In this document: piece by piece, positions 1 through 64,000 of the stretch
How positions within the stretch are numbered: position 1 is the stretch's first letter
Layout: every line of letters starts with the position of its first letter
Origin: Allosphingosinicella sp.
GTDB taxonomy: Bacteria; Pseudomonadota; Alphaproteobacteria; Sphingomonadales; Sphingomonadaceae
Assembly (NCBI GenBank): GCA_036273615.1
Contig: DASUHH010000032.1
Location: forward strand, 798 to 64,797
Direction: 5' to 3'
Length of the DNA stretch: 64,000 nt
The notes under the pieces: model-generated
The model's input: the letters and a program-made list of their open reading frames with translations, nothing else
Told to the model about the DNA's origin: nothing
Databases searched by the model: none
Made by a program: the position numbers and the translations under genes

Positions 1-199
1 CGGAAAGATCGGCGAGATCCGCGCCCGCGCAGAAGGCGGTGCCGGCGCCGCGCACGACCAATAGCGTCGCGCCCGAGCCCTCCGCCTCGTCCAGGCTCCG
101 CTCCAGCGCCGCCCAGCCCGCCGCCGGTATGGCGTTGCGCGCCTCGGGCCGGTTGAGCGTCAGCCGGGCGATGTCATGGTCGTGCGCGAGGTCGAACAT
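1..199 (-). CDS. enoyl-CoA hydratase/isomerase family protein (5' part; runs off the window edge)
   Basis: Manual translation MFDLAHDHDIARLTLNRPEARNAI...VVRGAGTAFCAGADL carries the crotonase motifs LNRPxxxNA and FCAGADL. Not in the ORF track because it is truncated. Confidence 0.9.
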   Translation of the reverse strand, partial: MFDLAHDHDIARLTLNRPEARNAIPAAGWAALERSLDEAEGSGATLLVVRGAGTAFCAGADLADLS

Positions 200-335
200 C
201 GCGGGCTGATTGCCCCCGCCGGCCGCCTTTGTCTCGCAAAAAGCGAGATACCTACGCCGAGGAGGTCTGGGCCGATGGAATCGGCTGGACCCGATCCTGC
301 CCCGGCGGCCACTCTTCTTTCTGATCGCATGCAAG

Positions 336-372
336 GAAAAAGAAACCGGCCGCCCTTACATCGGGCGGCCGG
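336..372 (-). terminator. intrinsic terminator
   Basis: Perfect 10-bp stem CCGGCCGCCC(346-355)/GGGCGGCCGG(363-372), followed on the minus strand by TTTCTTTTTCC. Confidence 0.8.
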
Positions 373-480
373 CTTCAGAGGGAGCCACGGCGCCTGCCAC
401 GCTCTCGCCGGCAGGGACCATGTGGCGAATGTCCGCACGAACCCCCTCGGCCCGTGCTTCGACCCGTCGCAAATGACAGA

Positions 481-495
481 GCAAGCATCGTGCCA
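481..495 (-). promoter_or_regulatory. sigma54 (RpoN) -24/-12 promoter
   Basis: Minus strand reads TGGCAC-GATGC-TTGC, an exact match to TGGCAC-N5-TTGC, in an intergenic region. Confidence 0.7.
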
Positions 496-585
496 CGACG
501 CAAAGGCGCGGCCTGCGATGGTTAAGAGACCGGCAAAGGCGTTTCGCGATGGGACGCGCGGGTCAGCGGGGACGGAATCAGAGCC

Positions 586-771
586 TCAAGCGGGCAACCC
601 GGCCGCTGCGAGCCTGAACAAGGCCCAGAGCAGGAAGGCCGAGACGGCGACGAAGAAGCAAGCCGCCGCCATCATGATCCTGCCGAGCACCGGCCGCTTG
701 GCGCCGAACGCCTCCCGGCTCGTCCAGGCGGAGAGCAGACCGGTCGCGAAGAGAAGGGCGGTCAGAATCAT
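586..771 (-). CDS. small two-helix membrane protein (61 aa)
   Basis: MILTALLFATGLLSAW...IMMAAACFFVAVSAFLLWALF has two hydrophobic segments and follows ispE on the same strand. Confidence 0.5.
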   Translation of the reverse strand: MILTALLFATGLLSAWTSREAFGAKRPVLGRIMMAAACFFVAVSAFLLWALFRLAAAGLPA

Positions 772-842
772 CGGAAAATCGGACGCTCGCCCCTGCCGCC
801 GCTCTGTGTCTCCAGTTTGACTGCCTCCGGCGCGTTTCGGTT

Positions 843-1667
843 TCATTCCGGGCGCAGGCGCGTCGCGAGCCGCCACCAGCCGGGATGAAGGCGGCCGATC
901 GCCGCCGCGGCCGCGTCGCGCGCCGCCTCGCCGTCGAACAGGGCGAAGCAGGTGGCGCCGGAGCCGGACATGCGGGCAAGGCGCACGCCGCCGAAGCCGC
1001 GCAGCGTCGCCAGCAGCTCGGCGACGATCGGGGCGACGGCGATGGCCGCCGGCTCGAGGTCGTTGCGGCCCTCCGCCGGATCGTCGGGCAGCGGACCGCG
1101 GTCGACTCCGTCCCAGCGGGCGAAAATCTCCGCCGTCGACAGCGCCTCGCCCGGATTGACCAGCAGGAGGGGCGTCCCGGCGAGGCCTTGCTTCCGCCAC
1201 GGTGTCAGCGCATCGCCCCGCCCCTCCCCAAGCGTCGGGCGCGAGAGGAGGCAGGCGGGGACGTCCGCGCCCAGGCCGGCGGCGATGGCGGGAAGGTCGG
1301 CCTCCCGCGCCTCCAGTCCCCAGAAACGAGCGAGCAGGCGCAGGGCCGCCGCCGCATCGGCCGAGCCGCCGCCGATGCCCGAAGCGATCGGAAGGCGCTT
1401 GTCGAGAATGAGATGCGCGCCCGTCTTCACCTTATAGTGGCCGGCGAGCGCCCGCGCCGCGCGCAGGACGAGATTGTCCCCCTCCCCCGCAAGCGCCGCC
1501 GCGAACGGCCCTTCGACGGCGAGGCTCAGACGCTCCCCCGCCGCGACGCGCAGCCGGTCCCCCTCCTCGCAAAAGGCGAAGATCGTCTCGATCCGATGAT
1601 AGCCGTCCGGCCGCCGCTCCCGCACGTGCAGCGCGAGATTGATCTTGGCATAGGCCGTCTCGTCCAT
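843..1667 (-). CDS. ispE: 4-diphosphocytidyl-2-C-methyl-D-erythritol kinase
   Basis: AKINLALHV...DGYH, GHMP motif PIASGIGGGSADAAA, LGADVP and RMSGSGATCF. Confidence 0.97.
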   Translation of the reverse strand: MDETAYAKINLALHVRERRPDGYHRIETIFAFCEEGDRLRVAAGERLSLAVEGPFAAALAGEGDNLVLRAARALAGHYKVKTGAHLILDKRLPIASGIGGGSADAAAALRLLARFWGLEAREADLPAIAAGLGADVPACLLSRPTLGEGRGDALTPWRKQGLAGTPLLLVNPGEALSTAEIFARWDGVDRGPLPDDPAEGRNDLEPAAIAVAPIVAELLATLRGFGGVRLARMSGSGATCFALFDGEAARDAAAAAIGRLHPGWWRLATRLRPE

Positions 1668-1668
1668 G

Positions 1669-3318
1669 TCAGGGCGCGGTGAGGTCCGGCTTCAGCCCCT
1701 GGTCGATCTTTGCCCTGAGCCGCGCCTCGGCCTTGCCCTCGGCATAAGGCAAAGCCGCCCGCCAGGCGTAGCGCGCCTCGAAATGGCGGCCGGCCGCATA
1801 ATAAGCGTCGCCGAGATGCTCGTTGATCGAGGCGTCGGCCGGCTGGCCCTGCGCCGCTTTCTCGAGCAATTCGATCGCATGGGGCAGGTCGCCCTTGACG
1901 TAGAGCGCCCAGCCCAGGGAATCGGTGATAGCGGCATCGTCGGGCTGGAGATTGCTCGCCTCGCGGATCAGCCTTTCGGCCTGGTCGACATTCTGCCGCC
2001 GCTCGAGCTCCGAATAACCGAGATAGTTGAGCACCACCGCCTCGTGCGGGGCGAGCCGGTACGCCTCCTCCAGCGCCGCCTTCGCCCCGGGCCATTTGCC
2101 GGCCTGGGTGAGGACGTTGCCCTGCAGCAGGAGCAGGGTCCAGCGCGGATGGCCGGTGCCGATGCCGTCGCCGTTCAGCGCCAGCGCGCGGCCGTAAGCG
2201 TCGCCGGCCCCGGCATAATCCTCGCTCTGGGTCAAGGCGTCGCCGAGACGGAGCCAGGCTTCGAGCGACTTCGGGTCCTTCGCCGTCTCGGCGCGGGCGA
2301 GCGCAACCGCCTCGCTCTTCCGCCCGGCGTCGGCGAGGATGACGAGCCGCCGGTCGGCCGCATTGTCGCCGAGCGGATCGTCGGCGCCGACATGGCCGAG
2401 CGCGGCCAGGGCCGCGTCGGGCTGGCCGCGCGCGCCGAGCAGTTCGGCGGTGAGCAGCCAGGCCTCGCTGTTTTGCGGATCGAGGAAGGTCGCGATCCGG
2501 CCGAAGCTCAAGGCCACCTGGGGAACCTGCTGCGCGTTGAGGTCGACCGCGATCCGGGTCAGGAAATCGGCGGCGCCGGCCGCCGGCGTTTCGATCGCGC
2601 CAGGGAGCCGCTTGTTCGCGGCCAGAATCTGGCGGGCGCGGGCAAGGATGACGTTGCTCCCCTGCAGCATCGCCTCGGCGCCGGCGCGGTCGCCCCTGGC
2701 GGCGAGCAGAGCGGCTGCGGCGACGCGCAGCCGCGCCGAATGCACGCCGCCATCGCCGATCAGCGGCTGGAGCGCGGCGATCCCTTCCTGCGCGCGGCCG
2801 AGGGCGAGGAGGATGAGCCCCTTCTGCTCGGGCGCGTAAAGGCCGCCGGGAGCGCTCGCCTTGGCGGAATCGAGCAAGGCGATCGGATCGCCCCTGCCCG
2901 ATCCGACCGCGACCCAGGCGCGAAGGATCGGCGCCGCGAAGGCGAAGACGTCATCGCCGTCGAGCCGGGCGATGGCGGCGTCGGCCGCGGCCCAGTCCCT
3001 GCGCTTCAGCGCATCGCCGGCGAGCAGGATCTTCGCCTCGGGCGGAAGCGACGCGGCCGGAAGCTCGCGGGCGGCACGCAGGGCCAGTGCCTCGTCGCCG
3101 GCGGCGACGGCCTGGGCGAGCGCGCGGCCGGCGAGAATGTCGTTGCCCGGCGACAAGGTGAGCGCGGCCGCGTAGCGGCTGGTCGCCTCGTCCGGCGCGC
3201 CGGCGACATCGGCGGCGCGGGCGCGGACATAAGCGAGAAGCGCGTCGTCGTCGGTCGCGGCGGCGAAAGCGGGCGCCGAAAGTCCGGCCAGCAAGGCGGC
3301 GGCGATCAGCCTGCACAT
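1669..3318 (-). CDS. secreted/periplasmic tetratricopeptide repeat protein
   Basis: Signal-peptide-like start (MCRLIAAALLAG) and C-terminal TPRs (VLNYLGYS, AITDSLGWALY, EHLGDAY). Position between ETF-QO and ispE is the usual alphaproteobacterial order. Confidence 0.88.
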   Translation of the reverse strand: MCRLIAAALLAGLSAPAFAAATDDDALLAYVRARAADVAGAPDEATSRYAAALTLSPGNDILAGRALAQAVAAGDEALALRAARELPAASLPPEAKILLAGDALKRRDWAAADAAIARLDGDDVFAFAAPILRAWVAVGSGRGDPIALLDSAKASAPGGLYAPEQKGLILLALGRAQEGIAALQPLIGDGGVHSARLRVAAAALLAARGDRAGAEAMLQGSNVILARARQILAANKRLPGAIETPAAGAADFLTRIAVDLNAQQVPQVALSFGRIATFLDPQNSEAWLLTAELLGARGQPDAALAALGHVGADDPLGDNAADRRLVILADAGRKSEAVALARAETAKDPKSLEAWLRLGDALTQSEDYAGAGDAYGRALALNGDGIGTGHPRWTLLLLQGNVLTQAGKWPGAKAALEEAYRLAPHEAVVLNYLGYSELERRQNVDQAERLIREASNLQPDDAAITDSLGWALYVKGDLPHAIELLEKAAQGQPADASINEHLGDAYYAAGRHFEARYAWRAALPYAEGKAEARLRAKIDQGLKPDLTAP

Positions 3319-3325
3319 CGGCGGT

Positions 3326-4972
3326 CTACATGTTCGGGTAATTGGGGCCTCCTCCGCCTTCGGGGACGACCCAGTTGATATTCTGGGTCGGGTCCTTGAT
3401 GTCGCAGGTCTTGCAGTGGACGCAATTCTGCGCGTTGATCTGGAGCCGGGTGCGGCCGGCCTCCTCGACATATTCATAGACTCCCGCGGGACAATAGCGT
3501 TGCTCCGGTCCCGCATAGAGCGGCAGATTGACCTCGGTCGGTATCGCCGCATCCTTGAGCGTCAGGTGAACCGGCTGGTCCTCCTCATGATTGGTGTTCG
3601 AGACGAACACCGAGGAGAGGCGGTCGAAGCTGATCGTGCCGTCGGGCTTGGGATAAGCGATCGGCTTCGCCAGATCCTTGCGGGTGAGTCCCTCGTTGTC
3701 GGGATGATGCTTCATCGTGAAGGGCAGCCCGATGCCGAGCGTGCGCATCCACATGTCGATCCCGGCGAGCAGGGTGCCGGCGGTGCCGCCGAAACGGGCG
3801 ACGAGCGGCTCGACGTTGCGCACCTTCTTCAATTCGGCGGCGATCCAGCTCGAGCGGACCGACGGCTCATAACCTTCCAGCACATCGCCGCTCCGGTCGG
3901 CCGAGATCGCCTCGAAGGCGGCCTCGGCGGCGAGCATTGCGGACTTCATCGCCGTATGGCTGCCCTTGATCCTGGGCACGTTGACGAAGCCGGCCGCGCA
4001 GCCGATCAAGGCGCCGCCGGGAAAAGCGAGCTTCGGCACCGACTGCCAGCCGCCCTCGTTGATCGCCCGCGCGCCGTAGGAGATTCGGCGGCCGCCCTCC
4101 AGCACCGCCCGGATCGCCGGATGCTGCTTCCAGCGCTGGAATTCCTCGAACGGCGAGAGCCAGGGGTTGCGGTAATCGAGCGCGACGACGAAGCCCAGGG
4201 CCACCTGGTGGTTCGCCTGGTGGTAGAGGAAGCCGCCGCCCCAGGCATCGTCCAATGGCCAGCCCTGGGTGTGGATGACCCGGCCGGGGACGTGCTTCGC
4301 CGGATCGACGTCCCACAATTCCTTGAGGCCGATGCCGTAGACCTGGGGCTGGGCATGCTTGTCGAGCGCGAAGATGCGCTTCAGCTCCTTGGTGAGGCTG
4401 CCGCGCGCGCCCTCGGCGAAGAAGGTGTAGCGGCCGTGCAGCTCCATTCCCGGCTGATATTCGGGCTTGTGGCTGCCGTCGCGCGCGACCCCGAAATCGC
4501 CGGTGGCGACGCCTTTCACCGATCCGTCCTCATTGTAGAGGATCTCCGCCGCCGCGAAGCCGGGGAAGATCTCGACCCCCAGGGCCTCGGCCTGGCCGGC
4601 GAGCCAGCGGCAGAGAGTGCCGAGGCTCAAAGTGTAGGTGCCCTTGTTGCTCATGAGGGGCGGCATCAGGACATGGGGAAATTCCCATTTCTTGCCCTCG
4701 CTCAGCACCCAATGATGATTCTCGGTGACCGGGACGGTGAGCGGGCTGTCCAGCTCGCGCCAATTGGGCAGCAATTCCTCGATCGCGCGCGGATCGACGA
4801 CCGCGCCGGAGAGGATATGGGCGCCGACCTCCGATCCCTTTTCGAGGATGCAGACGCCGAGCTCGCGCCCGGCCTCGGTGGCGAGCTGCTTCAGGCGGAT
4901 GCCTGCGGCGAGCCCGGCCGGGCCGGCGCCGACGATCACGACGTCGTAGGGCATCGACTCGCGTTCGGCCAT
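3326..4972 (-). CDS. electron transfer flavoprotein-ubiquinone oxidoreductase
   Basis: DVVIVGAGPAGL FAD motif, GAHILSGA, and C-terminal 4Fe-4S motifs RYCPAGVYE and NCVHCKTCDIKDP. Confidence 0.97.
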   Translation of the reverse strand: MAERESMPYDVVIVGAGPAGLAAGIRLKQLATEAGRELGVCILEKGSEVGAHILSGAVVDPRAIEELLPNWRELDSPLTVPVTENHHWVLSEGKKWEFPHVLMPPLMSNKGTYTLSLGTLCRWLAGQAEALGVEIFPGFAAAEILYNEDGSVKGVATGDFGVARDGSHKPEYQPGMELHGRYTFFAEGARGSLTKELKRIFALDKHAQPQVYGIGLKELWDVDPAKHVPGRVIHTQGWPLDDAWGGGFLYHQANHQVALGFVVALDYRNPWLSPFEEFQRWKQHPAIRAVLEGGRRISYGARAINEGGWQSVPKLAFPGGALIGCAAGFVNVPRIKGSHTAMKSAMLAAEAAFEAISADRSGDVLEGYEPSVRSSWIAAELKKVRNVEPLVARFGGTAGTLLAGIDMWMRTLGIGLPFTMKHHPDNEGLTRKDLAKPIAYPKPDGTISFDRLSSVFVSNTNHEEDQPVHLTLKDAAIPTEVNLPLYAGPEQRYCPAGVYEYVEEAGRTRLQINAQNCVHCKTCDIKDPTQNINWVVPEGGGGPNYPNM

Positions 4973-5102
4973 AAGCGCGCTCCGTCCGGGCGGCGTGCGG
5001 ACTCCTCTCGCCGCACCCAGCCAACGGTTGGCGGATAAGCACCTATTTTGCGGTTGACCAGCCCCGCCGGCCCTGACTCTCTGGCGCCGGACGTGGAGCG
5101 GG

Positions 5103-5861
5103 ATGGAACGGGGAAGCGAGCCTTTTGACCGAGCGGCCGCGGCGAGCGCGCTGACATGGTGGGCCGATGCGGGCGTCGATATATTGATCGACGAGGCGCC
5201 GCGCGACTGGCTGCGCCCGAAGCCCGCGCCCGAGTCGGTCGTGCCGTCCGATCCTCGCGTCGCCCCGGCCCCCATCGTCGCGCCGCCGGCGCCCGCCGAG
5301 GATCTGCTTCCCGACCAGCTCGACCTGTTCCAGGCCTATTTGCGGGACAGCGACCGCCTGCCCTTCGTCGCGCCCTCGGCCCTGCGCGTCTGCCCGTCGG
5401 GCGACCCCGAGTCCGGCCTGATGATGCTGATCGACATGCCGACCGGCGAGGATTGCGCCGCCGGCACCCTGCTTTCGGGCGAGGTCGGGCGATTGTTCGA
5501 CCGGATGCTCGCGGCGATCGGCCGCGACCGCGACTCCGTCTATCTCGCCGCTTTGTCCTGCCTGCGTCCGCCCACCGGCAGCTTCACGAGCGAGACGGCG
5601 AAGCAATGCGCGCTGCTCGCGCGCCACCAGATCGGGCTGGTCGGGCCCAAAGCGGTCCTGCTGTTCGGCGACGCCGCCGCCAAGGCCCTGCTCGGCCTCT
5701 CGGTCGCCCAGGCGCGGGGCCGCTGGCACGAAATCGCAACGCATCGCGGCATGGTTAAAGCTTTGGCAACCATTTCGCCCAAACAATTGCTCGACGCGCC
5801 GCGCCTCAAGAGACTCGCCTGGGAAGATCTGCAGATGCTGACCGCAGAGGTCGAACAATGA
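5103..5861 (+). CDS. uracil-DNA glycosylase family 4-like protein (degenerate motifs)
   Basis: WWxxAGVD N-terminus, LLSGEVGRLFDRMLAAIG, PKAVLLFG and K..AWEDL. Usual position divergent from ETF-QO and upstream of the SLT gene. Confidence 0.8.
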   Translation: MERGSEPFDRAAAASALTWWADAGVDILIDEAPRDWLRPKPAPESVVPSDPRVAPAPIVAPPAPAEDLLPDQLDLFQAYLRDSDRLPFVAPSALRVCPSGDPESGLMMLIDMPTGEDCAAGTLLSGEVGRLFDRMLAAIGRDRDSVYLAALSCLRPPTGSFTSETAKQCALLARHQIGLVGPKAVLLFGDAAAKALLGLSVAQARGRWHEIATHRGMVKALATISPKQLLDAPRLKRLAWEDLQMLTAEVEQ

Positions 5862-7618
5862 TCCGAATTCGCTTTTGGCTGCTCGCCGCCGCCCTCGCCG
5901 CGCCCGCTTTCGCCGCAGCGCCTGCCGCAGCGCAGGATGCGGCGGCGCGGACGAGCGCCGTTCCGGCAATCCTCACCGCCGACCAGCGCACCCGATATCG
6001 CGACATCTTCGCCGCGATCCGCGCCGGCGACTGGGCCGGCGCCGCGGCCAAGCTCGACGCCATGCCCGAGGGCCCGCTCCATCCGGCCGCGCGGGAGGAG
6101 CTCTACCTCGCCAAGGGCTCGCCCAAGGTGGCGCTCGATCCGCTCCTCGCACTGCTCGCCAGGGCGCCCGACCTGCCCAAGGCCGACCAGCTCGCCCGCC
6201 TCGCCATCAATCGCGGCGCCGCGAGCCTGCCGCCTCTGCCGCAGGCGCATGCCCTCGTCTTCGCCGGCGGCCAGCCGCGCCGCGGCCGTCCCCAGCCGGT
6301 GCCGCGCGATGCGGCGAGCGGCGACGTCGACCGCCAGATCACGCCTTTGATCAACGACAACAAGCCGGCCGATGCCGAGGCGATCTTCATGGCCCGGATC
6401 AACGAGCTGACGCCCGACGTCCAGACCGAGTTCCAGCAGCGCATCGCCTGGTCCTATTATATCGTCGGCGACGATTCATCGGCCTGGCGGCTCGCCCAGG
6501 TCGCCCGCAACGGCAATGGCGACTGGGCGACCCAGGCCGCCTGGACCGCCGGCCTCGCCGCCTGGCGGACGCGCCGCTGCGACGACGCTTCCGACGCCTT
6601 CGCCACGGTCGCCGCCCGCACCACCGATTACGAGCTTGCCGCCGCCGCTAACTATTGGGGGGCGCGGGCGGACACCGAATGCGGCCGTCCCGAACGCGTC
6701 GAGACCAAGCTCAGGAGCGCCGCCCGCTTCAAGGAGACCTTTTACGGCCTGCTCGCCGCGACCGCGCTCGGCATCCATTCGTCCAATTATGAGGGGCTGC
6801 ACGATTATCGCGACGCCGAATGGCGCCCGGTCGCCGACAGGCCCGACGTCCGCGCAGCGATCGCTTTGACCGAGATCGGCGAGACCGACCTTGCCGACCT
6901 CTTCATCCGATACCAGGCGAAGATCGGCGGGACGGGCGACCATGATGCGCTGATCCACCTCGCCTGCGACCTCAACCTGCCGGCGACGCAGCTCTGGCTC
7001 GCCCACAATGCGCCGGCGGGGACCAGCATCAACGTCGCCGCCCGCTACCCTCGGCCCGACTGGCGGCCGGCGCGCGGCTGGCGGGTCGACCAGTCCCTCG
7101 TCTTCGCCCATGCGCTGCAGGAATCCGCCTTCCACACCGACATCGTCAGCAAGGCCGGCGCGGTCGGCCTGCTCCAGGTGACGCCCGGCACGGCCGGCGA
7201 CATCGCCCGCAAGCGCGGCGAGCCGTTCGAGCGCGCCGAGCTCGACAATCCCGCCTTCAACATGGAGTTCGGGCAGGAGAGGATGGAGGCTTTGCGCGAC
7301 ATGGGCGCGACCGGCGGCCTCCTCCCCAAGGTGATCGCGGCCTACGACGCCGGCCCGCTGCCGGTGCAGGAATGGAATGCCCGCGCCTTCGACAAGGGCG
7401 ATCCCCTGCTCTACATCGAGAGCATCCCTTATTGGGAGACGCGCGGCTACGTCCCGATTGTGCTGCGCAATTACTGGATGTACGAGCAGGAAGCCGGCAA
7501 GACCGACGGCAGCCGCGAGGCTTTGGTCCAGGGGCTGTGGCCGCGCTACCCGGGCCTGCCGGGCGCGCGGGCGGTGCGGATGACCGGCGGCGACGAGCTG
7601 GCGATGGGGCGGGATTGA
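5858..7618 (+). CDS. soluble lytic transglycosylase (SLT domain)
   Basis: Signal peptide, ALQES catalytic Glu, AVGLLQV, AAYDAG and IPYWETRGYV. ATGA overlap with the upstream gene. Confidence 0.93.
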   Translation: MIRIRFWLLAAALAAPAFAAAPAAAQDAAARTSAVPAILTADQRTRYRDIFAAIRAGDWAGAAAKLDAMPEGPLHPAAREELYLAKGSPKVALDPLLALLARAPDLPKADQLARLAINRGAASLPPLPQAHALVFAGGQPRRGRPQPVPRDAASGDVDRQITPLINDNKPADAEAIFMARINELTPDVQTEFQQRIAWSYYIVGDDSSAWRLAQVARNGNGDWATQAAWTAGLAAWRTRRCDDASDAFATVAARTTDYELAAAANYWGARADTECGRPERVETKLRSAARFKETFYGLLAATALGIHSSNYEGLHDYRDAEWRPVADRPDVRAAIALTEIGETDLADLFIRYQAKIGGTGDHDALIHLACDLNLPATQLWLAHNAPAGTSINVAARYPRPDWRPARGWRVDQSLVFAHALQESAFHTDIVSKAGAVGLLQVTPGTAGDIARKRGEPFERAELDNPAFNMEFGQERMEALRDMGATGGLLPKVIAAYDAGPLPVQEWNARAFDKGDPLLYIESIPYWETRGYVPIVLRNYWMYEQEAGKTDGSREALVQGLWPRYPGLPGARAVRMTGGDELAMGRD

Positions 7619-7636
7619 GGGCCCCTGGACCCCGGA

Positions 7637-8074
7637 TCAGAACGCGATATTCCGGGTGATCATCCAGTGGCCGCCGTAAAGGTGCCAGACGGTCAGGAAG
7701 CGGCCGCCGCGGCGGGTCAGCTTGCCGTCGGCGGCGCGGACGCGGAGCCAGGCCTCGCCCCATTCATAGACGTCGTTCGCGTCGGCGGCGACGCGGCCTC
7801 CACTCTTTATCCCCGCACCGACGATATGCGAGGAGGCGCGCGCGCCGGCGGCATAGAGCGCCTCGACCGCCTTGCGCCCCTTCACGACATTGCCGCCGGG
7901 TCCGATGAAGATCCCGTCCTCGGCATAAGGCGCGGCAAGACGCGCCGCATCGCCCGAACGGATCGCCACCGCCCATTCGGCATTGGCGCGATCGATGTCG
8001 GGCGAAGCGCTGGCCACCACCCTGTCTCCCGCCCCTTCCGGAGCCGCCAACGCGATCAGCAACGCAACGATCAT
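7637..8074 (-). CDS. NTF2-like/DUF4440 family secreted protein
   Basis: Signal peptide, then YAEDGIFI...GRKAV...YEWG...GRFLTVW...WMI, the SnoaL/DUF4440 pattern. Confidence 0.75.
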   Translation of the reverse strand: MIVALLIALAAPEGAGDRVVASASPDIDRANAEWAVAIRSGDAARLAAPYAEDGIFIGPGGNVVKGRKAVEALYAAGARASSHIVGAGIKSGGRVAADANDVYEWGEAWLRVRAADGKLTRRGGRFLTVWHLYGGHWMITRNIAF

Positions 8075-8114
8075 GACCTTTCCCCTTTCGCCCGAGATGC
8101 GGAGGCGGCTCGGC

Positions 8115-8966
8115 TCATGCCCTGATCTCGGCAAGGGCCATGGCGACGTTGAGAGCGACGATGGCCATGAAGGCCAGCAGCGAGAAGCAGACGAGCGCCA
8201 ACGTCCGCGCCGACGTCCCGGCGATGCTCGTGCCGTAGAAGCCGCGCATGTGCATCCACAGATGAATCGGCCAGAGCAGCAGCAGCCCTCCCGAGGCGGG
8301 CCCAACCAGCGGCAGGATCAGGGATCGCAGCACCATCGCGAGGCCGGCGAAGGACAGCGAATGCATGGCGAAGATGAAATGGTCATAGAAGGAGAATGCG
8401 CGCCGCACGAAGAGCAAGGCCAGGCCCAGGGCCAGCAGCGGAAGCATCAGGATCGACAGGCGGTGGGCCCATGTCTCGACGGCGCGCCCGAACGATTCGG
8501 GCTGCCGCATCGCGGCGACCACCTTCGGGCCCAGCCAGCCCCCGACGCGATCGTTGCGTCCGCCCCCTCTTACCGTCAGCGAATAGCCGGTGCCCGACAA
8601 GGTCCCGCCAGTCGCGGCTTCGTGCGTCACGACCCGCCCGACCGGAGCCTGACCGACGATCTCCGGGACGAGGAAGACCAGCAGGACCATCGCGAGGAAC
8701 AGGCGCAGGGGCGGAACCTGGTTCGCGACCGCGCCGGCGATCCAATCCCGGGTCAGCGCGGCGGGGCGGAGGACGAGACCGCGAAGGGTGGACCCGATTC
8801 GCCGGTCGAGATGCGTCAGCGCCTCGACGCATTCCTCCACGAGCATCCGGACCGTCGGATGCCCGCGTCTTCGCCGCTGCCCGCACGAATGGCAATAAGG
8901 GCCAAGGAGCGTGGCGCCGCAATTCCGGCAGGCCGCCGGCTGGGCAGGCGCTCCCGCATCGGTCAT
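8115..8966 (-). CDS. DUF3667 domain membrane protein
   Basis: N-terminal CxNC...YCxxCGQ zinc ribbon, a P.RLFL motif and several TM helices (HFIFAMH). Confidence 0.8.
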   Translation of the reverse strand: MTDAGAPAQPAACRNCGATLLGPYCHSCGQRRRRGHPTVRMLVEECVEALTHLDRRIGSTLRGLVLRPAALTRDWIAGAVANQVPPLRLFLAMVLLVFLVPEIVGQAPVGRVVTHEAATGGTLSGTGYSLTVRGGGRNDRVGGWLGPKVVAAMRQPESFGRAVETWAHRLSILMLPLLALGLALLFVRRAFSFYDHFIFAMHSLSFAGLAMVLRSLILPLVGPASGGLLLLWPIHLWMHMRGFYGTSIAGTSARTLALVCFSLLAFMAIVALNVAMALAEIRA

Positions 8967-9129
8967 TCCGCTCCCTCCCCGCTGGTCAGGCGTCTTCGCT
9001 CTATACGATCCGGGACGCGCCGACACCCCCGCCTTCCGGGCCCGATATCCGCGCCGGACATCGTTTTCGCGGGTGCTGGCCCGGTTTCGCGTGTAAGCTG
9101 CCGCGTCCGACGCTGCGCGGGAGGGGGAC

Positions 9130-10575
9130 ATGATGCGGGCGACAGCGATTGCCGGCCTGGCCTTGGCGATCCCGCTTTGCGCGCCCGCGGGCGCCGCGGA
9201 GCCGGCCTGGTGGACCCAGCAGAAGCGCCAATGCGGCCTGGCGCCCAACCTTGCTTACAATGTCTGGGTCGCGCAGGGCTCGCCTTGCGCGGGTGCCTAC
9301 CGGCCCCCGCCCGATCCGCGCGTGGCGCTGCGGAGCCGAGTGCAGGCGCTCGCGGCGGCCGATCCGGAGCTTGTCGACGCCTCGGCGCTGGCGCAGACCG
9401 ATCTGTGGAACGACGAATCCTTCGCCGGTCTGGTCGCCCGCCTGCACCACGATCTCTGGCGCGCCTACGCCAATTCCGAGGTCGTCACCGCGGACTGGAG
9501 CCGCGTGACCCAATATTATGCACCCCATCTCGCCAGGCTCGAAGCCTTTGCAAGCAGCCTCGATGCCCGGCGTGCCGATGCCGTGCCGCCCCGCTATGTC
9601 GATGCCCTCGACCATGCCCGGGCGGTCGAGGCGGACGCCCAGCGGGCGCTCGCGCGAGCGCGGCAGCAGGCCGCCGACGAGAGCCTCGGCGCGACCTTCT
9701 CCGCCGCCTTGTGGGAAGACGCGCGCAATCGGACGCTCGCTTTGATGCGCGCCCGCTTCCTCAAAGCCGAAGGCCTGCCCGCGGCGACCGACGAGAATGG
9801 GCGGGGCGATCCCGGAGACCGCCTGCACGCTCCCGCCGGACCGTTTCACGAGCCCTGGCTCGGCCCCGAGCCGACGCCGCAGCAGGCGGCCGAAGGCGTG
9901 ATCGCGCCGGACTGGAATCCCGACGGCTTCCGCCAGGCCGTGCCGGCGCCCGAGCCGCCCCTGCCCGAGACGATCGACGACCGGGTCTCGGCGGTGGAAC
10001 GCCTCGCCGGCGAAGCCAGGGCGGCCGCATCGCGCGCGGCCGCGGCGGCGGCGGACGGCAGGCGGCTCGAGGAACGCTATCGATCCTATCTGCGGATCGC
10101 CGAAAAGGCGCAGGATGGGATCGCGCGGATGCAGACCGAGACCGATCTGTCGCAGCGGCGCACGACCTGGCTGGAGGCGGCGCGCCGCAACGCCGAGATG
10201 AAGGTCCGCAACGCCGTCTGGACCCGAGTCTATGCCACCGGCAAGGCGTTGGTCTGGTCCACGCTCGCGGACCGGATCGTTCCCGACACGCTGGCGGGGC
10301 TGGCGAACGATTCGCCGTTCGAGAAAGCCCGCAAGGTCAAGGCGCTGGTCGACCAGGTCCGCGGCATCGAGGGCGATTTCGAGCTTTATTCTTCCCAGGC
10401 CGCCCGGGTCCTCGCCGAGGGTTCGCCGGCCGAGGCGCGGCATCTGCTGGACGCGGTCTGGGCCGCCTCGCGCGCCGACGGCCGCGAGACCATGGAAAAG
10501 GCGCTGGACGCCGCCGATGCCCCCGCGGCGCTCGGCCAGGCCTGGCGCCGGCTGCTCGGCGATCCGCAGCCCTGA
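9130..10575 (+). CDS. hypothetical secreted, largely alpha-helical protein
   Basis: 481-aa ORF with RBS (GGAGGGG), Sec signal ending AGA-A and GC3-rich codons. It fills the gap between neighbouring genes. No family recognised. Confidence 0.7.
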   Translation: MMRATAIAGLALAIPLCAPAGAAEPAWWTQQKRQCGLAPNLAYNVWVAQGSPCAGAYRPPPDPRVALRSRVQALAAADPELVDASALAQTDLWNDESFAGLVARLHHDLWRAYANSEVVTADWSRVTQYYAPHLARLEAFASSLDARRADAVPPRYVDALDHARAVEADAQRALARARQQAADESLGATFSAALWEDARNRTLALMRARFLKAEGLPAATDENGRGDPGDRLHAPAGPFHEPWLGPEPTPQQAAEGVIAPDWNPDGFRQAVPAPEPPLPETIDDRVSAVERLAGEARAAASRAAAAAADGRRLEERYRSYLRIAEKAQDGIARMQTETDLSQRRTTWLEAARRNAEMKVRNAVWTRVYATGKALVWSTLADRIVPDTLAGLANDSPFEKARKVKALVDQVRGIEGDFELYSSQAARVLAEGSPAEARHLLDAVWAASRADGRETMEKALDAADAPAALGQAWRRLLGDPQP

Positions 10576-10618
10576 TTGGTGCGCGCGCTCTTCGCCTTCG
10601 GCCGATCCGAGCGGGATT

Positions 10619-11227
10619 TCAGATGCGGCTGACGCTTTCGAGCTGATCGCAGGGCAGAGGATCGATCAGGAAGATTCCGGCGCGGCCTTCGTCGGACCAG
10701 CGGACGACGCCGCGATGCTCGTTGCCGCCCGGAAACATCAATTTGGTGGGGATGCCGGGGCTGAAGCAGCCCTTGTGCGCAACGCCGACGCCCTGGCGCG
10801 AGATGTTGAACACGCGCACGCTGTGCATCCCGTCCTCGCAGAAAGCGATGGCGCGGGCATCGACGTCGAGCCGCAGCGCGCGATAGCCCTCCGCGCGCTG
10901 CTCCGCCGCGAGCCGCTGGAGCAGGGTGTCGCATTCGATCGGCCGGTCGAAGGTCGCGCCGCAGCGCCCGTCCTTCGCCCAGACCACCTTCGCCTTGACG
11001 GTGAAGGCGTCGGACAAGGCAATGGTCAGCCGCTCGCCCGGCGCGACCGGGAGGCCGGTGAGCAGCATCACGCCTTCATTGGAGATGTTGCAGACCCGCC
11101 AGAGCCCCGCGTCGCCGTCGCGCGTCACCCTCGCGAGACGAAAGATGGTGTGGATGCGCGGGCCGGCGCGCCGTTCGTCCGGCTCCAGGCCCTCATCCTG
11201 CTTCAATTTCCTCTGGATCGCGCCCAT
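10619..11227 (-). CDS. tandem PilZ domain protein
   Basis: RRxxPR then NISxxG in domain 1; RALRLDV then NISRQG in domain 2. Confidence 0.85.
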   Translation of the reverse strand: MGAIQRKLKQDEGLEPDERRAGPRIHTIFRLARVTRDGDAGLWRVCNISNEGVMLLTGLPVAPGERLTIALSDAFTVKAKVVWAKDGRCGATFDRPIECDTLLQRLAAEQRAEGYRALRLDVDARAIAFCEDGMHSVRVFNISRQGVGVAHKGCFSPGIPTKLMFPGGNEHRGVVRWSDEGRAGIFLIDPLPCDQLESVSRI

Positions 11228-11480
11228 GACCCCGCTCCTCCCGGATTACCACGAGAGCAGCAACCGACATAAGCCGATATTGTTCCATGAACGGAAATAT
11301 TTTTTTCAAATCATGCCTCAATAATTTTAAGGTGATGAGCGAAGAGGTCAGAATTAACCAACAGCATAGAGGGATATTTATATTCTGTTAACTATAATCG
11401 TTAGCCTGAATATCTTGCAATGATCGCCCCTGACTTTCACCTGGAATGAGCCGGGTCCGGGAGTTTTCGGTTCCTGCAAC

Positions 11481-11517
11481 GAAAAGGCCGGGCGAGGCGA
11501 GCCTCACCCGGCCTTCT
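11481..11517 (-). terminator. intrinsic terminator of the small gene at 11537-11785
   Basis: Minus strand GGCCGGGTGAGG-CTCG-CCTCGCCCGGCC followed by TTTTC. Confidence 0.75.
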
Positions 11518-11536
11518 CGTTTGCCGAGCGTGCCGC

Positions 11537-11785
11537 CTACGGGCTGGTCGGAAGATTGTGGTGATGGTGGTGGCGGGTCGCGATGATGATGACCGCGATG
11601 ATCGCCGCGATTCCGATCAACGGCAGGATGAAGCCTCCGCGCAGCTCGCTGCCGCCGGCGCTCTCGCCGGCCGGACTCACCTCGGCGGCCGCAATCCGCG
11701 GCGCACCCCGTTGCGCAGCGGCGACCGTCGGCGTCGCCATCAAGGCGATCGACGCGGTCGCAACGATAATCGATTTCAAATCCAC
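11537..11785 (-). CDS. small secreted/membrane protein with C-terminal His tract (82 aa)
   Basis: GTG start after GGGAGA, signal peptide, one hydrophobic helix, then RHHHHHNLPTSP. Has its own terminator. Confidence 0.7.
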   Translation of the reverse strand: MDLKSIIVATASIALMATPTVAAAQRGAPRIAAAEVSPAGESAGGSELRGGFILPLIGIAAIIAVIIIATRHHHHHNLPTSP

Positions 11786-12089
11786 GGTATTTTCTCCCTT
11801 CCTGCGCACTCCGAACACATCATTTTCCGAAACCCGAATAGCGGGACCGTCTCGCATGTCCATGGCGGAAGTGCTTGAAATTGGCCGAATGAACGCTTTT
11901 CCGGACAAGCGGCGGCGATGGCGGGCCCGCCGGCAACGAACGGGTCGCTCCCCCGGATCGCCAGCGGGCGCGATGAAGCCGCGCATCGCGCGCCATCCGC
12001 GAGGCGTTTGGCGGAGGGCGCTGTAAGCCGGCGTTCAGGCTCTTTTCCCCATCCTCTTCCGGCGCCGCGCGGATTGACATATCAATGAC

Positions 12090-12995
12090 ATGATCCCCGT
12101 GCATCGCATCGAGCCGCCGGGGGAGTGGCGCGCCTCCGGCCGCAACCCATTTTCCTTCTTTTCGGGTGTCCTTTTGCGTCTGGCCTTCACCTCCCCAGTG
12201 CCGCCCGAAAGCCCGCAGCCGCTGCTCCGCCGGCGCGCCACCGCGCTCATATTGGCGTTGATCGTCACCTTCCTGATGATCCTCGCCTTGTGGAGCCTGA
12301 ACGGCCGGGCGCCGGAGCGGCCGCGGCTCAAGGGCGCGACCATGCTCGACTTCAAGCCTGACGCCGACAATGAAGATGCCAGCGTGAAGCAGCAGCCGAC
12401 GAAAGCGCAGCCGCGCCAGGAGAAGCAGCCGACCCCGATCAAGCCGGCGCCACCGCCGCCGCGGCCTTCGCCGCTGCCGGTGGTGCACCCTTATTATATC
12501 CCCCTCACCAAGGACGAGAACGATTCGGCCGACATCGGCAGGATGGCCCATGCCGGTCCGCGCAGCGGGAGCGCCCAGGCCTCGATCGGCGCACCGGGGG
12601 ATTCGAGGCCGATCGGCACCGCGCCCGACGGCTCGCCGCTCTACGCGGCCGAATGGTATCGCGAGCCGACCGACGCCGAGCTCGATTTCTATCTCCCGAA
12701 GAACAGGAACATCCAGGGCTCCGGCTTCATCGCGTGCAAGACCATCGATCATCATCATGTCGACGATTGCGTCGAGCTTGGAAGCGTGCCCTCGCAAAGC
12801 CATCTCGCCAGTGCCGTCCGCCAGGCCGCGTGGCAATTCCTGGTCCGGGCGCCAAGGCTCGGCGGCAAGGAGCTGGTCGGGACCTGGGTCCGCATCCGCA
12901 TCGACTACGACATCCGCTACAAGGCCGAGGACAGGACCGACCGATCGGACGAGCCGCCGAAGCAGCCGGCCGATTCCACTTACATACCTTATTGA
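12090..12995 (+). CDS. TonB-like protein (TM anchor, Pro-rich linker, TonB C-terminal-like domain); start uncertain
   Basis: One TM helix, KPAPPPPRPSP linker, and C-terminal AVRQAAWQFLVRAPR..G..WVRIRIDY. Confidence 0.6.
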   Translation: MIPVHRIEPPGEWRASGRNPFSFFSGVLLRLAFTSPVPPESPQPLLRRRATALILALIVTFLMILALWSLNGRAPERPRLKGATMLDFKPDADNEDASVKQQPTKAQPRQEKQPTPIKPAPPPPRPSPLPVVHPYYIPLTKDENDSADIGRMAHAGPRSGSAQASIGAPGDSRPIGTAPDGSPLYAAEWYREPTDAELDFYLPKNRNIQGSGFIACKTIDHHHVDDCVELGSVPSQSHLASAVRQAAWQFLVRAPRLGGKELVGTWVRIRIDYDIRYKAEDRTDRSDEPPKQPADSTYIPY

Positions 12996-13071
12996 ACCGG
13001 CCCGTTCGCAGGGGCTTTCCCACGGCTACATGATAGCGCTACCATGCACGCAAGGAGAGGGAGCGGCCGGC

Positions 13072-15702
13072 ATGGAAAAAAGCATCGCAACCTGGATGAT
13101 CGCGGCGGCCGGCGCCCTGCTCGCGACCGGCGCCGCCGGAGCCCCGGACAAGCCGAAGCCGCTTTACATGAACCCCGCGCTTCCGGCGGAGGCGCGCGCC
13201 GCCGATCTCGTCCACCGCATGACGCTCCCCGAAAAGGCGTCGCAGCTCGTCAACCATGCCCGCGCCATCCCGCGCCTCGGCGTTCCCGCCTACGATTGGT
13301 GGAGCGAGGCGCTGCACGGCGTCGCGGTCGACGGCACCACCGAATATCCCGAGCCGATCGGCCTCGCCGCCACCTTCGACGCGCCCGGCATCCGCCAGAT
13401 GGCCGAGCAGATCGGCGTCGAAGGCCGGATCAGGCACGAGGCGGACGTCCGCGCCGGCCATAGCTCGACGATGGAGGGGCTCGATTTCTGGGCGCCCAAC
13501 GTCAACATCTTCCGCGATCCGCGCTGGGGCCGCGGCCAGGAAACCTATGGCGAGGACCCGTTCCTCACCGGCCGCATGGCCGTCGCCTACGTCACCGGAA
13601 TGCAGGGCGACGACCCGCTCCACTATCGCGCCATCTCCACGCCCAAGCATTTCGCCGTCCATAGCGGGCCCGAGCCGACCCGCCATTTCGCCGACATCGA
13701 CGTCAGCAGGCACGATATCGAGGACACCTACCTCCCCGCCTTCCGCGCCGCGATCACCGAGGGCCATGCCGGGTCGATCATGTGCGCCTATAATGGCGTG
13801 AAGGGCGAGCCGGCCTGCGCCAATCAGTTCCTGCTGCAGCACACGCTCCGCGGCGCGTGGCGCTTCGGGGGCTATGTGGTCTCCGATTGCGGCGCGGTGC
13901 ACGACATATTCGAAGGCCATCATTACCGGCCGAGCCAGCCCCAGGCCTCCGCCATCTCGCTCGCGCGCGGCATGGACAATGAATGCATCACCTTCGGCGA
14001 CGTCACCGGCGACGCCGACTACAAGCCCTATATCGAGGCGGTCCATGAGGGCGTGCTCGCCGAGAGCGCGATCGACACCGCCCTCATCCGCCTGTTCACC
14101 GCGCGAATCCGGCTCGGCATGTTCGATCCGCCGTCGATGGCCCCCTATTCGCGGATCGACCCGCATGAGCTCGACAGCCCCGCCCACCGGCAATGGGCCT
14201 TGCACCTCGCCGAGGAATCGATGGTGCTTCTCAAGAATGACGGCGTGCTGCCGCTGAAGGGGGCGAAGCGAATCGCGATCGTCGGCCCGCTCGCCGACCA
14301 GAAAGCCGTTTTGCTCGGCAATTATAACGGCCAGCCGACGCGTACCGTCACGATCCTGGAAGGAATGAAGGCCGCCTTTCCAGGCGCGACCATCACCTAC
14401 GTCCCGGGAACGCAATTCCTTTCCGACGCCGGCGCGGTGGTGCCCGCCTCGTCGCTTGCCACGGCGGACGGGAAGCCCGGCCTTCGCGCGGACTATCGCG
14501 CGGGCGAGCACGAGGATTCGGGCGCGGCCCCGATCGTCTCCCGGGTCGAGGCGGGCGTCGGCCTCGACGCGGACAATGTCCCGTCCGCCCTGCGCGGCAA
14601 GCCGTTCAACACAAGCTGGACCGGAACGCTGACCGCGCCCGCGAGCGGCGACTATCGGCTCGGAATCAAGGCTGCGGGCTTCGCTCATGTCCGCGTTGAC
14701 GGCCGGATGCTCGTCCAGACCTATGGCGGCACCAGGCTCGGCCGGATTCATCTGGAGAAGGGCCAGCCAGTCAGCCTCGAGGTCGCCTATCGCACCAGGC
14801 CCGGCGGTGCGCCGGCGGCGCAGCTCATCTGGGCGCCGGTGAACGACGTGCCCGATCCCGCCGCCGCCGCCGCCGCGCGGGACGCCGACGTCGTGGTCGC
14901 GGTCGTCGGGATCAGCAGCACGCTCGAGGGCGAGGAGATGCCGGTGAGCGAGCCCGGCTTCCAGGGCGGGGACCGGACCAGCCTCGACATCCCGGCGCCC
15001 GAGGAAGCGCTCGTCCGCGCCGTCGCCGCCGCCGGCAAGCCGCTTGTCGTCGTGCTGACGAGCGGCAGCGCGCTCGCCGCCCGATGGGAAAAGGCGCATG
15101 CCGATGCGATCCTCGAAGCCTGGTATCCGGGCGAGGAAGGCGGAAGCGCGGTCGCGAACATCCTGAGCGGTGCGGCCAACCCGTCGGGCCGCCTTCCGGT
15201 CACCTTCTACGAGGATGTGAGCCAGCTTCCCAATTTCGAGGATTATTCGATGCGGGGACGGACCTACCGCTATTTCGCCGGCACCCCGCTCTGGCCGTTC
15301 GGCTACGGCCTCAGCTACACGAGCTTCACTTATGGCGACCTCGCTTTGCCCAAGGCGCCGATCCGCGCCGGAGCGCCGCTCCACGCCTCGGTCCGCGTGA
15401 CCAATAGCGGCCAGGCGGCGGGCGACGAAGTGGTCCAGCTCTACCTAAAATTCCCGAATGTGCCCGGCGCCCCGATCCGCGCGCTGCGCGGCTTCCGCCG
15501 CATCCACCTCGCCCCGGGCGCGAGCGAGACGGTGACCTTCGACCTCACGCCGCGCGACCTTTCCATGGTCAACACGGCCGGCGACATCATCGTCCCCGCG
15601 GGCCGCTACAACGTCTCGATCGGCGGCGGCCAGCCCGGCTCCGGCCTGCCCGCCGCCACCGGCGCCTTCTCCTTGACCGGCCAGGCGACGCTGCCGGAAT
15701 AA
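13072..15702 (+). CDS. GH3 beta-glucosidase/xylosidase with PA14 insertion and FnIII-like C-terminus
   Basis: WWSEALHG, RDPRWGRGQETYGEDP, KHFAVH, GYVVSDC nucleophile, EGEE acid/base region, SGRLPVTFY and FGYGLSYT. Confidence 0.95.
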   Translation: MEKSIATWMIAAAGALLATGAAGAPDKPKPLYMNPALPAEARAADLVHRMTLPEKASQLVNHARAIPRLGVPAYDWWSEALHGVAVDGTTEYPEPIGLAATFDAPGIRQMAEQIGVEGRIRHEADVRAGHSSTMEGLDFWAPNVNIFRDPRWGRGQETYGEDPFLTGRMAVAYVTGMQGDDPLHYRAISTPKHFAVHSGPEPTRHFADIDVSRHDIEDTYLPAFRAAITEGHAGSIMCAYNGVKGEPACANQFLLQHTLRGAWRFGGYVVSDCGAVHDIFEGHHYRPSQPQASAISLARGMDNECITFGDVTGDADYKPYIEAVHEGVLAESAIDTALIRLFTARIRLGMFDPPSMAPYSRIDPHELDSPAHRQWALHLAEESMVLLKNDGVLPLKGAKRIAIVGPLADQKAVLLGNYNGQPTRTVTILEGMKAAFPGATITYVPGTQFLSDAGAVVPASSLATADGKPGLRADYRAGEHEDSGAAPIVSRVEAGVGLDADNVPSALRGKPFNTSWTGTLTAPASGDYRLGIKAAGFAHVRVDGRMLVQTYGGTRLGRIHLEKGQPVSLEVAYRTRPGGAPAAQLIWAPVNDVPDPAAAAAARDADVVVAVVGISSTLEGEEMPVSEPGFQGGDRTSLDIPAPEEALVRAVAAAGKPLVVVLTSGSALAARWEKAHADAILEAWYPGEEGGSAVANILSGAANPSGRLPVTFYEDVSQLPNFEDYSMRGRTYRYFAGTPLWPFGYGLSYTSFTYGDLALPKAPIRAGAPLHASVRVTNSGQAAGDEVVQLYLKFPNVPGAPIRALRGFRRIHLAPGASETVTFDLTPRDLSMVNTAGDIIVPAGRYNVSIGGGQPGSGLPAATGAFSLTGQATLPE

Positions 15703-15897
15703 TCCGGGATCCGCGGCCGCTTGTGCTTCATCCGCAATCGCTGTCATGGGGCAATGACGAACCCGGCCCCGCGATCCGTTGGAAAGAGAGGCCTTCCGCA
15801 GCCGCCTCCGCCTCACGGACGCCGCCGTCGGCAAGCTCCTGCGCCTGTTCGACGACACCTCGCCGCCCCGGCTGAACGCTCACCAGGGTCCGGATCC

Positions 15898-16001
15898 TAG
15901 AGCGGCCTGCGATTAACTTGAATCGCAGGCCGCTCTATAAGTCCTTGTTGTCGCGTTGCTTTTTGCGAAAGCCGGTACCCACCTTTTCGCGCAACGCTCT
16001 A
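15898..16001. mobile_element. TA-flanked palindromic MITE-like element (CIR/BRU-RS-like)
   Basis: TAGAGCG...CGCTCTA termini and a perfect 17-bp internal palindrome, TAGAGCGGCCTGCGATT/AATCGCAGGCCGCTCTA. Confidence 0.8.
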
Positions 16002-17840
16002 AGGCCGCGGCATCATTGCGACGATCTCCTCCGCGGCGTCGGGGGTCAGATGGCCGTAGTCGAAATGGATGGGCTGGCCGGTGGCGGTGAGCATGAAGCA
16101 GGGCCGCGCCGGCGGGCATTCGGCGCGATAGGCGGAGAAATAGCGCCCGCCGGCGCCGCGAACGATCGCCGCCATCGCGCGGTCGAGCCGCTCCCGCGCC
16201 GGCACGCGGCCGTCGTCATAGATGCGGCGGTCGTGCGCCAGCATGGACCTCGCCAGCAATTCGGGGACGGACGGCTGATATTCGACGACCGGGCCGACCA
16301 CCAGCACGTCGATCCCGGCGGCGCGGAGGCCGGCGACCACCGGCCGCAATTTCTCCGCTTCGTCCGGCCACCAGCGCGAGGCGAGGATCACCCCGTCGAC
16401 ATGCTCCTTCCTCGCCAGATCCAGCGCCTCGAGCGCCCGGCGGTCGCATCGCCCGCCTCCGCCGATGCTGCCGCCCTTCGGCCGGCAGGCCGTCCGCATC
16501 GAGACGAGGAAGTGGATGTCGGGGAAGCGCTCGACCAGGGCCGTCCAATATTGGGCGGCATGGCTGTCGCCGGCGAGCAGGACGTTGCGCCGGCCGGGGA
16601 CGATTCGAAGGCAGGTCGTCTGCCTCGGAATGCCGGCCGGCCGGCAGGACGGATCATAGGGGTCGACCGGAATCCTGAGCTTGTGCGGAACGGCGAGGAT
16701 GCGCGCCACGGCGGGCGGCAGCCGGCGCACATGCGGCGGATGGTGGATCGCCGCATAGGCAAGGCCCGCCGTCGCCAGGCAGGCGAGCGCTCCGCCGGCG
16801 AGCACCGGCAGCGGCGGTCCCTTGCGCAGCCGCCGGCGCAGCGGACGCTCGACCGCGAAGAAGGAGAAAGCGGCGAGCGCGAAGGACAGGGCGATCAGCA
16901 GCACCTGCGTGCCCGGCGTCAGCTCGAAGCGGACGAACAGGCGCCAGAAGGCAAGGATCGGCCAATGCCAGAGATAGAGCGAATAAGAGAGCCGGCCGAT
17001 CGCCCGCATCGGCGCGATTGCGAGCAGCCGGCCGGCCGCGCTCCCCTCCGCCGCGACGAGCAGGATGGCGGTCGCGACCGTCGGCGGCAGAGCCGCGGGA
17101 AAGGGCGAAACCCACGCCCCGCCGAAGACGATCGACAGGAGCAGGAGGACGAGCGCGAGCGCGGCCAACAGCGCGCGCACCCGCCGGCCGCGCGGCGCCG
17201 GCACCAGGCCCGCCGCGGCGAGGCCGCCGAGGCCGAGCTCCCAGAAACGCGCCGGCAGCAGGTAGAAGGCCGCGCTCGGCTTCGCCGCGGCGAAGGCGGC
17301 GGCGAGCGCCAAAGAAGCGATGCTCGCCGCCGCGATCAGGGCCGTCCGCTTGTACCGCCCCCGCAGCGGGACGAGCAGCAGCAAGGGATAGAGAAGATAG
17401 AATTGCTCCTCGACGCCGAGCGACCAGCTGTGGAGCAGAGGCTGGACCTCGGACAGCGGCGCGAAATAGGGGTTGTTGCGCCAGAAGAAGAGGTTGGAGA
17501 GGAAGAGCGGAGCCGCCACGCCGGATCCGCGCAGAGTCGCGAGCTCGGACGGAAAGGCCATGACCAGCCAGGCCGCGAGCACGCAAAGGGTGACGAAGAG
17601 CAGGGCCGGAACGATCCGCGCCACCCGCCGCCGCCAGAAGGCCCAGAGCGAGAAATGCCCCTCCGCCATCTCGCGCAGCAGGATCCCGGTGATCAGGAAG
17701 CCCGACAGGGTGAAGAAGATGTCGACGCCGAGGAACCCGCCGCCGAACGGCGGCACGCCGGCATGGAAGAGGATGACCGCGAGCACCGCCACCGCCCGCA
17801 GCCCCTCGATGTCGCCCCGATAGCGCGGTCCGCCGTCCAT
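15999..17840 (-). CDS. acyltransferase family 3 protein with C-terminal SGNH domain (OafA/OatA-like)
   Basis: YRGDIEGLRAVAV, GGFLGVDIFFTLSGFLIT, HSWSLGVEEQFY, SYSLYLWHWP, then GDSHA and D..HLT. Confidence 0.93.
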   Translation of the reverse strand: MDGGPRYRGDIEGLRAVAVLAVILFHAGVPPFGGGFLGVDIFFTLSGFLITGILLREMAEGHFSLWAFWRRRVARIVPALLFVTLCVLAAWLVMAFPSELATLRGSGVAAPLFLSNLFFWRNNPYFAPLSEVQPLLHSWSLGVEEQFYLLYPLLLLVPLRGRYKRTALIAAASIASLALAAAFAAAKPSAAFYLLPARFWELGLGGLAAAGLVPAPRGRRVRALLAALALVLLLLSIVFGGAWVSPFPAALPPTVATAILLVAAEGSAAGRLLAIAPMRAIGRLSYSLYLWHWPILAFWRLFVRFELTPGTQVLLIALSFALAAFSFFAVERPLRRRLRKGPPLPVLAGGALACLATAGLAYAAIHHPPHVRRLPPAVARILAVPHKLRIPVDPYDPSCRPAGIPRQTTCLRIVPGRRNVLLAGDSHAAQYWTALVERFPDIHFLVSMRTACRPKGGSIGGGGRCDRRALEALDLARKEHVDGVILASRWWPDEAEKLRPVVAGLRAAGIDVLVVGPVVEYQPSVPELLARSMLAHDRRIYDDGRVPARERLDRAMAAIVRGAGGRYFSAYRAECPPARPCFMLTATGQPIHFDYGHLTPDAAEEIVAMMPRP

Positions 17841-17851
17841 CGGATGCGGTG

Positions 17852-18538
17852 CTAGCCGTGCGCGGCCCCCCGGGAAAGGCCGTCCCGCGGCCGAATCCCC
17901 GCCGGCATCATCGCGCCGAGGGCGAGCGCCACCGACTGGGGGGAGTAGATTGCGGCCAGGGCCTCGTCGACGCTTCGCTCGACCAGCAGCCGCGCCTCGC
18001 GGCGCGCGGGCGCGCGGCGCGGCGGCAGCAAGGGGCGGAGCGCGAACTCGGCCTGGAGCCGCTCGACGAAGGCCCGGGTGCCGCTCGACCGGATCTCGAG
18101 CCGGCCGCCGCCGCGAATCCCGGCCTGGCGGACGATGCGGGCCAATCGCTCGCGCGCCGGCTCGGCGATGCCGCGTTCGTGCAAGGCGGCGAGCCACGGC
18201 CAGCCGGGTCCCTCGCGCATCACCAAAGTGACGAGCCGGCGATAATCGTCGGACCCGAACAGAGCGGCGCAGGCCAGAGCATGGCGCCGGACCGAGGCGC
18301 GCAGCGGCAAGGCCGGCGGCGGCGCTGCGAACGGCGCGGCGAGCGTCCGGATCGATGCCGTGGCGGCGAGCCGGCCGAGCGTCTCGACATCCTCATACCA
18401 ATGGACGGCCAGCGCCGGCGCCACGCCCGCCGCCCCGGCAATGGCGGCGAGCCCCGGCCGCTCGGCCCCCGGCTCGGTCAGCAGCCGGAAGGCGGCCCGC
18501 AGCAATCGCGCCGCCGCCTCCGCACCGATCTCTCGCAC
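17852..18538 (-). CDS. divergent TetR/AcrR-like protein
   Basis: Weak HTH (AAIAGAAGVAPALAVHWY) and a C-terminus resembling the TetR ligand domain. GTG start lies 1 nt after the receptor stop. Confidence 0.55.
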   Translation of the reverse strand: MREIGAEAAARLLRAAFRLLTEPGAERPGLAAIAGAAGVAPALAVHWYEDVETLGRLAATASIRTLAAPFAAPPPALPLRASVRRHALACAALFGSDDYRRLVTLVMREGPGWPWLAALHERGIAEPARERLARIVRQAGIRGGGRLEIRSSGTRAFVERLQAEFALRPLLPPRRAPARREARLLVERSVDEALAAIYSPQSVALALGAMMPAGIRPRDGLSRGAAHG

Positions 18539-18539
18539 C

Positions 18540-21500
18540 CTAGAAATCCAAAGTGACGCCGGCGAAGACATATCGGCCGAGCGCATCGTAGGTCCCGGGG
18601 AAGGTGTTGCCGTTGCAATAGATGCCGGGGCAGGCGTTGATCACCGCGCTCGACCCGTTCGACCCGATGATCGGCGGCGCCTTGTCGAGCAGATTGTTGA
18701 CGCCGAGCCGGAAGCGATAATGGTCGCCGATCTTCGCGGTCAGAGCGAGGTCGAAATAGCTTTGCGCCGGGATACGCGCGTTGAACGGCGAGAAGGCGCC
18801 GCCGAGGCTCGCCTGGCTGCTTGCCCGGTCGATCCGCACCTGGCTGAAATAGCGCCATTGCAGCGACACGCCGATTCCGTCCGGCGCGTTCCAGGTGAGG
18901 CGCGCCTTGTGCCGCCATCTGGGGTTCGGCCCCGACAGGGTGCCGCCGCCCGAGCAGACCAGGCCGTAATAGCCCGCGCAATCGTAGGGCGCCGAGACGC
19001 CCGTGTCGGTGACGAGCTTGATGAGCCAGGTGCCGGTCATGTTGAAGACGAGCCCGCCCCAGCGGCCGAGCCCAGCCGCATAGCTTGCGCTGACATCGAC
19101 GCCGCGGGTCGAATTGCCGCCGATGTTGCGCGGCAGGTCGATGACGAAACCACCGGCCGAGCGCCACAAGGAGCCCGACGAATCGCGGTGGACGAGGCCG
19201 CAGAAGACCGGGTTCAGCGTCTGGTTGCAAACGTTGAGGATCGTGTCGGCGCCGACCCGCTGGATCGCGTTCCTGATCCGGATGTCGTAATAATCGACCG
19301 TGATCGCGAGCCGTGGGATGAAGCGCGGCTGCAGCACCACGCCGGCGGTCCAGGTGTCTGCGATCTCCGGCCGGAGCGTCGGAACCCCGCCCAACTTGCC
19401 GTTATACTGGCCGGCGGGATTGCCCGGCACGATCTGGCCGACGTGGAGGCCCTGGGCGAGGCAGCCGGTCTCGGCGGCGGTGATGGCATGGCCGCTGCAC
19501 GGATCGCTGTTGCCGTCGAGCGCGGTGACGACCGGGGCGAACAATTCCTGGATGTTGGGCGCGCGGACGGCGCGATTGTAGCTCGCCCGGAATCGGATAT
19601 CGCGCACCGGCGCGAAATCGCCGCCGATCTTCCAGGTGTCGGTCGAGAAACCGCGATCCTGCCCCGCAAGCGCATAGCGCGAATGGCGGTAGCCGGCCTC
19701 GAGCGACAGATTCTGGAAGAATCCGTTCTCGACGATCGGAACCCGCACCTCGCCGAACAATTCGCGCACGTCGAAGGCGCCGCTGACCGGAAGGATGGCC
19801 GCGCCGACCCCGGCAAGGTCGCTCGCCGGCAGCAAGGAATAAGCCGCGTCGGTCTGGAATTGCAGCGATTCCCTGCGATATTCGGCGCCGAGCGCGAGCC
19901 CGACCCCCTCCTCCGCCCAGGGTAAGCGGATGCCGTACTCGCCGAGCTTGCCCGTCAGCGACGCGCTGGCGACGCTCTCGCCGTTGACGCCGCGCTGGAA
20001 GCCGGGGGTCGAGAGATAGTCGATCGCCGCCTGGCTGACGGTGCCCGTCCCCCACACGTCGTAGGGCACGCAGGCCGGGTCGGCGCCGGTCAGCACCGAT
20101 CGGCAGACCGGGGCCGATCCCGGCGTCCCGGGCGCGACCTCGTGTCCGTTCAGCGCGCTGACCACGTCGAGCGCGTTCCTGAGCCGGGTGATCGAGAAAT
20201 CGTTGGACGAGATCAGGGAGAAATTGGTCCGGCCATATTGGTAATAAGCATCGTAGGACCAGGCCTTGCCGAGATCGCCCTTCATGCCCGCGACGATCCG
20301 GTAATCGTTGTGGCTGATGTCGGAGATGCGCGGCCCGCCCTCGACGTTGCGCCGCAATATCTGCGCGAAACCCTTATTATAGGCGGCGCCGGTGGTCGGA
20401 TCGATGAAGGTGAATGGCGTCGTGCAGGCGGGGTGGCCGCGCGCCGCGCAGTCGGTCGCGTCGGGCGCGGTGACCGTGCCCGGGAAGACGCCGCGCAGAT
20501 CGGGCGTCGTCAGCAGGTTCGCGTTGGCGCAGATCACCGCTTTCTGCTGCGCGCTCAGCAAGGGGTTGTCGCAATTGACCGCGAAGGTGTTGCCGAAATC
20601 GCCCGACGGCGCGATCTGGGCGACCGTGCGGTCGTCCATGAACATGCCCTCCATATAGGGGCGCAGGCTCTCGTTGATCTCGTAATTGGCGAAGAAACCG
20701 AGCGTGTAGCGCTCGTCCGGCCTTTGGTAATAATTGGTCGGCGCGAAATTGTAGCGCTGGAGGTTCTGGGTGAGGGTCCGGTTCGGGCCGACCTGGAACA
20801 GGGTCGAGGTGCCGCCCTGGAAGGCGATGACGGTCGCCGCCGGCGCGGTCAGCGATCCGCCGCAGATCGGGATTGCGGTCGTGTTCGCCGCCTGGGCGAC
20901 GCAGGCGCTGTAATCGCGCTTGTCCTGCGTCACCGCGTCGAGCCTGCGATAGGTCGCGTAAGCGACGACATGACCGCGCCCGTCGTCGAACGAGGCGCCG
21001 ATCTGGCCCGAAAGGTCGACCGTCCCGCCGTCCGCCACCGAACCGTGCGGATAGCCGAAGCCGCGCGCGTTGAGCGCACCGACCAGCAGATTTTCATTAT
21101 TGTCGTGCTGGTAGAAGCTGTACTGGCCGTCGATCCGGAACCCCTCGAAATTGGTGTCCATGATGAAGTTGACGACGCCGGCGACCGCATCGGCGCCATA
21201 GACGGACGAAGCGCCGCCGGTCAGCACGTCGACCCGCTGGATGAGGGTCGCCGGAATCGCATTGATGTCGGCCGCCGCCGAGCTCGGATCGCCCGGCACC
21301 AGCCGGCGATTGTCGATCAGCACCAGGGTCCGGTTCGAGCCGAGGTTGCGCAGGTTGAGCGTCGCAGTCCCGGTCGCGCCGTTGGCGAGGTTGCCGGCCT
21401 GCGAGGCGGTGACCTGCGGCAGGCTGTTGACCAGATCCTCGGCCCGGGTCGTGCCCGAAAGCGTGACCTCCTGGCTGTTGAGGACGGTGACCGGGCTGAC

Positions 21501-21713
21501 CGCGGTCAGATTGGGCTGCGGGATGCGCGATCCCGTGATGACGATCGTGGCCTGGTCGGCCGGCCGGGCGTTCGCCTCGGCCGGCGCCGGTGCCGTTCCG
21601 GCCGGCCCCTGCGGCGCCGCGTCGTTCTTCGGGTCCTGCGCCTCGGCGGCGCTGCCGGCGAGGAGCGCCCCGCACAGGAAGGTGGAGGCGAGCAGCCGAT
21701 GATGCGATCTCAT
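18540..21713 (-). CDS. TonB-dependent receptor
   Basis: Signal peptide, TonB box IVITGS, plug motif RVDVLTGGASSVYGADAVAGVVN, and terminal GRYVFAGVTLDF. Confidence 0.96.
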   Translation of the reverse strand: MRSHHRLLASTFLCGALLAGSAAEAQDPKNDAAPQGPAGTAPAPAEANARPADQATIVITGSRIPQPNLTAVSPVTVLNSQEVTLSGTTRAEDLVNSLPQVTASQAGNLANGATGTATLNLRNLGSNRTLVLIDNRRLVPGDPSSAAADINAIPATLIQRVDVLTGGASSVYGADAVAGVVNFIMDTNFEGFRIDGQYSFYQHDNNENLLVGALNARGFGYPHGSVADGGTVDLSGQIGASFDDGRGHVVAYATYRRLDAVTQDKRDYSACVAQAANTTAIPICGGSLTAPAATVIAFQGGTSTLFQVGPNRTLTQNLQRYNFAPTNYYQRPDERYTLGFFANYEINESLRPYMEGMFMDDRTVAQIAPSGDFGNTFAVNCDNPLLSAQQKAVICANANLLTTPDLRGVFPGTVTAPDATDCAARGHPACTTPFTFIDPTTGAAYNKGFAQILRRNVEGGPRISDISHNDYRIVAGMKGDLGKAWSYDAYYQYGRTNFSLISSNDFSITRLRNALDVVSALNGHEVAPGTPGSAPVCRSVLTGADPACVPYDVWGTGTVSQAAIDYLSTPGFQRGVNGESVASASLTGKLGEYGIRLPWAEEGVGLALGAEYRRESLQFQTDAAYSLLPASDLAGVGAAILPVSGAFDVRELFGEVRVPIVENGFFQNLSLEAGYRHSRYALAGQDRGFSTDTWKIGGDFAPVRDIRFRASYNRAVRAPNIQELFAPVVTALDGNSDPCSGHAITAAETGCLAQGLHVGQIVPGNPAGQYNGKLGGVPTLRPEIADTWTAGVVLQPRFIPRLAITVDYYDIRIRNAIQRVGADTILNVCNQTLNPVFCGLVHRDSSGSLWRSAGGFVIDLPRNIGGNSTRGVDVSASYAAGLGRWGGLVFNMTGTWLIKLVTDTGVSAPYDCAGYYGLVCSGGGTLSGPNPRWRHKARLTWNAPDGIGVSLQWRYFSQVRIDRASSQASLGGAFSPFNARIPAQSYFDLALTAKIGDHYRFRLGVNNLLDKAPPIIGSNGSSAVINACPGIYCNGNTFPGTYDALGRYVFAGVTLDF

Positions 21714-21844
21714 ATTTTCCCCTTTTGACGCCTTTCGCGGGCGAAGCCGAAAGCCGGCCGCGTCCGCACGCACCGGGCTTGCGCCGGGGAGCAAGGGGGT
21801 CCAAAACGCCGATCGAGGCATCGGAAAAACCGATAGCTTGTATC

Positions 21845-22102
21845 CCTCTCCCTTTGAGGGGATGCCACGCGACCAAGGCTCGTCCGGGGAGGAGTCAGCG
21901 CGGCATGGATACGGAGTCTTGGCGGCGAAGGAGCCTAGGCGCATTTGGGTGAGGGTGACAGACTCGGCGAAAATCCGCGAACGGTGTCACCCTCACCAAC
22001 TGCGCCTGAGCGGCGGAGCCGCCAAGGCTTCGTATCATGAGCCGCCTGGCCTCGTCCCCGGGACGAGACCTTAATGGCGGCTCATCCCATCCAAGGGGGA
22101 GA
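21845..22102. repeat. composite palindromic intergenic repeat, related to 60301-60427
   Basis: CTCTCCC..GAGGGGATG and CATCCC..AAGGGGGAGA ends, internal GAGGGTGACA/TGTCACCCTC stem, and about 78 bp matching the reverse complement of the 60.3 kb copy. Confidence 0.8.
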
Positions 22103-22123
22103 ACCAAGTGACGCAGGAACGAG

Positions 22124-23020
22124 ATGAGCCGCGATCTTGAGGTCCGCCACTGCCGCATCCTGGTCGCGATCGACGACCATGGAGGCATCGCGTCGGCGGC
22201 GCGGGCGCTGGGGCTGGCGCAATCGACCGTCTCGGAGACCTTGCTCTCGCTCGAGCGCGTGGTCGGAACGCCGATCGTGCTCAGGCGCCCGGGCCGCGGG
22301 GCGGCGCTCAGCCCGGCGGCCGAGGCCCTGCTGCCGCACGCCCGCGCCCTGATCCTCGCGTCGGAGACCGCGCTCGCCGCCGTCTCCGCCAAGAGCCGGG
22401 GCATCGTCCGCCTCGGCGTCGTCGAATCGATCAGCTCGTTCCTGCTGCCCGGCCCGCTCGCCGCCTTCCGCCGCCACTGGCCGCGGGTCGAGGTACGGAT
22501 CGCGATCGGCCTCTGCGGCGACCTTCGAAAGCGAGTGGACCGGTTCGAGCTCGACGCCGCGCTCACCGTCGAGGGCGCCGAAGCCGCGGCCCAGCGCGAC
22601 GGCGCGCAAAGGCTCGGCCCGGCCGCCCTTCGCCTCGTCGTCTCGCCCGATCATGCGCTTCTCGGCGCGCCGGTCGGCCGGGCCGATCTTGGTTCGGCAA
22701 CCTTCCTGCTCGCCGACCCCGACGGCGCCTTCAACGCCCTGCTGCGCGGCTGGTTCACCGGCCGCGGCCTCGGCCCGCGCTTCGAATCGGCGGGCAGCGT
22801 CGACGGCGTCAAGCATGGCGTCCTCGACGGCGAGGCGATCGGAGTCCTCCCCTCCTACGCCGCCGACGACGCCCTCGCCGCCGGATCGCTCGCCGCCCTC
22901 ACGATGGCCGAGCCTTTGCCGCCGATCGGCCTGCTGCTCACCGTCGCCGAGCCGCTGCGCGAATCCTCGCCCCTCGCCAATCTGACCGCCGAGATCGCCG
23001 GCGCCTTCAACCGGCCCTGA
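22124..23020 (+). CDS. LysR-family transcriptional regulator
   Basis: HTH (GGIASAARALGLAQSTVS..L..LE..VG..IV.R) plus substrate-binding domain. Confidence 0.93.
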   Translation: MSRDLEVRHCRILVAIDDHGGIASAARALGLAQSTVSETLLSLERVVGTPIVLRRPGRGAALSPAAEALLPHARALILASETALAAVSAKSRGIVRLGVVESISSFLLPGPLAAFRRHWPRVEVRIAIGLCGDLRKRVDRFELDAALTVEGAEAAAQRDGAQRLGPAALRLVVSPDHALLGAPVGRADLGSATFLLADPDGAFNALLRGWFTGRGLGPRFESAGSVDGVKHGVLDGEAIGVLPSYAADDALAAGSLAALTMAEPLPPIGLLLTVAEPLRESSPLANLTAEIAGAFNRP

Positions 23021-23046
23021 GCTCTCCCGCCACCCCACTCTTCCCC

Positions 23047-23177
23047 GTCATCCAGGCCCTTCGACGTTGCTCAGGGTAAACTTCGGCGGAGCCGAAAGCC
23101 GGGATCTCAGCGAGAGTTCGTACCGCCGGCGTCACCGCGCCTTTCTTCCCTGGGACCCAGGCCTTCGCCGGGTTGAT
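23047..23177. repeat. nested REP-like elements
   Basis: A GTCATCC..GAAAGCCGGGATC unit is interrupted by a CCCTTCGAC..GCTCAGGG unit; the partner arm TGGGACCCAGGCCTTCGCCGGG lies downstream. Confidence 0.65.
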
Positions 23178-24274
23178 ATGCTCGCTGCCGTCGCGGGGGC
23201 GGATTTCGACCGGGAAGGACCGCCACCCTCCCCGCCGCGGATGTAGAATTCGCGATAATAAGCCGTGACGAACGCCGCCGCCGGAGTCCCGACCAGGGCC
23301 CCGATCAGCCCGAAGGCGAGCGCCCCGGCAAGCGTCGCGAACAGGATCACCACCGGGTGGATGCGCATCGTCTGCCCGCGAACCGCCGGTGCGAGGAAGG
23401 TGCCGAGCGCCTCCGTCATCACCAGGTAGAAAAGCGCGGTCCACACCGCCGTCCGGACGTCGACGGCGAGCGCGACGATCACCGGCGGCACCGCCATGAT
23501 ATAGCCGCCGATCCGCGGCACGAACTCGGCGAAGAAAGCGAGCGACGCCCAGACGATCGCCCCCGGCACGTGCATGAAGGACAGGAAGATGCCGCTCGCC
23601 ACCGCCTCGATCGGCCCGACGATCGCATTGGCGCGGATCCAGCCGCGCACCGCGGTCGACGCGCTGCGATAGGCGCGGATGCCCGGCTTGCGGCAGCGCA
23701 AGGGCAGCGCAGCGACATAGCCGCGCATCAGGGGGAAGGGATTGACCGTGATGTAGAGGACGGCCGACAGATAGAGGATCAGCAGGGTCGCGAAGCCGAG
23801 CACCGACAGCGATGCGCCGCCGAGCCGCCCGATCACGTCGAGCATCGAGGGGAGCTGGCCCGAGGCCGACTGGCCGCTCAGCGCGCTCTGCAGGTCGGGA
23901 AAGTCGCCGAGCTGCTGCGCGATCCGCTGCTCGGCGTCGGAGAGGAATTTGGGGATTCTCGGCAGCAGCTCCGAAGCCTGCTGGACGAGCGGCGGAACGA
24001 CCAGCACGAAGACGGCGACGAAGCAGGCGACGAACAGAAGGAGCGTGATCAGCAGGGCGAGCCGCCGCGGCACGCCGTGCCGCCGCAGCCAGCGCACCGC
24101 GCCCTCGAGCGGGATCGACGTCACCACCGCCAGGAAGATGAGCAGGAAAGCAAGCGCCGTCTTCTCGAGGAACCAGAGCGCGAGCACCGCCGCCATTCCG
24201 GCGAGCGCATAAGCGGCCGGTCCGCGCGGCCGGCGCGGGGCTTCGGTCGTGGGTCGAGGCGTCGGCTCGGTCAT
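23132..24274 (-). CDS. AI-2E family transporter
   Basis: Multiple TM helices, FFAEFVPRIG, LAPAVRGQTMRIHPVVIL and FGLIGALVGTP. Confidence 0.92.
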   Translation of the reverse strand: MTEPTPRPTTEAPRRPRGPAAYALAGMAAVLALWFLEKTALAFLLIFLAVVTSIPLEGAVRWLRRHGVPRRLALLITLLLFVACFVAVFVLVVPPLVQQASELLPRIPKFLSDAEQRIAQQLGDFPDLQSALSGQSASGQLPSMLDVIGRLGGASLSVLGFATLLILYLSAVLYITVNPFPLMRGYVAALPLRCRKPGIRAYRSASTAVRGWIRANAIVGPIEAVASGIFLSFMHVPGAIVWASLAFFAEFVPRIGGYIMAVPPVIVALAVDVRTAVWTALFYLVMTEALGTFLAPAVRGQTMRIHPVVILFATLAGALAFGLIGALVGTPAAAFVTAYYREFYIRGGEGGGPSRSKSAPATAASISTRRRPGSQGRKAR

Positions 24275-24352
24275 TGCGCTCCCGTCTCAACGCCGCGCGC
24301 GGGCGTTGGTTCGCACGGCATCGCCGCGGCGCGATTCCACGACCCGCGCGGC

Positions 24353-24790
24353 TCAGCCCTTGCCGCGAAGCCCCGGCGCCCGGGCCGTGCTCGGCGATGA
24401 ACTATGCTCCACCTTGTCGCCGAGGATCGCCACCCATTCATGCCTGCGATGCTCGTAGACCGAGAAAGCGGGCGCCGGGAAATCGGGGTCGGCGAAGGCG
24501 CCGATCGGGATTGCGAGCACGCCCGGCCAGGCCTCGAGCGAATAGGCCACGGTCGATCCGCAGTCCGGGCAGAAACGATAGTCGCAGCGGTGGCCGCTGT
24601 CGGCGATGCGGCTCCAGGTCTTGAACGGGCCGGAGACGGCGACCTTCTCCTCCGGCCAGCGTGCCTGGGCGGCGAAGGCGCTGCCGCTTCGTTTCTGGCA
24701 TTCGAGGCAATGGCAGACCGAGATCCGCACCGGCGCGCCCATGCACGTGGCCTGAAGCGCGCCGCAGCGGCAGCGCGCGGTTCGAACCAT
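24353..24790 (-). CDS. GFA (CENP-V) family Zn protein
   Basis: CRCG...CHCLECQKRSGS...FCPDCGS. Confidence 0.92.
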   Translation of the reverse strand: MVRTARCRCGALQATCMGAPVRISVCHCLECQKRSGSAFAAQARWPEEKVAVSGPFKTWSRIADSGHRCDYRFCPDCGSTVAYSLEAWPGVLAIPIGAFADPDFPAPAFSVYEHRRHEWVAILGDKVEHSSSPSTARAPGLRGKG

Positions 24791-24869
24791 CTCGTTCATG
24801 GTGACGAGGTTTAACGACCTCGGCACCGAAATGCATTATGAATGGCCGCGCGGAGGGAGCGCATCGCCG

Positions 24870-25184
24870 ATGAAAAAGGCAGCGATCGGACGAGGGAGCC
24901 TGTTCCTGTCATTGCTGCTGCCGCTGGCGCTCGCCGGCTGCGGCAGCGGCGGCGATACGGACGATCCCTTCGTCGACTCGGTCGTGAGCACGATCGAGGC
25001 CGACTGCCTCCGCACCGCCCCCTCGGCCCCGGCGGCCGCCCAGCAAAGGCAGCATTTCTGCACCTGCCTCAGCCAGCGGATCCGCGCGAGCGGGATCAAG
25101 GCCGCTGCCGGCGACAAGGCCAATGATGAAAGGATCCGCACCGCCCAAAAGGCCTGCCACCGGGAGGTTTACGGCAAGGGATAG
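24870..25184 (+). CDS. small predicted lipoprotein
   Basis: RBS GGAGGG, lipobox LAGC, and three further Cys spaced C..., FCTC, C. Confidence 0.65.
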   Translation: MKKAAIGRGSLFLSLLLPLALAGCGSGGDTDDPFVDSVVSTIEADCLRTAPSAPAAAQQRQHFCTCLSQRIRASGIKAAAGDKANDERIRTAQKACHREVYGKG

Positions 25185-25233
25185 GGTCCGGGACGGACCG
25201 ACATCAGACCCCTTCTCCTCGATGGGGAAGGGA

Positions 25234-26643
25234 TTAACGGCAAGCCGAGAGCGCGCTGCCTTTTCCGACCCGAAGCAGCGCCACCCCATGCGGCGCCACC
25301 GCGACGGACGCCTGGCCCGACGCCGGCACCTTCGCCCGCGTCCAGAGATCGCAGGCGGCGAATTCCCCCGCCTCCAGGCCGAGCGACGTCCACGGCACAT
25401 CGACCTGAAGCGGCGCCTCCGAGACGTTGAAGATCGCGACCGTGTCGATCCCGTCCGCCATCGGCCCCGAGACCCAGATCCGGACGCCCGCCGGAGCGTT
25501 CACCGGCGCGACCGGCCGATCCTTTCGCGACGCCTGGTCGAGCGCGATCACCTTCCGGTTGGTCAGCATCGCCCGCAGCCAGCCCGGCATCCCGGTCAGA
25601 TTGCCGCCGAGGATGAGCGGCGAGCGCGCGATCGCCCAAAGGGTGAAAGCCGTGCGCGTCTCATCCTCGGTCAGCCGCGCGTCGCGCGGATCGCCCCAGC
25701 CGGGATGCGGACGCAAGGACCCGAAAGGCAGCATGTCGGCATCGGGCCAGCGATCCGGTCCCGCGACCTTGTTCCACAAGGCGAGCCGGTCGAAGGCGGA
25801 GAGGATGCCGTTGGGGAATTCGGTGGCCGGATCGGGATGGGGGAAGGCCCAGCTGTCCCAGAGATCGTCGGAGATGCGCCACATCTGCGCCCATTTCGCC
25901 ATCGGTGCGAAATTGGCGAGCCGCGCCGGCCCCGGCGACAGGCTCAGCACCATCGGCCGCCCCGCCGCCTTGATGGCGCGGCCGATCTGGGCGATCTCGC
26001 TCGGCCGGTAGGGATGGTCGGCGATGCAGTCGACCTTGAGGAAATCGACCCCCCAGGCGGCATATTCCCGCAGCAGCGAATCGTACCAGGCCTGGCCGGC
26101 TTCGTTGTCGGCGACGCCGTAATTGCCTTGGTCCCACGGGCAGGTGGCGGCGCGGTCGGCGGCGTCGGCGGCGCGGAAAGGCGAGCCGGCGATCGGCAGG
26201 TTCGCCTCGACCGCCGCGCGCGGAATGCCGCGCACGATATGGATTCCGAACTTCAGCCCCAAAGCATGGGTCCAGTCGGCGATCGCCTTCAGGCCGTCGC
26301 CGTCGGCGGCCGAGGGAAATCGGCTCACCACCGGCTCCAGCCGGCCATAAGCGTCGAGCCGATAGCCCCGCGCCGCGACGTCGGCCCCGAGCGGATCGGC
26401 CATGTACCAGCCCTCGTCGATCACCGCATAGGACCAGCCGGCGCTTTTCATGCCGGCGAGGATGCGGACATTGGCCTTGAACGCCGCCTCGTCGACGGTG
26501 AAGCCATAGGCATCCCAGCTGTTCCAGCCCATGGGCGGCGCCGGCGCGACCGGCGCGGCCAGGGCGGCGGAGGCGAGGCCGATCGATGCAGCCAGCAAGG
26601 CCAGGGCCGCGCGAACCGGCTGCCGGTGAAAGACCGTCTTCAA
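25234..26643 (-). CDS. GH27 alpha-galactosidase/NAGA family glycoside hydrolase
   Basis: PPMGWNSW, VIDEGW, GLKFGI, WGVDFLKVDC, WRISDD, WPDADML and PLILG. TTG start inferred. Confidence 0.93.
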   Translation of the reverse strand: MKTVFHRQPVRAALALLAASIGLASAALAAPVAPAPPMGWNSWDAYGFTVDEAAFKANVRILAGMKSAGWSYAVIDEGWYMADPLGADVAARGYRLDAYGRLEPVVSRFPSAADGDGLKAIADWTHALGLKFGIHIVRGIPRAAVEANLPIAGSPFRAADAADRAATCPWDQGNYGVADNEAGQAWYDSLLREYAAWGVDFLKVDCIADHPYRPSEIAQIGRAIKAAGRPMVLSLSPGPARLANFAPMAKWAQMWRISDDLWDSWAFPHPDPATEFPNGILSAFDRLALWNKVAGPDRWPDADMLPFGSLRPHPGWGDPRDARLTEDETRTAFTLWAIARSPLILGGNLTGMPGWLRAMLTNRKVIALDQASRKDRPVAPVNAPAGVRIWVSGPMADGIDTVAIFNVSEAPLQVDVPWTSLGLEAGEFAACDLWTRAKVPASGQASVAVAPHGVALLRVGKGSALSACR

Positions 26644-26656
26644 GCCCCCTTCTCCC

Positions 26657-27727
26657 TCATTCCAGCCAGGTATCGATCGCGCGGCCGTTGCGGAAGGTCC
26701 CGATCCGGCGGACATCGCCCGCTTCCACCGCCACGGGGGCGTCGAGCGGCGCGAGGGTGAAGCCGGAGAAGAAAATGCCTCCGGGCTCGGGCCGCGCCTC
26801 GAGCACGCGCTCGGCGTCGAGCTCCAGCCGGATCCAGCGCGCGATCGCATTGGCCTCGCCGCTCCGCGTCACCAGAATCTCCACCGCGCCGCGCTCGGCG
26901 CTGCCGCGCGGCACCGCCGGAAGCGGGAAGCGGGCGACCGGCACCGGCTCCGACAGCAAAGCCACGCCCGGCGCGTCGATCGGCCGCCGGATCGAGGCCG
27001 GCACGAAATCGGCGAAATCCCGAAGGTCGAAGCCGGCGGCGGTTCCGATCCGGCCGAGCCGGTCATGATCGTCCCAGGCGGCGAGGGAAGCGACCAGGCC
27101 CACCGCCGCCGGTACCGACGCCGCATCCCCGGCGAGCAGCCGCTCGCGCGCGTCGTGGATCGCCGGCAGCGGATCGAAGCCGAGAAGCTCGTCGGCGAAG
27201 ATGTCGCAGAGCAGCAGGTCGGCCCGGCGCGGCAGATCCTCGCCGATCGCCACCTCGCGAGAATCCTTCGCGATCACCTTGATGCGATCGGCAAGCCCGT
27301 TCCGGCCGGCCAGCGCCCGCGCCATCGCCGCCGCCGCCTTGTTGGTCTCCGACGTCACCACCTCCGCCCCCGCCCGCGCCGCAATGAGGGCGAGCATGCC
27401 GGCGCCGGTGCCGATCTCGTAGACGAGCATTCCGGGCCGGATCGCCGCTCGCAGCGCCGCGTCCCAGGCGGCGTTGCGGCGCGCATCGTTCATCATCGGC
27501 ACATGATAGCCGGGGAGCAGGGAGCCGAGCAGCCGGCGGGCGCGCATCCGCGTCGCCGGATCGCCGGGCGCGGCGGCGAGCGCGCGCCGCGCCAGCGCCA
27601 CCGCCCGCTCCGGATCCTTCGCCATCGACGCCGCCTCGGCAAGCCCGACCAGCTTGAACCCGGCCTCGGGATCGTCGCGGACCGCAGCCTCGAACCGCGC
27701 CGCAAGCGCGTCCAGATCCAGTCCCAC
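26657..27727 (-). CDS. class I SAM-dependent methyltransferase resembling protein arginine methyltransferases, with short TPR-like N-terminus
   Basis: HVPMMNDARRNAAW, EIGTGAGML SAM motif, DLLLCDIF.DELLG and WIRLELD. GTG start after GAAGGAGG. Confidence 0.8.
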   Translation of the reverse strand: MGLDLDALAARFEAAVRDDPEAGFKLVGLAEAASMAKDPERAVALARRALAAAPGDPATRMRARRLLGSLLPGYHVPMMNDARRNAAWDAALRAAIRPGMLVYEIGTGAGMLALIAARAGAEVVTSETNKAAAAMARALAGRNGLADRIKVIAKDSREVAIGEDLPRRADLLLCDIFADELLGFDPLPAIHDARERLLAGDAASVPAAVGLVASLAAWDDHDRLGRIGTAAGFDLRDFADFVPASIRRPIDAPGVALLSEPVPVARFPLPAVPRGSAERGAVEILVTRSGEANAIARWIRLELDAERVLEARPEPGGIFFSGFTLAPLDAPVAVEAGDVRRIGTFRNGRAIDTWLE

Positions 27728-27872
27728 GCGCCCCTCCTTCCTACGCAAGCCTATCCGGTCCCGCCGCCGGGCGGAAGCCGCGCGGACGATGCATTTCGTC
27801 GATTTTCGGCCGCCCCGATCTGGATCGGAACGCGGATCCGTGGCAAAAGGAAACCGGGGAAGGGCGGGGACG

Positions 27873-28058
27873 ATGAGCGAATATGGAATCCTGATCGAGA
27901 CGAGCGACGGCCTGCGCACGCGCCGCCGGCTGCCTTATCCGAGCGATGCCGCGGTCATTGCCGACTGGCAGCATCACGGCACCGACGGCTTCGTCGAGAT
28001 CGTCAGCGAGGGCCGCGTCGTCGGCCGCTGGGACGGCAGGCAGGCGAACGCCGCCTAG
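27873..28058 (+). CDS. small hypothetical protein (61 aa)
   Basis: ATG after a purine-rich leader; plausible alpha/beta composition; lies in an intergenic gap. Confidence 0.5.
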   Translation: MSEYGILIETSDGLRTRRRLPYPSDAAVIADWQHHGTDGFVEIVSEGRVVGRWDGRQANAA

Positions 28059-28154
28059 GCGTCGAAAGGGCGCGCCGACAGCGTCAACCGGCGCCGCTTT
28101 GGCGGCTGTCGCCTTTATCGAGCTGTTCGAGATTCGCGGTCGAGAGCGGGCGGC

Positions 28155-28766
28155 TCAGCCGCGGCGCGGATGGCCGGTGACGGCGGCGATCGAGACGGCC
28201 CAGGTCGCAAGCAGGGTCGTGACCACGAAGGCGCCGCTGGAATCGCCGAACTGCGCGGCCAGCCAGCGATAGAATAGAGACGAAAAGGCGGCGGCGAGGG
28301 CGACCAGGACGACGAGCGTCCACGGAATCCGCGGGCGCGCGCGATCCGGCCGGTAATAAGCGTCGACCAGGGCGCGGGCCGCGGCGGCATGGCGGCCGGA
28401 GAGGCCCGCGGCGCGCAGCCTTTCCTCCTCTTCGAAGGGGAGCGCGGCGCCTTCGAACCGGTAGAAAGCGGCATAGCGGCGCAGCGCCTCCAGCCGCCCG
28501 GAGGCGAAGGCGGCGGGCCGCCGAAGGCCGAAGGCGATGCGCGCGAACCGCGTGCGCCAGCGGCCGCCGCTCAGCGACGCGCGGCTGTCGCGAAGCGCCA
28601 TCAGCACCGCGGCGCGCTCGTCGCGGCCGAGCAATATCTCCGGCTCCGGCGCAAGCGCCGCCGTCTCGCCCGGGCCGGAGGCGGCGCCGGCGAGCAGGAA
28701 GGACAGGGCTTCGGCGTCCCGCGGCGCAAGCGCGGCGGCGGGGGCGATGGGGGCGAGCAGGCTCAT
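28155..28766 (-). CDS. hypothetical protein, paralogue of 28763-29122, with C-terminal TM hairpin
   Basis: Shares E...V..A.RD..ASL...GRLEALRR...AAG with its upstream neighbour. ATGA overlap. Confidence 0.65.
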   Translation of the reverse strand: MSLLAPIAPAAALAPRDAEALSFLLAGAASGPGETAALAPEPEILLGRDERAAVLMALRDSRASLSGGRWRTRFARIAFGLRRPAAFASGRLEALRRYAAFYRFEGAALPFEEEERLRAAGLSGRHAAAARALVDAYYRPDRARPRIPWTLVVLVALAAAFSSLFYRWLAAQFGDSSGAFVVTTLLATWAVSIAAVTGHPRRG

Positions 28767-29122
28767 GGCCGCACGCTCAGCCCGAGGCTGCGCTCGAGCG
28801 TCACATATTGGCCCATCGAGAAGCCGGCGGCGAGGAAACGGCGGATCTCGGCCAGCGGGACGGCGGCGCCGAAGCGGTGGATGAGGATGGTGATGCGGCG
28901 CAGCGCCTCCAGCCTCCCGTCCCCGTCCCCCTCGCCGCGCGAGCGGGGGAAGAGAGCGGCGAAGGCGCGGGCGATGCGGCCCGGCGCCTTCAGGCTGGCA
29001 AGGTCGTCGCGCCCGGCGAGGGCGACGACCGACCATTCGAGCGCCGAGAGGCGGTCGCCGGACGGAAGCCGAAGCAATGTCGAGACCGAGGGGGAAGCGG
29101 AGGCGGCTTTGGGCTGGGCCAT
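28763..29122 (-). CDS. conserved-type hypothetical protein (RLEALRR motif)
   Basis: LSALEWSVVALAGRD.LASL...RLEALRR...EIRRFLAAGFS, downstream of the TetR gene. Confidence 0.7.
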   Translation of the reverse strand: MAQPKAASASPSVSTLLRLPSGDRLSALEWSVVALAGRDDLASLKAPGRIARAFAALFPRSRGEGDGDGRLEALRRITILIHRFGAAVPLAEIRRFLAAGFSMGQYVTLERSLGLSVRP

Positions 29123-29387
29123 GGCAAATATCCTGGAAAAAGCGAGCGCGTCCGTTCGGCCGTCGCGGAGGACGGGCCGGGTGGACATTCGGAGGAAAGC
29201 TTACTCGGGTGGGCCTTCCCGCCGCGGACGCAGACCGTCCTTCGCCGGCGCTTATGCCGGCGGGCCGCGAGGGTCGGACCTGGAGGAAGCCGGCGCGCCG
29301 GCGCCGGCTCTTGCGGGTTACGGGCTGCGGACGGTGCCGCGCGTCTTTCTGTGCATCTTCGGTCTCCCGAACGCGATCTTCATTTCG

Positions 29388-29447
29388 ATACCGCTTGGTA
29401 TAGAAACCGGTTCAGGCCCGGTCAAGGCTTTTTGTACCGACCGATAG
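29388..29447. promoter_or_regulatory. two putative TetR operator boxes
   Basis: ATACCGCTTGGTAT (29388-29401, palindromic) and GTACCGACCGATAG (29434-29447). A third copy lies at 30088-30101. Confidence 0.55.
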
Positions 29448-29456
29448 AAATATTTT

Positions 29457-30089
29457 TCAGCGGCCCGGCCAGAGGGCGAGGCTGGTCTCGACCAGCCGGT
29501 CGAGCTGCGCCCGGGGAATGCCCGCCCCGGCCTGCACGGCGAGGCCCTGGAGCAGGGTGGTGAGATAGGTGGCGAGATCCTCGGCGCCGACGCCGGGCGG
29601 CAGATCCCCTTCCCTTTTCGCCCGCTCGAACCGCTCGATCACCGCCTGCTGCGACGAGGCGCGGCGCGCGATCACTTCCTGGCGGACGGATTCGGCTTCG
29701 TCCCCGCAGGCAACCGCGCTGATCACCCGCAGGCAGCCCTTGGGCTCGCAATCGCTGCACATCGTGCCGAGCGCGCCGCGCAGCAGACGCTCGGCGACCT
29801 GGCGCGCGGTCGGCGCGTTCAGCGCCTCCTTCACATAGGACAATTTCTCGCGCTCGTAGAGGTCGAGCGCGCGGCGGAACAGGGCCTCCTTGTTGCCGAA
29901 CGCCGCATAGAGGCTCGGCCGGGTGACGCCCATCGCCTCGGTGAGATCGGTCAGCGAAGCGCCCTCATAGCCCTTGCTCCAGAAGACCCGCAGCGCCGCG
30001 GCGAGCGCCGCGTCGGTGCAGAATTCCCGGGGCCGGCCCTTGGCGGGCGCCGCGGTCGCGGGGAGTTCGGGGGAGCCGGCCAATTCCAT
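29457..30089 (-). CDS. TetR/AcrR-family regulator (ComR/NemR-like)
   Basis: GRPREF...FWSKGYEGASL.DLTEAMGV.RPSLYAAFGNKEALF...KGCL. Confidence 0.95.
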   Translation of the reverse strand: MELAGSPELPATAAPAKGRPREFCTDAALAAALRVFWSKGYEGASLTDLTEAMGVTRPSLYAAFGNKEALFRRALDLYEREKLSYVKEALNAPTARQVAERLLRGALGTMCSDCEPKGCLRVISAVACGDEAESVRQEVIARRASSQQAVIERFERAKREGDLPPGVGAEDLATYLTTLLQGLAVQAGAGIPRAQLDRLVETSLALWPGR

Positions 30090-30101
30090 AACGGTCGGTA
30101 T
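30088..30101 (-). promoter_or_regulatory. putative autoregulatory TetR operator overlapping the start codon
   Basis: Minus strand ATACCGACCGTTAT resembles the boxes at 29388 and 29434. Confidence 0.5.
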
Positions 30102-30371
30102 ATAAACAGGGCCGCCCGCGAAATCCAGTGCCTTCAGCGCCTCGCCGAATCGCCGCGACCCGAAAGCGCCCTCGCTCCATCGGGCGTCGGTCGGGGGCCG
30201 ATCGACATGCAATTGGAAGGACGAGCCGCCACCAAGGTTCCGTCCGGGGGACGAAACCGGGCGGCTCATGGCGAGGGTGTCGGGCGCTTGGGGTGAATCT
30301 CCGACGCCGAGCCCCCTCTCCCCAACCCTCCCACCGCCGGGGGAGTGTGCAAACCTAAATGGCGCCCCGCT

Positions 30372-31280
30372 TCATTGCCCCGCCTGCGCGTTGAAGACCC
30401 GGCATTCGCGCGTCCTTCGCCCCGCCCGCTCGCAGAACAGGCGCATGTTGCGCGAATAGCGCGTGTAGCGGACCCCCGGCCTCGGCCCGCGGACGACCCG
30501 CGCCGTGCGCGCCCTCGAAGCGTGGGCGGCGGGTGCGCCCCGCTCCGGCACCGCGGCGCCGGGCGGCGGCGCCGGTGCCGCTTGCGTCGCCGGCGGGGGC
30601 GCGGATTGCGGTGCTTGCGGCGCGGCTTGCGGCGCCCCGCCTGCTTCGTCCCCGGAGCCCGTTGCGGCCGGCTCCCCCGGCGCGGCCGAAGACGATAGCC
30701 GCGCGGTCGCCGGAGGCGCCTGCGGCGCCGCACCGGGCGCCGGGGCCGATCCGCGCCGCGCCGTCAGCACGCCCGCGGCGACGACGATCAGCAGCAGGAT
30801 GGTGGCCGCCCCCGCCCACATCCTTCGCGGCGCGCGCGATAGGGAGGCACCGCCGGCCGACGCCCTTCCGGGCGCAGCCGCCGGCCGCGCCGGCATCGCC
30901 TCGCGGCGCGGGCGGCAGAGCCGGTCGAGCCGCTGGAGGATCCTGCGCCAGCCGGGATGGTGGGGGTCGCCGCGCCAGCCCGAAAGCTGGACAAGGTTGC
31001 GGTCGTCGTCGAGGCCGAGCGGGGTGATTCCGTCGACCGACACGTCGATCGCGCGATCGCGCCTGCGCGCCGCCGAGGCCGCCGCCTGAAGGCCCGGATG
31101 CGCCATGGTCGACCGGTCCCACAGGATGAGGATGGCGGCAGCGTCGCTCGCCGCGGACGTGCGATCCTCCGCCCCCATTTCGCGGCTGCCGACGTCATAG
31201 CCAGCCTCGGCGAGCGCGTCGCGCAACCGGCGGACGACGGGCTCCCGTCCCCGCGGAAAGACGATTTCGACGTCGCTCAT
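30372..31280 (-). CDS. TIR-like domain protein with TM helix and Pro/Ala-rich exported tail
   Basis: TIR_2-like N-terminus (L.DAL..AGYDV; ILILW; PLG......LSGW.GD...PGW..IL), TM segment, low-complexity linker and C-terminal C-x8-C. Confidence 0.7.
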   Translation of the reverse strand: MSDVEIVFPRGREPVVRRLRDALAEAGYDVGSREMGAEDRTSAASDAAAILILWDRSTMAHPGLQAAASAARRRDRAIDVSVDGITPLGLDDDRNLVQLSGWRGDPHHPGWRRILQRLDRLCRPRREAMPARPAAAPGRASAGGASLSRAPRRMWAGAATILLLIVVAAGVLTARRGSAPAPGAAPQAPPATARLSSSAAPGEPAATGSGDEAGGAPQAAPQAPQSAPPPATQAAPAPPPGAAVPERGAPAAHASRARTARVVRGPRPGVRYTRYSRNMRLFCERAGRRTRECRVFNAQAGQ

Positions 31281-31290
31281 TCCCGGCTCC

Positions 31291-31316
31291 AACGATCCGC
31301 CCTGCGAACCGGTTCA
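31291..31316 (-). promoter_or_regulatory. possible sigma-EcfG (general stress) promoter
   Basis: TGAAC-N17-CGTT just upstream of the TIR-like gene; the implied leader is very short. Confidence 0.4.
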
Positions 31317-31468
31317 GATCGTCCTTGATGCGCGCCCGGCCGGCGAACGGCGTCGCGCCGCGCGCCTGGAAGCCGGCCGCGCCGAAGACCCTTGTGCGGC
31401 GGACGCACGGGCGCGCCGCCGCCCGCGCTTGGGCGGCGGCGCGCCTCGCGGCCGGTCAGGAAAGGCGG

Positions 31469-31756
31469 TCAGCCCTTCTTCTTGGCGGCGTGATGGTGAT
31501 GCCCGTGATGGCCGCCATGGTGGTGGCCATGATGCCGCATATGGTGCTTCATATGATGCTTCATATGGCCGTGGTGGCGCATGTGATGCCGCATATGATG
31601 GTGGCCCATCATCGCGTGCCCGCCCATGCCCTCATGGGTCTGGGTGCACTTGTCGGTCACGCCGTGGCCGCAGGGCGGATAATCCTGCGCGCTCGCCGCG
31701 ACCGGAATGGCCGCGATGCCAAGAACCAGGCTGGCAGTCAGAATCAACGTCTTCAT
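31469..31756 (-). CDS. small secreted His/Met-rich protein (95 aa)
   Basis: RBS GGAGGAG, signal peptide ending ASA-Q, YPPC-x4-TDKC, then HHM(R/K) repeats. Confidence 0.85.
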   Translation of the reverse strand: MKTLILTASLVLGIAAIPVAASAQDYPPCGHGVTDKCTQTHEGMGGHAMMGHHHMRHHMRHHGHMKHHMKHHMRHHGHHHGGHHGHHHHAAKKKG

Positions 31757-31788
31757 CGGGACTCCTCCCCTCATTGGACGGTCGACAG

Positions 31789-31813
31789 AACGAGCGAACC
31801 ACATCGAAGTTCA
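31789..31813 (-). promoter_or_regulatory. putative sigma-EcfG promoter
   Basis: TGAAC-N16-CGTT about 30 nt upstream of the His-rich gene. Confidence 0.5.
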
Positions 31814-31914
31814 TTCGCACCGTTACGGAATCGATACGCTTTCAGCAAGGGCGGAGACGGGGCATTGCCATACTTTAATTCGGGGGTGGCGATGCCTGGC
31901 TCGCGCCGCGGTTC

Positions 31915-31929
31915 GTTCTTGATATGTTC
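31915..31929 (+). promoter_or_regulatory. alphaproteobacterial LexA (SOS) box
   Basis: GTTC-TTGATAT-GTTC, i.e. GTTC-N7-GTTC, 24 nt upstream of the radical SAM gene. Confidence 0.75.
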
Positions 31930-31953
31930 CTATTTGAAAGCTAGGCTGCTCCG

Positions 31954-33030
31954 GTGACTCGCCCCGATGCCCGGCCCGGCCGCGGCGCGCCCGAGAATCG
32001 GACGCCGACGCGCTTCAACCTGCCCGAACGCGAGGCGGACGGAGACTGGCTCGACGCGCGCGAGGAATTGGACGGCGAATTGCAGCCGCTTCGAACGACG
32101 GTGACGGTCGAGAAGCCGAAGACGATCATCACCCGCAATGCCTCGCCCGACATCGGCTTCGACCGCTCGATCAACCCCTATCGCGGCTGCGAGCATGGCT
32201 GCATCTATTGCTTCGCCCGGCCGACCCACGCCTATCACGACCTCTCGCCCGGTCTCGATTTCGAGACGAAATTGTTCGCCAAGCCCGACGCCGCCAAATT
32301 GCTGCGCGAGGAGCTGGCGAAACCCGGCTATCGCGTCCGGCCGATGGCGATGGGGACCAACACCGATCCCTATCAGCCGATCGAGGGCAAATGGCGGATC
32401 ACCCGGTCGGTGCTGCAGGTGCTCGCCGAGACGAAGCATCCGGTCACCATCACCACCAAGTCGGACCGCGTGCTTCGCGACCTCGACATCCTCGCGGCGA
32501 TGGCGGCGGAGGATCTCGCCTCGGTCGCGCTTTCGGTCACGTCGCTGACCCCGGAGATCTCGCGAACGCTCGAGCCGCGGGCGCCGGCGGCGCGCAAAAG
32601 GCTGGCCGCGGTCAAGACGCTGAACGAGGCGGGCGTGCCGGCCCTGGTCTCGATCGCGCCGGTCATTCCCGGCATCACCGACCATGAACTGGAGGCGATC
32701 GTCGAGGCCGCCGCCGAGGCCGGCGCCAGGGCCGCCTTCTTCCTGCCGGTCCGCCTCCCCTTCGAGGTCGCGCCCCTGTTCCGAGCCTGGCTCGACGAGC
32801 ATTTCCCCGACCGCGCGGGCAAGGTCATGAACATCATCCGCGCCATGCGCGGCGGCCGCGACAACGATCCCAACTGGTTCACCCGAATGCAGGGCTTCGG
32901 TCCCTGGGCCGAGCTGATGCGCGTCCGCTTCGAAGTGGCGAAGAAGAAATACGGGCTGAACGGAGAGCGGCGGAAGCTGAGAACCGACCTGTTCGTTCCG
33001 CCTTCGGGGCCGCAGCTCAGGCTGCTGTAG
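31954..33030 (+). CDS. PA0069/Rv2578c-family radical SAM protein (spore photoproduct lyase-like)
   Basis: SINPYRGCEHGCIYCFARP (CxxxCxxC), GTNTDPYQP, TITTKS and LEPRAP. Confidence 0.95.
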   Translation: MTRPDARPGRGAPENRTPTRFNLPEREADGDWLDAREELDGELQPLRTTVTVEKPKTIITRNASPDIGFDRSINPYRGCEHGCIYCFARPTHAYHDLSPGLDFETKLFAKPDAAKLLREELAKPGYRVRPMAMGTNTDPYQPIEGKWRITRSVLQVLAETKHPVTITTKSDRVLRDLDILAAMAAEDLASVALSVTSLTPEISRTLEPRAPAARKRLAAVKTLNEAGVPALVSIAPVIPGITDHELEAIVEAAAEAGARAAFFLPVRLPFEVAPLFRAWLDEHFPDRAGKVMNIIRAMRGGRDNDPNWFTRMQGFGPWAELMRVRFEVAKKKYGLNGERRKLRTDLFVPPSGPQLRLL

Positions 33031-33145
33031 CTCCTCCCCGGGACGGGGAGGGGGACCGCACGAAGTGCGGTGGAGGGGGGTTGTGCGCGTCTCAGGACCC
33101 CCTCCACCAGCCTGCAGCTGGCCCTCCTCCCCGGGATGGGGAGGA
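33031..33145. repeat. MITE-like palindromic element
   Basis: Hairpin ends CTCCTCCCCGGGA(C/T)GGGGAGG at both termini, with an internal GGTGGAGGGGG/CCCCCTCCACC stem. Confidence 0.8.
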
Positions 33146-33200
33146 TTTCCGCGCCGCGTCACCCAATTTCGTCGTCACAGCCCTGCGACGCCACCGCTTC

Positions 33201-34850
33201 TTATTTCGCCGGAGCCGGGGCCTCCGCCGCAGCGACGGACACGTCGTCGCCCCCCAGCCGGTAATCCCGATACTGCTCCCTCAGCGCCGTCTTGAGCAAT
33301 TTCCCAGTCGCCGTGTGCGGCAGGCCGTCGACGAACAGGATTTCGTCCGGCAGCCACCATTTGGCGACCTGGCCGGCAAGAAAGGCGCGGATCGCCTCGG
33401 CCGTGACCTCCGCCCCCTCCTTCTTCACCACCAGCAGCAGTGGCCGCTCGTCCCATTTGGGGTGGCGCACGCCAACCGCCGCCGCTTCCGCGACGCCGGG
33501 GCAGCCGATCGCCGCATTTTCGAGTGCGATCGAGCTGATCCATTCGCCGCCCGACTTGATCACGTCCTTGGCGCGGTCGGTGATCTCGAGGATTCCATTG
33601 GGGTGGAGGATGGCGACGTCGCCGGTGTCGAACCAGCTCTCCCCGTCGACCGCCTCGCCGCTCTCGTCCTGGAAATAGCGGCGGACGACCCAGGGCCCGC
33701 GCGCCTGCAGCCGGCCGGCGCTCCGCCCGTCGCGCGGCAGGACGTTCCCCTCGTCGTCGACCGTGCGCAACTCGACGCCGAACGGCACCCGCCCCTGCCG
33801 GCACATATAATCGAGCCTCTGCTCGGCATCGAGCAGGCCCCAGTCGCCGGTCGGGGCGCCGACCGTTCCGAGCGGCGACATCTCGGTCATCCCCCAGGCA
33901 TGGCAGACGCTGACGCCGCGATCGGTGAAATAGGCGATCATCGCCCGCGGCGCCGCCGATCCGCCGATATGGACGGTGTGGAGCGCGCCGAGATCGCCGC
34001 CGGTCGCCTCGACATGGCCCATCAGGGCGAGCCAGACGGTCGGCACGCCGGCGGTGTGGGTCACCCCTTCCTCATGCATCAGGTCGCACATGATCTGCGG
34101 CGCGTAATCGGTTGAATAAACGAGCTTTCCGCCGACCATCGCAGTCGAGAAGGGAAGCCCCCAGCCGCCGGCGTGGAACATCGGCACGACCGGAAGCACG
34201 ACCGAGCGGGCCGACAGGCCGAACACGTCGGGCGAGATCTGCATGATCGCGTGGAGGATGGTCGAACGATGCTCGTAGAGCACGCCCTTGGGATTGCCGG
34301 TGGTGCCGCTCGTATAGCAGAGCATCATCGGCTCGCGCTCGTCGCCCTCGACCCAGGCATAATCGTCGCTTTCGGCGGCGATCAGGGCGTCAAACGAGAG
34401 ATCGCCTGTCCCGAGCGAAGTCGAGGGGTCGAAGCAGATATAATGCTCGATCGAATTCCAGCGCGATTTCAGCCGCTCGACCAGGGGCGCGAAGATACGG
34501 TCGTAGAACAGCACCCGGTCCCCGGCATGGTTGCCGATATAGACGAGCTGGTCGTCGAACAGCCGGGTGTTGAGCGTGTGGAGCACGCCGCCCATGCCGA
34601 TCGCGCCGTACCAGGCGACGAGATGGCGGCCATGGTTCATCGCCAGCGTGCCGATCCGGTCGCCCTTGCGCACCCCCAGCCGCTCCAGCGCCCGCGCCAG
34701 CCGCCGCGCGTCGCGCGCGATCCCGGCCCAGTCGGTGCGCGTCTTGCGGCCGCCTTCCAGCGACACGATCTCCCGCGCCCCATGCTCGCGCTCGGCATGG
34801 TCGAGGATCCGCATCACCCTCAGCGGCCAGTCCTGCATCCCTCCAAGCAT
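33201..34850 (-). CDS. medium/long-chain fatty-acid-CoA ligase (AlkK/DmdB-like)
   Basis: [39 protein letters not shown] and TGK. Confidence 0.95.
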
Positions 34851-34886
34851 CGGCGCCTCCTTCAATGGTGGCGGTATCCTGCGAAC

Positions 34887-37800
34887 CTACGAAACCAATG
34901 CCAGCCGCGGCGGCGCGGCGACCGCGAGGCGGACCGCGATCACCCCCTCGACCCGCTCGATCCGCGCGGCGAGCTCGGCGTCGAGGAGGAAGTCGCGGCC
35001 GAGGACCAGCTCCGCTTCGCCCCCGTCCAGCGCCACGCGCAGGCGCAGCTCGCCGCTGCCGCCGCGGTCGCCGGCCAAGGCGGCGGCGAGGCGGCGGACG
35101 GCTTCCTCGTCCGCCACCTCGACCTCGAGCTGGAGGCGGGTGCGCTTGGACAGGCTCTCGAACGGCTGGAGCGACCTGATCGTGACTCGCGGCGCCTCCT
35201 CGCCGGGCCGGCGGTCGAGCTCGACGTTGAGCAGGGCGCAGCCGCCCGCCTTCGCCGCCTCCTCGACCCGCGCCGCGGCATCGTCGTCGAAGATCGTGGC
35301 GGCGAACTGGCCCGATGCGTCGGAGCAGGTCGCCATCAGATAGCGCCGCCCGCGCGCCGAGGTCCGCCAGCGCGTGTCCTCGATCAGCCCCGCCATCACC
35401 GCGCCGGTGCGCCCGCCCTCGGCCGGCGCGGGGAGCGCGCCCAGATCGGCGAAGCTCTTCGCGCCATGGGCCTCGGCGAGATGGCGGTAGCGGTCGACCG
35501 GATGGGCCGAGAAATAGAAGCCGAACGCCTCCTTCTCCGCCGCCATCGACTGGGCCAGCGTCCAGGCGGCGGCGGTCGGCATCCGGATCGGCGGGACCTG
35601 GGCGTCGCCGGCGCCGCCGAACAGCCCGCCCTGCCCGCTCGCCCGCGCGTCGGCGGCGCTCGCGGCATGGGCGAGGATCGTCTCGGCCGCGGCGAAGACC
35701 GAGGCGCGGTTCGGCGCGAGCGCATCGAAGGCGCCGCTGCCGGCGAGGCTTTCGAGCTGGCGCCGGTTGAGCAGGCGCGGATCGATCCGCTCGGCGAAAT
35801 CGTCCAGCGATCGGAAGCGCCCGTTCGCCCGCCTCTCGTCGACGAGCTGCTCCATCGCCTTCCCGCCGACCCCCTTCAGCGCGCCGAGCGCGTAGCGGAC
35901 GGCGAGCGGCTTCTCCTCCTCCCCGGGCACCTCCTCCACCGCGAACTCCGCCTCGCTGGCGTTGATCGACGGCGGCAGGCAGGCGACCCCCATCCGCCGC
36001 ATGTCGTCGACGAACACCGCAAGCTTGTCGGTCTGGTGCATGTCGAAGCACATCGAGGCGGCGTAGAATTCGACCGGATGGTGCGCCTTCAGCCACAAGG
36101 TCTGATAGGCGACGAGCGCATAGGCGGCGGCGTGGCTCTTGTTGAAGCCGTAGCCGGCGAACTTGTCGATCAAATCGAACAATTCGTTCGCCTTGGGCCG
36201 GGCGATGGAATTGGCGGCGCAGCCGGTGACGAAGCGCTCGCGCTGCGCGTCCATCTCGGCCTGGATCTTCTTGCCCATGGCGCGGCGGAGCAGGTCGGCC
36301 TCGCCGAGGCTGAAGCCGGCGAGCACCTTCGCCGCCTCCATCACCTGCTCCTGATAGACGAAGATCCCGTACGTCTCCCTGAGCACGTCCTCGAGCATCG
36401 GGTGCGGATATTCGATCTCGCGCCCGTTCTTGCGCGCCCCGAACATCGGGATATTGTCCATCGGCCCCGGCCGGTAGAGGGCATTGAGGGCGATGATGTC
36501 CTCGAAGCAGGTCGGCTTCACGGCGGCGAGCGTGCGGCGCATGCCCTCGGATTCGAACTGGAAGATGCCGACCGTGTCGCCGCGCTGGAGCAAAGCGAAG
36601 ACCGCCGGATCGTCCCAAGGCAGGCGGTCGAGATCGACCTGGATGCCGCGCTTGGCAAGCATCCGCACCGCCTTCTGGAGGACCGAAAGGGTCTTGAGGC
36701 CCAGGAAGTCGAACTTGATGAGCCCCGCCGCCTCGACATATTTCATGTCGAACTGGGTGACCGGCATGTCCGAGCGCGGATCGCGGTAGAGCGGAACCAA
36801 CTGGTCGAGCGGACGGTCGCCGATGACGACCCCGGCGGCATGGGTCGAGCTGTGGCGCGGCAGGCCTTCCAGCTTCATGGCGAGGTCGAACAGGCGGCGT
36901 ATGTCGGCGTCGTTCCTATATTCGGCGGCGAGCTCGGAGACTCCGTTCAGCGCCCGTTCCAGCGTCCAGGGGTCGGTCGGATGGTTGGGGATGAGCTTGG
37001 CGAGCCGGTCGACCTGGCCGTAGGGCATCTGGAGGACGCGGCCGGTATCCTTGAGCACCGCGCGCGCCTTCAATTTCCCGAAGGTGATGATCTGGGCGAC
37101 CTTGTCGGCGCCGTAGCGGCGCTGGACATAGCGGATCACCTCGCCGCGCCTTGTCTCGCAGAAATCGATGTCGAAGTCCGGCATCGACACCCGCTCGGGG
37201 TTCAGGAAGCGCTCGAACAGCAGGCCGAGCCGGAGCGGGTCGAGATCGGTGACGGTCAGCGCCCAGGCGACCACCGAACCGGCGCCCGAACCGCGGCCCG
37301 GGCCGACCGGAATGTCATTCTCCTTCGCCCATTTGATGAAGTCGGCGACGATCAGGAAATAAGCGGCAAAGCCCATGCCGACAATGATCTCGATCTCATA
37401 TTCGAGGCGCGCGAAATAATCGGGAAAGCGTTCGCGGAGGGCCGCGTCATCCGAGCCGCGCACTCCCGTTCCCCGGCCCTCTTCCGGCGCGACATATTTC
37501 TCCAGCCGCGCCGCCAGCCCCGCGCGCGCATCGCGGCGGAGCTGCTCGGCTTCCCCTTCCGTGTCGCCGGCGATGCTTGGGAGGATCGGCTTGCGCTTCG
37601 GCGCGCCGAAGGCGCAGCGGCGGGCGACGACCCCGCTATTCTCGATCGCCTCGGGCAGGTCGCCGAACAGAGCGCGCATGTCGGCCGCCGGCTTCATCCA
37701 GGCCTCGGGCGAGGAACGGGCGCGGTCGTCGCGGTCGATCTGGCTCGATTGGGCGATGCACAGCATTGCATCGTGCGCGGCGTGGAAATGGGGCTCGGCG

Positions 37801-38408
37801 AAACACGCCGGATTGGTCGCGACCAGCGGCAGGTCGTGGGCGTAAGCGAGGTCGATCAGGTCCGCCTCGGCCGCCTGCTCGACCGCATCGCCGCGCCGGC
37901 TGAGCTCGACGTAGAGGCGCCCCGGAAACAAGGCGGCGAGGCGCGCCGCCATCTCTTCGGCGGCGCTCGCCTGCTCGGCGGCGAGCAGACGGGCGAGCGC
38001 CCCCTCCCCGCCCCCGGTGAGCGCGATCAGGCCCCCGGTCCGCCCCTCCAGCGCCTCGAGCGTCACATGGGCCGGCTCCTCGACCGGCCGCCCGAGATGC
38101 GCCTCCGACACCAGGGAGCAGAGATTGTCGTATCCCTTGTCGTTCTGGACATACAAAGCGAGCCAGTCGAGCGCCGGCTGCGGCCCCGGCCGGGCGATTG
38201 CGAGGAAGGTGCCGACGATCGGCTGCACCCCCGCCTCGCGGCACGCCTCGGTAAATGCCATGGCCGCGTAGAGCCCGTTGCGGTCGGTCACCGCGGCCGC
38301 GGGAAAATCCAGCCTTTTCGCCTGCTTGGCGATCGCCTTCGGCTCGATCGCCCCCTCCAGCATCGTGTAGCTGGAGAAGATGCGCAGTGGGACGTAAAGC
38401 GCGGCCAT
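34887..38408 (-). CDS. dnaE: DNA polymerase III alpha subunit
   Basis: PHP domain, GPGRGSGAGS, ERVSMPDFDIDF, FAGYGFNKSHAAAY and a C-terminal OB fold. Confidence 0.98.
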   Translation of the reverse strand: MAALYVPLRIFSSYTMLEGAIEPKAIAKQAKRLDFPAAAVTDRNGLYAAMAFTEACREAGVQPIVGTFLAIARPGPQPALDWLALYVQNDKGYDNLCSLVSEAHLGRPVEEPAHVTLEALEGRTGGLIALTGGGEGALARLLAAEQASAAEEMAARLAALFPGRLYVELSRRGDAVEQAAEADLIDLAYAHDLPLVATNPACFAEPHFHAAHDAMLCIAQSSQIDRDDRARSSPEAWMKPAADMRALFGDLPEAIENSGVVARRCAFGAPKRKPILPSIAGDTEGEAEQLRRDARAGLAARLEKYVAPEEGRGTGVRGSDDAALRERFPDYFARLEYEIEIIVGMGFAAYFLIVADFIKWAKENDIPVGPGRGSGAGSVVAWALTVTDLDPLRLGLLFERFLNPERVSMPDFDIDFCETRRGEVIRYVQRRYGADKVAQIITFGKLKARAVLKDTGRVLQMPYGQVDRLAKLIPNHPTDPWTLERALNGVSELAAEYRNDADIRRLFDLAMKLEGLPRHSSTHAAGVVIGDRPLDQLVPLYRDPRSDMPVTQFDMKYVEAAGLIKFDFLGLKTLSVLQKAVRMLAKRGIQVDLDRLPWDDPAVFALLQRGDTVGIFQFESEGMRRTLAAVKPTCFEDIIALNALYRPGPMDNIPMFGARKNGREIEYPHPMLEDVLRETYGIFVYQEQVMEAAKVLAGFSLGEADLLRRAMGKKIQAEMDAQRERFVTGCAANSIARPKANELFDLIDKFAGYGFNKSHAAAYALVAYQTLWLKAHHPVEFYAASMCFDMHQTDKLAVFVDDMRRMGVACLPPSINASEAEFAVEEVPGEEEKPLAVRYALGALKGVGGKAMEQLVDERRANGRFRSLDDFAERIDPRLLNRRQLESLAGSGAFDALAPNRASVFAAAETILAHAASAADARASGQGGLFGGAGDAQVPPIRMPTAAAWTLAQSMAAEKEAFGFYFSAHPVDRYRHLAEAHGAKSFADLGALPAPAEGGRTGAVMAGLIEDTRWRTSARGRRYLMATCSDASGQFAATIFDDDAAARVEEAAKAGGCALLNVELDRRPGEEAPRVTIRSLQPFESLSKRTRLQLEVEVADEEAVRRLAAALAGDRGGSGELRLRVALDGGEAELVLGRDFLLDAELAARIERVEGVIAVRLAVAAPPRLALVS

Positions 38409-38484
38409 CGACTCTCTATGGGGTCTTCGTCCCCGTCAGGAAAGCGCCGTCTCGGGCTTTTCCACACCTAAAAGAGGCCGGCGG

Positions 38485-39018
38485 TCACTGCGATGCGGCC
38501 GGCCGGTAGAGGAAGTCGAACGCCGCCTGCCAGCTCCTGCCGTCGTCGACCGAGGTGTCGCCTTTCTGTCGCACGGCGCCGGCCGCCTCACGCGTATAGG
38601 TCATCCGCACCAGAGCGCTCCTGCCGGGGCCGAGCACGTCCTTCCAGAAGCCGGTGAGGACCATCGCCTGGCCCGCGATTCCGCCCTTGAAGTCGACCCG
38701 GGCACCGGCGGAATCGACCCAGGTCTGCCGCCAGGCGTTCTCCTCCGGCACCCAGGCGCTGAGGCTGCCGCCGCCGGTCCCGCCGAGCGGCATCCAATTC
38801 TCGCGGATCGCGCAGCCGGCATAGAGGCGCTCGATCCGGCTGTGCGCGATCAGCTTGGTGTCGCCGGTCCGGTAGACGTCCCAATTGCCGACCCAGAAAT
38901 CGAAGGCGCGATGATCGGGCGTCGCGCAGGGCGAAGGCGGCGGCGTCGGCGTGATCGCCCGCGCCGGCGCCATGCCGGTCACGACCAAGGCCGCCGCCGC
39001 GAAAGACTGGAATCGCAT
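38485..39018 (-). CDS. secreted beta-rich hypothetical protein (DUF1579-like)
   Basis: Signal peptide, C....HR.FDFW.G.W, GCAI.ENW, W.QTWVD and S.DDG.SW. Confidence 0.75.
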   Translation of the reverse strand: MRFQSFAAAALVVTGMAPARAITPTPPPSPCATPDHRAFDFWVGNWDVYRTGDTKLIAHSRIERLYAGCAIRENWMPLGGTGGGSLSAWVPEENAWRQTWVDSAGARVDFKGGIAGQAMVLTGFWKDVLGPGRSALVRMTYTREAAGAVRQKGDTSVDDGRSWQAAFDFLYRPAASQ

Positions 39019-39086
39019 CGACCGCTCCTCCGTCGCCGCCGGAAATTAGCCAAGGGCGGCGGCGCGGTCCAGAGAAGCCGCAGGCC

Positions 39087-39737
39087 TCAGTGGACAGGCT
39101 TGCCGAACTTCGCCCAAGGCCAGGTGAAGGTGAGCGGCGTCCCTCTTATGTCGGCGATCGCAAGCTGCTCCACCCCCTGCTCTTCATGGGGAACGCGGCC
39201 GTCGGCGCTATTGTCGCGATTGTCGCCGAGCGTGAAGACATGGCCGGGCGCGACCTTTTGCGGGCCGAAATTATCCTCGGACGAGGGCCCGGAATCGAGG
39301 ATGAAATGATCGCCCTCCTCGCCCGGGAAATGCTCGCGGAGGCGGACGGCCGTCGGACCGAAGACGCTCGGGTCGGCAACGGGAACGGTGCCGGCCCGCT
39401 GCTGCGGCACCGCTGTGCCGTTGAGGACGACCCGGCCGTCCACGAGGGCGATCGTGTCGCCAGGCAGGGCGGCGATGCGCTGGATATAGGTCGCATCGCC
39501 GTTGCGGAGGAGGATGATCTGGCCGCGCTTCAGCGGATCGGGCGCGCGCATCCAGGCGACGAAATGGTCGTTCCTGTTCAGGGTCGGCTCCATCGATTCC
39601 GAGGGAACGTAGAAATGGCGCACGGCCGGCAGCGGCGCGCCCGCGGCGAACAGCAAGGCGAGTAGGACGAGCAGCAGCAGCCCGCCGAGCCCCCAGAGAA
39701 CGCCCCTCCGCCGCGATCGCGAACCCGCTGCATTCAT
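39087..39737 (-). CDS. signal peptidase I (S26) homologue with catalytic Lys replaced by Gln
   Basis: One TM helix, PSESMEPTL (catalytic Ser box), YIQRIAALPGD where YIKR is expected, and FTLGDNRDNS.D.R. ATGA overlap with the upstream gene. Confidence 0.9.
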   Translation of the reverse strand: MNAAGSRSRRRGVLWGLGGLLLLVLLALLFAAGAPLPAVRHFYVPSESMEPTLNRNDHFVAWMRAPDPLKRGQIILLRNGDATYIQRIAALPGDTIALVDGRVVLNGTAVPQQRAGTVPVADPSVFGPTAVRLREHFPGEEGDHFILDSGPSSEDNFGPQKVAPGHVFTLGDNRDNSADGRVPHEEQGVEQLAIADIRGTPLTFTWPWAKFGKPVH

Positions 39738-42700
39738 TGGCCCGCATCTCCTTCCTTGCCGGCGCCCCGGTCGGTCTCCTTCCCGGCCGGGACGACGATG
39801 CGGCCGATACTCTTGGCGCCGTTCGAATCGCGGGTCAATTCGACGTCGACGCTCTCCTCGCTCTGGTTCGCCCGTCCGAAATTGCGGAACAGATGCGCGG
39901 TCAGCAGGGTCGGCCCGTTGGGATCGAGCCGGTCGGGCGCATAGACATTGGCCTGCACCCGGTAGGTGCCCGCCGGCGCCCGGTGGAGCAGATATTCCTC
40001 CGGCCCATAGCCCTGGGTCATGTCGTGCGAGAGGCGGCCGCCGATCGCCGTCTTCGGATTGTTGTAGATGGCGCGCTCGCCGTCCGGCTCGTCGACCCAG
40101 AGATCCATGTCGGTTCCGTCGGTCGTCCAGTCTATCACCACCCGCATGTCGACGTCGAGCAGGGCGATGAGCCGCGGGTCCATGTCCGGCCGGCCGCCGA
40201 GCCGGCGGAGCTTCGGCACCAGCGAATTGGCCTCCATCAGCGCGATCAATTCGATCCCCGTCCAGCGGGCGTCGAGCGGCTCGGTCGCGACCTGGTAGAG
40301 CAGGCCGATGGCGCGTTCGAGATCGGCACGGGCATGGGCCGGATCGAGCGCCGCCCGTCGCGCCAGCGCAAGCGCGAGCAGGCGCCTGGGCTGGGGCCGG
40401 TCGGGATCGAGCGCCGCCTGGAGCGCGCGCAGCTCGATCGCCCGGTCGATCGCGCCGTAGCGTTCGAGCCGGTCGGCGACGATTCCGAGCGTCACCTCGT
40501 TGGACGAGGGCAATTCGAGCGCGCCCAGCACCATCTCGACCGCCTCCCGGGTGCGGCCGTGCCTGCGCAGCCACTCCGCGGTGTCGAGATAGAAAGCGGG
40601 GATGGTGCCGTGGCGATGCTCGGCCTCGAGGAAACGGGCGTCGAACTGCTCCGGCGCGCCGTCATACAGCTCCAGATAGGGCCGCTCCGGCTGCCAGGCG
40701 TCGATCGCGATCGCGGCGCCCTGCCCCTCCCCTGCCTCGGCCGCTTTGCTCCCGGCCATGGGGATCTCCTCGGCGGTGACGGAGGTGACGGGGGTGGCGG
40801 ACGCCAGATTGCCGTGCGGCACCCGCGATCCGGTCACCACGATGCTCTGGCCGGCCCGCGACGGCAATTGGTTGAGCGCATCGCCCACCGTCTGCGTGGG
40901 TGCCGGCGGTGGCGGCGGAGGAGGAGGCGGCGGCGGCGGTGCCGCCATCCGGACCTGCGGCGACGGCGGCGGGGCGGGTTCCGTCACGTCGAAATTGCGC
41001 GAGGTGGCGACCCGCTTCGGCCGCGCCGCCGGGCTGAAGCGCGTCCTCCACCAGGCGACCTCTTCGGCCCATTCGCCGGCGACCGCGTCGAGCCGCTGCC
41101 GCTTTTCGTCGGCCAGCGTCGAGTCCGCCGCCTTGCGCATCCGCAAATAGCTATCCCGCGCCTCGGACGGATAGTCGGCCGGCGGCTCGACATGGGCGGC
41201 GAGATAATCGGCCGGCAGCTCGAGGACGAGGAAGGACAGGCTCGGGCTGGCAATGTTGTAGCGCCGGCTCAAGGCGACATAATCGGCGCGCTGCTCGGCC
41301 CGGCCGAGCGTCGCGAGCCGGTCGGCGGCGATCAATGCGCCCTCGCCGTCGAACGGCACCGGATCGCCCTCGGCCGAGCGGGAAAGCTCGGTCGTCTCGC
41401 TCCCGTCGGAAAGCAGGACGATCAGATGGTCGCCCTCGGGCGCGCGGGCGAGGATCCGCCAGCGGCCGTCCGGCGCGTCGAGCGCGACGAAGGGCAAGGG
41501 CCGCCGGTCCTGGTCGAGCAATGCGGTCACGCCGCGGAACGGCGCGGCGAGGGCCGCGGCGATGCTCTCCTCATTGCCCGTATCGAGCGCGAAGGCGCGG
41601 CCGCCATGGGCGGCGGCGAGATGGCGCAGCCAGGCGCGGTCGGCATCGCCCGCCGAGCTCACCGCGTCGAGCCGGCAGGCTGGCGCGAAGACGGTGCCGA
41701 GATCGACCGTCGGTCGCCCGTCCGAGAAGAGCAGGCAGGAATCGGCCGGCCCGTCCCCGGCGATCGGCGCGAAGCTGGTCGCGCCGCGATAGGCGAGGCC
41801 CTTCAGCCAGGCGGCCGCATCGTCGGCGGAGGCGGCGATGTGTCGGGTCGCGCCGCTGCTGTTGAAGGCGACCAGCTCGACCGAGCGCGGGCGCGCCCGC
41901 GCGATCAGGCGGCGCAGCAGGGCGATCTCGGCATCGGTGCGGCTGCCGAGCCGCGAGCGCGACCGGTCCCAATAGATTCGAAGGCGCCTCGGCCTGTCGG
42001 CCGCCGCCGCCGGCGGAAGCGCGCCGCCGAGCTGGAGGTAGAGCTCGCCGGTCGCATGGCGGCTGACGAGCGTGTCGCGCGGCGCCGGCGCGGCGACGAC
42101 CAGGGTCCCCGCCACCGGCCCGGCCGCGCCCTCCGCCCTGCCTTCATAGCCGCCCGCCGCCGGCGTCAGCGCCAGCCTGCTCCCGTCGGGCAGGGTCACC
42201 AGGGGCGCGGCGGCGCTTCCGCTCGCCTCGACCGCGACCGACCAGCCCTCGACCGGCGCCGCGAAGGCGAGCGGCAGCCTGACATTGCCGTTGGCCGGAA
42301 CCGGCTGGACGAAGCGCAGCCGGATCGAGCGCCCGCCGCCGGGGCGGATCGGGAAGACATGGGTGCGAAAGACATTGTCGGCCGACACCGCGGCGAGGCC
42401 GGGATCGACGCCGCGCCGGATCCGCGCCTCGTAGACCGCCTCGGCGCGCGGCCGGTCGACGAGCACGCCGTCGACCATCTGGCCGTTGATGTCGAGCGCA
42501 TAGCCGGTCACCACCGCGCCCGGCGGCAGCGCAAGCGAGAAATCGCCCTCCAAAGTCTCCGAATTCGGGTTGGCGAAGGCGGCGTCGACCGTGGTTTCGG
42601 CGACCGCGCCGCGGATTCGGATTCGGACGTCGAGCCGGCGCAGCCCGAGCTCGCGCTCGTGCGCCGCGTCGTGGACGCCGTTGACGCTGGCGCGAAGGCT

Positions 42701-42793
42701 CGGATTGGCCGCCGGCCCCCTGCCCTGGGCCGAGACGACGGCCGGAATCAGCGCCAGCAACAAGCCCAGCCACAAGGCGCGCGCCATATTCAT
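39734..42793 (-). CDS. secreted VIT-domain protein with vWA-like region, TPRs and DUF2135-type C-terminus
   Basis: Signal peptide; VIT pattern (AETTV...F.N...LEG.F...LP.GA.VTGYAL...RA..VYE); WDRSRSR vWA-like start; YQG.T-like YRGAT; C-terminal W.TD.TD.DLWV.EP.GE..Y...GG.LS.D.TQGYGPEEY. Confidence 0.88.
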   Translation of the reverse strand: MNMARALWLGLLLALIPAVVSAQGRGPAANPSLRASVNGVHDAAHERELGLRRLDVRIRIRGAVAETTVDAAFANPNSETLEGDFSLALPPGAVVTGYALDINGQMVDGVLVDRPRAEAVYEARIRRGVDPGLAAVSADNVFRTHVFPIRPGGGRSIRLRFVQPVPANGNVRLPLAFAAPVEGWSVAVEASGSAAAPLVTLPDGSRLALTPAAGGYEGRAEGAAGPVAGTLVVAAPAPRDTLVSRHATGELYLQLGGALPPAAAADRPRRLRIYWDRSRSRLGSRTDAEIALLRRLIARARPRSVELVAFNSSGATRHIAASADDAAAWLKGLAYRGATSFAPIAGDGPADSCLLFSDGRPTVDLGTVFAPACRLDAVSSAGDADRAWLRHLAAAHGGRAFALDTGNEESIAAALAAPFRGVTALLDQDRRPLPFVALDAPDGRWRILARAPEGDHLIVLLSDGSETTELSRSAEGDPVPFDGEGALIAADRLATLGRAEQRADYVALSRRYNIASPSLSFLVLELPADYLAAHVEPPADYPSEARDSYLRMRKAADSTLADEKRQRLDAVAGEWAEEVAWWRTRFSPAARPKRVATSRNFDVTEPAPPPSPQVRMAAPPPPPPPPPPPPAPTQTVGDALNQLPSRAGQSIVVTGSRVPHGNLASATPVTSVTAEEIPMAGSKAAEAGEGQGAAIAIDAWQPERPYLELYDGAPEQFDARFLEAEHRHGTIPAFYLDTAEWLRRHGRTREAVEMVLGALELPSSNEVTLGIVADRLERYGAIDRAIELRALQAALDPDRPQPRRLLALALARRAALDPAHARADLERAIGLLYQVATEPLDARWTGIELIALMEANSLVPKLRRLGGRPDMDPRLIALLDVDMRVVIDWTTDGTDMDLWVDEPDGERAIYNNPKTAIGGRLSHDMTQGYGPEEYLLHRAPAGTYRVQANVYAPDRLDPNGPTLLTAHLFRNFGRANQSEESVDVELTRDSNGAKSIGRIVVPAGKETDRGAGKEGDAGQ

Positions 42794-42997
42794 CCCCCGG
42801 CCCCCTTTTACCGGGAGCCTGAATTTCGTTGCCCGAACAGGCAAGGCGGCGAACGTGGCGATCGGGCTGGGCAAGCCGGACATGAGAATCTCCCTGACGA
42901 CGGCGGCTCTATCGTCCGCCGGTCACTGGGACGCGGCTCCGGGAAGAATCCTTGGAACGGGACCGAAAATTTTTTGCGGCCTTGAGCAGGCCTTGAT

Positions 42998-43696
42998 TCA
43001 GGCTGCCGCGGCCTGCCCTTCGATATGCCCCTCGTGCAGGCGCAGGATGCGGTCCATCTTGGCGGCGATCCGCTCATTGTGGGTGGCGACGAGGGCGGCC
43101 GAACCTTCGTCGCGGACCAGCTTCAGGAACTCGGCGAAGACGAGGTCGGCGGTCGCCTCGTCGAGATTGCCGGTCGGCTCGTCGGCGAGGACGAGGAGCG
43201 GCCGGTTGGCGAGCGCGCGGGCGACGGCAACGCGCTGCTGCTCGCCGCCCGAAAGCTTGCTCGGCCGGTGAGTGAGCCGGTCGGCGAGGCCGAGCCGGCC
43301 GAGCAGCGCCCGCGCCCGCGCCCGCGCCGCCTCGCCGGCGGCGCCGTGGATGAGCTGGGGGATGACGACATTCTCCTCGGCGGTGAAATCCGGAAGGAGA
43401 TGGTGGAATTGATAGACGAAGCCGAGCGCGTCGCGGCGCAGGCGCGTGCGCTGGTCGGCGTTGAGCGCGGCCGCCTCCCGCCCCTCGATCCGGATCGATC
43501 CCTCGAACCCGCCTTCGAGCAGCCCGATCGCCTGGAGCATGGTCGACTTGCCCGAGCCCGACGGGCCGAGCAAGGCGACGATCTCGCCCCGCCCGACATG
43601 GAGGTCGACCCCGCGCAGCACGTCGATCGTGACGTCCGCCTGCGTGAAGCTCCGCCGCAGCCCCCGGACCTCGAGGACGGGTCCCGCGTCAGTCAT
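42998..43696 (-). CDS. lolD: lipoprotein-releasing ABC transporter ATP-binding protein
   Basis: [31 protein letters not shown] and [10 protein letters not shown], directly after lolE. Confidence 0.92.
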
Positions 43697-43756
43697 GGTT
43701 TGCCGCTTTGCCCCTCCCCCTCGATGGGGGAGGATTTTAGCTCGGCGAGGACCGAC

Positions 43757-45007
43757 TCACTCATAGCGCAGCACCTGCACGGGATCGGTGCTCGACGCCT
43801 TCCACGCCGGATAGAGGGTGGAGAGGAAGCTCGCGACCAAAGTCAGCGAAACCACCGCGAACGTCTCGAACGGCGATGTCTTGGACGGCAATTCGGTGAT
43901 GAATCGGATCGACGGGTCCCACAGATTCTGGCCGGTCAGATGCTGGATCCCGTCGACGATCGACTGGCGGAAATAAAGGACGATCGCCGCGAGCACGAGC
44001 CCGCTCAACGTCCCAAGGATTCCGATCGTCAGCCCCACCGACATGAAGATCCGGAGCATCGCCCGCCGCGAGGCGCCCATCGTCCTGAGGATGGCGATGT
44101 CGCGGGTCTTGGCGCGCACCAGCATGATCAGCGACGACAATATGTTGAAGGCGGCGACGACGATGATCAGCGACAGGATCCAGAACATCACCACCCGTTC
44201 GATCTGCAGCGCCTGGAAGAGCGACGAGTTCATCTGCCGCCAGTCGCGCACCACCGCTTCGCCGGCGACGGCGCGGGAGAGCGGCGCGAGGATCTGCTGT
44301 ACCCGGTCGGGCTCGGCGACCTGGATCTCGACCATGCCGACATCCTCGCCCATCATCAGCAGGTTCTGGGCATCCTCGATCGGCATGATCACGAAGGCCT
44401 TGTCATAATCGTAGACGCCGACCTCGAAGATTGCGGCGACGCGGTAGGAGACGATGCGCGGCAGCGTTCCGAACGGAGTCGCCCGGCCGTCGGGGGCGAT
44501 CAGGCTGATCTGGGCGCCGACGCCGACGCCGAGCTGCTCGGCGAGCCGGGCGCCGAGCGCGACATTGTCCGAATCCGGCTTCAGGTCGGCGAGCGAGCCG
44601 GCGACGACCTTGCCGGCGATCGTCTTGTTGCCGAGGATATCCGGAACCCGCATGCCGCGGAGGAGCACGCCCTCGACCCGCCCTTCCGAGCTCGCCATCA
44701 AGGGCTGCTCGATCAACGGGATTGCGGAGGTGACGCCGGGCGTGCGCTTCGCCTGGGCGAGGATGTCGCGCCAGTCGGCCAGCCGCTCGCCATAAGGCTG
44801 GACGACGGCATGGCCATTGAGGCCGATGATCTTGTCGAACAATTCGGCGCGGAAGCCGTTCATCACGCTCATCACGACGATCAGGGCGAAGACGCCGATG
44901 GTGACGGCGAGCAGGCTGAACGCCGCCACCACGAAGATGAACCCCTCGCCCTTCCCCGGCAGCAGGTAACGCCGCGCGATCATCCGCTCGTAACGGGTGA
45001 GGATCAT
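43757..45007 (-). CDS. lolE: lipoprotein-releasing ABC transporter permease (LolC/E)
   Basis: VMSVMNGFR, GHAVV, AAFNILSSLIMLV..KTRDIAILRTMGA and YPAWKA...DPV..LRYE. Confidence 0.92.
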   Translation of the reverse strand: MILTRYERMIARRYLLPGKGEGFIFVVAAFSLLAVTIGVFALIVVMSVMNGFRAELFDKIIGLNGHAVVQPYGERLADWRDILAQAKRTPGVTSAIPLIEQPLMASSEGRVEGVLLRGMRVPDILGNKTIAGKVVAGSLADLKPDSDNVALGARLAEQLGVGVGAQISLIAPDGRATPFGTLPRIVSYRVAAIFEVGVYDYDKAFVIMPIEDAQNLLMMGEDVGMVEIQVAEPDRVQQILAPLSRAVAGEAVVRDWRQMNSSLFQALQIERVVMFWILSLIIVVAAFNILSSLIMLVRAKTRDIAILRTMGASRRAMLRIFMSVGLTIGILGTLSGLVLAAIVLYFRQSIVDGIQHLTGQNLWDPSIRFITELPSKTSPFETFAVVSLTLVASFLSTLYPAWKASSTDPVQVLRYE

Positions 45008-45024
45008 GACGCGCCCCCCTGCGC

Positions 45025-45160
45025 GTCGCCCCGGCGAAAGCCGGGGCCTCGGCTCACCTGGTCATGCGCCTTCGTCGTCATCCCCGCGAAGGCGGGGATC
45101 CAGCCGGCCTGCGTGCCAGGTGACGAATCAGCCTGGATTCCCGCTTTCGCGGGAATGACG
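45025..45160. repeat. REP-like palindrome cluster
   Basis: GTCGCCCCGGCGAAAGCCGGGGCC, plus the inverted pair GTCATCCCCGCGAAGGCGGGGATCCAG / CTGGATTCCCGCTTTCGCGGGAATGAC, between proS and lolE. Confidence 0.85.
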
Positions 45161-45191
45161 GGGAAGGCGGCGGGACCGACGAACGCAGGAC

Positions 45192-46496
45192 TCATCCCGT
45201 CAGCCTCGCCAGCGCGCTCTCCAGCGACACCTCCTCGCGCTCGCCGGTCGCGCGGCGCTTGAGCTCGACCGTTCCGCGCTCCAGCCCGCGCGGGCCGACG
45301 ACGAGCTGCCAGGGGAGGCCGATCAGGTCCATGGTCGCGAACTTGGCGCCGCCGCGCTCGTCGCGGTCGTCGTAGAGGGTCTCGACCCCGGCCGCCTCGA
45401 GGTCGCGGTAGAGCCGGTCGGCGGCGGCGGCGCAGCCTTCGTCGTCCGCGCGCATGTTGATCAGGCCGACCTGGAAGGGCGCGACGCTCTCGGGCCAGAC
45501 GATGCCGGCCTCGTCATGGCTCGCCTCGATGATCCCGCCGACCAGCCGCGACACGCCGATGCCGTAGCTCCCCATCTGCGGATGGACCTGGCCGCCATCC
45601 TTCGTCTGGATGCTCAGCCCCATCGACGCGCTATACTTGGTGCCGAAGGCGAAGATATGGCCGACCTCGATGCCGCGGCGGGTGCGCAGCCGCGCCTTCG
45701 GCACCGGGCATTCGGCGACCTTGGCATGCTCCTCCTCCTCCATCGCGTAGAGGCCGGTCAGCCGCGCGATGGTCGAGGCGTCGGCGGCGAGCAATTCCTC
45801 GCGGCTGATCTCCTCGATTGCCGCGTCGTAGAAGAGCGCGCTCTCGCCCGTATCGGCGAGGATGTGGAATTCGTGGCTGAGGTCGCCGCCGATCGGCCCG
45901 GTCGGCGCCCGCACCGGCACCGCCTGCAGGCCGAGCCGGGCGAAGGTGCGCAGATAGGCGACGAACATCGCCTCGTAGCTGCGCCGCAGCCCCTCCTCGT
46001 CGAGGTCGAAGCTGTAGGCGTCCTTCATCAGGAACTCGCGCCCGCGCATCACGCCGAAGCGCGGCCGCACCTCGTCGCGGAACTTCCACTGGATATGGTA
46101 GAGCGTGCGCGGCAGGTCGCGATAGGAGCGGGCGGCGTCGCGGAAGATGCCGGTGATCATCTCCTCGTTGGTCGGCCCGAACAGCATCTCGCGCTCGTGC
46201 CGATCGAGGAAGCGGAGCATCTCCGGCCCATAGGCGTCGTAGCGGCCCGACTGGCGCCAGAGGTCGGCCGACTGGATGGTCGGCATGAGAAGCTCGATCG
46301 CGCCCGCCCGGTCCTGCTCCTCGCGGACGATCCGCTCGATATTCCTCAGCACCCGGAGGCCGATCGGAAGCCAGGCATAGATTCCAGCCGCGGTCTGGCG
46401 GACGAGTCCCGCGCGCAGCATCAATTTGTGGCTGACGATCTGGGCGTCGGCCGGCGTCTCCTTCATGACGGGCAGGAAATAGTTGGAAAGGCGCAT
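45192..46496 (-). CDS. proS: prolyl-tRNA synthetase (short alphaproteobacterial form)
   Basis: [51 protein letters not shown] and anticodon-binding domain. Confidence 0.98.
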
Positions 46497-46639
46497 CGGG
46501 CTGCCTGGTTCGGGCTGTCGGAAGCCCTCGCCTCTAGGGGGGCGAGGGAGGCAGCGCAACCGCACGGCGTCCGGGCGCCGGAGGGGCGTGGGGCCCGCCC
46601 CTGTTGCATGTCCGACACAGGGTCACGGCAATCGCTCCC

Positions 46640-46850
46640 AAGCCCTTGAAGGAAAGGTGACAAATGCCGGCCCGCGCGCCTAGCAAGGGGTCACGAACGA
46701 AGGCCGCACAAGGCCGGGTTCGGGGAGGCCTTGGCCCCGCATTCCCAAGCGAGGTGGGCAATGCGCGCGGGCCAGGTTCTCGCAAGGGGGCTGACGACCT
46801 GATCGTCACGCGGGTGCCCGGGCAGCAATGTCCGGGCACTTGTCGTTTCA
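46640..46850 (+). ncRNA. candidate structured RNA of unknown family
   Basis: 11-bp perfect long-range helix, several hairpins, and a terminal 11-bp GCAA-tetraloop stem with a T-rich tail. No plus-strand CDS lies upstream. Boundaries approximate. Confidence 0.35.
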
Positions 46851-46874
46851 GGCGCGATCCTTGCCTGCGTCGCG

Positions 46875-47066
46875 ACCGTTCGGGCTGAGCTTGTCCTCGA
46901 TACGCGCCGTCCCGGATCGAGTCCGGGGTCGGTCGCTACGCGGGATGAGCGGCTTTTCCATGATTTTCCGCTCATGCCGAGCAGGCATTGAGCGACGTCG
47001 AGATGCCGTATCGAAGCACAAGCCCAGGCCGAACCGAGCGGCCAAGCCTCTTTGCCCAAGCTCAGG
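46875..47066. repeat. composite MITE/REP cluster
   Basis: ACCGTTCGGGCTGAGCTTGTC arm (matches the 61.7-61.8 kb element), CCGGATCGAGTCCGG, and an ATGAGCGG/CCGCTCAT stem. Confidence 0.65.
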
Positions 47067-50007
47067 CGCGCCTTTTCATCTTCTCCGCCTGGACCCCCGC
47101 CATGCGCGGGACCAGCGACGCCGGCGCCGGGCGGCCGTAATAATAGCCCTGGCCCTGGTCGCAGCCGAGCGCCTGGAGCAATTTATGCTGGTGGGGCGTC
47201 TCGATACCCTCCGCGACGATGGTCTTGCCGAGCCGCCGGCCGAGGCCTGTCACGGCGTCGACGATCGCGGCGTCGCCCGGATCGTCCTCCAGCCCGCAGA
47301 CGAAGCTGCGGTCGATCTTGACGATGTCGACCGGGAATTGCTTGAGGTGCGACAGCGACGCGAAGCCGGTGCCGAAATCGTCGAGCGCGATCGAGATCCC
47401 CTCCCCGGCCAGCATCCTGAGCGCCCGCTCGACATATTCGGCACCGCGGCCGACGAAGACGGTCTCGGTCACTTCGAGCTGGAAGCATTCGCGCGGCACG
47501 CCCGCTTTGACCAGCCGCTCCAGCAGCCGCTCGGCGAAATCGCCGCGGCGGAACTCGGCGGCGGCGGCATTGACCGCGACATGGCCGAACGGAACGCCCT
47601 CGCCCCGCCAGCGCACGATGTCCTCGATCACCGATTCGATCATCCGGTCGCTGATCGCAGCGGCAAGGCTCAGATCGTCGAAGGCGGCGGCGACGCTCGC
47701 CGGCGACTGGATGCCGCGGCGCGGATGCCGCCAGCGCATCAGGGCCTCGAACCCGACCGGCCGCCCGGTCAGCAGATCGACCTTGGGCTGGTAATGGGGC
47801 TGGACGCTGCCCCTTTTCAGCGCGTCGCGGGCGAGGCGAAGCATCGACACGCGCTTCTGCGCCTCGAGCCGCATCTCGCCATGATAGAGGCGCAGGGTGC
47901 TTCGTCCGGCCGCCTTGGCGGCGTAGAGCGCGATGTCCGCATTCTTCATGAGATCGGTGCGGCTGTCGCCGTCGTGCGGATAGAGGCTTGCGCCGATGCT
48001 TGCGCGGCAATCGAGGATGCGGCCGCCATGGATGCAGGGTTCGGCGAGCCGTTGGAGCAGGGGCTGGACCACCGCCTCCACCGCCTCCGCGCTGCCGGCG
48101 TCGGGGAGCAGGATCGCGAACTCGTCGCCGCCGAGCCGGCCGACCACCGCCTCATCGCCGAACGCCGCGCGCAGCCTCTGGGCGAGGGTGCAGAGCATGG
48201 CGTCGCCGGCATCGTGCCCGACCGTGTCGTTGACCCGCTTGAAATCGTCGATGTCGAGTAGCAGCAGGGCGAAGCGAGTCTTCTCCGCCACCGCCCGGAC
48301 CACCGCCTCGTCGACCGCCTTCTGGAGAAGATAGCGGTTGGGAAGGCCGGTCAGGCAGTCGTGATTGGCCGACCAATGCGCCTGCTCCTCGGCCGCCTTC
48401 TGCTCCGAAATGTCGCGCGACATGACGAGGATGCGCTGCGGCTTGCCGTCCGGCCCGGGCACCGGCGCGACGAGAATGTCCCACCAGCGCGGCGCGTCGC
48501 GTCCCGACGGGCTGACATGGACGACGAGCCTGCCGATCCCGCCCCGCCGCGCCTTGCGCAGCGCGGCCGCGGTCTCCTTCGTGCAGGCGGGGACACGCCG
48601 GGTCCAGTTCTGACCGACAAGCTCCTCGTTCGTCTTGCCGTAGACGCGCTGGGTCGCGGCATTGGCGCGCAGCACCGTGCCGTCGAGATCGAGCAGGGAG
48701 ACACAGTCCGGGCTCGCCTCGATCATCGAGCGATTGAGCCGCTCGCTCTCGTCGAGCGCCTGCTGGGCGCGGACGCGCTGGTGGACGTCGGTGCAGGTGC
48801 CGTACCAGCGCACGATCCGGCCGTCGCCGTCGCGCTTCGGAAGGCCGCGCGACAGGATCCAGCGCTCCCCATCGCCGGTCCCGAACCGCATCTCCTGCTC
48901 GAACAAGGCGCCGGTCGCCATCGAACGGATCCAGGCCGCCGCCACTCGCTCGACGTCGTCGGGATGGATCATCCTGATCCAGCCGCCCGGACTGGCGAGC
49001 TCCTCGCGGGCGGCGAACAGGCCGCGCCACTGGTCGCTGATATAGTCGATCCGGCCCTGGGCGTCCGCGCTCCAGATGACGTGCGGAATGGCGTCGAGGA
49101 TGTGCTGGGCGCGCCGCTCGCTCGCCTGTGCCGCCTCGCGGGCGAGGACCCGGTCGTGGATGTCGGTGCAGGTGCCGTACCAGCGCAGGATCGCGCCGTC
49201 GGTGCCGCGCTCGGCATGGCCGCGGCTCTCGACCCAGCGATAGTCGCCTGTATGATGGCGCAGGCGATATTCGGCCTCATAGGGCTCGCCGGTCTCGCGG
49301 CTGCGGTGCCAGGCATCGCGCACCCGCTCCATATCCTCGGCCCAGTAGAGGCCGTCCCATTCCGGCCCCTCGAGCGAGCCTTCGGGAAGACCGGTGAACT
49401 CGTACCAGCGCTGGTTGTAATAATCGGGGCGGCTGCCGCTTCCATCCATCGACCAGACGATGTGCGGCATGATGTCGATGAGGCGGTGGAACTTGCGCTC
49501 GCTGTCGCGCAGGGCGGCGCTCGCGGCGACCCGGTCGTGGACGTCGGTGCAGCTTCCGTACCAGATGAGGACCCTGCCCGATTCGTCGCGCTCCGGCCGG
49601 CCGACGCTGCGGATCCAGCGATAGCCGCCGTCGCGGTGGCGGAGGCGATATTCGCATTGGTAGGGAAGGCCGGTGTCGAGGCTGCGCTGCCAGGCCGCCC
49701 GCGCCCGCTCCCGGTCCTCGGGGTGGACGAGGTCGAGCCGGCGGAATCCGCCCGCCTTGCCGATCCCGTCGACGCCGGTGAAATCGAGCCACTGGCTGCT
49801 ATAATGCGATTCGCCGGTGTCGGCGCGCCAGCACCAGAACATATGCGACGTATGGGTGAGCAGGGCGCGCAGGCTGTGCCAGGCGGCCACATCCTCCTCG
49901 TCGAGAATGGCAGGCGAAGGCGCGGCATCCCGCGCCGCGGACAGGCCGGCCGGCTGCTCGGCCGGCGCCGCGCCGGAGCGCAAGTCCCGCGGATGTTCCT
50001 GCCGCAT
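47062..50007 (-). CDS. multi-PAS diguanylate cyclase/phosphodiesterase (GGDEF-EAL)
   Basis: About four PAS/PAC repeats (W.G.CTD.H.R), HDCLTGLPNR, RLGGDEF, FEALMRW and DDFGTGFASL. Confidence 0.95.
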   Translation of the reverse strand: MRQEHPRDLRSGAAPAEQPAGLSAARDAAPSPAILDEEDVAAWHSLRALLTHTSHMFWCWRADTGESHYSSQWLDFTGVDGIGKAGGFRRLDLVHPEDRERARAAWQRSLDTGLPYQCEYRLRHRDGGYRWIRSVGRPERDESGRVLIWYGSCTDVHDRVAASAALRDSERKFHRLIDIMPHIVWSMDGSGSRPDYYNQRWYEFTGLPEGSLEGPEWDGLYWAEDMERVRDAWHRSRETGEPYEAEYRLRHHTGDYRWVESRGHAERGTDGAILRWYGTCTDIHDRVLAREAAQASERRAQHILDAIPHVIWSADAQGRIDYISDQWRGLFAAREELASPGGWIRMIHPDDVERVAAAWIRSMATGALFEQEMRFGTGDGERWILSRGLPKRDGDGRIVRWYGTCTDVHQRVRAQQALDESERLNRSMIEASPDCVSLLDLDGTVLRANAATQRVYGKTNEELVGQNWTRRVPACTKETAAALRKARRGGIGRLVVHVSPSGRDAPRWWDILVAPVPGPDGKPQRILVMSRDISEQKAAEEQAHWSANHDCLTGLPNRYLLQKAVDEAVVRAVAEKTRFALLLLDIDDFKRVNDTVGHDAGDAMLCTLAQRLRAAFGDEAVVGRLGGDEFAILLPDAGSAEAVEAVVQPLLQRLAEPCIHGGRILDCRASIGASLYPHDGDSRTDLMKNADIALYAAKAAGRSTLRLYHGEMRLEAQKRVSMLRLARDALKRGSVQPHYQPKVDLLTGRPVGFEALMRWRHPRRGIQSPASVAAAFDDLSLAAAISDRMIESVIEDIVRWRGEGVPFGHVAVNAAAAEFRRGDFAERLLERLVKAGVPRECFQLEVTETVFVGRGAEYVERALRMLAGEGISIALDDFGTGFASLSHLKQFPVDIVKIDRSFVCGLEDDPGDAAIVDAVTGLGRRLGKTIVAEGIETPHQHKLLQALGCDQGQGYYYGRPAPASLVPRMAGVQAEKMKRRA

Positions 50008-50227
50008 CAGCGCAACCGTGCCCGGTCCGGAGAAGAAACCATCGGTGCCGCGATCCTCAAAAGCCGGCGCCCCCACTCCATGCCGTTGAATGGCCTTAAG
50101 AACGAGCCGTTGAGGAAGGCTTAAACCGCACTCGTCTCCGCAATGTGCATGCGTTCATCGGAAAGCATCGCCCGTCGCCTTCCGGCGCCGCCTGCTTTAT
50201 GCCCGGCGGGAGCATGAAGGAGATGCA

Positions 50228-50443
50228 ATGCCCGACGAGGCGCCGCCGATCAGGGAGCAGCTTGTCGAAGCGCGAAGGACGATCGCCGCGCAGCTCGACG
50301 AATTGAACTTTCGAGCGTCGAGGCCACGAATGCCGGGGCGTGAAGGCGGCCCCCCGGATTATGGCGGCCTGATCGCCGAGCTTCAGGACCAGCTGCGCGA
50401 GATCGATGCCCTTCTGGACGACGGGGACTCGCCCGGTTCCTGA
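50228..50443 (+). CDS. small helical hypothetical protein (71 aa)
   Basis: RBS GAAGGAG; two amphipathic helices with heptad Leu. Confidence 0.55.
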   Translation: MPDEAPPIREQLVEARRTIAAQLDELNFRASRPRMPGREGGPPDYGGLIAELQDQLREIDALLDDGDSPGS

Positions 50444-50520
50444 CCCTGCCGCGGAGACAAGCGTCCGTCCATCGGGCCGCCCCGGGCGCTTGCCGCCGCG
50501 CGGCGATGCGCATAGCCTCC

Positions 50521-51062
50521 ATGCCCGATGCGGAGTCACCTTCCTTGCTGATCGCCTTCATGTTCGGCGCGGCCCGACTCCCGCCCAGCCGCCGGTCGTC
50601 GTCCGCGCGGCGATGACGGCGGAAGGGTGTCGCACCCAGGTCGATGGCCGCTACGTGACCGCCGGCGCGCTTCCGGCGCTCGCGCGCCGCTGGCGGCACC
50701 GGCTCGTCCGGGTCGAGACGCCGCCGGACCCGCCCTATCGATGCGTCGGCGCAACGATCTTCGCGCTCCAGCAGGCCGGCGTCGCGCGGATCGCCTCCGA
50801 GACGCCGCCTCTGCCGGCGCCGGCCGTGTCGCTGCGGCTCGATTTCGCCGGCGGCCGCTGCCGCTACCAGGTGGACGGACGCAACCTCGATGAGAACCAA
50901 TTGCGCGTCGCCGCCCGACGCTGGTCGGCCGTGCGGATATGGGCCGAGACCTTGCCCGACAGGCGCGGAGGCTGCTTCGTCGCCGCTTTTCGGATCCTCG
51001 AGACGGCGGGCGTCGGCAAGATCGGCTTCACCGCCGAGCCGCCACCGGCTCCGCGCGACTGA
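50521..51062 (+). pseudogene. tandem ExbD/TolR-like periplasmic domain protein with probable frameshift after the signal peptide
   Basis: Two repeats (C...VDGR...L...ARRW...C.....L..AGV..I). The hydrophobic signal-like stretch LLIAFMFGAA is in another frame and joins by adding one C at 50573-50575. Confidence 0.4.
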
Positions 51063-51070
51063 GGCGACGC

Positions 51071-51277
51071 TCAGCCGAAGACGCGCGGCCGGCCCGGTTC
51101 CGACCGCCGCGCCGGAAGGTCCGGCTTCGGTATCGCGTCCAGCGCCGCCCGGCGCGCCTCGGCGTCGTAATGGCTGGCGAGCTGGAGCAGGCCGTGACGC
51201 TCGAACGAGGCTGCCATGTCGCCGGCAAGCCGCCGGCATTGCGCCGCCTGTTCGCGGAAATATTCGATCGTCTCCAT
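51071..51277 (-). CDS. small hypothetical protein (68 aa)
   Basis: METIEYFREQAAQCRRLA...LLQLA..YD.EA; RBS GAGGG; EcfG-like promoter upstream. Confidence 0.65.
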   Translation of the reverse strand: METIEYFREQAAQCRRLAGDMAASFERHGLLQLASHYDAEARRAALDAIPKPDLPARRSEPGRPRVFG

Positions 51278-51320
51278 CGCCGCATCCCTCTTTCTGCGGT
51301 CTCGCTTTTCCGCGGCTGAG

Positions 51321-51345
51321 AACCGGATGCAGGTTATATTGTTCC
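51321..51345 (-). promoter_or_regulatory. putative sigma-EcfG promoter
   Basis: GGAAC-N16-GGTT about 45 nt upstream of the 51277 start. Confidence 0.5.
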
Positions 51346-51782
51346 ATATCCTGCGGGAGAAAGTGCGGACCCGTTGCGGGCGCTGCTCCGGCGTGCGAGA
51401 ATTCGGCGTGAAAGGATGATCGATGCGCGACGTCAGCGTTCCGGGGGCCTGTTCCTGCTGCTCCTGGCTGCCATCGTCGTCCATCTCCCCGCCGGCTCGC
51501 GCAGGGCTGGGGGCGGGATCGTGGCCATCCTGTCGCTCGCAGCCGTGGTTCTGCTCCTGTTCGGGCACCTTCGCGCGCCGATCGGCCCGGCCGTCGAGCA
51601 GGCCCTCGAGCTCGCGTCCATCATGACATTGGGGATTTTCGGCTGCCGCGACGTCCACGCCGGCAGCCCGCGCCGGCAACCGCGCCAAGGCTGCCGGACC
51701 CAGGCCGCGAACATGGAAGCGAATGGATCCGGCAACCCGGATTTTCGGAGCCAGCCCGCTGGCCCGCAAGGATGAGACCGCC

Positions 51783-52694
51783 GTGCTGGAAGAATTGCTG
51801 AACGACGGCTGGCGCTATCACGACACGGAGAGCGAGCGGCTTGCGATCGCGCTCGAAGCGGCGGCCGAAGACGGCATTGCGCCGGGCCTGCTGGCGCCCT
51901 TCCTCGACCTTGGCATCCATACGATCGGGGAGCATCTCGGCGATTGGCCGCGTGCGCTCAGGCTGGGCAGGAAGGCGATCGGCGGCCAGGTGCCCGTTCT
52001 GGAAACGGCGCGGCCCTGGGCGCAGCTCCATGTCGCCGCCATTCTCGCTGGCGACTATCCGGAGGCGGCGGATTTCGAATTCTCCTATGCCGAGGCGTCC
52101 GGCCGGGGTTTCGACGCGGTTCTGGATTTGCGCTTCATGCTGGCCGCCGCACTGATCGCATCGGGCCGCGCGGCGGAAGGCGGGCGGCTCTATCGCCGGG
52201 CGCTGGACCTTGCCGGCCAAATGCAGCCGGCGGCGTCCCTGGACCGAGCGATCGCGATTGCGGGCAACAATATCGGATGGGAGCTGTACGAGATGCCGCG
52301 CCGCACGCGCGATGAAAATGACCTGATGCGGCGCGCGGCCGGGACGAGCCTCGAATCCTGGCTCAGATGCGGCACCTGGATCAACGCCGAGCGCGCTCAT
52401 TATCTGAACGCGCTCGTTGCGATTGCCGCCGGCGATTCGGAAGCGGGCCTGAACCATGCCGACGCCGCCCTCGCGATCATCGCCGCGAACGGCGCGCGGC
52501 CGCTCGACACGGCCCAGCTCCACCTCGCCCGCGCGGCGGCGCTCGGCGCGCTGGGCGACGCGGCGGGCAGAGCAGGCGCGATCGGCGACGCGGACGCGGC
52601 GGCGGCAGGGCTCGGCGCGGATCTGAAAGCGCGCTTCGACGCCGCGCGCGCCAAGGTCGCTATTCCTTCTTCCGATCCAATATTACCGGCCTGA
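51783..52694 (+). CDS. alpha-helical repeat (TPR-like) hypothetical protein
   Basis: Long ORF with Ala/Leu helical repeats; GTG start inferred (ORF track starts at 51723). Confidence 0.7.
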   Translation: MLEELLNDGWRYHDTESERLAIALEAAAEDGIAPGLLAPFLDLGIHTIGEHLGDWPRALRLGRKAIGGQVPVLETARPWAQLHVAAILAGDYPEAADFEFSYAEASGRGFDAVLDLRFMLAAALIASGRAAEGGRLYRRALDLAGQMQPAASLDRAIAIAGNNIGWELYEMPRRTRDENDLMRRAAGTSLESWLRCGTWINAERAHYLNALVAIAAGDSEAGLNHADAALAIIAANGARPLDTAQLHLARAAALGALGDAAGRAGAIGDADAAAAGLGADLKARFDAARAKVAIPSSDPILPA

Positions 52695-52890
52695 ACGCGA
52701 TCATCGACGAGACTGCGGACCCTGACGTCGACGATTTGCGCTCCTCTGCTCCGGCTGATCGCAGGAACTTTCGAGTCTTCCGGCGCCTGAGTTTCGATCA
52801 AGTAAGACGGGCGCAAGACATAAGTGGACATAAGTGATCCCGCCCTCTATCTGGCGACCGCGCCGGGGCGCTGGAATAAGGGGAAATCGA

Positions 52891-53382
52891 ATGGCCGATA
52901 GTGAAACGCTCGTCACCCTGACCGCCGACATCGTCTCGGCGCATGTCGCGAACAATCGCGTCGCGGTGAACGACATGGCCCAGCTGATCGAAAGCGTCCA
53001 CGGGGCGCTGGCGCAGCTCGGCGCGACCCCGGAGCCGGTCGAGGAGAAGCGCCAGCCGGTCGTCTCGGCGCGCGCCTCGGTGAAGCCCGATTATCTGATC
53101 TGCCTGATCGACGGCAGCCGCCACAAGATGCTGAGGCGGCACCTCGCCCGCGAGCATGACATGAGTCCGGCCGAATATCGGGCCGAGTTCGGCCTTCGCG
53201 ACGATTATCCGATGACGGCGCCCAATTATACCGAGACTCGGCGGCAGCTCGCCAAGAAGATCGGCCTCGGCCGCAAGGGCCGCGGCGCGCGCGGGAGCGG
53301 CGGCGAAGCGCCGGCCGGCGAGAGCGGCGGTTCGACGGCCGCCGCCGGCGGCAAGCGGCGCGGACGTCCTCCGAAGAAATAA
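52891..53382 (+). CDS. mucR: MucR/Ros family transcriptional regulator
   Basis: LTADIVSAHV.NN, SVKPDYLICL.DG..HKML.RHL...H...P.EYR..FGL..DYPM.APNY...R..LAKKIGLGRK. Confidence 0.95.
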   Translation: MADSETLVTLTADIVSAHVANNRVAVNDMAQLIESVHGALAQLGATPEPVEEKRQPVVSARASVKPDYLICLIDGSRHKMLRRHLAREHDMSPAEYRAEFGLRDDYPMTAPNYTETRRQLAKKIGLGRKGRGARGSGGEAPAGESGGSTAAAGGKRRGRPPKK

Positions 53383-53512
53383 GCCCCCTTTTGCCCGGGG
53401 CGACGGCGGGAACCGTTGCCCGGACGACGGAGCCGATTTGGACTCGCCGCCGCGTTGCGGGGATCGGGCGGTGGCCCTAACCTCCCCTCCTATGGCCGGA
53501 ACGCCCGACGAT

Positions 53513-53920
53513 ATGGCGGCGAAGCTGCAGACGCTGGCGACACGCCTGCTCCGCCGCGCCCGCACCGCCGACGCGCGAAGCGGGCTCGGCAGCGCGCAAT
53601 ATTCGGCGATGGCCGCGCTCCGCGCCGAGGCGCCGCTCAGCCTCGCCGCCCTCGCCCGGCGCGAGGCGGTATCGCACGTCACGATGAGCCGCGTGGTCGC
53701 CTCCCTGGTCGAGGCCGGCCTCGTCCGCCGCGAGCCCGATCCCGCCGACCGCCGCAGCCGGCTTCTTTCCCTGACGCCCGAGGGCCGGGCGACCTACGAA
53801 CGCATCTCCGCGCGACGGACGCAGACGGTCGCCGCCGTGCTTCGCCTGCTCAGGCCCGAAACCGCCGCGGAGCTGGTCGCCGCGCTGGAAACGGTCGCCG
53901 CCCGGCTCGAACGCGATTGA
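53513..53920 (+). CDS. MarR-family transcriptional regulator
   Basis: LA.REAVS..TMSRVV.SLV..GLV.R..DP.DRRS..L.LT.EG. Confidence 0.92.
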   Translation: MAAKLQTLATRLLRRARTADARSGLGSAQYSAMAALRAEAPLSLAALARREAVSHVTMSRVVASLVEAGLVRREPDPADRRSRLLSLTPEGRATYERISARRTQTVAAVLRLLRPETAAELVAALETVAARLERD

Positions 53921-53975
53921 CGGCGCGAGATAGGTAGCATAGCTACATTCCTGCGAGATGGGGAAGAGGGCGCCG

Positions 53976-54998
53976 ATGACGCGACGCAGGACAATCGTGC
54001 TGGCGGGCATGGGCGCCGCGCTCGCTGTCCTCTATCTCGCCAACGCCTCCTGGGCGGCGCATCCGTCGGGGCATCTCACCATCCTCTCCCATCGCGGCGT
54101 CCACCAGCTTTTCAGTCATGAAGGGCTGACGCCGGCGACCTGCACGGCCGCGCGGATCCTCAAGCCCGTCCACCCCTTCCTCGAAAACACGATCCCGTCG
54201 ATGAAGGCGGCGTTCGACGACGGCGCCGACATGGTCGAGATCGACGTCCACCCGACCGTTGACGGCAATTTCGCAATCTTCCACGACTGGACGGTCGACT
54301 GCCGCACGAACGGCCACGGCGTCACCCGCGAGATGAGCATGGCGGCGCTCAAGACGCTCGACATCGGCTACGGCTATACCGCCGACGGCGGCCGCACCTT
54401 TCCGTTCCGCGGCAAGGGCGTCGGCCTGATGCCGTCGCTGGACGAGGTGCTGCGCGCCTTTCCCGGCCGCCGCTTCCTGATCAACTTCAAGAGCGGCGAT
54501 CCGCATGAGGGCGAAGCGATGGCCGGTTGGCTGAAGGCGCGGCCCTGGGCGGACGCAGGGCGCCTCGCTTTCTACGGCGACGACAGGCCGGTGGGGCGCT
54601 TGAAGGCGTTGCGGCCCGACCTCAGGACCATGTCGAGCCGATCGGCGAAGAGTTGCGCCAAGGCCTATATGCTGATCGGCTGGAGCGGCTACGTCCCCGC
54701 CGCGTGCCGCCACACGATCATGATGGCGCCGCGCAACCTCGCCTGGATCGCCTGGGGCTGGCCCAACCGCTTCCTCGAGAGGATGGAGGGCGCCGACACC
54801 GAAATCTACATGATCGGCACTGTCGACCTCCGCCACCCCGGCCTCTCCAGCCTCGACACGCCGGCCGACCTCAACGCCCTCCCCGCCGGCTGGCGCGGCG
54901 GCATCGCGACAGAGAAGATCGAGGTGATCGGCCTTTGCTCAAGCGGAAGAGCTGATCGGCCTTGCCTCAAGCGGCGGATGTTCGAGCGGCGGACCTGA
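53976..54998 (+). CDS. glycerophosphodiester phosphodiesterase family protein
   Basis: SHRG, ENT, EIDV..T.DG...IFHD.TVDCRT and P.LDEVL. Confidence 0.92.
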   Translation: MTRRRTIVLAGMGAALAVLYLANASWAAHPSGHLTILSHRGVHQLFSHEGLTPATCTAARILKPVHPFLENTIPSMKAAFDDGADMVEIDVHPTVDGNFAIFHDWTVDCRTNGHGVTREMSMAALKTLDIGYGYTADGGRTFPFRGKGVGLMPSLDEVLRAFPGRRFLINFKSGDPHEGEAMAGWLKARPWADAGRLAFYGDDRPVGRLKALRPDLRTMSSRSAKSCAKAYMLIGWSGYVPAACRHTIMMAPRNLAWIAWGWPNRFLERMEGADTEIYMIGTVDLRHPGLSSLDTPADLNALPAGWRGGIATEKIEVIGLCSSGRADRPCLKRRMFERRT

Positions 54999-55107
54999 GC
55001 GAACCTTTGTTCCCCGGCAGAGGCACGAAACCGGCCCCGGCGAAACTCTGCCCGCCGGGGCCAGCCCTGTGGGGATTCAGCCTGCTTTCAGGCCGCGCGG
55101 GCGCGGC

Positions 55108-55371
55108 TCAGCAGGTGTGGCGGCCGATATGACGGCCGAGCAGGGCGCCGCCGACGCCGCCGATGACCGGCGCGGCAAGGCCGCCGGCCACGGCATGGCC
55201 GACCAGTGCGCCGGCGCCGCCGCCGACGATCGCGCCGGTCGTGCCGCTATGGTGGCAGACGCGGGTGCGGTAATAATGGTGGTGGCGATGATGATGGCGC
55301 GCCGCATCGGCCGGCGTCGCCGCAGGCAGCGCAACGGCCGCGGCCGTCAGGGCAAGAACGAGCTTACGCAT
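55108..55371 (-). CDS. small secreted glycine-zipper protein with N-terminal His tract
   Basis: RBS AAGGAG, signal peptide, RHHHRHHH, then GAIVGGGAGALVG...IGGVGGALLG flanked by two Cys. Confidence 0.85.
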   Translation of the reverse strand: MRKLVLALTAAAVALPAATPADAARHHHRHHHYYRTRVCHHSGTTGAIVGGGAGALVGHAVAGGLAAPVIGGVGGALLGRHIGRHTC

Positions 55372-55398
55372 AACAATCTCCCTTGATGTTCGGTAAGG

Positions 55399-55424
55399 AA
55401 CGGCGGGACGGCCCCAACGGTTCC
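55399..55424 (-). promoter_or_regulatory. sigma-EcfG (general stress response) promoter
   Basis: GGAAC-N17-CGTT, exact consensus, ending 27 nt before the ATG. Confidence 0.7.
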
Positions 55425-55573
55425 GACCGGCGCCGCAACGAAATCACGGTTCATCGTCGAAGTCTGAACCTGGCATAACGGGCGCGAATGCGGCTTGACC
55501 GCGCCGCGCCGGCCCGGGACGCTGGTTCCGGGCACGATGTCCGAAAAACGGGCTGGAAGGACGAGGGAACGCG

Positions 55574-56386
55574 ATGACGCTCTGTGCCATCTGGCGGGAC
55601 GAAGGCCGGATCCACATGGCGTCCGATTCCTGCCTCACCGTCGGCCCCGGCCGGACCGCGAATATCGGCATCAAGGTGGCGCGGGAGCGGTTCGTGGTTC
55701 GCGCCGCCGACGATCCCGCACGGCAAAAGCCGCCCGCCGCCGCCGGCGACGTCGCCTTCTGCTTCGCCGGCATGGAAACCGGCGCGGTCCACATGAAGGA
55801 AGCGCTCGCCGCGATCCTCGGCAACCTCCGCCTCCGCCCCGGCGCCGACGAAATCCGCTTCGAGGGCATCGCCCGGCTCGCCTTCGCCGCCTACAAGGCG
55901 GTCGCCGGGGCGATGGGCGCCGCGATCGCCCAAAAGGGCTTCTCGCGGGTGGTGGTGGCCGGCCTGTGCCCGGCCGGCGGCGATTACCGGGCCTTCTGCT
56001 TCAGCACCCGGATCGACGAGGCGGACGAGTGTGCGCCGGTCGGCCACCATATGGACGAGATCCTCGCCCGCCGCCGCAACGTCTTCTTCATCGGCAGCGC
56101 CGCCGCCGCCGCGAGGGCGCGCGCCAGGGCGCTCGCCCGCCCGCCCACGACACGCGACATATTGGCCATCCTCCAGGCCGCGATCGACGATCCCGGCCAG
56201 CCCTCCGTCGCCGGCCGCCTCCAATATGGCCGTTTCGAAGGCCCCGACTTCCGCCTCATGGGCGTGCGCGAAACGGCGCGGGACACCCACGCCTGGCGCG
56301 GCGCCCTCGACCTCGGCTCGGCGGAATTCGGCCGGGATTTCGCGATCGACTATCCGCTCATCCCGCTCGAGGGCTTTGAGCCCTGA
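55574..56386 (+). CDS. Ntn-hydrolase / proteasome beta-subunit-like protein (putative threonine protease)
   Basis: After Met removal it has Thr1, Asp17 (MASDS) and Lys33 (IKV), later FAG and IGSA. RBS GAGGG. Confidence 0.6.
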   Translation: MTLCAIWRDEGRIHMASDSCLTVGPGRTANIGIKVARERFVVRAADDPARQKPPAAAGDVAFCFAGMETGAVHMKEALAAILGNLRLRPGADEIRFEGIARLAFAAYKAVAGAMGAAIAQKGFSRVVVAGLCPAGGDYRAFCFSTRIDEADECAPVGHHMDEILARRRNVFFIGSAAAAARARARALARPPTTRDILAILQAAIDDPGQPSVAGRLQYGRFEGPDFRLMGVRETARDTHAWRGALDLGSAEFGRDFAIDYPLIPLEGFEP

Positions 56387-56660
56387 CAGTGCATCGCCGG
56401 CAGAAAAGCGGCGCCACCCGTCTCGGGCCGGCGAAATGTCGCATCGGTTCAAATTCGCGCGGAGACGCCTCCACCGCGGCGAAGCCGCATCTTATCCTGG
56501 CGCGCCGGAGGAAAGCCGCTGCCATTTCAGCGGCCGAGAGTCTCCGCGTCTCTGCGCCTCTGCGCGCAACCGATCCTGCTTCCATCCCACATGGCGGCGG
56601 CATTGCGCCGGCCGCCCGAAAACGCGATAGGCCCGAAACAGAGATAAAGGAGCGCGCGCC

Positions 56661-56774
56661 ATGGCCAAAGGTCAGAAGAAGAGCAACAAGGAAGCCAGGA
56701 AGCCCAAGAAGGAGGTCAAGAAGGTGATCGCCGCCAACCCCTCCACCAAGGGCACGTCCCCGGCGAAGGGCTGA
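56661..56774 (+). CDS. Lys-rich microprotein (37 aa)
   Basis: RBS AAGGAG; MAKGQKKSNKEARKPKKEVKK...; TGATG overlap with the next ORF. Below the ORF-track cutoff. Confidence 0.7.
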   Translation: MAKGQKKSNKEARKPKKEVKKVIAANPSTKGTSPAKG

Positions 56775-56953
56775 TGGCCGAGCCCTTCGCCCGCCACCGC
56801 CAGCCCTGGAAGAGCGAGGAGATCCAGAAGCTCCACCGGCTGGCGGCCAAGGGCATGGGCGTCAAGGCGATCGCGAAAGCGCTGACCCGCACCGAGGAAT
56901 CGGTGCAGGACCGGGCGAAGGCCGACGGCGTGAAGATCGCGAAATTGCGGTAA
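56774..56953 (+). CDS. small Myb/SANT- or GcrA-like HTH protein (59 aa)
   Basis: PWKSEEIQKL..LA.KG.....IAKALTRTEESV...A; translationally coupled to the upstream ORF. Confidence 0.7.
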   Translation: MAEPFARHRQPWKSEEIQKLHRLAAKGMGVKAIAKALTRTEESVQDRAKADGVKIAKLR

Positions 56954-57023
56954 CGGCGCGGCAAGGGTGCCGCCCCGGCCCCTGCCGGGCATTCGGCGCC
57001 GCCGACGCCTGGAGGCAAAGCCA

Positions 57024-57173
57024 ATGTCGCTCGACGACGAGATCATCGACACGCCGGACGGGCCCATGACCTGGGCCCAGTGGAAGAAAAAGCACCCCGT
57101 CCAGATCCCTTCGCGCCGCACGAAGGGAAAGAAGCTGCCGGTCAAGGTGAAGCGCTTCACGTCGGACCCCTGA
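57024..57173 (+). CDS. basic microprotein (49 aa)
   Basis: RBS GGAGG; MSLDDEIIDTPDGPMTWAQWKKKHPVQIPSRRTKGK. Confidence 0.65.
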   Translation: MSLDDEIIDTPDGPMTWAQWKKKHPVQIPSRRTKGKKLPVKVKRFTSDP

Positions 57174-57208
57174 CCGCCCGCGCGGCCGGGCCCGCCGCTG
57201 ATCGGGGC

Positions 57209-57439
57209 TCAGGCGAGAGGGAAGCTGCGGCTTTCCCCATGGCGCCTGGCGGCCGTTTCCGCGGCTTCGTTATGCACCCTTGCATAGAGGCCGCGCGCCC
57301 CGCCCTCGACAATCTCCGCGTCCGGGTCGCTCTCCAGGAGCATCGGCAGCAGGTCGCGAGCCTCGTCTGGAGTCGCGGCAATCGCCACCAGCTTCGGATA
57401 TTCGGGTCGTTCGGCCTGCGGCCGCTTGTTCCATCTCAT
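57209..57439 (-). CDS. small hypothetical protein (76 aa)
   Basis: ATG start and plausible alpha/beta composition; convergent with the plus-strand microproteins. Confidence 0.45.
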   Translation of the reverse strand: MRWNKRPQAERPEYPKLVAIAATPDEARDLLPMLLESDPDAEIVEGGARGLYARVHNEAAETAARRHGESRSFPLA

Positions 57440-57557
57440 CCGTCCCGCTTCACCAGAAACCCGCCCCCCGCGCAACGGAATTGACTGGGTTCGCGAGCAT
57501 TTCCGGACGCTCCTTGAGGCTCGGGACAATCGGCAGGCGCAAAGCCCCGCGCGCCGC

Positions 57558-57785
57558 CTATTTGCTCGCAAACTGCCCCGGTTGCGCCCCGAAATTCCGC
57601 TTCGCATGCGCCCGGGCGGCGTTCGCCGTCTCGAACAGCTCCTCCACGCGGGTCGTCGTCACGATCGGGTAGCCCTGGCTGTTGTAGCGCGTGTCGCGGC
57701 AGCTCAGCCGCCACGAGCCTTCGCCTTCCCTGACGATGAGGAAGGGCGTTGCCGCGGCCCGGCTGTGATCGGAAGTGCCGCTCAT
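57558..57785 (-). CDS. small hypothetical protein (75 aa)
   Basis: RBS AAGGAG; directly downstream of infA on the same strand. Confidence 0.65.
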   Translation of the reverse strand: MSGTSDHSRAAATPFLIVREGEGSWRLSCRDTRYNSQGYPIVTTTRVEELFETANAARAHAKRNFGAQPGQFASK

Positions 57786-57845
57786 GTCATTCTCCTTTTT
57801 GCCGCCGCGCCCGCGCGCTCCCTCGCCTGTCCTGAACGCGCGCCA

Positions 57846-58106
57846 TCAGCGCTTCGCTCCCGGCCGCCGGCCGGGGCCCTGCCCCGGCGTGCGCTCGCGG
57901 AAGATCAGGCGGCCCTTGGTCAGATCGTAGGGCGTCATCTCGACATGGACGCGGTCGCCGACCACCGATCGGATGCGGAACCGGCGCATCTTCCCCGCAG
58001 TGTAGACGATCACCCGGTGATCGTTGTCGAGCCGGACGCCGAAGCGGCCGTCCGGAAGGATCTCGTCTATCTGTCCCTCGACGGTGAGGGTCGCTTCCTT
58101 GGCCAT
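57846..58106 (-). CDS. infA: translation initiation factor IF-1 (divergent copy with basic C-tail)
   Basis: MAKE.....EG.I.E.LP...F.V.LDN......[28 protein letters not shown]. Confidence 0.93.
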
Positions 58107-58786
58107 GGTCTCTCCGCAGGATGAGCGCGGGCTGCGCGCGGGAATGGGGAACGGGCCGCCGGGGCGGATGCCGCGGCGGGTCGGCTCTGAAGCGTGGAAG
58201 GGAAAGCGGGCGAGCCCGTTATTCGCTCGCAAGCGACGTCGCCAGGGGGCGATAGGAGCCGCGCCGCCGGGACGCAATCCCGCAAAGCGGACGGGCGGCG
58301 CCAGGCCCCCGCCTCGACGGCGCCGTCCATGGCGCCGGCCTCGCCCGCGCCGTGCGGCACGAGCAGGCCGAAGCAATCCGCATAGGGGATGAAGATCGGC
58401 CGCCGCGCCTCCGCCCCTCCGCGCGGCGCGGCGCTCGCGGGGACCGGGACGGGCGGCAGCCTGCGCCGCGAGACGTTCGGCCGGTCCACGACCATAAAGC
58501 TTGATCCTCTTGGACGGGAGCATTGGAGATATCGTGCGGGAGCCTGGCCATGAGCAGGTGCGCGGTGCCCCGCACCGCGCAGCCCTGTCCGGGGAGCAAA
58601 GCGGGCCTGCTCGATCCAAGCCGATCATGCTTTATTGTTGAAGATCGCCCCGACATAGTCGCCGCCGAACGTGTAGACCTTCTCGGCCGACACGCGCCCG
58701 AGCGGCGTTCCGTCCAGGCCGTAAATATTGTCGTCCAGCCGAAAGCCCTGGGGCCGGCCGTCGGCGGCATAGATGGAATCGGCCAC
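58067..58786 (-). pseudogene. beta-repeat (4-fold beta-flower-like) gene split by a MITE
   Basis: The 5' half VADSIYAADGRPQGFRLDDNIYGLDGTPLGRV..EKVYTFGGDYVGAIFNN joins in frame to [15 protein letters not shown]... when 58497-58632 and one TA are removed. The 3' end is uncertain. Confidence 0.7.
58497..58632. mobile_element. 136-bp MITE with TA target-site duplication
   Basis: Imperfect TIRs AAGC(T/A)TGATC..CTTGGA, flanked by TA at 58495-58496 and 58633-58634. Confidence 0.8.
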
Positions 58787-59514
58787 CCCCGCTTTCCCTC
58801 AGACCCGGTCCCGGGGCGCGGCATGGGCGGGCTTGCGGATCGGGTGGACATTGTCCGGACGCCGCTGGCTCGGCCCGCCCTGCGTCTGCTCGCGGCTGCC
58901 CTGGCCGAAGTCGATGAGCGGGCCGCCGCCTTTCCCGTCCGGCCGCGCCGGCGCCTCCGGGCTCGGCGACGTCGTCATCTCCCGCTCCTCGCCAGGCCGG
59001 CATCCGCCCTGCGGCGCGCGGCCTCGATCCCGGTTTCCAGCCGGTGGAGGAGATCCGCGCGGGTCGTCCAGGCGGCGGCGCTATTCTCCATGCGGGCGCG
59101 GGGCCAGCCTTCGTCGAGCGCGCCGGCGGAGGCGAGATCGGCCGCGGCGAGCGCGCGGCAGCCCTGCGCCGTGTCCTGCGGCTGCTTCCGGCGCCCGTGC
59201 CCCGAAACGCCCGCGGCCTCCGGCTCGCGCGCGGCTGCCGGCGCGGCGCCGGCCTGCCCGTTTCTTGAGCTGATCATCACCATCATTCCTTCCGCAGCCA
59301 GCGGGAGCGCGAGTCTCTCGGTCACGGGGCGCTGGCGGGGGAGGCCGGGTGATGATGCCGAGATGGGCGCTCGAGGCGGCAATAGCAATGGGCGGCGGCA
59401 CGATGCCGATGCGACGGCGATCGACGTCGGCGGGCCGGCCCGGCGGCGGGCGGTGAAGGATAAGGGCCAACCTGCCACGGTGACGGCGGGCGTTCGGGCC
59501 GCTACACCGCCGTA

Positions 59515-60273
59515 ATGAACGACTTCGCCAATGCCGTCGCCTTGATCACCGGCGCCGCGTCCGGGATCGGCGCCGCGACCGCGACCCGCCTCGCCGCCGC
59601 CGGCGCGCGCAAGCTGATCCTCGTCGACCTCGACGAAGAGAAATTGCGCGATTTCGCCTTCACTCTGCCGTGCGAGCGCCAGCCCATCATCGGCGACGTC
59701 GCCGATCCGTCGCTCTGGGCGAGCGCCGATCTCACCGGCCTCACCCATGCCGTCGCCAATGCCGGCATCGGCGCCGGCGCGCCGATCCTCGACACCGAGT
59801 TCGAGGATTGGCGGCGCGTGCTCTCGGCCAATCTCGACGGCGCCTTCCTGACCCTGCAGGCGGCGATGCGGGCGATGGGCGAGCGCGGTGGCGCGATCGT
59901 CCTCACCGCCTCGGTCGCCGGGCTCAAGGCGGAGCCGGGCATCGCCGCCTACGGTGCGTCCAAGGCAGGCGTCATCCAGCTCGCCCGAATCGCCGCAAGG
60001 GAAGGCGCCCCGCTCGGCATCCGAGTCAATGCGATCGCGCCCGGCGGGGTCGAGACTCCGATCTGGCGCGGCGTCCCTTTCTTCGGCCAGCTGGTCGAGA
60101 GCCTGGGCAGCGAGGACGCAGCGTTCAAGGCGATGGGCAATGCCGGCAACACCCCCGCCAGCCGCTTCGCGAAGCCTGCGGAGATTGCCGGCCAGATCGC
60201 CTTCCTCCTCTCCGACTCCTGCGCCTTCGTCACCGGCGCCTGCTTCGTCGCCGATGGCGGCTATTCGCTCTAG
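59515..60273 (+). CDS. short-chain dehydrogenase/reductase
   Basis: ITGAASGIG, ANAG, YGASK (YxxxK) and IRVNAIAPG. Confidence 0.95.
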   Translation: MNDFANAVALITGAASGIGAATATRLAAAGARKLILVDLDEEKLRDFAFTLPCERQPIIGDVADPSLWASADLTGLTHAVANAGIGAGAPILDTEFEDWRRVLSANLDGAFLTLQAAMRAMGERGGAIVLTASVAGLKAEPGIAAYGASKAGVIQLARIAAREGAPLGIRVNAIAPGGVETPIWRGVPFFGQLVESLGSEDAAFKAMGNAGNTPASRFAKPAEIAGQIAFLLSDSCAFVTGACFVADGGYSL

Positions 60274-60300
60274 GAATCTCGACGGAAATCCTCCCAAAAT

Positions 60301-60427
60301 CCTCTCTCCCTTCGAGGGGATGAGGGTGACACCGTCGGAGAATTTCCGCGAAGCCTGCCACCCTCACCCAACTGCGCCTGGGCTCCTTCGTCGCCAAGGC
60401 GCCGCATCCCATCAAAGGGAGGGGAGA
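60301..60427. repeat. palindromic intergenic repeat, related to 21845-22102
   Basis: CTCTCCCTTCGAGGGGATGAGGGTGAC...CACCCTCACCCAACTGCGCCTGGGCTCCTTCGTCGCCAAG...CATCCCATCAAAGGGAGGGGAGA. Confidence 0.8.
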
Positions 60428-60447
60428 AAAAGAGGTACCGATTACCC

Positions 60448-61212
60448 ATGCGTTCCAGCCTCGAATTCCTCGCCGCCGCCCTGCTCCTCGCAGGGTGCCA
60501 GGCGCATTCCGCGCCCGACCAGGCCCGCGCCACGAGCGCCTGCACCGAACGCACATTCGAAGGTACGCGCTTCACCGCCTGCCGCTACGACGCCCGGCGC
60601 GACGAGATCCGGCTGATCGACGCCGACGCGCACGGTCCGCTGCGCAGCTTCGCGCGGCTGAAGGGCGCGCTCGGCAGGGATTCGGGCCGGCTTCTCTTCG
60701 CGATGAATGCGGGGATGTTCGATCCGGCCGGCTTGCCGGTCGGCCTCTCGATCGAGCAGGGCGTTGAGAAACACCGGATCAACCGCCGCAGCGGCGGGTC
60801 CGACAATTTCTCGATGCAGCCGAACGGCGTCTTCGCCGCCGACGGCGAAGGCCATGTCGCGATCGTTCCGAGCGGCGACTGGCCGCCGGCGAATTTCCGC
60901 GCGCGCTGGGCGACCCAATCGGGGCCGATGCTGGTCATCGCCGGCAAGCTCCATCCGAAGATCCAGCCGAACGGAACCGCGCTCAACATCCGCAACGGCG
61001 TCGGCGTCGACGGCCGCGACACGGCCTGGTTCGTGATCAGCGATCAGCCGGTCTCGTTCGGCCGCCTCGCCCGCTTCTTTCGCGACGAGCTCGGCTGCCC
61101 GAACGCGCTCTATTTCGACGGCGCGATCTCCAGCCTGTGGGAGCCCGCCGCCGGCCGCGAGGATTCGGCCTATGCGCTCGGCCCGATGGTCGCGGTGCTG
61201 AAGCGGCGTTGA
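60448..61212 (+). CDS. phosphodiester glycosidase (NAGPA/YigE-like) family lipoprotein
   Basis: Lipobox LAGC, FAMNAGMF, NF...PNGVF, ATQSGPML, RNGVG and LYFDG.IS. Confidence 0.88.
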   Translation: MRSSLEFLAAALLLAGCQAHSAPDQARATSACTERTFEGTRFTACRYDARRDEIRLIDADAHGPLRSFARLKGALGRDSGRLLFAMNAGMFDPAGLPVGLSIEQGVEKHRINRRSGGSDNFSMQPNGVFAADGEGHVAIVPSGDWPPANFRARWATQSGPMLVIAGKLHPKIQPNGTALNIRNGVGVDGRDTAWFVISDQPVSFGRLARFFRDELGCPNALYFDGAISSLWEPAAGREDSAYALGPMVAVLKRR

Positions 61213-61279
61213 AGTTTCAGAAAGGCTGGACCGCCCTCGGCGCCGATCCTAGACTCGCGCGGCACCGGGAAGGAGCGGA

Positions 61280-61627
61280 ATGAGCGAGGACGAGGACGGA
61301 CGGGAGAAAGGCCGTTACGAGCGGGAGGTCGAGGCGCGCTTCGGCCGCGAGGATCCGGACGCGGATCCGCCCGCCGCAACCAGCCGGCGCAACCCGGCGA
61401 TCGCCTGGCTGATCTTCCTCGTCCTGCTCGCGATCGTCGTCGCTTTCTGCTGGCCTTATATTGCGCCGCTCATGCACCGCAGCGTCATCCCGACCACGCC
61501 GCCGAGCCAGGCCCGCGCGCAGCCCCTCCCCGGCGCGCAATCGCGCCCGAAGCCCCCGGCCACCGTCTATCCCCCCTGCACCGCGACCCGCACCGACCGC
61601 TGCGTGCAGAAGGAGGACGGCAAATAG
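61280..61627 (+). CDS. small bitopic membrane protein with C-terminal YPPC-x4-TD-x-C motif
   Basis: RBS GAAGGAG, one TM helix, Pro-rich linker and VYPPCTATRTDRCVQ. Confidence 0.7.
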   Translation: MSEDEDGREKGRYEREVEARFGREDPDADPPAATSRRNPAIAWLIFLVLLAIVVAFCWPYIAPLMHRSVIPTTPPSQARAQPLPGAQSRPKPPATVYPPCTATRTDRCVQKEDGK

Positions 61628-61700
61628 CGCGGGGTGCGCTTGCTTCAGAAGCCTCCTCCCCTCGATGGGCAGGGGGATCGCATGGAATCGGGCAACCCTT

Positions 61701-61811
61701 ACCGTTCGTCCCGAGCCTGTCCTGAGCGACGCCGCAGGCGGCGTCGAAGGGGACTTCATTTTCTCTCTGCCACAAGGAAGGGACAGGCTTCGACAGGCTC
61801 AGCCCGAACGG
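61701..61811. mobile_element. MITE-like element of the CTGAGC..GTCGAAGG family
   Basis: TIRs CCGTTCG...GAGCCTGTC / GACAGGCTC...CGAACGG, preceded by a short CCTCCTCCCCTCGATGGG hairpin like those at about 25210 and 43712. Confidence 0.8.
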
Positions 61812-61879
61812 CCCAAAGCTGTCGGAGACCCAATATGCGATAGCTCTGCCCGTCGAGGCGAGGATTTGAGTGTTCCGCC

Positions 61880-62581
61880 CTAAACCGAAGCACTGAGCGC
61901 CGGCTCCTGCGGCTCCGCCAGCACCCGCGGCACCGAGCGCGGGCGGCGCGCGCGCATCGGGACGATCGCCCGCCCGTTCACGACCAGGTCGGGGACGATC
62001 AGGCTGAGGACGATGAACGCCCAATAGAGCGCCGTCATCTTCTCATAATCCATGCCGGGCAGCAGCGCGTCGGGGATGATCCGCGTCAGCACGAAGGTGT
62101 AGGTCAGGCCGAAGCTCCGCCCCATCCACAAACGATGCTGGACGAAGTTGCGGTTCATCGCCGCGAACCAGCCGAACGAGGTGCAGAGGAACCAGAGCGC
62201 CCCCATCGTGCCCATCACCCACCAGTTCGCCTCCACCTCGAACCTGAGGACGATGAGGATGGAGAGCGAAGAGGAGATCAGGCAGGCGCCGACATAGATC
62301 CGGCCGAGCAGCCGGTGCAGCCCCGGCCGGCGGCGCCGAAGCGTCCCCGAAAATTGCAGCGGCGCGATCAGGAAGCCGATCGTTCCGCCGGCGATGTGCG
62401 GCAGCAGCCACCAGCGCAGCGGCGTGAGATGCGCCCACATCGGATCGGCGGGCCGAAGCACATAGGCTTCGTGGGTGAGCAGGGTCGCAAGCGTCAGCAA
62501 GGCCGCGACGACGATGACCGCACGCTTGGGACTAAGCCCCCAGTCGAACCCCTTGTCTCCACTCCGGCGCACCGTCGCCAT
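61880..62581 (-). CDS. DUF2306 family membrane protein
   Basis: HIAGG.I...APLQF...RRR...LHR.LGRIY and QHR.WM.RSF. Confidence 0.88.
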   Translation of the reverse strand: MATVRRSGDKGFDWGLSPKRAVIVVAALLTLATLLTHEAYVLRPADPMWAHLTPLRWWLLPHIAGGTIGFLIAPLQFSGTLRRRRPGLHRLLGRIYVGACLISSSLSILIVLRFEVEANWWVMGTMGALWFLCTSFGWFAAMNRNFVQHRLWMGRSFGLTYTFVLTRIIPDALLPGMDYEKMTALYWAFIVLSLIVPDLVVNGRAIVPMRARRPRSVPRVLAEPQEPALSASV

Positions 62582-62792
62582 GCCCCTCTCCCCGAACTTG
62601 CCGGCGCTGAAACCGGCGCCGCGAAAGGCAAGGTTCGCATCGTCGCCGATCGTCCGCAACGGGAAAGCGTCGGCGAGGATGCGGGCTTCGGGCTCGCTCC
62701 TTCTTCACCGCTGCCGGGCTCCAGAGTGCATTCGATGTTCGGGAGGCGTTGAATGCCGAGGGGATTGCACGGGGCGCACGGCCCGCAATCGC

Positions 62793-63217
62793 TCAGCCCA
62801 AGGCCTTCCCGAGCAAGGCGACGATCCGCGCCTCCTCGGCGGGACCGAGCGCCTTCAGCGCGAACACCACCACATCTCGCCCGCGTCGAGCCCGGCCTTG
62901 TCGCTGAAGCCAAGGGTCGCGTAGCGCGCCTTGAACTTGCTCGCGCTCTGGAAATAACAGAGGACCTGGCCGTCGCTTGTATAAGCCGGCATTCCGTACC
63001 AGGTCCGCGGCGCGAGCTGCGGCGCATGCTCCTTGATCAGGGCGTCGAGCCGCTCGGCCATCGTCCGGTCCGGCTCCGCCAAGGCGGCGATGGCGGCGCG
63101 CGGGTCGGCTTCCCCGTCCCCCTTGCCGGCCTTCAGCTCCTTCGCCCGCGCCTTCATCGCGGCGCGCTCCTCCGCGCTGAAGCCGTCGCCCGCATTGCCT
63201 TTCTTCCTGTCCTTCAT
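62793..63217 (-). pseudogene. DUF1801/YdhG-like protein, frameshifted near the 3' end
   Basis: F.AEERAAMKARA.E, TWYGMPAY..DG.VLC.FQ.A.KFK.RY.TLGF. The frame stops at 62855, while another frame continues VVFALKALGPAEEARIVALLGKALG to 62793. Confidence 0.7.
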
Positions 63218-63233
63218 CCCATCGTCCTTCGAA

Positions 63234-64000
63234 TCAACGAATCGTCCCCCGCTCCACGCTTTTGAGGAACCGGACCAGCCCGGGGAAATAGCAGCCCTGG
63301 TCGTCATACATGGCAAGATGGCTGCCGTTCGGGCAGAAGAGGAGATGGCCGTCGGGCAGCCGCCGCGCCATCGCCTTCATCCAGTCCGGGTCCATCGTGT
63401 CGTGGCCGGCGGCGACGACCAAGGTCGGCACACGGATCAGATGGAGGTCGCGGCTGCGGTCCCAGTCGACGAGGCGGCCGCTGGCGCCAAGCTCGCTCGG
63501 CCCCTGCATCAACGTATAGATATGCTCGTTGACGTGGTTGAACGACCGCATCACCGGCTCGGGCCATTGGTCGGCCGGCCGGCGCAGCAGATGCTGCTCG
63601 TAATGCATCGGGATCAACGTCCCCATGTAGCGGGGGTCGTCGGTCTTGTGGGCCGCCTCAAGCTCCTTGACGAGGGCGAGCTTGCGCGGATCCATCGCCG
63701 GCTCGATCACCCGCTCGGCGTAGCGGTTATAGGCCGGCACCGAATCCATCATGTTGGAGATGACCAGGCATTTGAGGTTCGCCTGATATTTGAGCGCATA
63801 TTCGATGGCGAGGATGCCGCCCCAGCTATGACCGAACAGGCAGAAGTTCGACCGGTCGAGATGCAGCGCCTTTCGGACCTGCTCCACCTCCTCGACGTAG
63901 CGGGCGGTGGTCCAGAGATCGTCGTCGTCCGGCCGGTCGGAGAGGCCGGCGCCGAGCTGGTCGTAGTAGAAATATTCGATGCCCTGGCCCGGGAAAAAGC
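63234..64000 (-). CDS. proline iminopeptidase-family alpha/beta hydrolase (3' part; starts beyond the window)
   Basis: YYDQLG.G.SDRPD, GHSWGG nucleophile elbow, PTLV...GHD and GSH. Confidence 0.92.
   Translation of the reverse strand, partial: FFPGQGIEYFYYDQLGAGLSDRPDDDDLWTTARYVEEVEQVRKALHLDRSNFCLFGHSWGGILAIEYALKYQANLKCLVISNMMDSVPAYNRYAERVIEPAMDPRKLALVKELEAAHKTDDPRYMGTLIPMHYEQHLLRRPADQWPEPVMRSFNHVNEHIYTLMQGPSELGASGRLVDWDRSRDLHLIRVPTLVVAAGHDTMDPDWMKAMARRLPDGHLLFCPNGSHLAMYDDQGCYFPGLVRFLKSVERGTIR

Follow-up and report, generated by a model that had tools for sequence, protein, structure and literature searches.

Protein arginine methyltransferases (PRMTs) are commonly described as enzymes that regulate chromatin and RNA-binding proteins in eukaryotes. 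A bacterial gene on the minus strand of the stretch of Allosphingosinicella DNA analyzed here (64,000 nucleotides, hereafter the window) raises the question of whether its product is a true relative of PRMT7 and PRMT9, as a sequence-only reading of this DNA had proposed, and what such an enzyme would methylate.

The Gene and Its Domain Layout

The gene (26657..27727, minus strand, as are all features below) is complete and encodes a PRMT-fold SAM-dependent methyltransferase of 356 aa plus stop. It was read from an ORF spanning 26657-27919, with a GTG start chosen at 27727 and a TGA stop codon at 26657-26659. A strong ribosome-binding site, GAAGGAGGGG, read directly from the sequence, is located 3 nt 5' of the GTG (27731..27740). 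The protein database holds an identical 356-aa product, and homologs range from 351 to 369 aa.

The protein begins with a TPR-like helical domain (residues 1-70; 27518..27727), for which the AF2 model contains four helices (5-15, 22-35, 39-52, and 57-70) forming two hairpins. The PRMT N-terminal helix motif YHVPMMNDARRNAAWDAAL follows (residues 74-92; 27452..27508) and includes H75, M78, D81, and R84. SAM-binding motif I (EIGTGAGMLALIAARAG) and the post-I acidic residue E127 (27344..27427) were assigned by conservation among homologs, with the motif I stretch YEIGTGAGMLALIAARAG occupying residues 103-120. A double-E-loop-like sequence, DLLLCDIFADELLGFDP, lies at residues 170-186, and HMMER alignment to PRMT7 places the double-E loop equivalent, LLCDIFADELLGFDPLP, at residues 172-188 (27164..27214). 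The AF2 model and Foldseek delimit a C-terminal PRMT beta-barrel (residues 198-356; 26660..27136), in which all secondary structure is beta except for two short helices (221-225 and 236-241). The barrel contains WIRLELD (residues 298-304) and the equivalent of the THW loop, EARPEPGGIFFS, assigned by alignment to PRMT9 (residues 310-321; 26765..26800). The ORF and residue check located every sequence feature that the sequence-only reading had listed for 26657-27727 where it had been reported. Overall, that reading was confirmed in what it observed and only partly supported in what it concluded, failing in its premise of rarity and in its shifted second glutamate (both below).

Homology to PRMT7 and PRMT9

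The best phmmer matches among PDB sequences were mouse PRMT7 (E 9e-29), Trypanosoma brucei PRMT7 (TbPRMT7, E 3e-17), and PRMT9 (about 1e-15). A profile of 26 sequences gave 2.6e-52 for PRMT7, about 1e-41 for TbPRMT7, 6.5e-39 for PRMT9, and 3e-20 for PRMT1. These E values place the similarity to PRMTs well outside anything that chance would produce. The profile alignment to PRMT9 takes in the TPR region, and positions 13-70 align directly before the catalytic core of 8rbk. The match of the N-terminal segment to TPR_14 was weak (E 0.002; 19 bits, under the cutoff of 23.5).

Foldseek searches with the AF2 model (pLDDT 89.4, pTM 0.85) returned PRMTs without exception among the top 50 matches, aligned over 300-384 columns. 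The best match was PRMT9 (8rbk; E 3.6e-24, TMq 0.78, 384 columns, TPR region included), TbPRMT7 gave TMq/TMt values of 0.69/0.73, and PRMT7, PRMT9, PRMT2, PRMT3, and PRMT1 matched over 300-330 columns. At the position of the dimerization arm, the model has a short insertion (residues 219-245) with two short helices only. The claimed resemblance to PRMT7 and PRMT9 is thus borne out by phmmer, profile, and Foldseek alike, and we conclude that the window protein is a true PRMT7/PRMT9-like homolog by sequence and fold.

PrmA, which the sequence-only reading had named as the competing identity, was not among the top 50 structural matches, led by PRMT9, PRMT7, and other PRMTs. Since the best matches are PRMTs, neither PrmA nor a small-molecule methyltransferase devoid of the barrel is the closest structural relative. 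The Pfam PrmA family (PF06325) matched with 28 bits (E 2e-6), covering only residues 91-183 of the Rossmann core; the PrmA match in the PDB (E 5e-4 across 90 residues) was far below the PRMT matches; and the NCBIfam PrmA models scored 15-24 bits against cutoffs of 183-327. Several homologs carry the NCBI name '50S ribosomal protein L11 methyltransferase'. Both this name and the weak Pfam match are explained by the class I Rossmann SAM-binding core that PrmA and the window protein have in common, a likeness confined to about 90 residues. PrmA has an N-terminal L11-binding domain instead, and lacks the beta-barrel and the PRMT N-terminal helix.

Among characterized enzymes, PRMT9 (8rbk, 6pdm) shows TPR, Rossmann, and beta-barrel elements in the same order, and the H..M.ND..RN helix, motif I, and a 'K.S.E' motif occur in both proteins. 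However, PRMT9 carries an additional (pseudo)catalytic module and three TPRs, whereas the window protein is a single module, and the two are only about 20% identical. TbPRMT7 (4m36/4m38; type III) is a single module as well (about 340-390 aa) and gives TM-scores near 0.7. PRMT7 (mouse, 4c4a; TbPRMT7) closely resembles the window protein in its '[FY]H..MMND..RN' helix, while the TPR-like N-terminal domain sets the window clade apart from PRMT7.

A Large Bacterial PRMT Family

Bacterial PRMT-like proteins make up 1,296 representative clusters (50% identity) at E<=1e-30, most of which keep canonical double-E and THW loops. The premise that PRMTs are mainly eukaryotic therefore does not hold. Homologs already carry IMG labels of this kind ('type II protein arginine methyltransferase', 'PRMT7', and also type III PRMT), and bacterial enzymes of the PRMT type have been published: Aravind and colleagues reported peptide methylases of this type from bacterial secondary-metabolite operons and proposed that eukaryotic PRMTs derive from such enzymes, co-encoded with peptide dioxygenases (PMC3417536). 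This comparative-genomics statement was all that our literature searches found; they yielded no characterized bacterial PRMT7/9 homolog or member of the window clade.

We refer to the larger bacterial TPR-PRMT family as class B and to the small, mostly alphaproteobacterial subclade that includes the window protein as class A, which amounts to about a dozen clusters at 50% identity. Many class B members have long N-terminal extensions, and the class B region homologous to the TPR-like domain strongly matches consensus TPR proteins. Class B matched PRMT9 at E 1.9e-98 and PRMT7 at 2e-88. Class B proteins (for example from Azospirillum, Reyranella, Pseudanabaena, Flavobacteriaceae, and actinomycetes) are 30-40% identical to the window protein and equal it in length and architecture. 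Class A was monophyletic in a neighbor-joining (NJ) tree, a simple distance tree that carries no support values. It branches out of the far larger class B, the prokaryotic family most closely related to eukaryotic PRMT9 and PRMT7. A large bacterial PRMT9-like family with an intact catalytic apparatus is a concrete candidate for the prokaryotic origin of PRMT7 and PRMT9, and single-module proteins of the class B type could serve as simple models for their study.

SAM-Binding Residues and Substrate Pocket of Class A

Conservation was counted over 26 homologs that span 42-90% identity. Eight residues (H75, M78, M79, D81, R84, G106, G108, and G110) were invariant, and the post-I residue E127 was conserved in at least 90%. 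Motif I, EIGTGAG (GxGxG), lines up with its counterparts in PRMT7 and PRMT9. The helix YHVPMMNDARRN is the PRMT-specific SAM-covering helix and aligns to 'YADMLHDKDRN' of PRMT7 and 'FHYAMMNDEERN' of TbPRMT7; in the alignment, H75, M78, D81, and R84 correspond to SAM-contacting PRMT residues. The pattern H..MMND..RN.AW..AL that had been reported ahead of the SAM motif is indeed present at residues 74-92, with invariant positions. On the evidence of the alignments, the SAM-contacting residues are all retained in class A.

The arginine-specific residues differ. In characterized PRMTs, the double-E glutamates bind the guanidinium group and are required for arginine methylation, and the Trp of the THW loop closes the active site. 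HMMER alignment to PRMT7 ('LITELFDTELIGEGALP') places D175 of the window protein at the first Glu and F184 at the second. D175, I176, F177, and P186 were invariant and F184 was conserved in at least 90% (n = 26); throughout class A, the first Glu is an invariant Asp and the second is Phe or Leu. Sister bacterial clades, in contrast, retain SE....GE at this loop, PRMT9 has both glutamates (TETVDAGLFGEG), and PRMT7 keeps E144/E153 (mouse numbering). The sequence-only reading had described the glutamates as appearing as Asp or shifted; the first part stands, but the shift to D185 was rejected, as this position varies among R, E, D, G, T, and F across the wider clade. Because the residue after F184 is variable, no second acidic position is conserved. 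The lowest AF2 confidence in the window protein falls on residues 178-182.

At the THW position, the window protein reads PEPGGIFFS, with FFS and neither Trp nor His, where PRMT9 has 'STSPSEETCWEQ' (TCW), class B has SHW, RHW, or THW, and PRMT7 has a Trp-containing equivalent loop. Here, E310, A311, and P313 were invariant and E314, G316, and F320 were conserved in at least 90% (n = 26), so that class A carries a conserved EARPEPGxxFFS as its THW replacement. The absence of a THW loop noticed earlier is thus real, and the change is conserved clade-wide. Correspondingly, the invariant class B residues E190, E199, and W335 are replaced in the window clade. The earlier suggestion that the substrate may differ is strengthened by the fixation in the clade of the loss of both catalytic glutamates and the THW loop. 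The alignments, from which the geometry was deduced, indicate that the substrate pocket of class A was rebuilt and then fixed, and class A would represent a natural experiment in re-specifying a PRMT pocket.

Association with Lasso-Peptide Clusters

An HPr-kinase-type lasso-peptide cluster contains or adjoins the methyltransferase gene at 10 of the 25 class A loci. A lasso cyclase homolog was located within 6 kb at 10/25 class A loci, compared to 1/46 class B loci (Fisher P = 6e-5), and the single linked class B locus (L079) belongs to the sister group. The clusters comprise a cyclase (C), a PqqD chaperone (B1), a protease (B2), and an HprK-like kinase, frequently together with a sulfotransferase, nucleotidyltransferase, or 2OG oxygenase; the precursor has a YxxPxL leader and a C-terminal Ser. 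NCBIfam models identified the neighbors as lasso cyclase (301 bits), lasso PqqD chaperone, and lasso B2 (73 bits, cutoff 33). At least four different gene orders surround the class A methyltransferase gene (MT), which is nested between core genes in two of them, C-MT-precursor-B1-B2-kinase-NTP_transf_5 (L089, Stellaceae) and B2-MT-B1 (L025/L026). L087 (Rhizomicrobium) is another cluster-embedded ortholog. The candidate precursor of L089, ...QPWHAPEFFLVDVEATE/GGLKPLGPDHGQNSMS, has Thr at -2, Gly1, Asp9, and a C-terminal Ser. The only residue types common to all candidate core peptides are Gly, Asp, Ser, and Ala, so their sequences do not allow a target residue to be named.

Kinase-type lasso clusters have been described for Sphingobium yanoikuyae, and known lasso tailoring includes C-terminal O-methyltransferases (StspM/lassomycin), the HprK-type kinases ThcoK and SyanK, and the hydroxylase CanE (PMC8498205). 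Relatives of the window gene hold the accessory-enzyme position in such clusters. The known lasso methyltransferases, however, are O-methyltransferases of unrelated subfamilies, and the window copy lies outside any cluster. In our literature searches, we came across no PRMT-fold enzyme reported to tailor lasso peptides.

A tblastn search of the 64-kb window for cyclase, PqqD, B2, kinase, and NTP_transf_5 sequences detected no lasso genes, and 15 of the 25 class A loci, including the entire Sphingomonadales subgroup of the window protein, had no cyclase within 6 kb. The window copy may have shifted its function away from lasso peptides. A stand-alone copy also occurs in Sphingomonas oligophenolica JCM 12082 (L010). 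In the closest relative (90% identity), NTP_transf_5 and a PqqD-domain gene are located 6-8 kb downstream. The lasso clusters of its relatives are an informative context that is invisible from the window sequence alone.

Proposed Function

We propose that the window protein actively methylates a peptide or protein, traces its ancestry to lasso clusters, and is not a canonical arginine methyltransferase, a reading to which we assign a probability of roughly 55%. The enzyme has the full PRMT architecture of TPR-like domain, Rossmann domain, and PRMT beta-barrel and is predicted to be active. The retention of the SAM residues together with the replaced pocket suggests that it would bind SAM but most likely would not carry out canonical omega-N-methylation of arginine. 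As the arginine-binding residues are replaced and the gene is frequently located in lasso clusters, it would probably perform a non-canonical methylation of a peptide or protein. In the NJ tree (no support values), lasso-linked members occur on every deep class A branch and in the sister group (L079), which leads us to infer that the ancestral enzyme was a methyltransferase directed at peptides. It might have tailored the lasso precursor or product, or methylated a protein associated with this peptide. Substrate recognition would probably fall to the TPR-like domain. In the window, the gene is not linked to any lasso cluster.

The replacement of every arginine-specific catalytic residue, the retention of the SAM-binding residues, and the recurrent embedding in lasso clusters suggest a lasso-peptide tailoring reaction that has not been described yet; if this is true, class A would add a new class of RiPP tailoring chemistry. 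More tentatively, and with lower confidence than in the function itself, we suggest that class A arose from canonical bacterial TPR-PRMTs by rebuilding the pocket for arginine, with E replaced by D, E by F, and THW by FFS, for a new modification of HPr-kinase-type lasso peptides. Classes A and B together would then mark bacterial peptide-modifying TPR-PRMTs as the immediate prokaryotic ancestors of eukaryotic PRMT9 and PRMT7.

PRMT7 enzymes methylate Arg in RXR motifs, and the window protein could still be a genuine protein arginine methyltransferase, for instance a PRMT7-like type III enzyme forming monomethylarginine, with D175 and one of D179, E180, or D185 gripping the guanidinium group. 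We regard this as unlikely, though it is the strongest of the competing explanations. The nearest solved relatives are all arginine methyltransferases, the automatic IMG annotation of homologs is type II or type III PRMT, and the loop of the window protein remains acidic (D175, D179, E180, D185). Moreover, some candidate precursors have a conserved Arg/Lys just ahead of YxxPxL, and some cores contain Arg or Lys. On the other hand, the candidate cores of L087, L006, and L018 contain neither. Both double-E glutamates are replaced clade-wide while sister clades keep them, the wider clade conserves no second acidic loop position, and the THW Trp is replaced too.

A less probable explanation, drawn from analogy with the resistance methyltransferases of antibiotic clusters, is self-immunity, in which the enzyme would methylate the cellular protein hit by the lasso peptide. 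Such a role would account for stand-alone copies in genomes without a cluster and is consistent with clustered and orphan copies inside one well-conserved clade, with candidate cores that share no common residue type able to accept a methyl group, and with a TPR-like domain suited to protein-protein recognition. It is purely inferential, however, and for most of the characterized extra enzymes of lasso clusters, the substrate is the precursor peptide (PMC8498205).

We consider it quite improbable that the protein is a catalytically dead scaffold or regulator, comparable to the PRMT1 prozyme of T. brucei or to the pseudo-modules at the C termini of PRMT7 and PRMT9. The protein has lost the canonical catalytic glutamates and THW, and its second-Glu position is aromatic, as in the C-terminal PRMT7 module ('LLPWHNL' in the PDB alignment). 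Yet motif I, the post-I Glu, H75, M78, D81, and R84 show little or no variation among sequences of 42-90% identity, and no active paralogous partner adjoins the gene. Furthermore, the replaced loop residues are strongly conserved themselves, which argues for a new function and not for decay.

Genomic Neighbors and Annotation

The sequence-only reading had also pointed to a GH27 gene 13 nt away, and the adjacency is as it had stated. This gene (25234..26643, minus strand) is located downstream in the same orientation and encodes a secreted GH27 alpha-galactosidase (Melibiase_2 and Melibiase_C, with a signal peptide), the TTG start of which (26643) lies 13 nt beyond the methyltransferase stop. 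The promoter and terminator scan, uninformative overall, showed no terminator-like site in the 13-nt gap. The methyltransferase gene is probably co-transcribed with this unrelated gene. The adjacency is shared only with a 90%-identical Allosphingosinicella metagenome-assembled genome (MAG), the neighbors of other homologs are unrelated, and all-against-all clustering of neighbor ORFs gave no GH27 cluster; GH27 is probably not a functional partner. PrmA, or a small-molecule or sugar methyltransferase working with GH27, could be invoked from the weak Pfam PrmA match (28 bits), the NCBI name, and the GH27 gene 13 nt away, but is very improbable and effectively refuted by the NCBIfam, PDB, profile, and Foldseek results, given matches to the Rossmann core only, a beta-barrel and TPR-like domain that are not PrmA features, and a GH27 adjacency found in one near-identical relative only.

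A link to an M28 peptidase gene was likewise rejected. The gene overlaps the upstream end of the methyltransferase gene in L004 and L005, and since the arrangement is confined to one syntenic MAG group (L004, L014, L015, L021), it was counted as a single lineage. In the window itself, the Pfam scan of the neighbors returned a TonB-dependent receptor, LysR, AT3-SGNH, GH3, PilZ, a radical SAM protein, and an AMP-binding enzyme only. Both automatic names in use, '50S ribosomal protein L11 methyltransferase' at NCBI and 'type II protein arginine methyltransferase' in IMG, are unsafe for class A.

A PRMT homolog close to PRMT7 and PRMT9

The methyltransferase ORF (26657-27919, minus strand) contains an internal GTG at 27727, with GAAGGAGGGG just upstream at 27731-27740. 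A start at this GTG yields a 356-aa product that is identical to a database protein (P0001), and homologs are 351-369 aa long. The closest relative, from an Allosphingosinicella MAG, shares 90% identity; the G+C content of the sequence is 70%. All motifs listed in the sequence-only reading were found in the protein: YHVPMMNDARRNAAWDAAL (residues 74-92), motif I (EIGTGAG), DLLLCDIFADELLGFDP (residues 170-186) and WIRLELD (residues 298-304).

In a single-sequence search of PDB sequences, the protein matched mouse PRMT7 (9e-29), TbPRMT7 (3e-17) and PRMT9 (about 1e-15), and likewise PRMT6, PRMT2, CARM1 and PRMT1. A 26-sequence profile matched mouse PRMT7 (2.6e-52), TbPRMT7 (about 1e-41), PRMT9 (6.5e-39, with an alignment starting within the TPR region) and PRMT1 (3e-20), and PrmA was not among the 60 matches listed. 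An AlphaFold2 model based on the 26-homolog alignment was confident (pLDDT 89.4, pTM 0.85) and comprises four helices at the N-terminus, a Rossmann domain and a C-terminal domain made up entirely of beta structure. The best 50 Foldseek matches of this model in the PDB were all PRMTs, led by PRMT9 (8rbk; E = 3.6e-24, TMq 0.78, 384 aligned columns); next come TbPRMT7 (TMq and TMt both about 0.7) and mouse PRMT7. Sequence ranking, profile and Foldseek agree that the previously suggested resemblance to PRMT7/PRMT9 is real; PRMTs, and neither PrmA nor a methyltransferase without the barrel, were the best matches. The protein is a PRMT homolog, not PrmA.

An identity as PrmA was ruled out by a Pfam match that is weak and partial (28 bits, residues 91-183) and by a single-sequence E-value of 5e-4, as opposed to that of PRMT7. 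The Pfam TPR_14 match was sub-threshold, and the NCBIfam scan of the protein returned no model near its cutoff.

Replaced catalytic loops in class A

Homologs were taken from 80 genome loci, and the alignment of 71 distinct full-length sequences splits into two groups. Class A, which includes the window protein, is mostly found in Alphaproteobacteria and some Acidobacteriota and carries a D...F loop and FFS. Class B members were found in Azospirillum, Reyranella, Pseudanabaena, Flavobacteriaceae, Micromonosporaceae, myxobacteria and others. Their double-E loop is of textbook form ('SEILDAGLLGEG') and is paired with an SHW, RHW, THW or TCW loop; E190, E199 and W335 are invariant in a 23-sequence alignment. 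Examples among loci L029-L077 are L062:5896-7002 (Azospirillum picis), L032:5929-7041 (Pseudanabaena) and L058:5872-6984 (Flavobacteriaceae).

Conservation was scored over 26 homologs of 42-90% identity. SAM-binding residues are intact: H75, M78, M79, D81, R84, G106, G108 and G110 are invariant, and E127 is kept in at least 90%. The arginine-binding residues are replaced. The loop equivalent to the double-E loop (aligned to PRMT7 'TELFDTELIGEG') reads C-D175-I-F-x-D-x-L-L-x-F184-[DE]-P, with D175, I176, F177 and P186 invariant and F184 nearly so, and the THW-equivalent region reads E-A-R-P-E-P-G-x-x-F-F-S. The altered double-E residues and the absent THW loop, both pointed out from sequence before, are thus borne out and fixed across class A; a "shifted" second glutamate is not upheld, because wider class A representatives have R, E, D, G, T or F immediately behind the Phe.

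A distance tree placed class A as a monophyletic group, sister to a class B subgroup. From this loop and tree pattern, class A is apparently a derived branch in which SAM binding was kept and the substrate pocket rebuilt. The strong conservation of the new loop residues argues for a new specificity and against decay. NCBI ("50S ribosomal protein L11 methyltransferase") and IMG ("type II protein arginine methyltransferase", "PRMT7") names are unsafe for class A.

The premise that PRMTs are rare in bacteria is outdated, as 1,296 clusters among 1.84 billion representative proteins matched at E<=1e-30. Among the best 148 of these, the loop is of the class A type in about 12 and canonical in about 125, and more than half exceed 420 aa and have N-terminal extensions. 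The top-scoring representative, P0121 (727 aa), has two stretches matching the class A profile within one protein; it could be a tandem or fused form, recalling two-module PRMT7 and PRMT9.

The class B profile matched PRMT9 with an E-value of 1.9e-98 (333 bits, TPR and core), PRMT7 with 2e-88 and PRMT1 with about 1e-43, and the class B N-terminus matches consensus TPR proteins. Class B is a candidate for the prokaryotic source from which PRMT9 and PRMT7 arose; the significance would be higher if rigorous phylogeny nested both within the bacterial TPR-PRMT family. The literature searches brought up no experimental study of class A or class B, no bacterial member was among the solved structures matched by the profile searches or Foldseek, and class B appears uncharacterised.

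Association with lasso-peptide clusters

A subset of loci recurrently carries asparagine-synthase-like, sulfotransferase, 2OG-oxygenase and ABC-transporter genes. NCBIfam scans and the gene tables of three such loci revealed a lasso cyclase (NF033535, 301 bits) and a lasso B2 protease (73 bits, cutoff 33) near class A genes, along with a lasso PqqD chaperone, an HprK-related kinase, NTP_transf_5, sulfotransferases and an Asp/Asn beta-hydroxylase. By gene content we identify these neighbor sets as lasso-peptide clusters. They are enriched around class A: tblastn searches with these proteins placed a cyclase no further than 6 kb away at 10 of the 25 class A loci, compared with 1 of the 46 in class B (Fisher p = 6e-5).

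Lasso-type loci with the methyltransferase show at least four different gene orders, two with the methyltransferase nested among core genes. The order is cyclase, methyltransferase, precursor, PqqD chaperone (B1), B2 protease, kinase, NTP_transf_5 in L089, and B2, methyltransferase, B1 in L025/L026. HPr-kinase-type clusters with a nested PRMT-fold methyltransferase lie at L089:8019-14399, L087:10001-17774, L025:1-10631, L017:5986-12935 and L006:4822-13092; cluster hosts are Stellaceae, Rhizomicrobium, Pseudolabrys, Bryobacteraceae and other MAGs. Small ORFs in these loci have a [YW]xxPx[LFA] leader motif and a C-terminal Ser (in L089, ...ATE / GGLKPLGPDHGQNSMS). Candidate precursors include L089:11248-11412, L087:15676-15828, L018:6924-7091, the 3' part of L006:11752-12090 and an ORF ending at L025:4176. 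Such ORFs fit the kinase-type lasso peptides known from Firmicutes and Sphingobium (PMC8498205).

In the distance tree, every deep branch of class A includes lasso-linked members, as does the sister group, which makes the association look ancestral. Adjacency has been lost in the Sphingomonadales subgroup that includes the window. No lasso genes were found in the whole 64-kb window; in the nearest relative, NTP_transf_5 and a PqqD-domain gene are still present 6-8 kb from the methyltransferase. We read the window protein as a PRMT-fold methyltransferase whose active site has been re-specified and whose ancestry lies in lasso clusters.

Bacterial PRMT-type peptide methylases, from which eukaryotic PRMTs were proposed to have arisen, have been described in secondary-metabolite operons with peptide dioxygenases (PMC3417536). 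Our data agree with this and add that bacteria have a PRMT9-like TPR-PRMT architecture, that the pocket is rebuilt in one subclade and that this subclade is linked to kinase-type lasso clusters.

Possible substrates

We infer that the window protein is an active SAM-dependent methyltransferase of a peptide or protein and that canonical omega-N-methylation of arginine is not its reaction. The different substrate proposed earlier is plausible, given the clade-wide replacement of arginine-binding residues. The TPR-like domain probably serves substrate recognition. The candidate cores share no Arg, Lys or His (those of L087, L006 and L018 lack Arg and Lys, that of L027 lacks His), and so point to no single acceptor residue. 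The acceptor could be a core side chain that varies between clusters, the basic residues conserved immediately ahead of the leader motif or, under the rival immunity reading, a protein that the peptide targets. The stand-alone copy in the window could act on a lasso precursor from another part of the genome or on an unrelated protein. Significance would rise if class A proves to install a new RiPP modification.

Gene neighborhood

The stop codon is followed after 13 nt by the TTG start of a GH27 alpha-galactosidase with a signal peptide. This spacing is as stated in the sequence-only reading. The link to GH27 is incidental: neighbor genes differ in more distant homologs, and all-against-all clustering of neighbor ORFs found no universally conserved partner gene. 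Further downstream lie a small lipoprotein-like ORF, GFA, an AI-2E transporter, LysR (22124-23020, plus strand), a TonB-dependent receptor ORF (1,134 aa; 18540-21944, minus strand) and an AT3-SGNH acyltransferase (15999-18197). The gene order is common to the 90% relative except for the LysR and receptor block (18540-23020), which is inserted in the window. Past the acyltransferase, the relative carries the NTP_transf_5 and PqqD-domain gene pair, whereas the window has a GH3/PA14 glycosidase (12550-15702).

Upstream are a divergent 61-aa ORF, two unknown ORFs and then TetR. The 61-aa ORF (27873-28058, plus strand; MSEYGILIETSDGLRTRRRLPYPSDAAVIADWQHHGTDGFVEIVSEGRVVGRWDGRQANAA) starts 145 nt from the methyltransferase, has no Pfam match and is 84% identical in the Allosphingosinicella relative. 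A radical SAM protein (31954-33030, plus strand) and an AMP-binding, acyl-CoA-synthetase-like enzyme (33201-34865, minus strand), 4-7 kb upstream, are both conserved in the close relative. In alphaproteobacterial MAGs of a single syntenic group, an M28 peptidase of about 760 aa ends at most 3 nt from, or overlaps, the class A methyltransferase start (L004:3695-5998, L005:3725-6004), and in L087 a PA/M28/TFR_dimer peptidase lies 2.5 kb upstream of the methyltransferase.

Follow-up and report, generated by a model that had tools for sequence, protein, structure and literature searches.

A signal-peptidase-I-like gene of Allosphingosinicella sp. probably encodes a retained but catalytically dead paralogue of type I signal peptidase, in which the fold has been under selection and the Ser-Lys dyad has not. 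The protein, here called S26L, has very probably ceased to cleave proteins and been retained for a different job. It is the local member of an alphaproteobacterial subfamily whose genes typically lie directly downstream of lolC/E-lolD. All coordinates refer to the window, by which we mean the whole 64,000-nucleotide (64-kb) stretch of DNA that was analysed.

The S26L gene (39087..39737, minus strand) is a complete ORF for a protein of 216 aa, with a predicted N-terminal membrane anchor and a predicted periplasmic S26 domain. It belongs to the family by the usual models: Pfam Peptidase_S26 (PF10502) matches with an E-value of 9.7e-25 and 87.9 bits (cutoff 22.9), and NCBIfam TIGR02227 (sigpep_I_bact) matches with 82.8 bits (cutoff 47). 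The model TIGR02228 (sigpep_I_arch) gives only 21.6 bits, against a cutoff of 51.85. There was no sign of a TraF-type S26 peptidase, the NCBIfam scan having returned signal peptidase I models only and the context being one of chromosomal housekeeping genes. Canonical LepB proteins are 275-300 aa long. A single transmembrane helix, a helix also in the AlphaFold model, is predicted at residues 7-31 (39645..39719, minus strand). The Arg-rich N-terminus RSRRRG that precedes it points, by the positive-inside rule, to a type II anchor with the N-terminus inside, so that the S26 domain would face the periplasm.

[quoted passage not shown] The initial annotation had called the Ser box intact and had read box D as YIQRIAALPGD with a CAG codon; translation and alignment to solved signal peptidases bear out both statements. 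Box B is PSESMEPTL (residues 45-53) and retains Ser at the nucleophile position (Ser48, codon TCG, 39594..39596, minus strand), equivalent to E. coli S90. Box D occupies residues 84-94, with Gln86 in the general-base position, that of E. coli K145. The CAG codon is at 39480..39482 (minus strand), one base away from the approximate 39481-39483 first assigned to it. In phmmer alignments with solved signal peptidases Q86 is aligned with the Lys of Y-V-K-R in 4nv4 and of Y-I-K-R in E. coli LepB, and it is from the PDB chain offsets in these alignments that our E. coli residue numbers derive. S26L therefore has the nucleophile Ser of an active type I signal peptidase (EC 3.4.21.89) and lacks its general-base Lys. 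Being Gln, the residue is also not the His found at the general-base position of the ER-type and SipW-type Ser-His peptidases. Substitutions of K145 inactivate the E. coli enzyme.

Boxes C and E had been described as well preserved, which holds only in part. S177, the equivalent of E. coli S278, is retained; in LepB, S278 hydrogen-bonds K145. Box C, on the other hand, carries D73Q (E. coli D129 equivalent) and box E carries S180G, where Gly180 (codon GGC, 39198..39200, minus strand) replaces the Ser of ‘DSR’, equivalent to E. coli S281. Ser occupies the S281-equivalent position in 171 of the 178 family members and in 99% of canonical relatives. These two changes and a third, G56N, affect positions with 99-100% conservation among 72 canonical LepB-like relatives, a set chosen for carrying Ser and Lys and so having Lys at the base position in every case. 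The residues lining the cleft are F42, V44, M49, L53, L76, Y84 and I85, equivalent to E. coli F84, I86, M91, L95, V132, Y143 and I144. At the sequence level these positions are hydrophobic throughout the family, with lower conservation than in canonical LepB; position 49 holds Met in 177 of 178 sequences.

Since CAG is one base away from AAG, the substitution had been considered possibly recent or a sequencing error. The codon at 39480-39482 is unchanged in Logan contigs of four soil metagenome runs (X1-X4) from four separate studies, so that the check proposed at the level of reads, made here on assembled contigs rather than raw reads, gives CAG and not AAG in all four. The only variants within the gene in the contigs of these runs are 39131 T>C (T203A) and 39528 C>T (synonymous, K70). 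The same CAG in independent contigs rules out sequencing error at the assembly level. The survey of orthologues likewise shows that the close relatives are not all Lys-bearing: the two closest have Gln, P0002 (an Allosphingosinicella MAG, 88% identity) with Ser/Gln at the dyad positions and the same Gly180, and P0003 (74% identity) with Gln at the base position. Gln recurs in the more distant P0019, P0021, P0022-24, P0026 and P0029. The nearest Lys-bearing relatives, at 71% identity or less, lack the nucleophile Ser and carry Ala or Gly there; in the closest of them, P0009 (71% identity), IPSEAMEPTL lies upstream of the called start and has Ala at that position. The Lys-to-Gln change is real and inherited, and the chance that an error or a very recent private mutation from AAG accounts for it is negligible.

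The subfamily was surveyed with a profile (A2) of 28 full-length relatives, searched against 1.84 billion cluster representatives. The surveyed set consists of the best 150 cluster representatives (at 50% identity), each scoring at least 174 bits, plus the query, or 151 sequences; among the matches listed, ordinary LepB-like proteins of named Alphaproteobacteria reach no more than about 165 bits with the same profile. Only 48 of the 151 retain the complete Ser-Lys dyad. In the nucleophile column there are 101 S, 30 A, 9 G, 4 N and 2 D. The base column holds 16 residue types: 90 K, 10 S, 9 M, 6 A, 5 V, 5 G, 4 D, 4 Y, 3 H and 3 F, with Q, T, N, E, L and R twice each. By comparison, some 70 more distant LepB-like matches of 275-300 aa, from the first search, are almost all Ser/Lys. 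Fitch parsimony on a neighbour-joining tree of 188 sequences, a rough tree, puts the number of changes between an intact and a broken dyad at 34 or more.

Loss of the Lys goes together with loss of its partner. The S278-equivalent Ser is present in 104 of 108 sequences with Lys and in 38 of 70 without, where it is mostly replaced by Ala (Fisher p = 8e-12). Sequences that retain the complete dyad are in deficit (odds ratio 0.19); neither of these figures takes phylogeny into account. The motifs flanking both dyad columns align unambiguously, and this, together with the co-loss of the S278-equivalent Ser, fits a catalytic apparatus that has truly been lost and not one that is misaligned. The subfamily has conserved positions of its own (T52, Q112, G139, E140 and H144), including a motif P-G-E...H144 in which His is found at 144 in 93% of members. 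The source names that we saw for subfamily proteins are all ‘signal peptidase I’. About one third of members, including the lolD-adjacent P0041, keep the full dyad; some of them, therefore, are possibly active peptidases still, and the family may be mixed in function.

Purifying selection acts on the gene, which has not been disrupted. Uninterrupted ORFs of much the same length occupy the locus across lineages, down to ~32-35% identity, and in five orthologues the S26L dN/dS (Nei-Gojobori) is 0.28-0.53, with all ten pairs below 1. Between the window and the orthologous locus L001, dN/dS is 0.435 for S26L, 0.32 for the upstream VIT gene, 0.27 for the downstream p177 gene, 0.19 for lolD, 0.14 for lolCE, 0.12 for dnaE and 0.08 for proS; the S26L value is the highest in the neighbourhood and the constraint is accordingly modest. 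About 20 positions are invariant in A2, among them M49, P51, G72, R87, P92-G93-D94, G101, G107, E135, P138, L170-G171-D172-N173-R174-D175, D179, R181 and G188.

An AlphaFold model of S26L (pLDDT 88.3, pTM 0.79) has the helix at 7-31 followed by a beta-rich domain, and its predicted fold is that of LepB. Chains of E. coli LepB make up the top 16 fold matches in the PDB, with E-values from 4e-10 to 9e-08 and TM scores of ~0.6-0.65, the best matches having ~0.63; S. aureus SpsB is also among the matches. The initial annotation had proposed a folded S26 pseudo-enzyme, and the analysis agrees with it: Ser and Lys have been lost many times among orthologues while the structural motifs have been kept and dN/dS has stayed below 1.

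All genes of the neighbourhood are on the minus strand. From upstream they are proS (45192..46565), a lolC/E-type permease gene (43757..45007; MacB_PCD and FtsX, and synteny), a lolD-type ABC ATPase gene (42998..43696; Pfam ABC_tran), a gene for a 1049-aa secreted protein with VIT and DUF2135 (39734..42883), S26L, the gene for p177, a 177-aa secreted protein with weak resemblance to DUF1579 (38485..39018), and dnaE (34887..38408). Synteny shows lolD to be conserved on the upstream side of S26L-family genes, and orthologous loci share the order proS-lolCE-lolD-...-S26L-...-dnaE. Adjacency to lolCD was found in 9 of 11 informative contexts of the subfamily. The two members found elsewhere are P0036, beside a DsbA gene, and P0034, between pyrB and pyrC. 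Next to ~79 other S26 loci of named genomes, among the matches listed, no close lolD homologue was found.

The occupants of the interval and the state of the dyad (nucleophile/base) both vary between loci. Closest to the window, L001/L002 (P0002) have the VIT and p177 genes and Ser/Gln. In L003/L004 (P0014) there is no VIT gene, an opposite-strand FUSC_2 gene lies between lolD and S26L, and the dyad positions are Ala/Lys. L008/L009 have two S26L copies flanking FUSC_2, one Ala/Lys and the other Gly/Lys. In several loci S26L directly abuts lolD. Its start overlaps the lolD stop by 4 bases in L006 (L006/L007; P0022, 308 aa, Gly/Gln), by one base in L010 (a Sphingomicrobium MAG, 308 aa, Ala/Lys) and by 4 bp in L099 (P0041, Ser/Lys), and it follows lolD by 10 bp in a JGI contig (P0039, Ser/Phe). 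In L093 (P0040, Ser/Ala) a p177 homologue lies between lolD and S26L. L010 was the one further syntenic orthologue to come from a scan of genome contigs, among the matches listed, which were mostly ordinary LepB genes. The lolD-dnaE interval is a variable spacer that takes unrelated genes, such as FUSC_2, patatin and VIT.

The VIT gene, present in the window and L001/L002 and absent from L003, L006, L008, L010, L093 and L099, is a lineage-specific insertion and not a conserved partner. Homologues of p177 occur near S26L in L001/L002 and L008, and also, with 58.6% identity over 140 aa, in L093. It is lolCD that is conserved as a neighbour; p177 is recurrent, not universal.

In the window the ATG of S26L overlaps the TGA of the upstream VIT gene as ATGA. 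Overlaps of this kind with upstream genes suggest translational coupling, and gene order together with start/stop overlap points to probable co-transcription of S26L with lolC/E-lolD in several lineages. A scan for promoter and terminator consensus sequences over 38300-43800 found nothing on the minus strand, which is compatible, if weakly so, with a single transcription unit. We identified no RNA runs containing the S26L gene. No second S26 gene, active LepB included, was found within the 64-kb window. Ser/Lys S26 proteins of 275 aa from Allosphingosinicella (P0090, P0109) are from other MAGs.

SipA and SpsA are described S26 homologues that lack the dyad, and S26L resembles them in combining the S26 fold with a broken dyad. 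SipA (LepA) of Streptococcus pyogenes (4n31) is a membrane-anchored, extracytoplasmic protein with the S26 fold and with Asp and Gly at the dyad positions. Peptidase activity is absent and the cleft for peptides is retained; pilus polymerisation cannot proceed without SipA, which has been proposed to act by binding, not cutting (PMC4049620). The S26L model matches 4n31 with an E-value of 4.9e-07 and TM scores of 0.52 (query-normalised) and 0.76 (target-normalised), at ~19% identity. SipA is Gram-positive, has lost the Ser as well as the Lys, is without the second domain and has its gene in a sortase/pilin island, whereas S26L is alphaproteobacterial, has lost only the Lys of the dyad, has a LepB-like insertion domain and adjoins lolCD. 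No sortase was found among the neighbouring genes checked against Pfam. With its low identity, different domain make-up and different context, SipA is an analogue of S26L, not an orthologue.

SpsA of S. aureus is an inactive paralogue adjacent to spsB that lacks both catalytic residues; no activity was detected for it, and it has been speculated to be the product of a pseudogene (PMC12414704). SpsA stands in tandem with an active gene and represents a single lineage with fixed substitutions, whereas S26L stands beside lolCD with no active S26 gene in the 64-kb window and belongs to a family with many dyad states. The genomic context of S26L (lolCE, lolD, VIT, p177 and dnaE) is like neither that of SipA nor that of SpsA. 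With the LepB of E. coli and Alphaproteobacteria (P-type, EC 3.4.21.89) S26L shares the family, the fold, boxes B, D and E, the N-terminal anchor and the hydrophobic positions lining S1/S3; it differs from canonical LepB in having Gln for the base Lys, in the three changed conserved positions and in the G139-E140...H144 motif.

The view that S26L is a catalytically dead paralogue has to be weighed against its being a peptidase still, with Ser48 activated by an unconventional base (another residue, or a water positioned by Gln86) and acting on a dedicated substrate such as the VIT protein or p177. Ser48 is indeed retained, as are the oxyanion-hole Ser46 and the S278-equivalent Ser177; the start codon overlaps the stop of the gene for the secreted 1049-aa VIT protein, and the conserved motif with its nearly constant His144 is the subfamily's own. 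But positional orthologues with Ala or Gly for the nucleophile keep both H144 and the rest of the fold, so the common function of the family cannot depend on Ser48. A base column that admits Met, Val, Gly and Phe among its 16 residue types, the changes G56N, D73Q and S180G at positions invariant in the canonical enzymes, and the absence of the VIT neighbour from most orthologous loci all speak against such a peptidase as well, and we hold it to be quite unlikely. With Ser48 intact, some residual or unconventional activity of the window protein is formally conceivable. Separately, complementation in trans by two half-dead paralogues was considered and rejected, both copies in L008 being without Ser (Ala/Lys and Gly/Lys).

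That S26L is instead a functionless relic, a decaying lepB duplicate not yet disrupted, would agree with its having the highest dN/dS nearby (0.435 versus 0.08-0.32), with the relaxation of active-site and cleft positions relative to canonical LepB, and with the speculation on S. aureus SpsA (PMC12414704). A decaying gene is hard to reconcile with intact ORFs of similar length that persist at the locus in distant relatives, with dN/dS well below 1 in every pair compared, with ~20 invariant positions and a confident AlphaFold model, and with ORF overlaps suggestive of translational coupling to upstream genes. We regard a relic as unlikely.

On the preferred reading, that of a retained, catalytically dead paralogue, the N-terminal helix would sit in the inner membrane and hold a domain of signal peptidase fold in the periplasm. 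There the hydrophobic cleft would bind an extended peptide of an exported protein without cleaving it. Such binding of signal-like peptides without cutting is suggested by the cleft positions that stay hydrophobic and by analogy with SipA (PMC4049620). S26L would then have a part in envelope biogenesis as holder, regulator or adaptor, and might be connected to the Lol lipoprotein-release transporter, a link to which gene order points. Three classes of client may be imagined. The best supported would be clients connected with Lol, such as lipoproteins or exported proteins on the outer side of the inner membrane, followed by locally encoded secreted proteins, namely p177 and, in the lineage of the window, the VIT protein. 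The third, pure speculation, would make S26L a decoy for natural inhibitors in soil that bind the cleft of type I signal peptidase. The VIT/DUF2135 protein as an obligate client, by analogy with SipA and pilin, was rejected as a general explanation, the gene being confined, among the orthologous loci, to the window lineage and L001/L002.

A more specific proposal would have S26L as a dedicated non-catalytic accessory of the alphaproteobacterial single-permease LolC/E-LolD transporter. The cleft of this membrane-anchored former peptidase would hold the N-terminal peptide of lipoproteins or exported proteins on the periplasmic side, and would thereby affect which of them pass to Lol and which are withheld. 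We consider this a long shot. If it were true, the dyad losses and the deficit of members with both Ser and Lys would reflect selection for binding without cleavage.

A lone Lys-to-Gln substitution is of modest interest; the mosaic loss of the dyad at the level of a family, with linkage to lolCD, is more interesting. Inactive signal peptidase homologues are already known in SipA and SpsA, and to our knowledge those with a known role have so far been Gram-positive. We found no description in the open-access literature of an inactive S26 family that is alphaproteobacterial or linked to lolD, and the present family is apparently undescribed there. A sizeable group of alphaproteobacterial proteins of the S26L type is probably mis-annotated as enzymes, about two thirds of the best 150 representatives having no possible Ser-Lys mechanism. 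One orthologous gene at one locus with many independent breaks of the dyad offers a natural series for the origin of a pseudo-enzyme, in which the Ser partner of the Lys decays together with it and the fold is preserved throughout. As a Gram-negative family repeatedly linked to the essential lolCD, it is also a lead to what may be an unrecognised factor of envelope biogenesis.

Among the alphaproteobacterial relatives of S26L, the signal-peptidase-I-like protein of the window, retention of the nucleophile Ser and retention of the general-base Lys are negatively associated (odds ratio 0.19, p = 6e-06, calculated from the subfamily alignment with no correction for phylogeny). Both residues are present in 55 of the aligned sequences, Ser only in 59, Lys only in 53 and neither in 11; relative to the expectation under independence in this alignment, intact dyads are too few, and so are double losses. 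Clade structure could have generated the association, as could selection against the intact dyad.

Members of the subfamily also share a motif, E-x-F-P-G-E-x3-H, placed by the family alignment at residues 135-144 of S26L (window ~39306..39335, minus strand). Its G139, E140 and H144 are conserved in 90%, 85% and 93% of members, respectively, whereas N/G/Y are found at these positions in the canonical, LepB-like relatives.

Two variants of the S26L gene were found in contigs assembled from soil metagenomes: 39131 T>C, which changes S26L residue 203 from Thr to Ala (T203A), in runs X2 and X3, and 39528 C>T, synonymous at K70, in X2, X3 and X4. Since the variants recur in these runs, several soils harbour a population that is closely related and keeps the Gln codon unchanged.

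S26L is recurrently encoded beside p177, a secreted protein of 175-178 aa whose signal peptide ends in Ala-X-Ala and whose resemblance to DUF1579 is weak. The p177 gene adjoins that of S26L in the window (38485..39018, minus strand) and at two loci from other assemblies, L008 (2915..3451) and L093 (6467..6994). It is the better conserved of the two, at 58.6% identity against ~35% between the corresponding S26L proteins. On the other side, the stop of a gene for a secreted protein of 1049 aa (39734..42883, minus strand) overlaps the S26L start. Domain matches place a VIT domain at the N-terminus of this protein and DUF2135 at the C-terminus, and it has a run of ~12 prolines; matches to the sortase/exosortase-target families TIGR03788, TIGR04286 and TIGR04477 are partial and weak, far under cutoffs. 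Its insertion between lolD and S26L is found only in the window lineage and at loci L001 and L002. Very long ORFs lie opposite dnaE (1432 aa; 34173..38471, plus strand) and opposite the VIT gene (1082 aa; 39737..42985, plus strand); G+C-rich DNA often has long ORFs on the antisense strand, and these two are probably not genes.

Some relatives are longer. A 308-aa form of S26L (L006, 8001..8927; L010, 7620..8546; also database relatives P0022-25 and P0029) has roughly 100 additional N-terminal residues with several hydrophobic segments, a region with no significant match in Pfam. At L006 and L010 a 295-314-aa protein with a weakly LprI-like C-terminus follows. Other relatives (P0044, P0071, P0085, P0116 and P0120) carry DUF805 fused N-terminally.

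The base position is also Gln, in the motif DFIQR, in an S26 copy from a Mesorhizobium MAG (L026). Other Alphaproteobacteria have tandem S26 pairs, as in Marivivens marinus MK-3 (L041, 7031..7564 and 8001..8474) and at L057 (7252..7962 and 8001..8603); each first copy is Ser/Lys, and the second has Ala (L041) or Gly (L057) instead of Lys. The Marivivens strain is cultured, which would make its tandem pair open to experiment.

Follow-up and report, generated by a model that had tools for sequence, protein, structure and literature searches.

Bacterial threonine proteases of the proteasome type include HslV (ClpQ), a compact protein of ~175 amino acids with TT...GDGQ motifs, which is dependent on the adjacent HslU ATPase. 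Anbu ('ancestral beta subunit') is encoded beside ATP-grasp, alpha-E and transglutaminase genes in a conserved operon, and terminates in a long C-terminal coiled-coil helix (PMC8665760; PMC5666114). Connectase, an archaeal protein ligase found in methanogens only, lacks helices H1 and H2 and carries a two-helix S3/S4 insertion (PMC8665760). Fuchs, Alva and Lupas (2021) described 22 uncharacterised proteasome-like subfamilies, most of them partner-less, which were named DPH, RPC, PPH, CPH, AAH, WPH, PHI, ACC, PMI-1 to PMI-6, PHD, FC1 to FC5, DAH and GPH (PMC8665760). Stand-alone bacterial proteasome homologues are surprisingly varied; a substrate is known for connectase only, and genomic context gave no function (PMC8665760). 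A stand-alone gene that is predicted to encode a protein of this type was found in a 64,000-nucleotide stretch of Allosphingosinicella DNA (the window), and its family, active site, fold and surroundings are compared here with these systems.

The gene and its putative active site

The open reading frame (ORF) encodes 270 amino acids, with the stop codon included in the coordinates of Table 1, and its translation opens MTLCAIWRDEGRIHMASDSCLTVGPGRTANIGIKVARERF. The GC contents of its three codon positions (0.71/0.54/0.90; GC3 0.90) form a pattern that was absent from overlapping ORFs on either strand, and comparison with an 88%-identical orthologue gave a dN/dS of 0.25. The ORF is thus a real gene under purifying selection, read in its true frame. 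The position of the Shine-Dalgarno-like sequence, 6 nt upstream of the ATG, supports the Met-Thr start. No start codon lies between an in-frame stop at 55496-55498 and the ATG, and a propeptide is therefore impossible. Scans near the gene gave no notable Rfam family, promoter or terminator.

Table 1. Features of the Allosphingosinicella gene, in window coordinates. Thr1, Asp17 and Lys33 are numbered as in the mature protein (Met removed).
Feature	Position	Strand	Basis
Shine-Dalgarno-like GAGGG	55563..55567	+	Read from the sequence
Proteasome-beta-like Ntn hydrolase gene (predicted), 270 aa	55574..56386	+	ORF, GC3, dN/dS, AF2, Foldseek
Thr1 codon (ORF residue 2), predicted N-terminal nucleophile	55577..55579	+	Thr in 118/120 homologues, Ser in 2/120
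Asp17 codon (ORF residue 18), ASDS(R/C) motif	55625..55627	+	Invariant in 120 homologues; hhalign on Thermoplasma beta Glu17
Lys33 codon (ORF residue 34), GIKV	55673..55675	+	Invariant in 120 homologues; aligns to Thermoplasma beta Lys33
Family-wide S3/S4 hairpin insertion (predicted), ORF residues 44-55	55703..55738	+	AF2 secondary structure; 19-column gap against Thermoplasma beta
Gly66 codon, putative oxyanion-hole Gly47 equivalent (CFAG)	55769..55771	+	98% conserved; on Thermoplasma beta MTIAG
G174-S175-A176, putative equivalent of proteasome G128-S129-G130	56093..56101	+	Aligns to Thermoplasma beta TGSGS
D206...S211-V212-A213-G214..Q217 loop, putative equivalent of proteasome D166/S169-G170-G171 loop	56189..56224	+	Conservation, hhalign
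~37-aa C-terminal extension (predicted), ORF residues 234-270	56273..56383	+	AF2: strands 239-242 and 262-264; no H5 helix

With the Met removed, the protein has Thr at position 1, Asp at 17 and Lys at 33, the exact spacing to which the preliminary description had drawn attention, and the residues proved to be conserved in 120 diverse full-length homologues with a mean identity of ~26% to the query. In these homologues, D18, K34 and G174 are invariant, and conservation is 97% or more at each of G66, G130, V212, G214 and Q217; at C132 it is at least 93% (120-122 homologues). With Thr as 1, 99 of the 120 members have Asp at 17 and 76 have Lys at 33, so the canonical spacing is the mode of the family. 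A Met-Thr start was found in 133 of the 155 family proteins that were retrieved first, and Val-Thr in two more.

The other motifs that had been quoted, AFCFAG (with Gly66), FFIGSA (174-176) and D206...S211-V-A-G214..Q217, were likewise all located in the protein. G174 of the putative GSG motif is invariant, whereas residue 175 is Ser in 69% of the family, and residue 176 is Gly in 89% and Ala in the Allosphingosinicella protein. The downstream loop is marked by V212, G213, G214 and Q217, which are 95-99% conserved in the 120 homologues. In hhalign, the family VGG fell on S169-G170-G171 of the Thermoplasma beta subunit, and D206 and S211, the candidates for Asp166 and Ser169, were offset by a longer loop. 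The candidate catalytic elements, namely Thr/Ser1, Asp17, Lys33, the Gly47 equivalent and the GSG motif, are thus conserved, as judged from alignment, across a divergent and unannotated family. The Allosphingosinicella protein itself has SDSC where SDSR is commoner in the family, and departs from the consensus at six sites that are 66-95% conserved (R19C, D29N, G60A, S66M, G175A and G212A, mature numbering). With these departures, its activity could be below that of typical members.

Predicted fold and sequence relationships

An AlphaFold2 model built on the 120 homologues had a pLDDT of 92.7 and a pTM of 0.90. Foldseek searches of the PDB with this model returned 391 matches at E<=1e-3, and the best 50 were all proteasome alpha or beta subunits or Anbu, with a probability of 1.00 and E-values down to 1e-6. 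The TM-scores were moderate (about 0.5-0.65, with an rmsd of about 5 A), and the best of them were to Anbu (5nyg; query-normalised 0.54-0.56, target-normalised 0.62-0.65). An earlier, mediocre model from seven sequences (pLDDT 65.5) gave the same Foldseek answer. Structure matches in BFVD were phage proteasome/HslV-like proteins. The fold is accordingly predicted to be a proteasome-type Ntn alpha-beta-beta-alpha sandwich, as the preliminary description had supposed.

In the model, helices H1 (68-82) and H2 (96-118) are both present, and the insertion forms a non-helical loop between strands 35-43 and 56-65. An insertion of ~20 residues before AFCFAG had been noted in the single sequence; it measures ~19 residues and is a trait of the whole family, since the Gly47 equivalent sits at position 65-66 (Thr as 1) in most of the 120 members. 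The C-terminal extension is modelled with block pLDDT values of 81-94, and contains a partly conserved RG..L....PF motif.

By sequence, the relationship to proteasome families is weak but consistent. The query has no Pfam match even at E<=10, and PF00227 was matched by two of the 120 members with a best E of 0.004, below the gathering threshold; PF00227 was also the sole Pfam family matched by more than one member. No NCBIfam model matches the query, searches of PDB sequences with the single sequence or with seven sequences gave nothing useful, and a scan of seven members against PADLOC-DB v2.0.0 gave no meaningful match, with one spurious hit at E 0.006. The family profile aligned with the N-terminus of Anbu 5nyw over 24 residues at E 1.1, which is not significant. 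Against a narrow Thermoplasma beta profile, hhalign placed all catalytic motifs in register over 168 columns (E 0.047, probability ~1%); the single-sequence comparison likewise gave a sensible alignment with insignificant statistics. Because these links are insignificant on sequence alone, the assignment rests on the predicted structure together with the conservation of the motifs. A family that Pfam, NCBIfam, PADLOC and PDB sequence searches fail to detect has a confidently predicted proteasome fold with an intact Thr1 site.

Distribution and genomic surroundings

Word-indexed homologue searches recovered 7 and then 12 relatives, whereas an exhaustive profile search of 15 billion proteins reached ~530 clusters at 50% identity, which makes the family a rare one. 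Members are 248-307 residues long, one also carries a GrpB nucleotidyltransferase-fold domain as a fusion, and they are scattered over Bacteroidota, Alpha- and Gammaproteobacteria, Verrucomicrobiota and Balneolaceae. The genome scan used a sub-alignment sharing MTLCIAW and samples part of the family. The family moves horizontally; in the window, the gene has a native base composition, and nothing in the composition points to recent transfer. A phage or plasmid origin was considered and rejected, as neither the INPHARED phages nor the PLSDB plasmids gave a match to three members in tblastn searches. Two scans of IMG/VR yielded a single contig, neighbours in prophage-like loci had no PHROG matches, and phrog_16034 is a distant relative only. 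The family is essentially cellular.

The absence of an adjacent ATPase, transglutaminase or ligase partner, reported earlier for the window, holds there and in about 20 other loci. Anbu and HslV genes were found neither in the window nor in the loci, and the same was true of HslU and of the ATP-grasp/alpha-E/transglutaminase operon in the window and about 20 loci. All-against-all BLAST of the neighbours at 23 loci showed that only the family itself is common to all, and Pfam assigned 137 neighbours to 113 different families. Genes of ~190-230 codons lie just downstream in several loci and were examined as a candidate partner, which was rejected when BLAST and Pfam showed them to be mutually unrelated.

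The genes around the Allosphingosinicella gene are ordinary, and no defence island is recognisable in the window. Elsewhere, roughly half of about 20 independent loci, as a raw count uncorrected for background, have defence or mobile-element genes. Complete type I restriction-modification systems stand beside the family gene in three lineages, and one locus reads tRNA-Leu, integrase, family gene and then HsdM. Abi_C is present at one locus and HEPN_AbiV at another; RhuM, SNF2 and giant proteins with Cap4-nuclease and PNP_UDP domains are among the neighbours, and HicB/DUF2442 occurs near the family gene. Horizontal movement, together with this frequent residence in defence or mobile islands, suggests that the family may take part in conflicts with phages or mobile elements. 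To our knowledge, there is no earlier report that links this family to defence islands. A more specific reading, which we hold as tentative and on balance improbable, is that the gene forms by itself an immune or conflict module carried on integrative islands, and that its product, on phage infection, would either eliminate a phage protein or cut an essential protein of the host. Lit protease is the model for abortive infection by cleavage of a host protein. If this reading were true, the enzyme would be the first of the proteasome fold in bacterial anti-phage defence. The recurrent type I restriction-modification, Abi and integrase neighbours provide a cheap and testable hypothesis of a role in phage or mobile-element conflicts.

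Proposed activity, alternatives and known systems

The protein is probably a cytoplasmic proteasome-like Ntn hydrolase, without a propeptide or partner gene, that would be structurally nearest to Anbu and the proteasome beta subunits. Most likely, it would cleave (or transfer) peptides or one specific protein independently of ATP. Met1 would be removed by methionine aminopeptidase, which tolerates Thr as the second residue. The free Thr1 hydroxyl would then attack the amide bond, with a proton relay formed by the Thr1 alpha-amine and Lys33/Asp17, and Gly66 would provide the oxyanion hole. As there is neither a propeptide nor an AAA+ unfoldase, some limit on activity would be needed, set either by self-assembly or by the narrowness of the substrate site. 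The S3/S4 insertion would lie where connectase has its specificity element.

This last resemblance invites a reading, rather unlikely in our estimate, in which the protein is a connectase-like, sequence-specific transpeptidase or ligase, monomeric or in a small oligomer, with the insertion covering the active site and reading a short recognition motif of a single target protein. The ~19-residue insertion is family-wide and lies at the site of the connectase signature element (PMC8665760); a propeptide, an ATPase and a ring-associated partner are all lacking, and the H5 helix, which stabilises double rings, gives way to extra C-terminal strands. However, the absence of H1 and H2 and the two-helix form of the insertion in connectase contrast here with the presence of both helices and with a loop or hairpin extension, connectase does not appear among the best 50 Foldseek matches, and no candidate substrate gene is conserved in the neighbourhood. 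Hydrolysis of a non-protein amide (small-molecule, lipid-linked or nucleotide-linked) by an Ntn amidohydrolase is an unlikely alternative function. Many other Ntn hydrolases act on such amides. The Ntn superfamily is chemically versatile (PMC8665760), weak BFVD matches included a linear amide C-N hydrolase and an NRDE protein (ranks 22-23), one member carries the GrpB-domain fusion, and the neighbours are highly varied. Yet the strong structural matches are all of the proteasome type, with no acylases or amidotransferases among them, the GSG, SGG-like loop and ADSR-like motifs are those of peptide-cleaving proteasome relatives, and no metabolic gene cluster is conserved.

That the protein, in this lineage if not more widely, is catalytically dead and structural, as proteasome alpha subunits are, appears very improbable. 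The idea draws on the six substitutions, shared with the close orthologue, at sites conserved at 66-95%, which include Arg19 to Cys and two Gly-to-Ala changes in catalytic loops. On the other hand, Thr1, Asp17, Lys33, Gly66, Gly174 and Ser175 are retained, dN/dS is 0.25, and an invariant triad with Thr/Ser interchange at position 1 is what selection on the nucleophile is expected to produce. Nor would Arg19 be essential for such an active site, because HslV itself, with its GDGQ motif, lacks it. Least credible of all is that the ORF is a divergent orthologue of HslV, Anbu or BPH, or arose by chance in a high-GC genome. An Anbu-like N-terminal motif and the best TM-scores, which are to Anbu, speak for the former, and the spurious long ORFs of high-GC DNA (90 ORFs in 12 kb) for the latter; but no HslU or Anbu-type operon was found at any locus, the long C-terminal helix is missing, NCBIfam and Pfam give no match and the Anbu profile reaches E 1.1 over 24 residues, while a chance ORF is excluded by the codon-position GC, by homologues in low-GC phyla and by dN/dS. 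The reading as a proteasome-like Ntn hydrolase would offer a small, propeptide-free and partner-free enzyme for studies of structure and mechanism, possibly with connectase-like uses in protein engineering.

The earlier view that this is an uncharacterised Ntn threonine-protease or ligase family is supported by the predicted fold and by the conservation of Thr1, Asp17 and Lys33, and in context, size and sequence the protein is neither HslV nor Anbu; it stands closer to Anbu in its N-terminal motif and TM-scores than was then thought, and the label must be weighed against the 22 subfamilies of 2021 (PMC8665760). A conserved triad, the lack of a propeptide or AAA+ partner and a sporadic spread are shared with those subfamilies. 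By description, PMI-2 to PMI-6 are excluded because the family lacks an H3/H4 insertion, PPH and RPC because it has H2, and group I because it is not compact; the Firmicute, Delta-, Gamma- and Actinobacterial clusters are described from taxa unlike those of the family. The retrieved member accessions did not match the representative accessions of Fuchs et al. Features and taxa together exclude most of the 22 subfamilies, but the family may coincide with one of them, for example PMI-1 of group II.

The 20S proteasome beta subunits (PF00227, MEROPS T1; 1PMA of Thermoplasma acidophilum and 3mi0 of M. tuberculosis) have the same predicted fold, and their Thr1, Asp/Glu17, Arg19, Lys33, Gly47, G128-S129-G130 and SGG are in register with the family, Arg19 with its consensus. 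The family differs in lacking a propeptide, an alpha partner and an AAA+ regulator, in falling below the PF00227 threshold, in its S3/S4 insertion and C-terminal extension, and in being no core gene but a scattered, island-borne one. HslV is likewise a bacterial proteasome-like Thr1 protease, but its length, its motifs and HslU are absent here, and no HslV chain is among the best 50 PDB matches. BPH, which has a long acidic pore loop after H2, is also absent from the best 50; the corresponding loop in the model has ~6 residues. Connectase (6ZVZ) is, similarly, a partner-less proteasome homologue with an S3/S4 insertion that could gate the active site, whereas the present family keeps H1 and H2, has a non-helical insertion and is bacterial. 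From Anbu (5nyg, 5nyw and 5lox), the family is distinguished by the absence of the Anbu operon in about 20 loci, by short C-terminal strands and by the ~19-residue S3/S4 insertion. The preliminary description had found the sequence unlike both HslV and Anbu in style, which is correct for HslV, as TT...GDGQ is missing, but not for Anbu. Both Anbu and the Allosphingosinicella protein are bacterial and without a propeptide, and the Anbu N-terminus, TYCVAMR..ASDSRTNAG, and the family consensus, TLCIAWR..ASDSR, share the style Thr1-x-Cys3...ASDSR.

The gene and its predicted fold

The local G+C content around the study gene is 69.5%, and overlapping ORFs crowd both strands, with a coding signature found only in the study-gene frame (GC at codon positions 1/2/3 = 0.71/0.54/0.90). 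The ATG follows a GAGGG motif and is the first start codon after an in-frame stop, so a propeptide is impossible. Syntenic metagenome DNA (locus L001) encodes an orthologue of 88% identity, whose 90%-identity cluster includes an Allosphingosinicella MAG protein; comparison of the two genes gives a dN/dS of 0.25. Codon-position GC, start context and dN/dS thus indicate that the gene is real and under purifying selection. The preliminary description had reported exact Thr1-Asp17-Lys33 spacing and the motifs AFCFAG, FFIGSA and D...SVAG..Q; all were recovered in the translated ORF, with Asp at 17 and Lys at 33 counted from Thr = 1 (mature numbering; T2, D18 and K34 of the ORF).

Coordinates of the features discussed (L-numbers are other loci carrying a family gene)
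Feature	Location	Strand	Remark
Study ORF	55574..56386	+	270 codons, start MTLCAIWRDEGRIHMASDSCLTVGPGRTANIGIKV
GAGGG motif	6 nt 5′ of the ATG	+	upstream of study gene
In-frame stop	55496-55498
Glycine-zipper protein	55108-55371	-	87 aa, divergent from study gene
PAS/GGDEF/EAL protein	47062-50076	-	upstream, 1004 aa
PAS/GGDEF/EAL protein of relative	L001:1453-4401
Rearranged segment	56400-58700 vs L001:11000-13900		just downstream of gene
infA segment	57866-58108		matches L001 11770-11529, inverted
Integrase-HsdM island	L004:4263-7412		Thalassospira, GCA_038112135.1
Two giant genes	L014:8962-15374	-	Ferruginibacter MAG
Fusion gene	L024:8001-9404		Verrucomicrobiae MAG, 467 aa
Frameshifted gene	L025:8001-8871		Flavobacteriales MAG, long-read assembly
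sua5 genes	L009:1737-2681; L011:3062-4009; L023:9927-10886		convergent, just downstream

AlphaFold2 produced a mediocre model with 7 sequences (pLDDT 65.5) and a confident one with 120 (pLDDT 92.7, pTM 0.90; every segment at least 50). The predicted elements follow the order of a proteasome subunit, namely S1-S4, H1 (68-82), H2 (96-118), four strands, H3 (177-185), H4 (193-205) and two strands, with a C-terminal short-strand extension in place of helix H5. Foldseek returned 391 PDB matches at E ≤ 1e-3 for the 120-sequence model, of which the best 50, each with a probability of 1.00, were without exception proteasome alpha/beta or Anbu chains. By E-value the top match was the M. tuberculosis beta subunit (1.3e-6), and by TM-score it was Anbu 5nyg (0.54-0.56 query-normalised, 0.62-0.65 target-normalised, rmsd ~4.8 Å). 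The weaker 7-sequence model gave the same picture, and among viral models the best matches were phage proteins annotated as proteasome beta or HslV. The Ntn-family interpretation offered earlier is therefore supported by the predicted fold, together with the conserved triad.

Conservation and links to known proteasome families

Pfam, NCBIfam, PADLOC and PDB-sequence searches gave no match for the study protein or a 7-sequence profile, and a word-indexed search of 5.8 billion clusters yielded only seven proteins. When 1.84 billion representatives were searched exhaustively with an HMM, 532 were retrieved at E ≤ 1e-3 and 141 at E ≤ 1e-30, nearly all of 250-300 aa and aligned from residue 1. An M-T start is present in 133 of the 155 first-retrieved proteins and V-T in two more; the remainder look like truncated or mis-started ORFs. 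The 120-122 full-length members share on average ~26% identity with the query. D18, K34 and G174 never vary among them, and T2 is Thr in 98% and Ser otherwise, a swap that would be expected of a nucleophile. Conservation reaches 93% or more at G66, G130, C132, V212-G213-G214, Q217, G219 and F226. Counted from Thr = 1, Asp falls at 17 in 99/120 members and Lys at 33 in 76/120. The Gly47 equivalent is displaced to 65-66 in most of the 120, so the insertion of ~20 aa noted before AFCFAG, here ~19 aa, is family-wide.

The study protein and its orthologue depart from consensus at six positions, each 66-95% conserved in the family: Arg19→Cys, Asp29→Asn, Gly60→Ala, Ser66→Met, Gly175→Ala and Gly212→Ala (ORF residues 20, 30, 61, 67, 176 and 213). 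The three Gly→Ala changes fit the very high G+C, and both proteins retain the core residues and are evolving under constraint. Family-specific cysteines occur at mature positions 3 (76%) and 131 (93%; query residues 4 and 132), both in 86 of the 120 aligned members; since their replacements are hydrophobic, core packing is suggested, rather than catalysis or a disulfide. In the L024 product, the proteasome-like domain is followed by GrpB (PF04229, nucleotidyltransferase-fold; residues 304-458, E 1.3e-30), which could be a real fusion or reflect a lost stop codon. The L025 gene is frameshifted after about residue 77, through pseudogene formation or assembly error.

PF00227 was the sole Pfam family matched by more than one of the 120 members (two matches, best E 0.004), and the first 24 positions of the 120-sequence profile align with the N-terminal end of Anbu in PDB entry 5nyw (TLCIAWREKNNIHLASDSRISFG vs TYCVAMRLSSGLAFASDSRTNAG) at E 1.1. 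The Thermoplasma acidophilum beta sequence was confirmed against the PDB (100% identity), and a profile built from 22 Thermoplasmata beta subunits was compared with the family by hhalign, which aligned 168 columns at E 0.047 and low probability. All catalytic motifs were in register, except the Asp166 equivalent, which was left unplaced: ASDSR paired with ATERR (Asp17/Glu17, Arg19), IKV with KKL (Lys33), CFAGS, after a 19-column gap, with TIAGL (Gly47), GSG with GSG (128-130) and VGG with SGG (169-171), family first. The putative proteasome assignment rests on the predicted structure and motif conservation, the sequence statistics not being significant.

A stand-alone gene and its genomic surroundings

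Upstream of the study gene lie genes for Ros/MucR and MarR regulators and for a GDPD phosphodiesterase; downstream are infA, an SDR gene and a member of the NAGPA family. As described previously, no ATPase, ligase or transglutaminase is found among its neighbours in the window, nor does the window contain another family member or a canonical proteasome gene. About 20 independent loci were compared, from Thalassospira, Pedobacter, Runella, Ferruginibacter, Pseudoxanthomonas, Idiomarina, Salinisphaerales, Balneolaceae, Flavobacteriales, Sphingobacteriales, Verrucomicrobiae and unassigned metagenomes. Only the family gene is common to all, and its 137 neighbours represent 113 different Pfam families; the gene thus truly stands alone.

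The neighbours that recur are defence and mobile-element genes, located within 4.5 kb in about half of the loci (raw count). Complete type I restriction-modification systems occur in three lineages (L003/L004, L024 and L025), directly beside the fusion gene and the split gene in the latter two. In Thalassospira (L004), the order tRNA-Leu(CAG), tyrosine integrase, family gene, HsdM places the family gene first among the cargo of a tRNA-integrated island that also bears a type I restriction system; L003 is arranged likewise, a resolvase and a phage anti-repressor following farther along, and at L020, tRNA-Met lies directly 5′ of the family gene. Other neighbours include Abi_C and HEPN_AbiV, RhuM, SNF2 helicases, a D12 methyltransferase pair, HicB/DUF2442, and DUF4145; a DUF4145 protein adjoins the L025 gene. 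At L014, beside the family gene, the giant products of 881 aa (C-terminal PNP_UDP phosphorylase domain) and 972 aa (Cap4-type nuclease domain) look like uncharacterised defence effectors. Surroundings are ordinary and chromosomal in the window, where base composition at the gene is native, and at L015, L022 and L023. Sequenced phages and plasmids are essentially devoid of the family, and IMG/VR nearly so; phrog_16034 (function not assigned) is a distant relative. The association with defence and mobile islands is suggestive, and provides a testable functional lead for an enzyme class, the stand-alone bacterial proteasome homologues, previously without one.

Several further features were observed. 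The divergent glycine-zipper protein carries a His-rich RHHHRHHHYY tract and a C-terminal glycine-zipper with weak PF13488/PF05433 matches, and L001 has an 87-aa ORF at the same position 5′ of the orthologue. The PAS/GGDEF/EAL protein (multiple PAS domains; cyclic-di-GMP signalling) is also kept at L001. The segment downstream of the gene is rearranged between the window and L001, its closest relative, with two blocks in swapped order besides the inverted infA segment; L001 there carries a CcdA/CcdB pair, then an AAA_21 ATPase and a 245-aa gene, missing from the window, of which the latter two are a possible defence system. The adjacency to the housekeeping gene sua5 (tRNA t6A synthesis) at three loci, at least two from different lineages, may mean that synteny is conserved or that the site is a hot spot for insertion.

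Proposed mechanism and comparison with known systems

The proposed mechanism builds on the conserved triad, the predicted fold, and the absence of propeptide and partner. Met1 would be cleaved off by methionine aminopeptidase, because Thr is a permitted second residue for this enzyme. The nucleophile would be Thr1, working with its own amine and with Lys33/Asp17, and Gly66 would form the oxyanion hole. Since there is neither propeptide nor unfoldase, control would have to be exerted via assembly or a restricted substrate site. In proteasomes and Anbu, helix H5 stabilises double rings, whereas the family has C-terminal strands instead. The connectase specificity element is located at the S3/S4 hairpin (PMC8665760), which also holds the family-wide insertion. 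Given this insertion, the lack of propeptide and unfoldase, and the strands replacing H5, an ATP-independent peptidase or transpeptidase of limited substrate range is favoured, which may act as a ring or as a monomer.

The protein is of a known kind, a stand-alone bacterial proteasome homologue with function not assigned, and would work in the manner of a Thr1 hydrolase of the proteasome beta, Anbu or HslV type. HslV itself is ruled out by the absent HslU, wrong size and wrong motifs. Anbu shares a Cys at position 3, and is ruled out by the lack of an ATP-grasp/alpha-E/transglutaminase operon and of an H5 coiled coil, and by the non-significant profile match (E 1.1); connectase is ruled out by H1/H2, a non-helical insertion and bacterial hosts. 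The family falls below the PF00227 threshold. Fuchs, Alva and Lupas catalogued 22 further uncharacterised proteasome-like subfamilies, likewise without propeptides, AAA+ partners or informative contexts (PMC8665760). Going by the descriptions given there, an H3/H4 insertion sets PMI-2 to PMI-6 apart from the family, and lack of H2 does so for PPH and RPC; the compact proteins of group I and the taxon-restricted clusters do not fit it either. Recovered accessions (e.g. WP_145859754.1, WP_131538549.1, WP_183971596.1, WP_341653636.1) differ from the catalogue's representatives, and no later paper was found characterising such a family or tying proteasome homologues to phage defence. Every member carries the annotation 'hypothetical protein'. 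The family is distinguished by its S3/S4 insertion, its C-terminal extension of strands and how often it resides in defence/mobile islands. Set apart from most of the catalogued subfamilies by their descriptions, the family may correspond to PMI-1; as a subfamily it is either new or hardly described so far.
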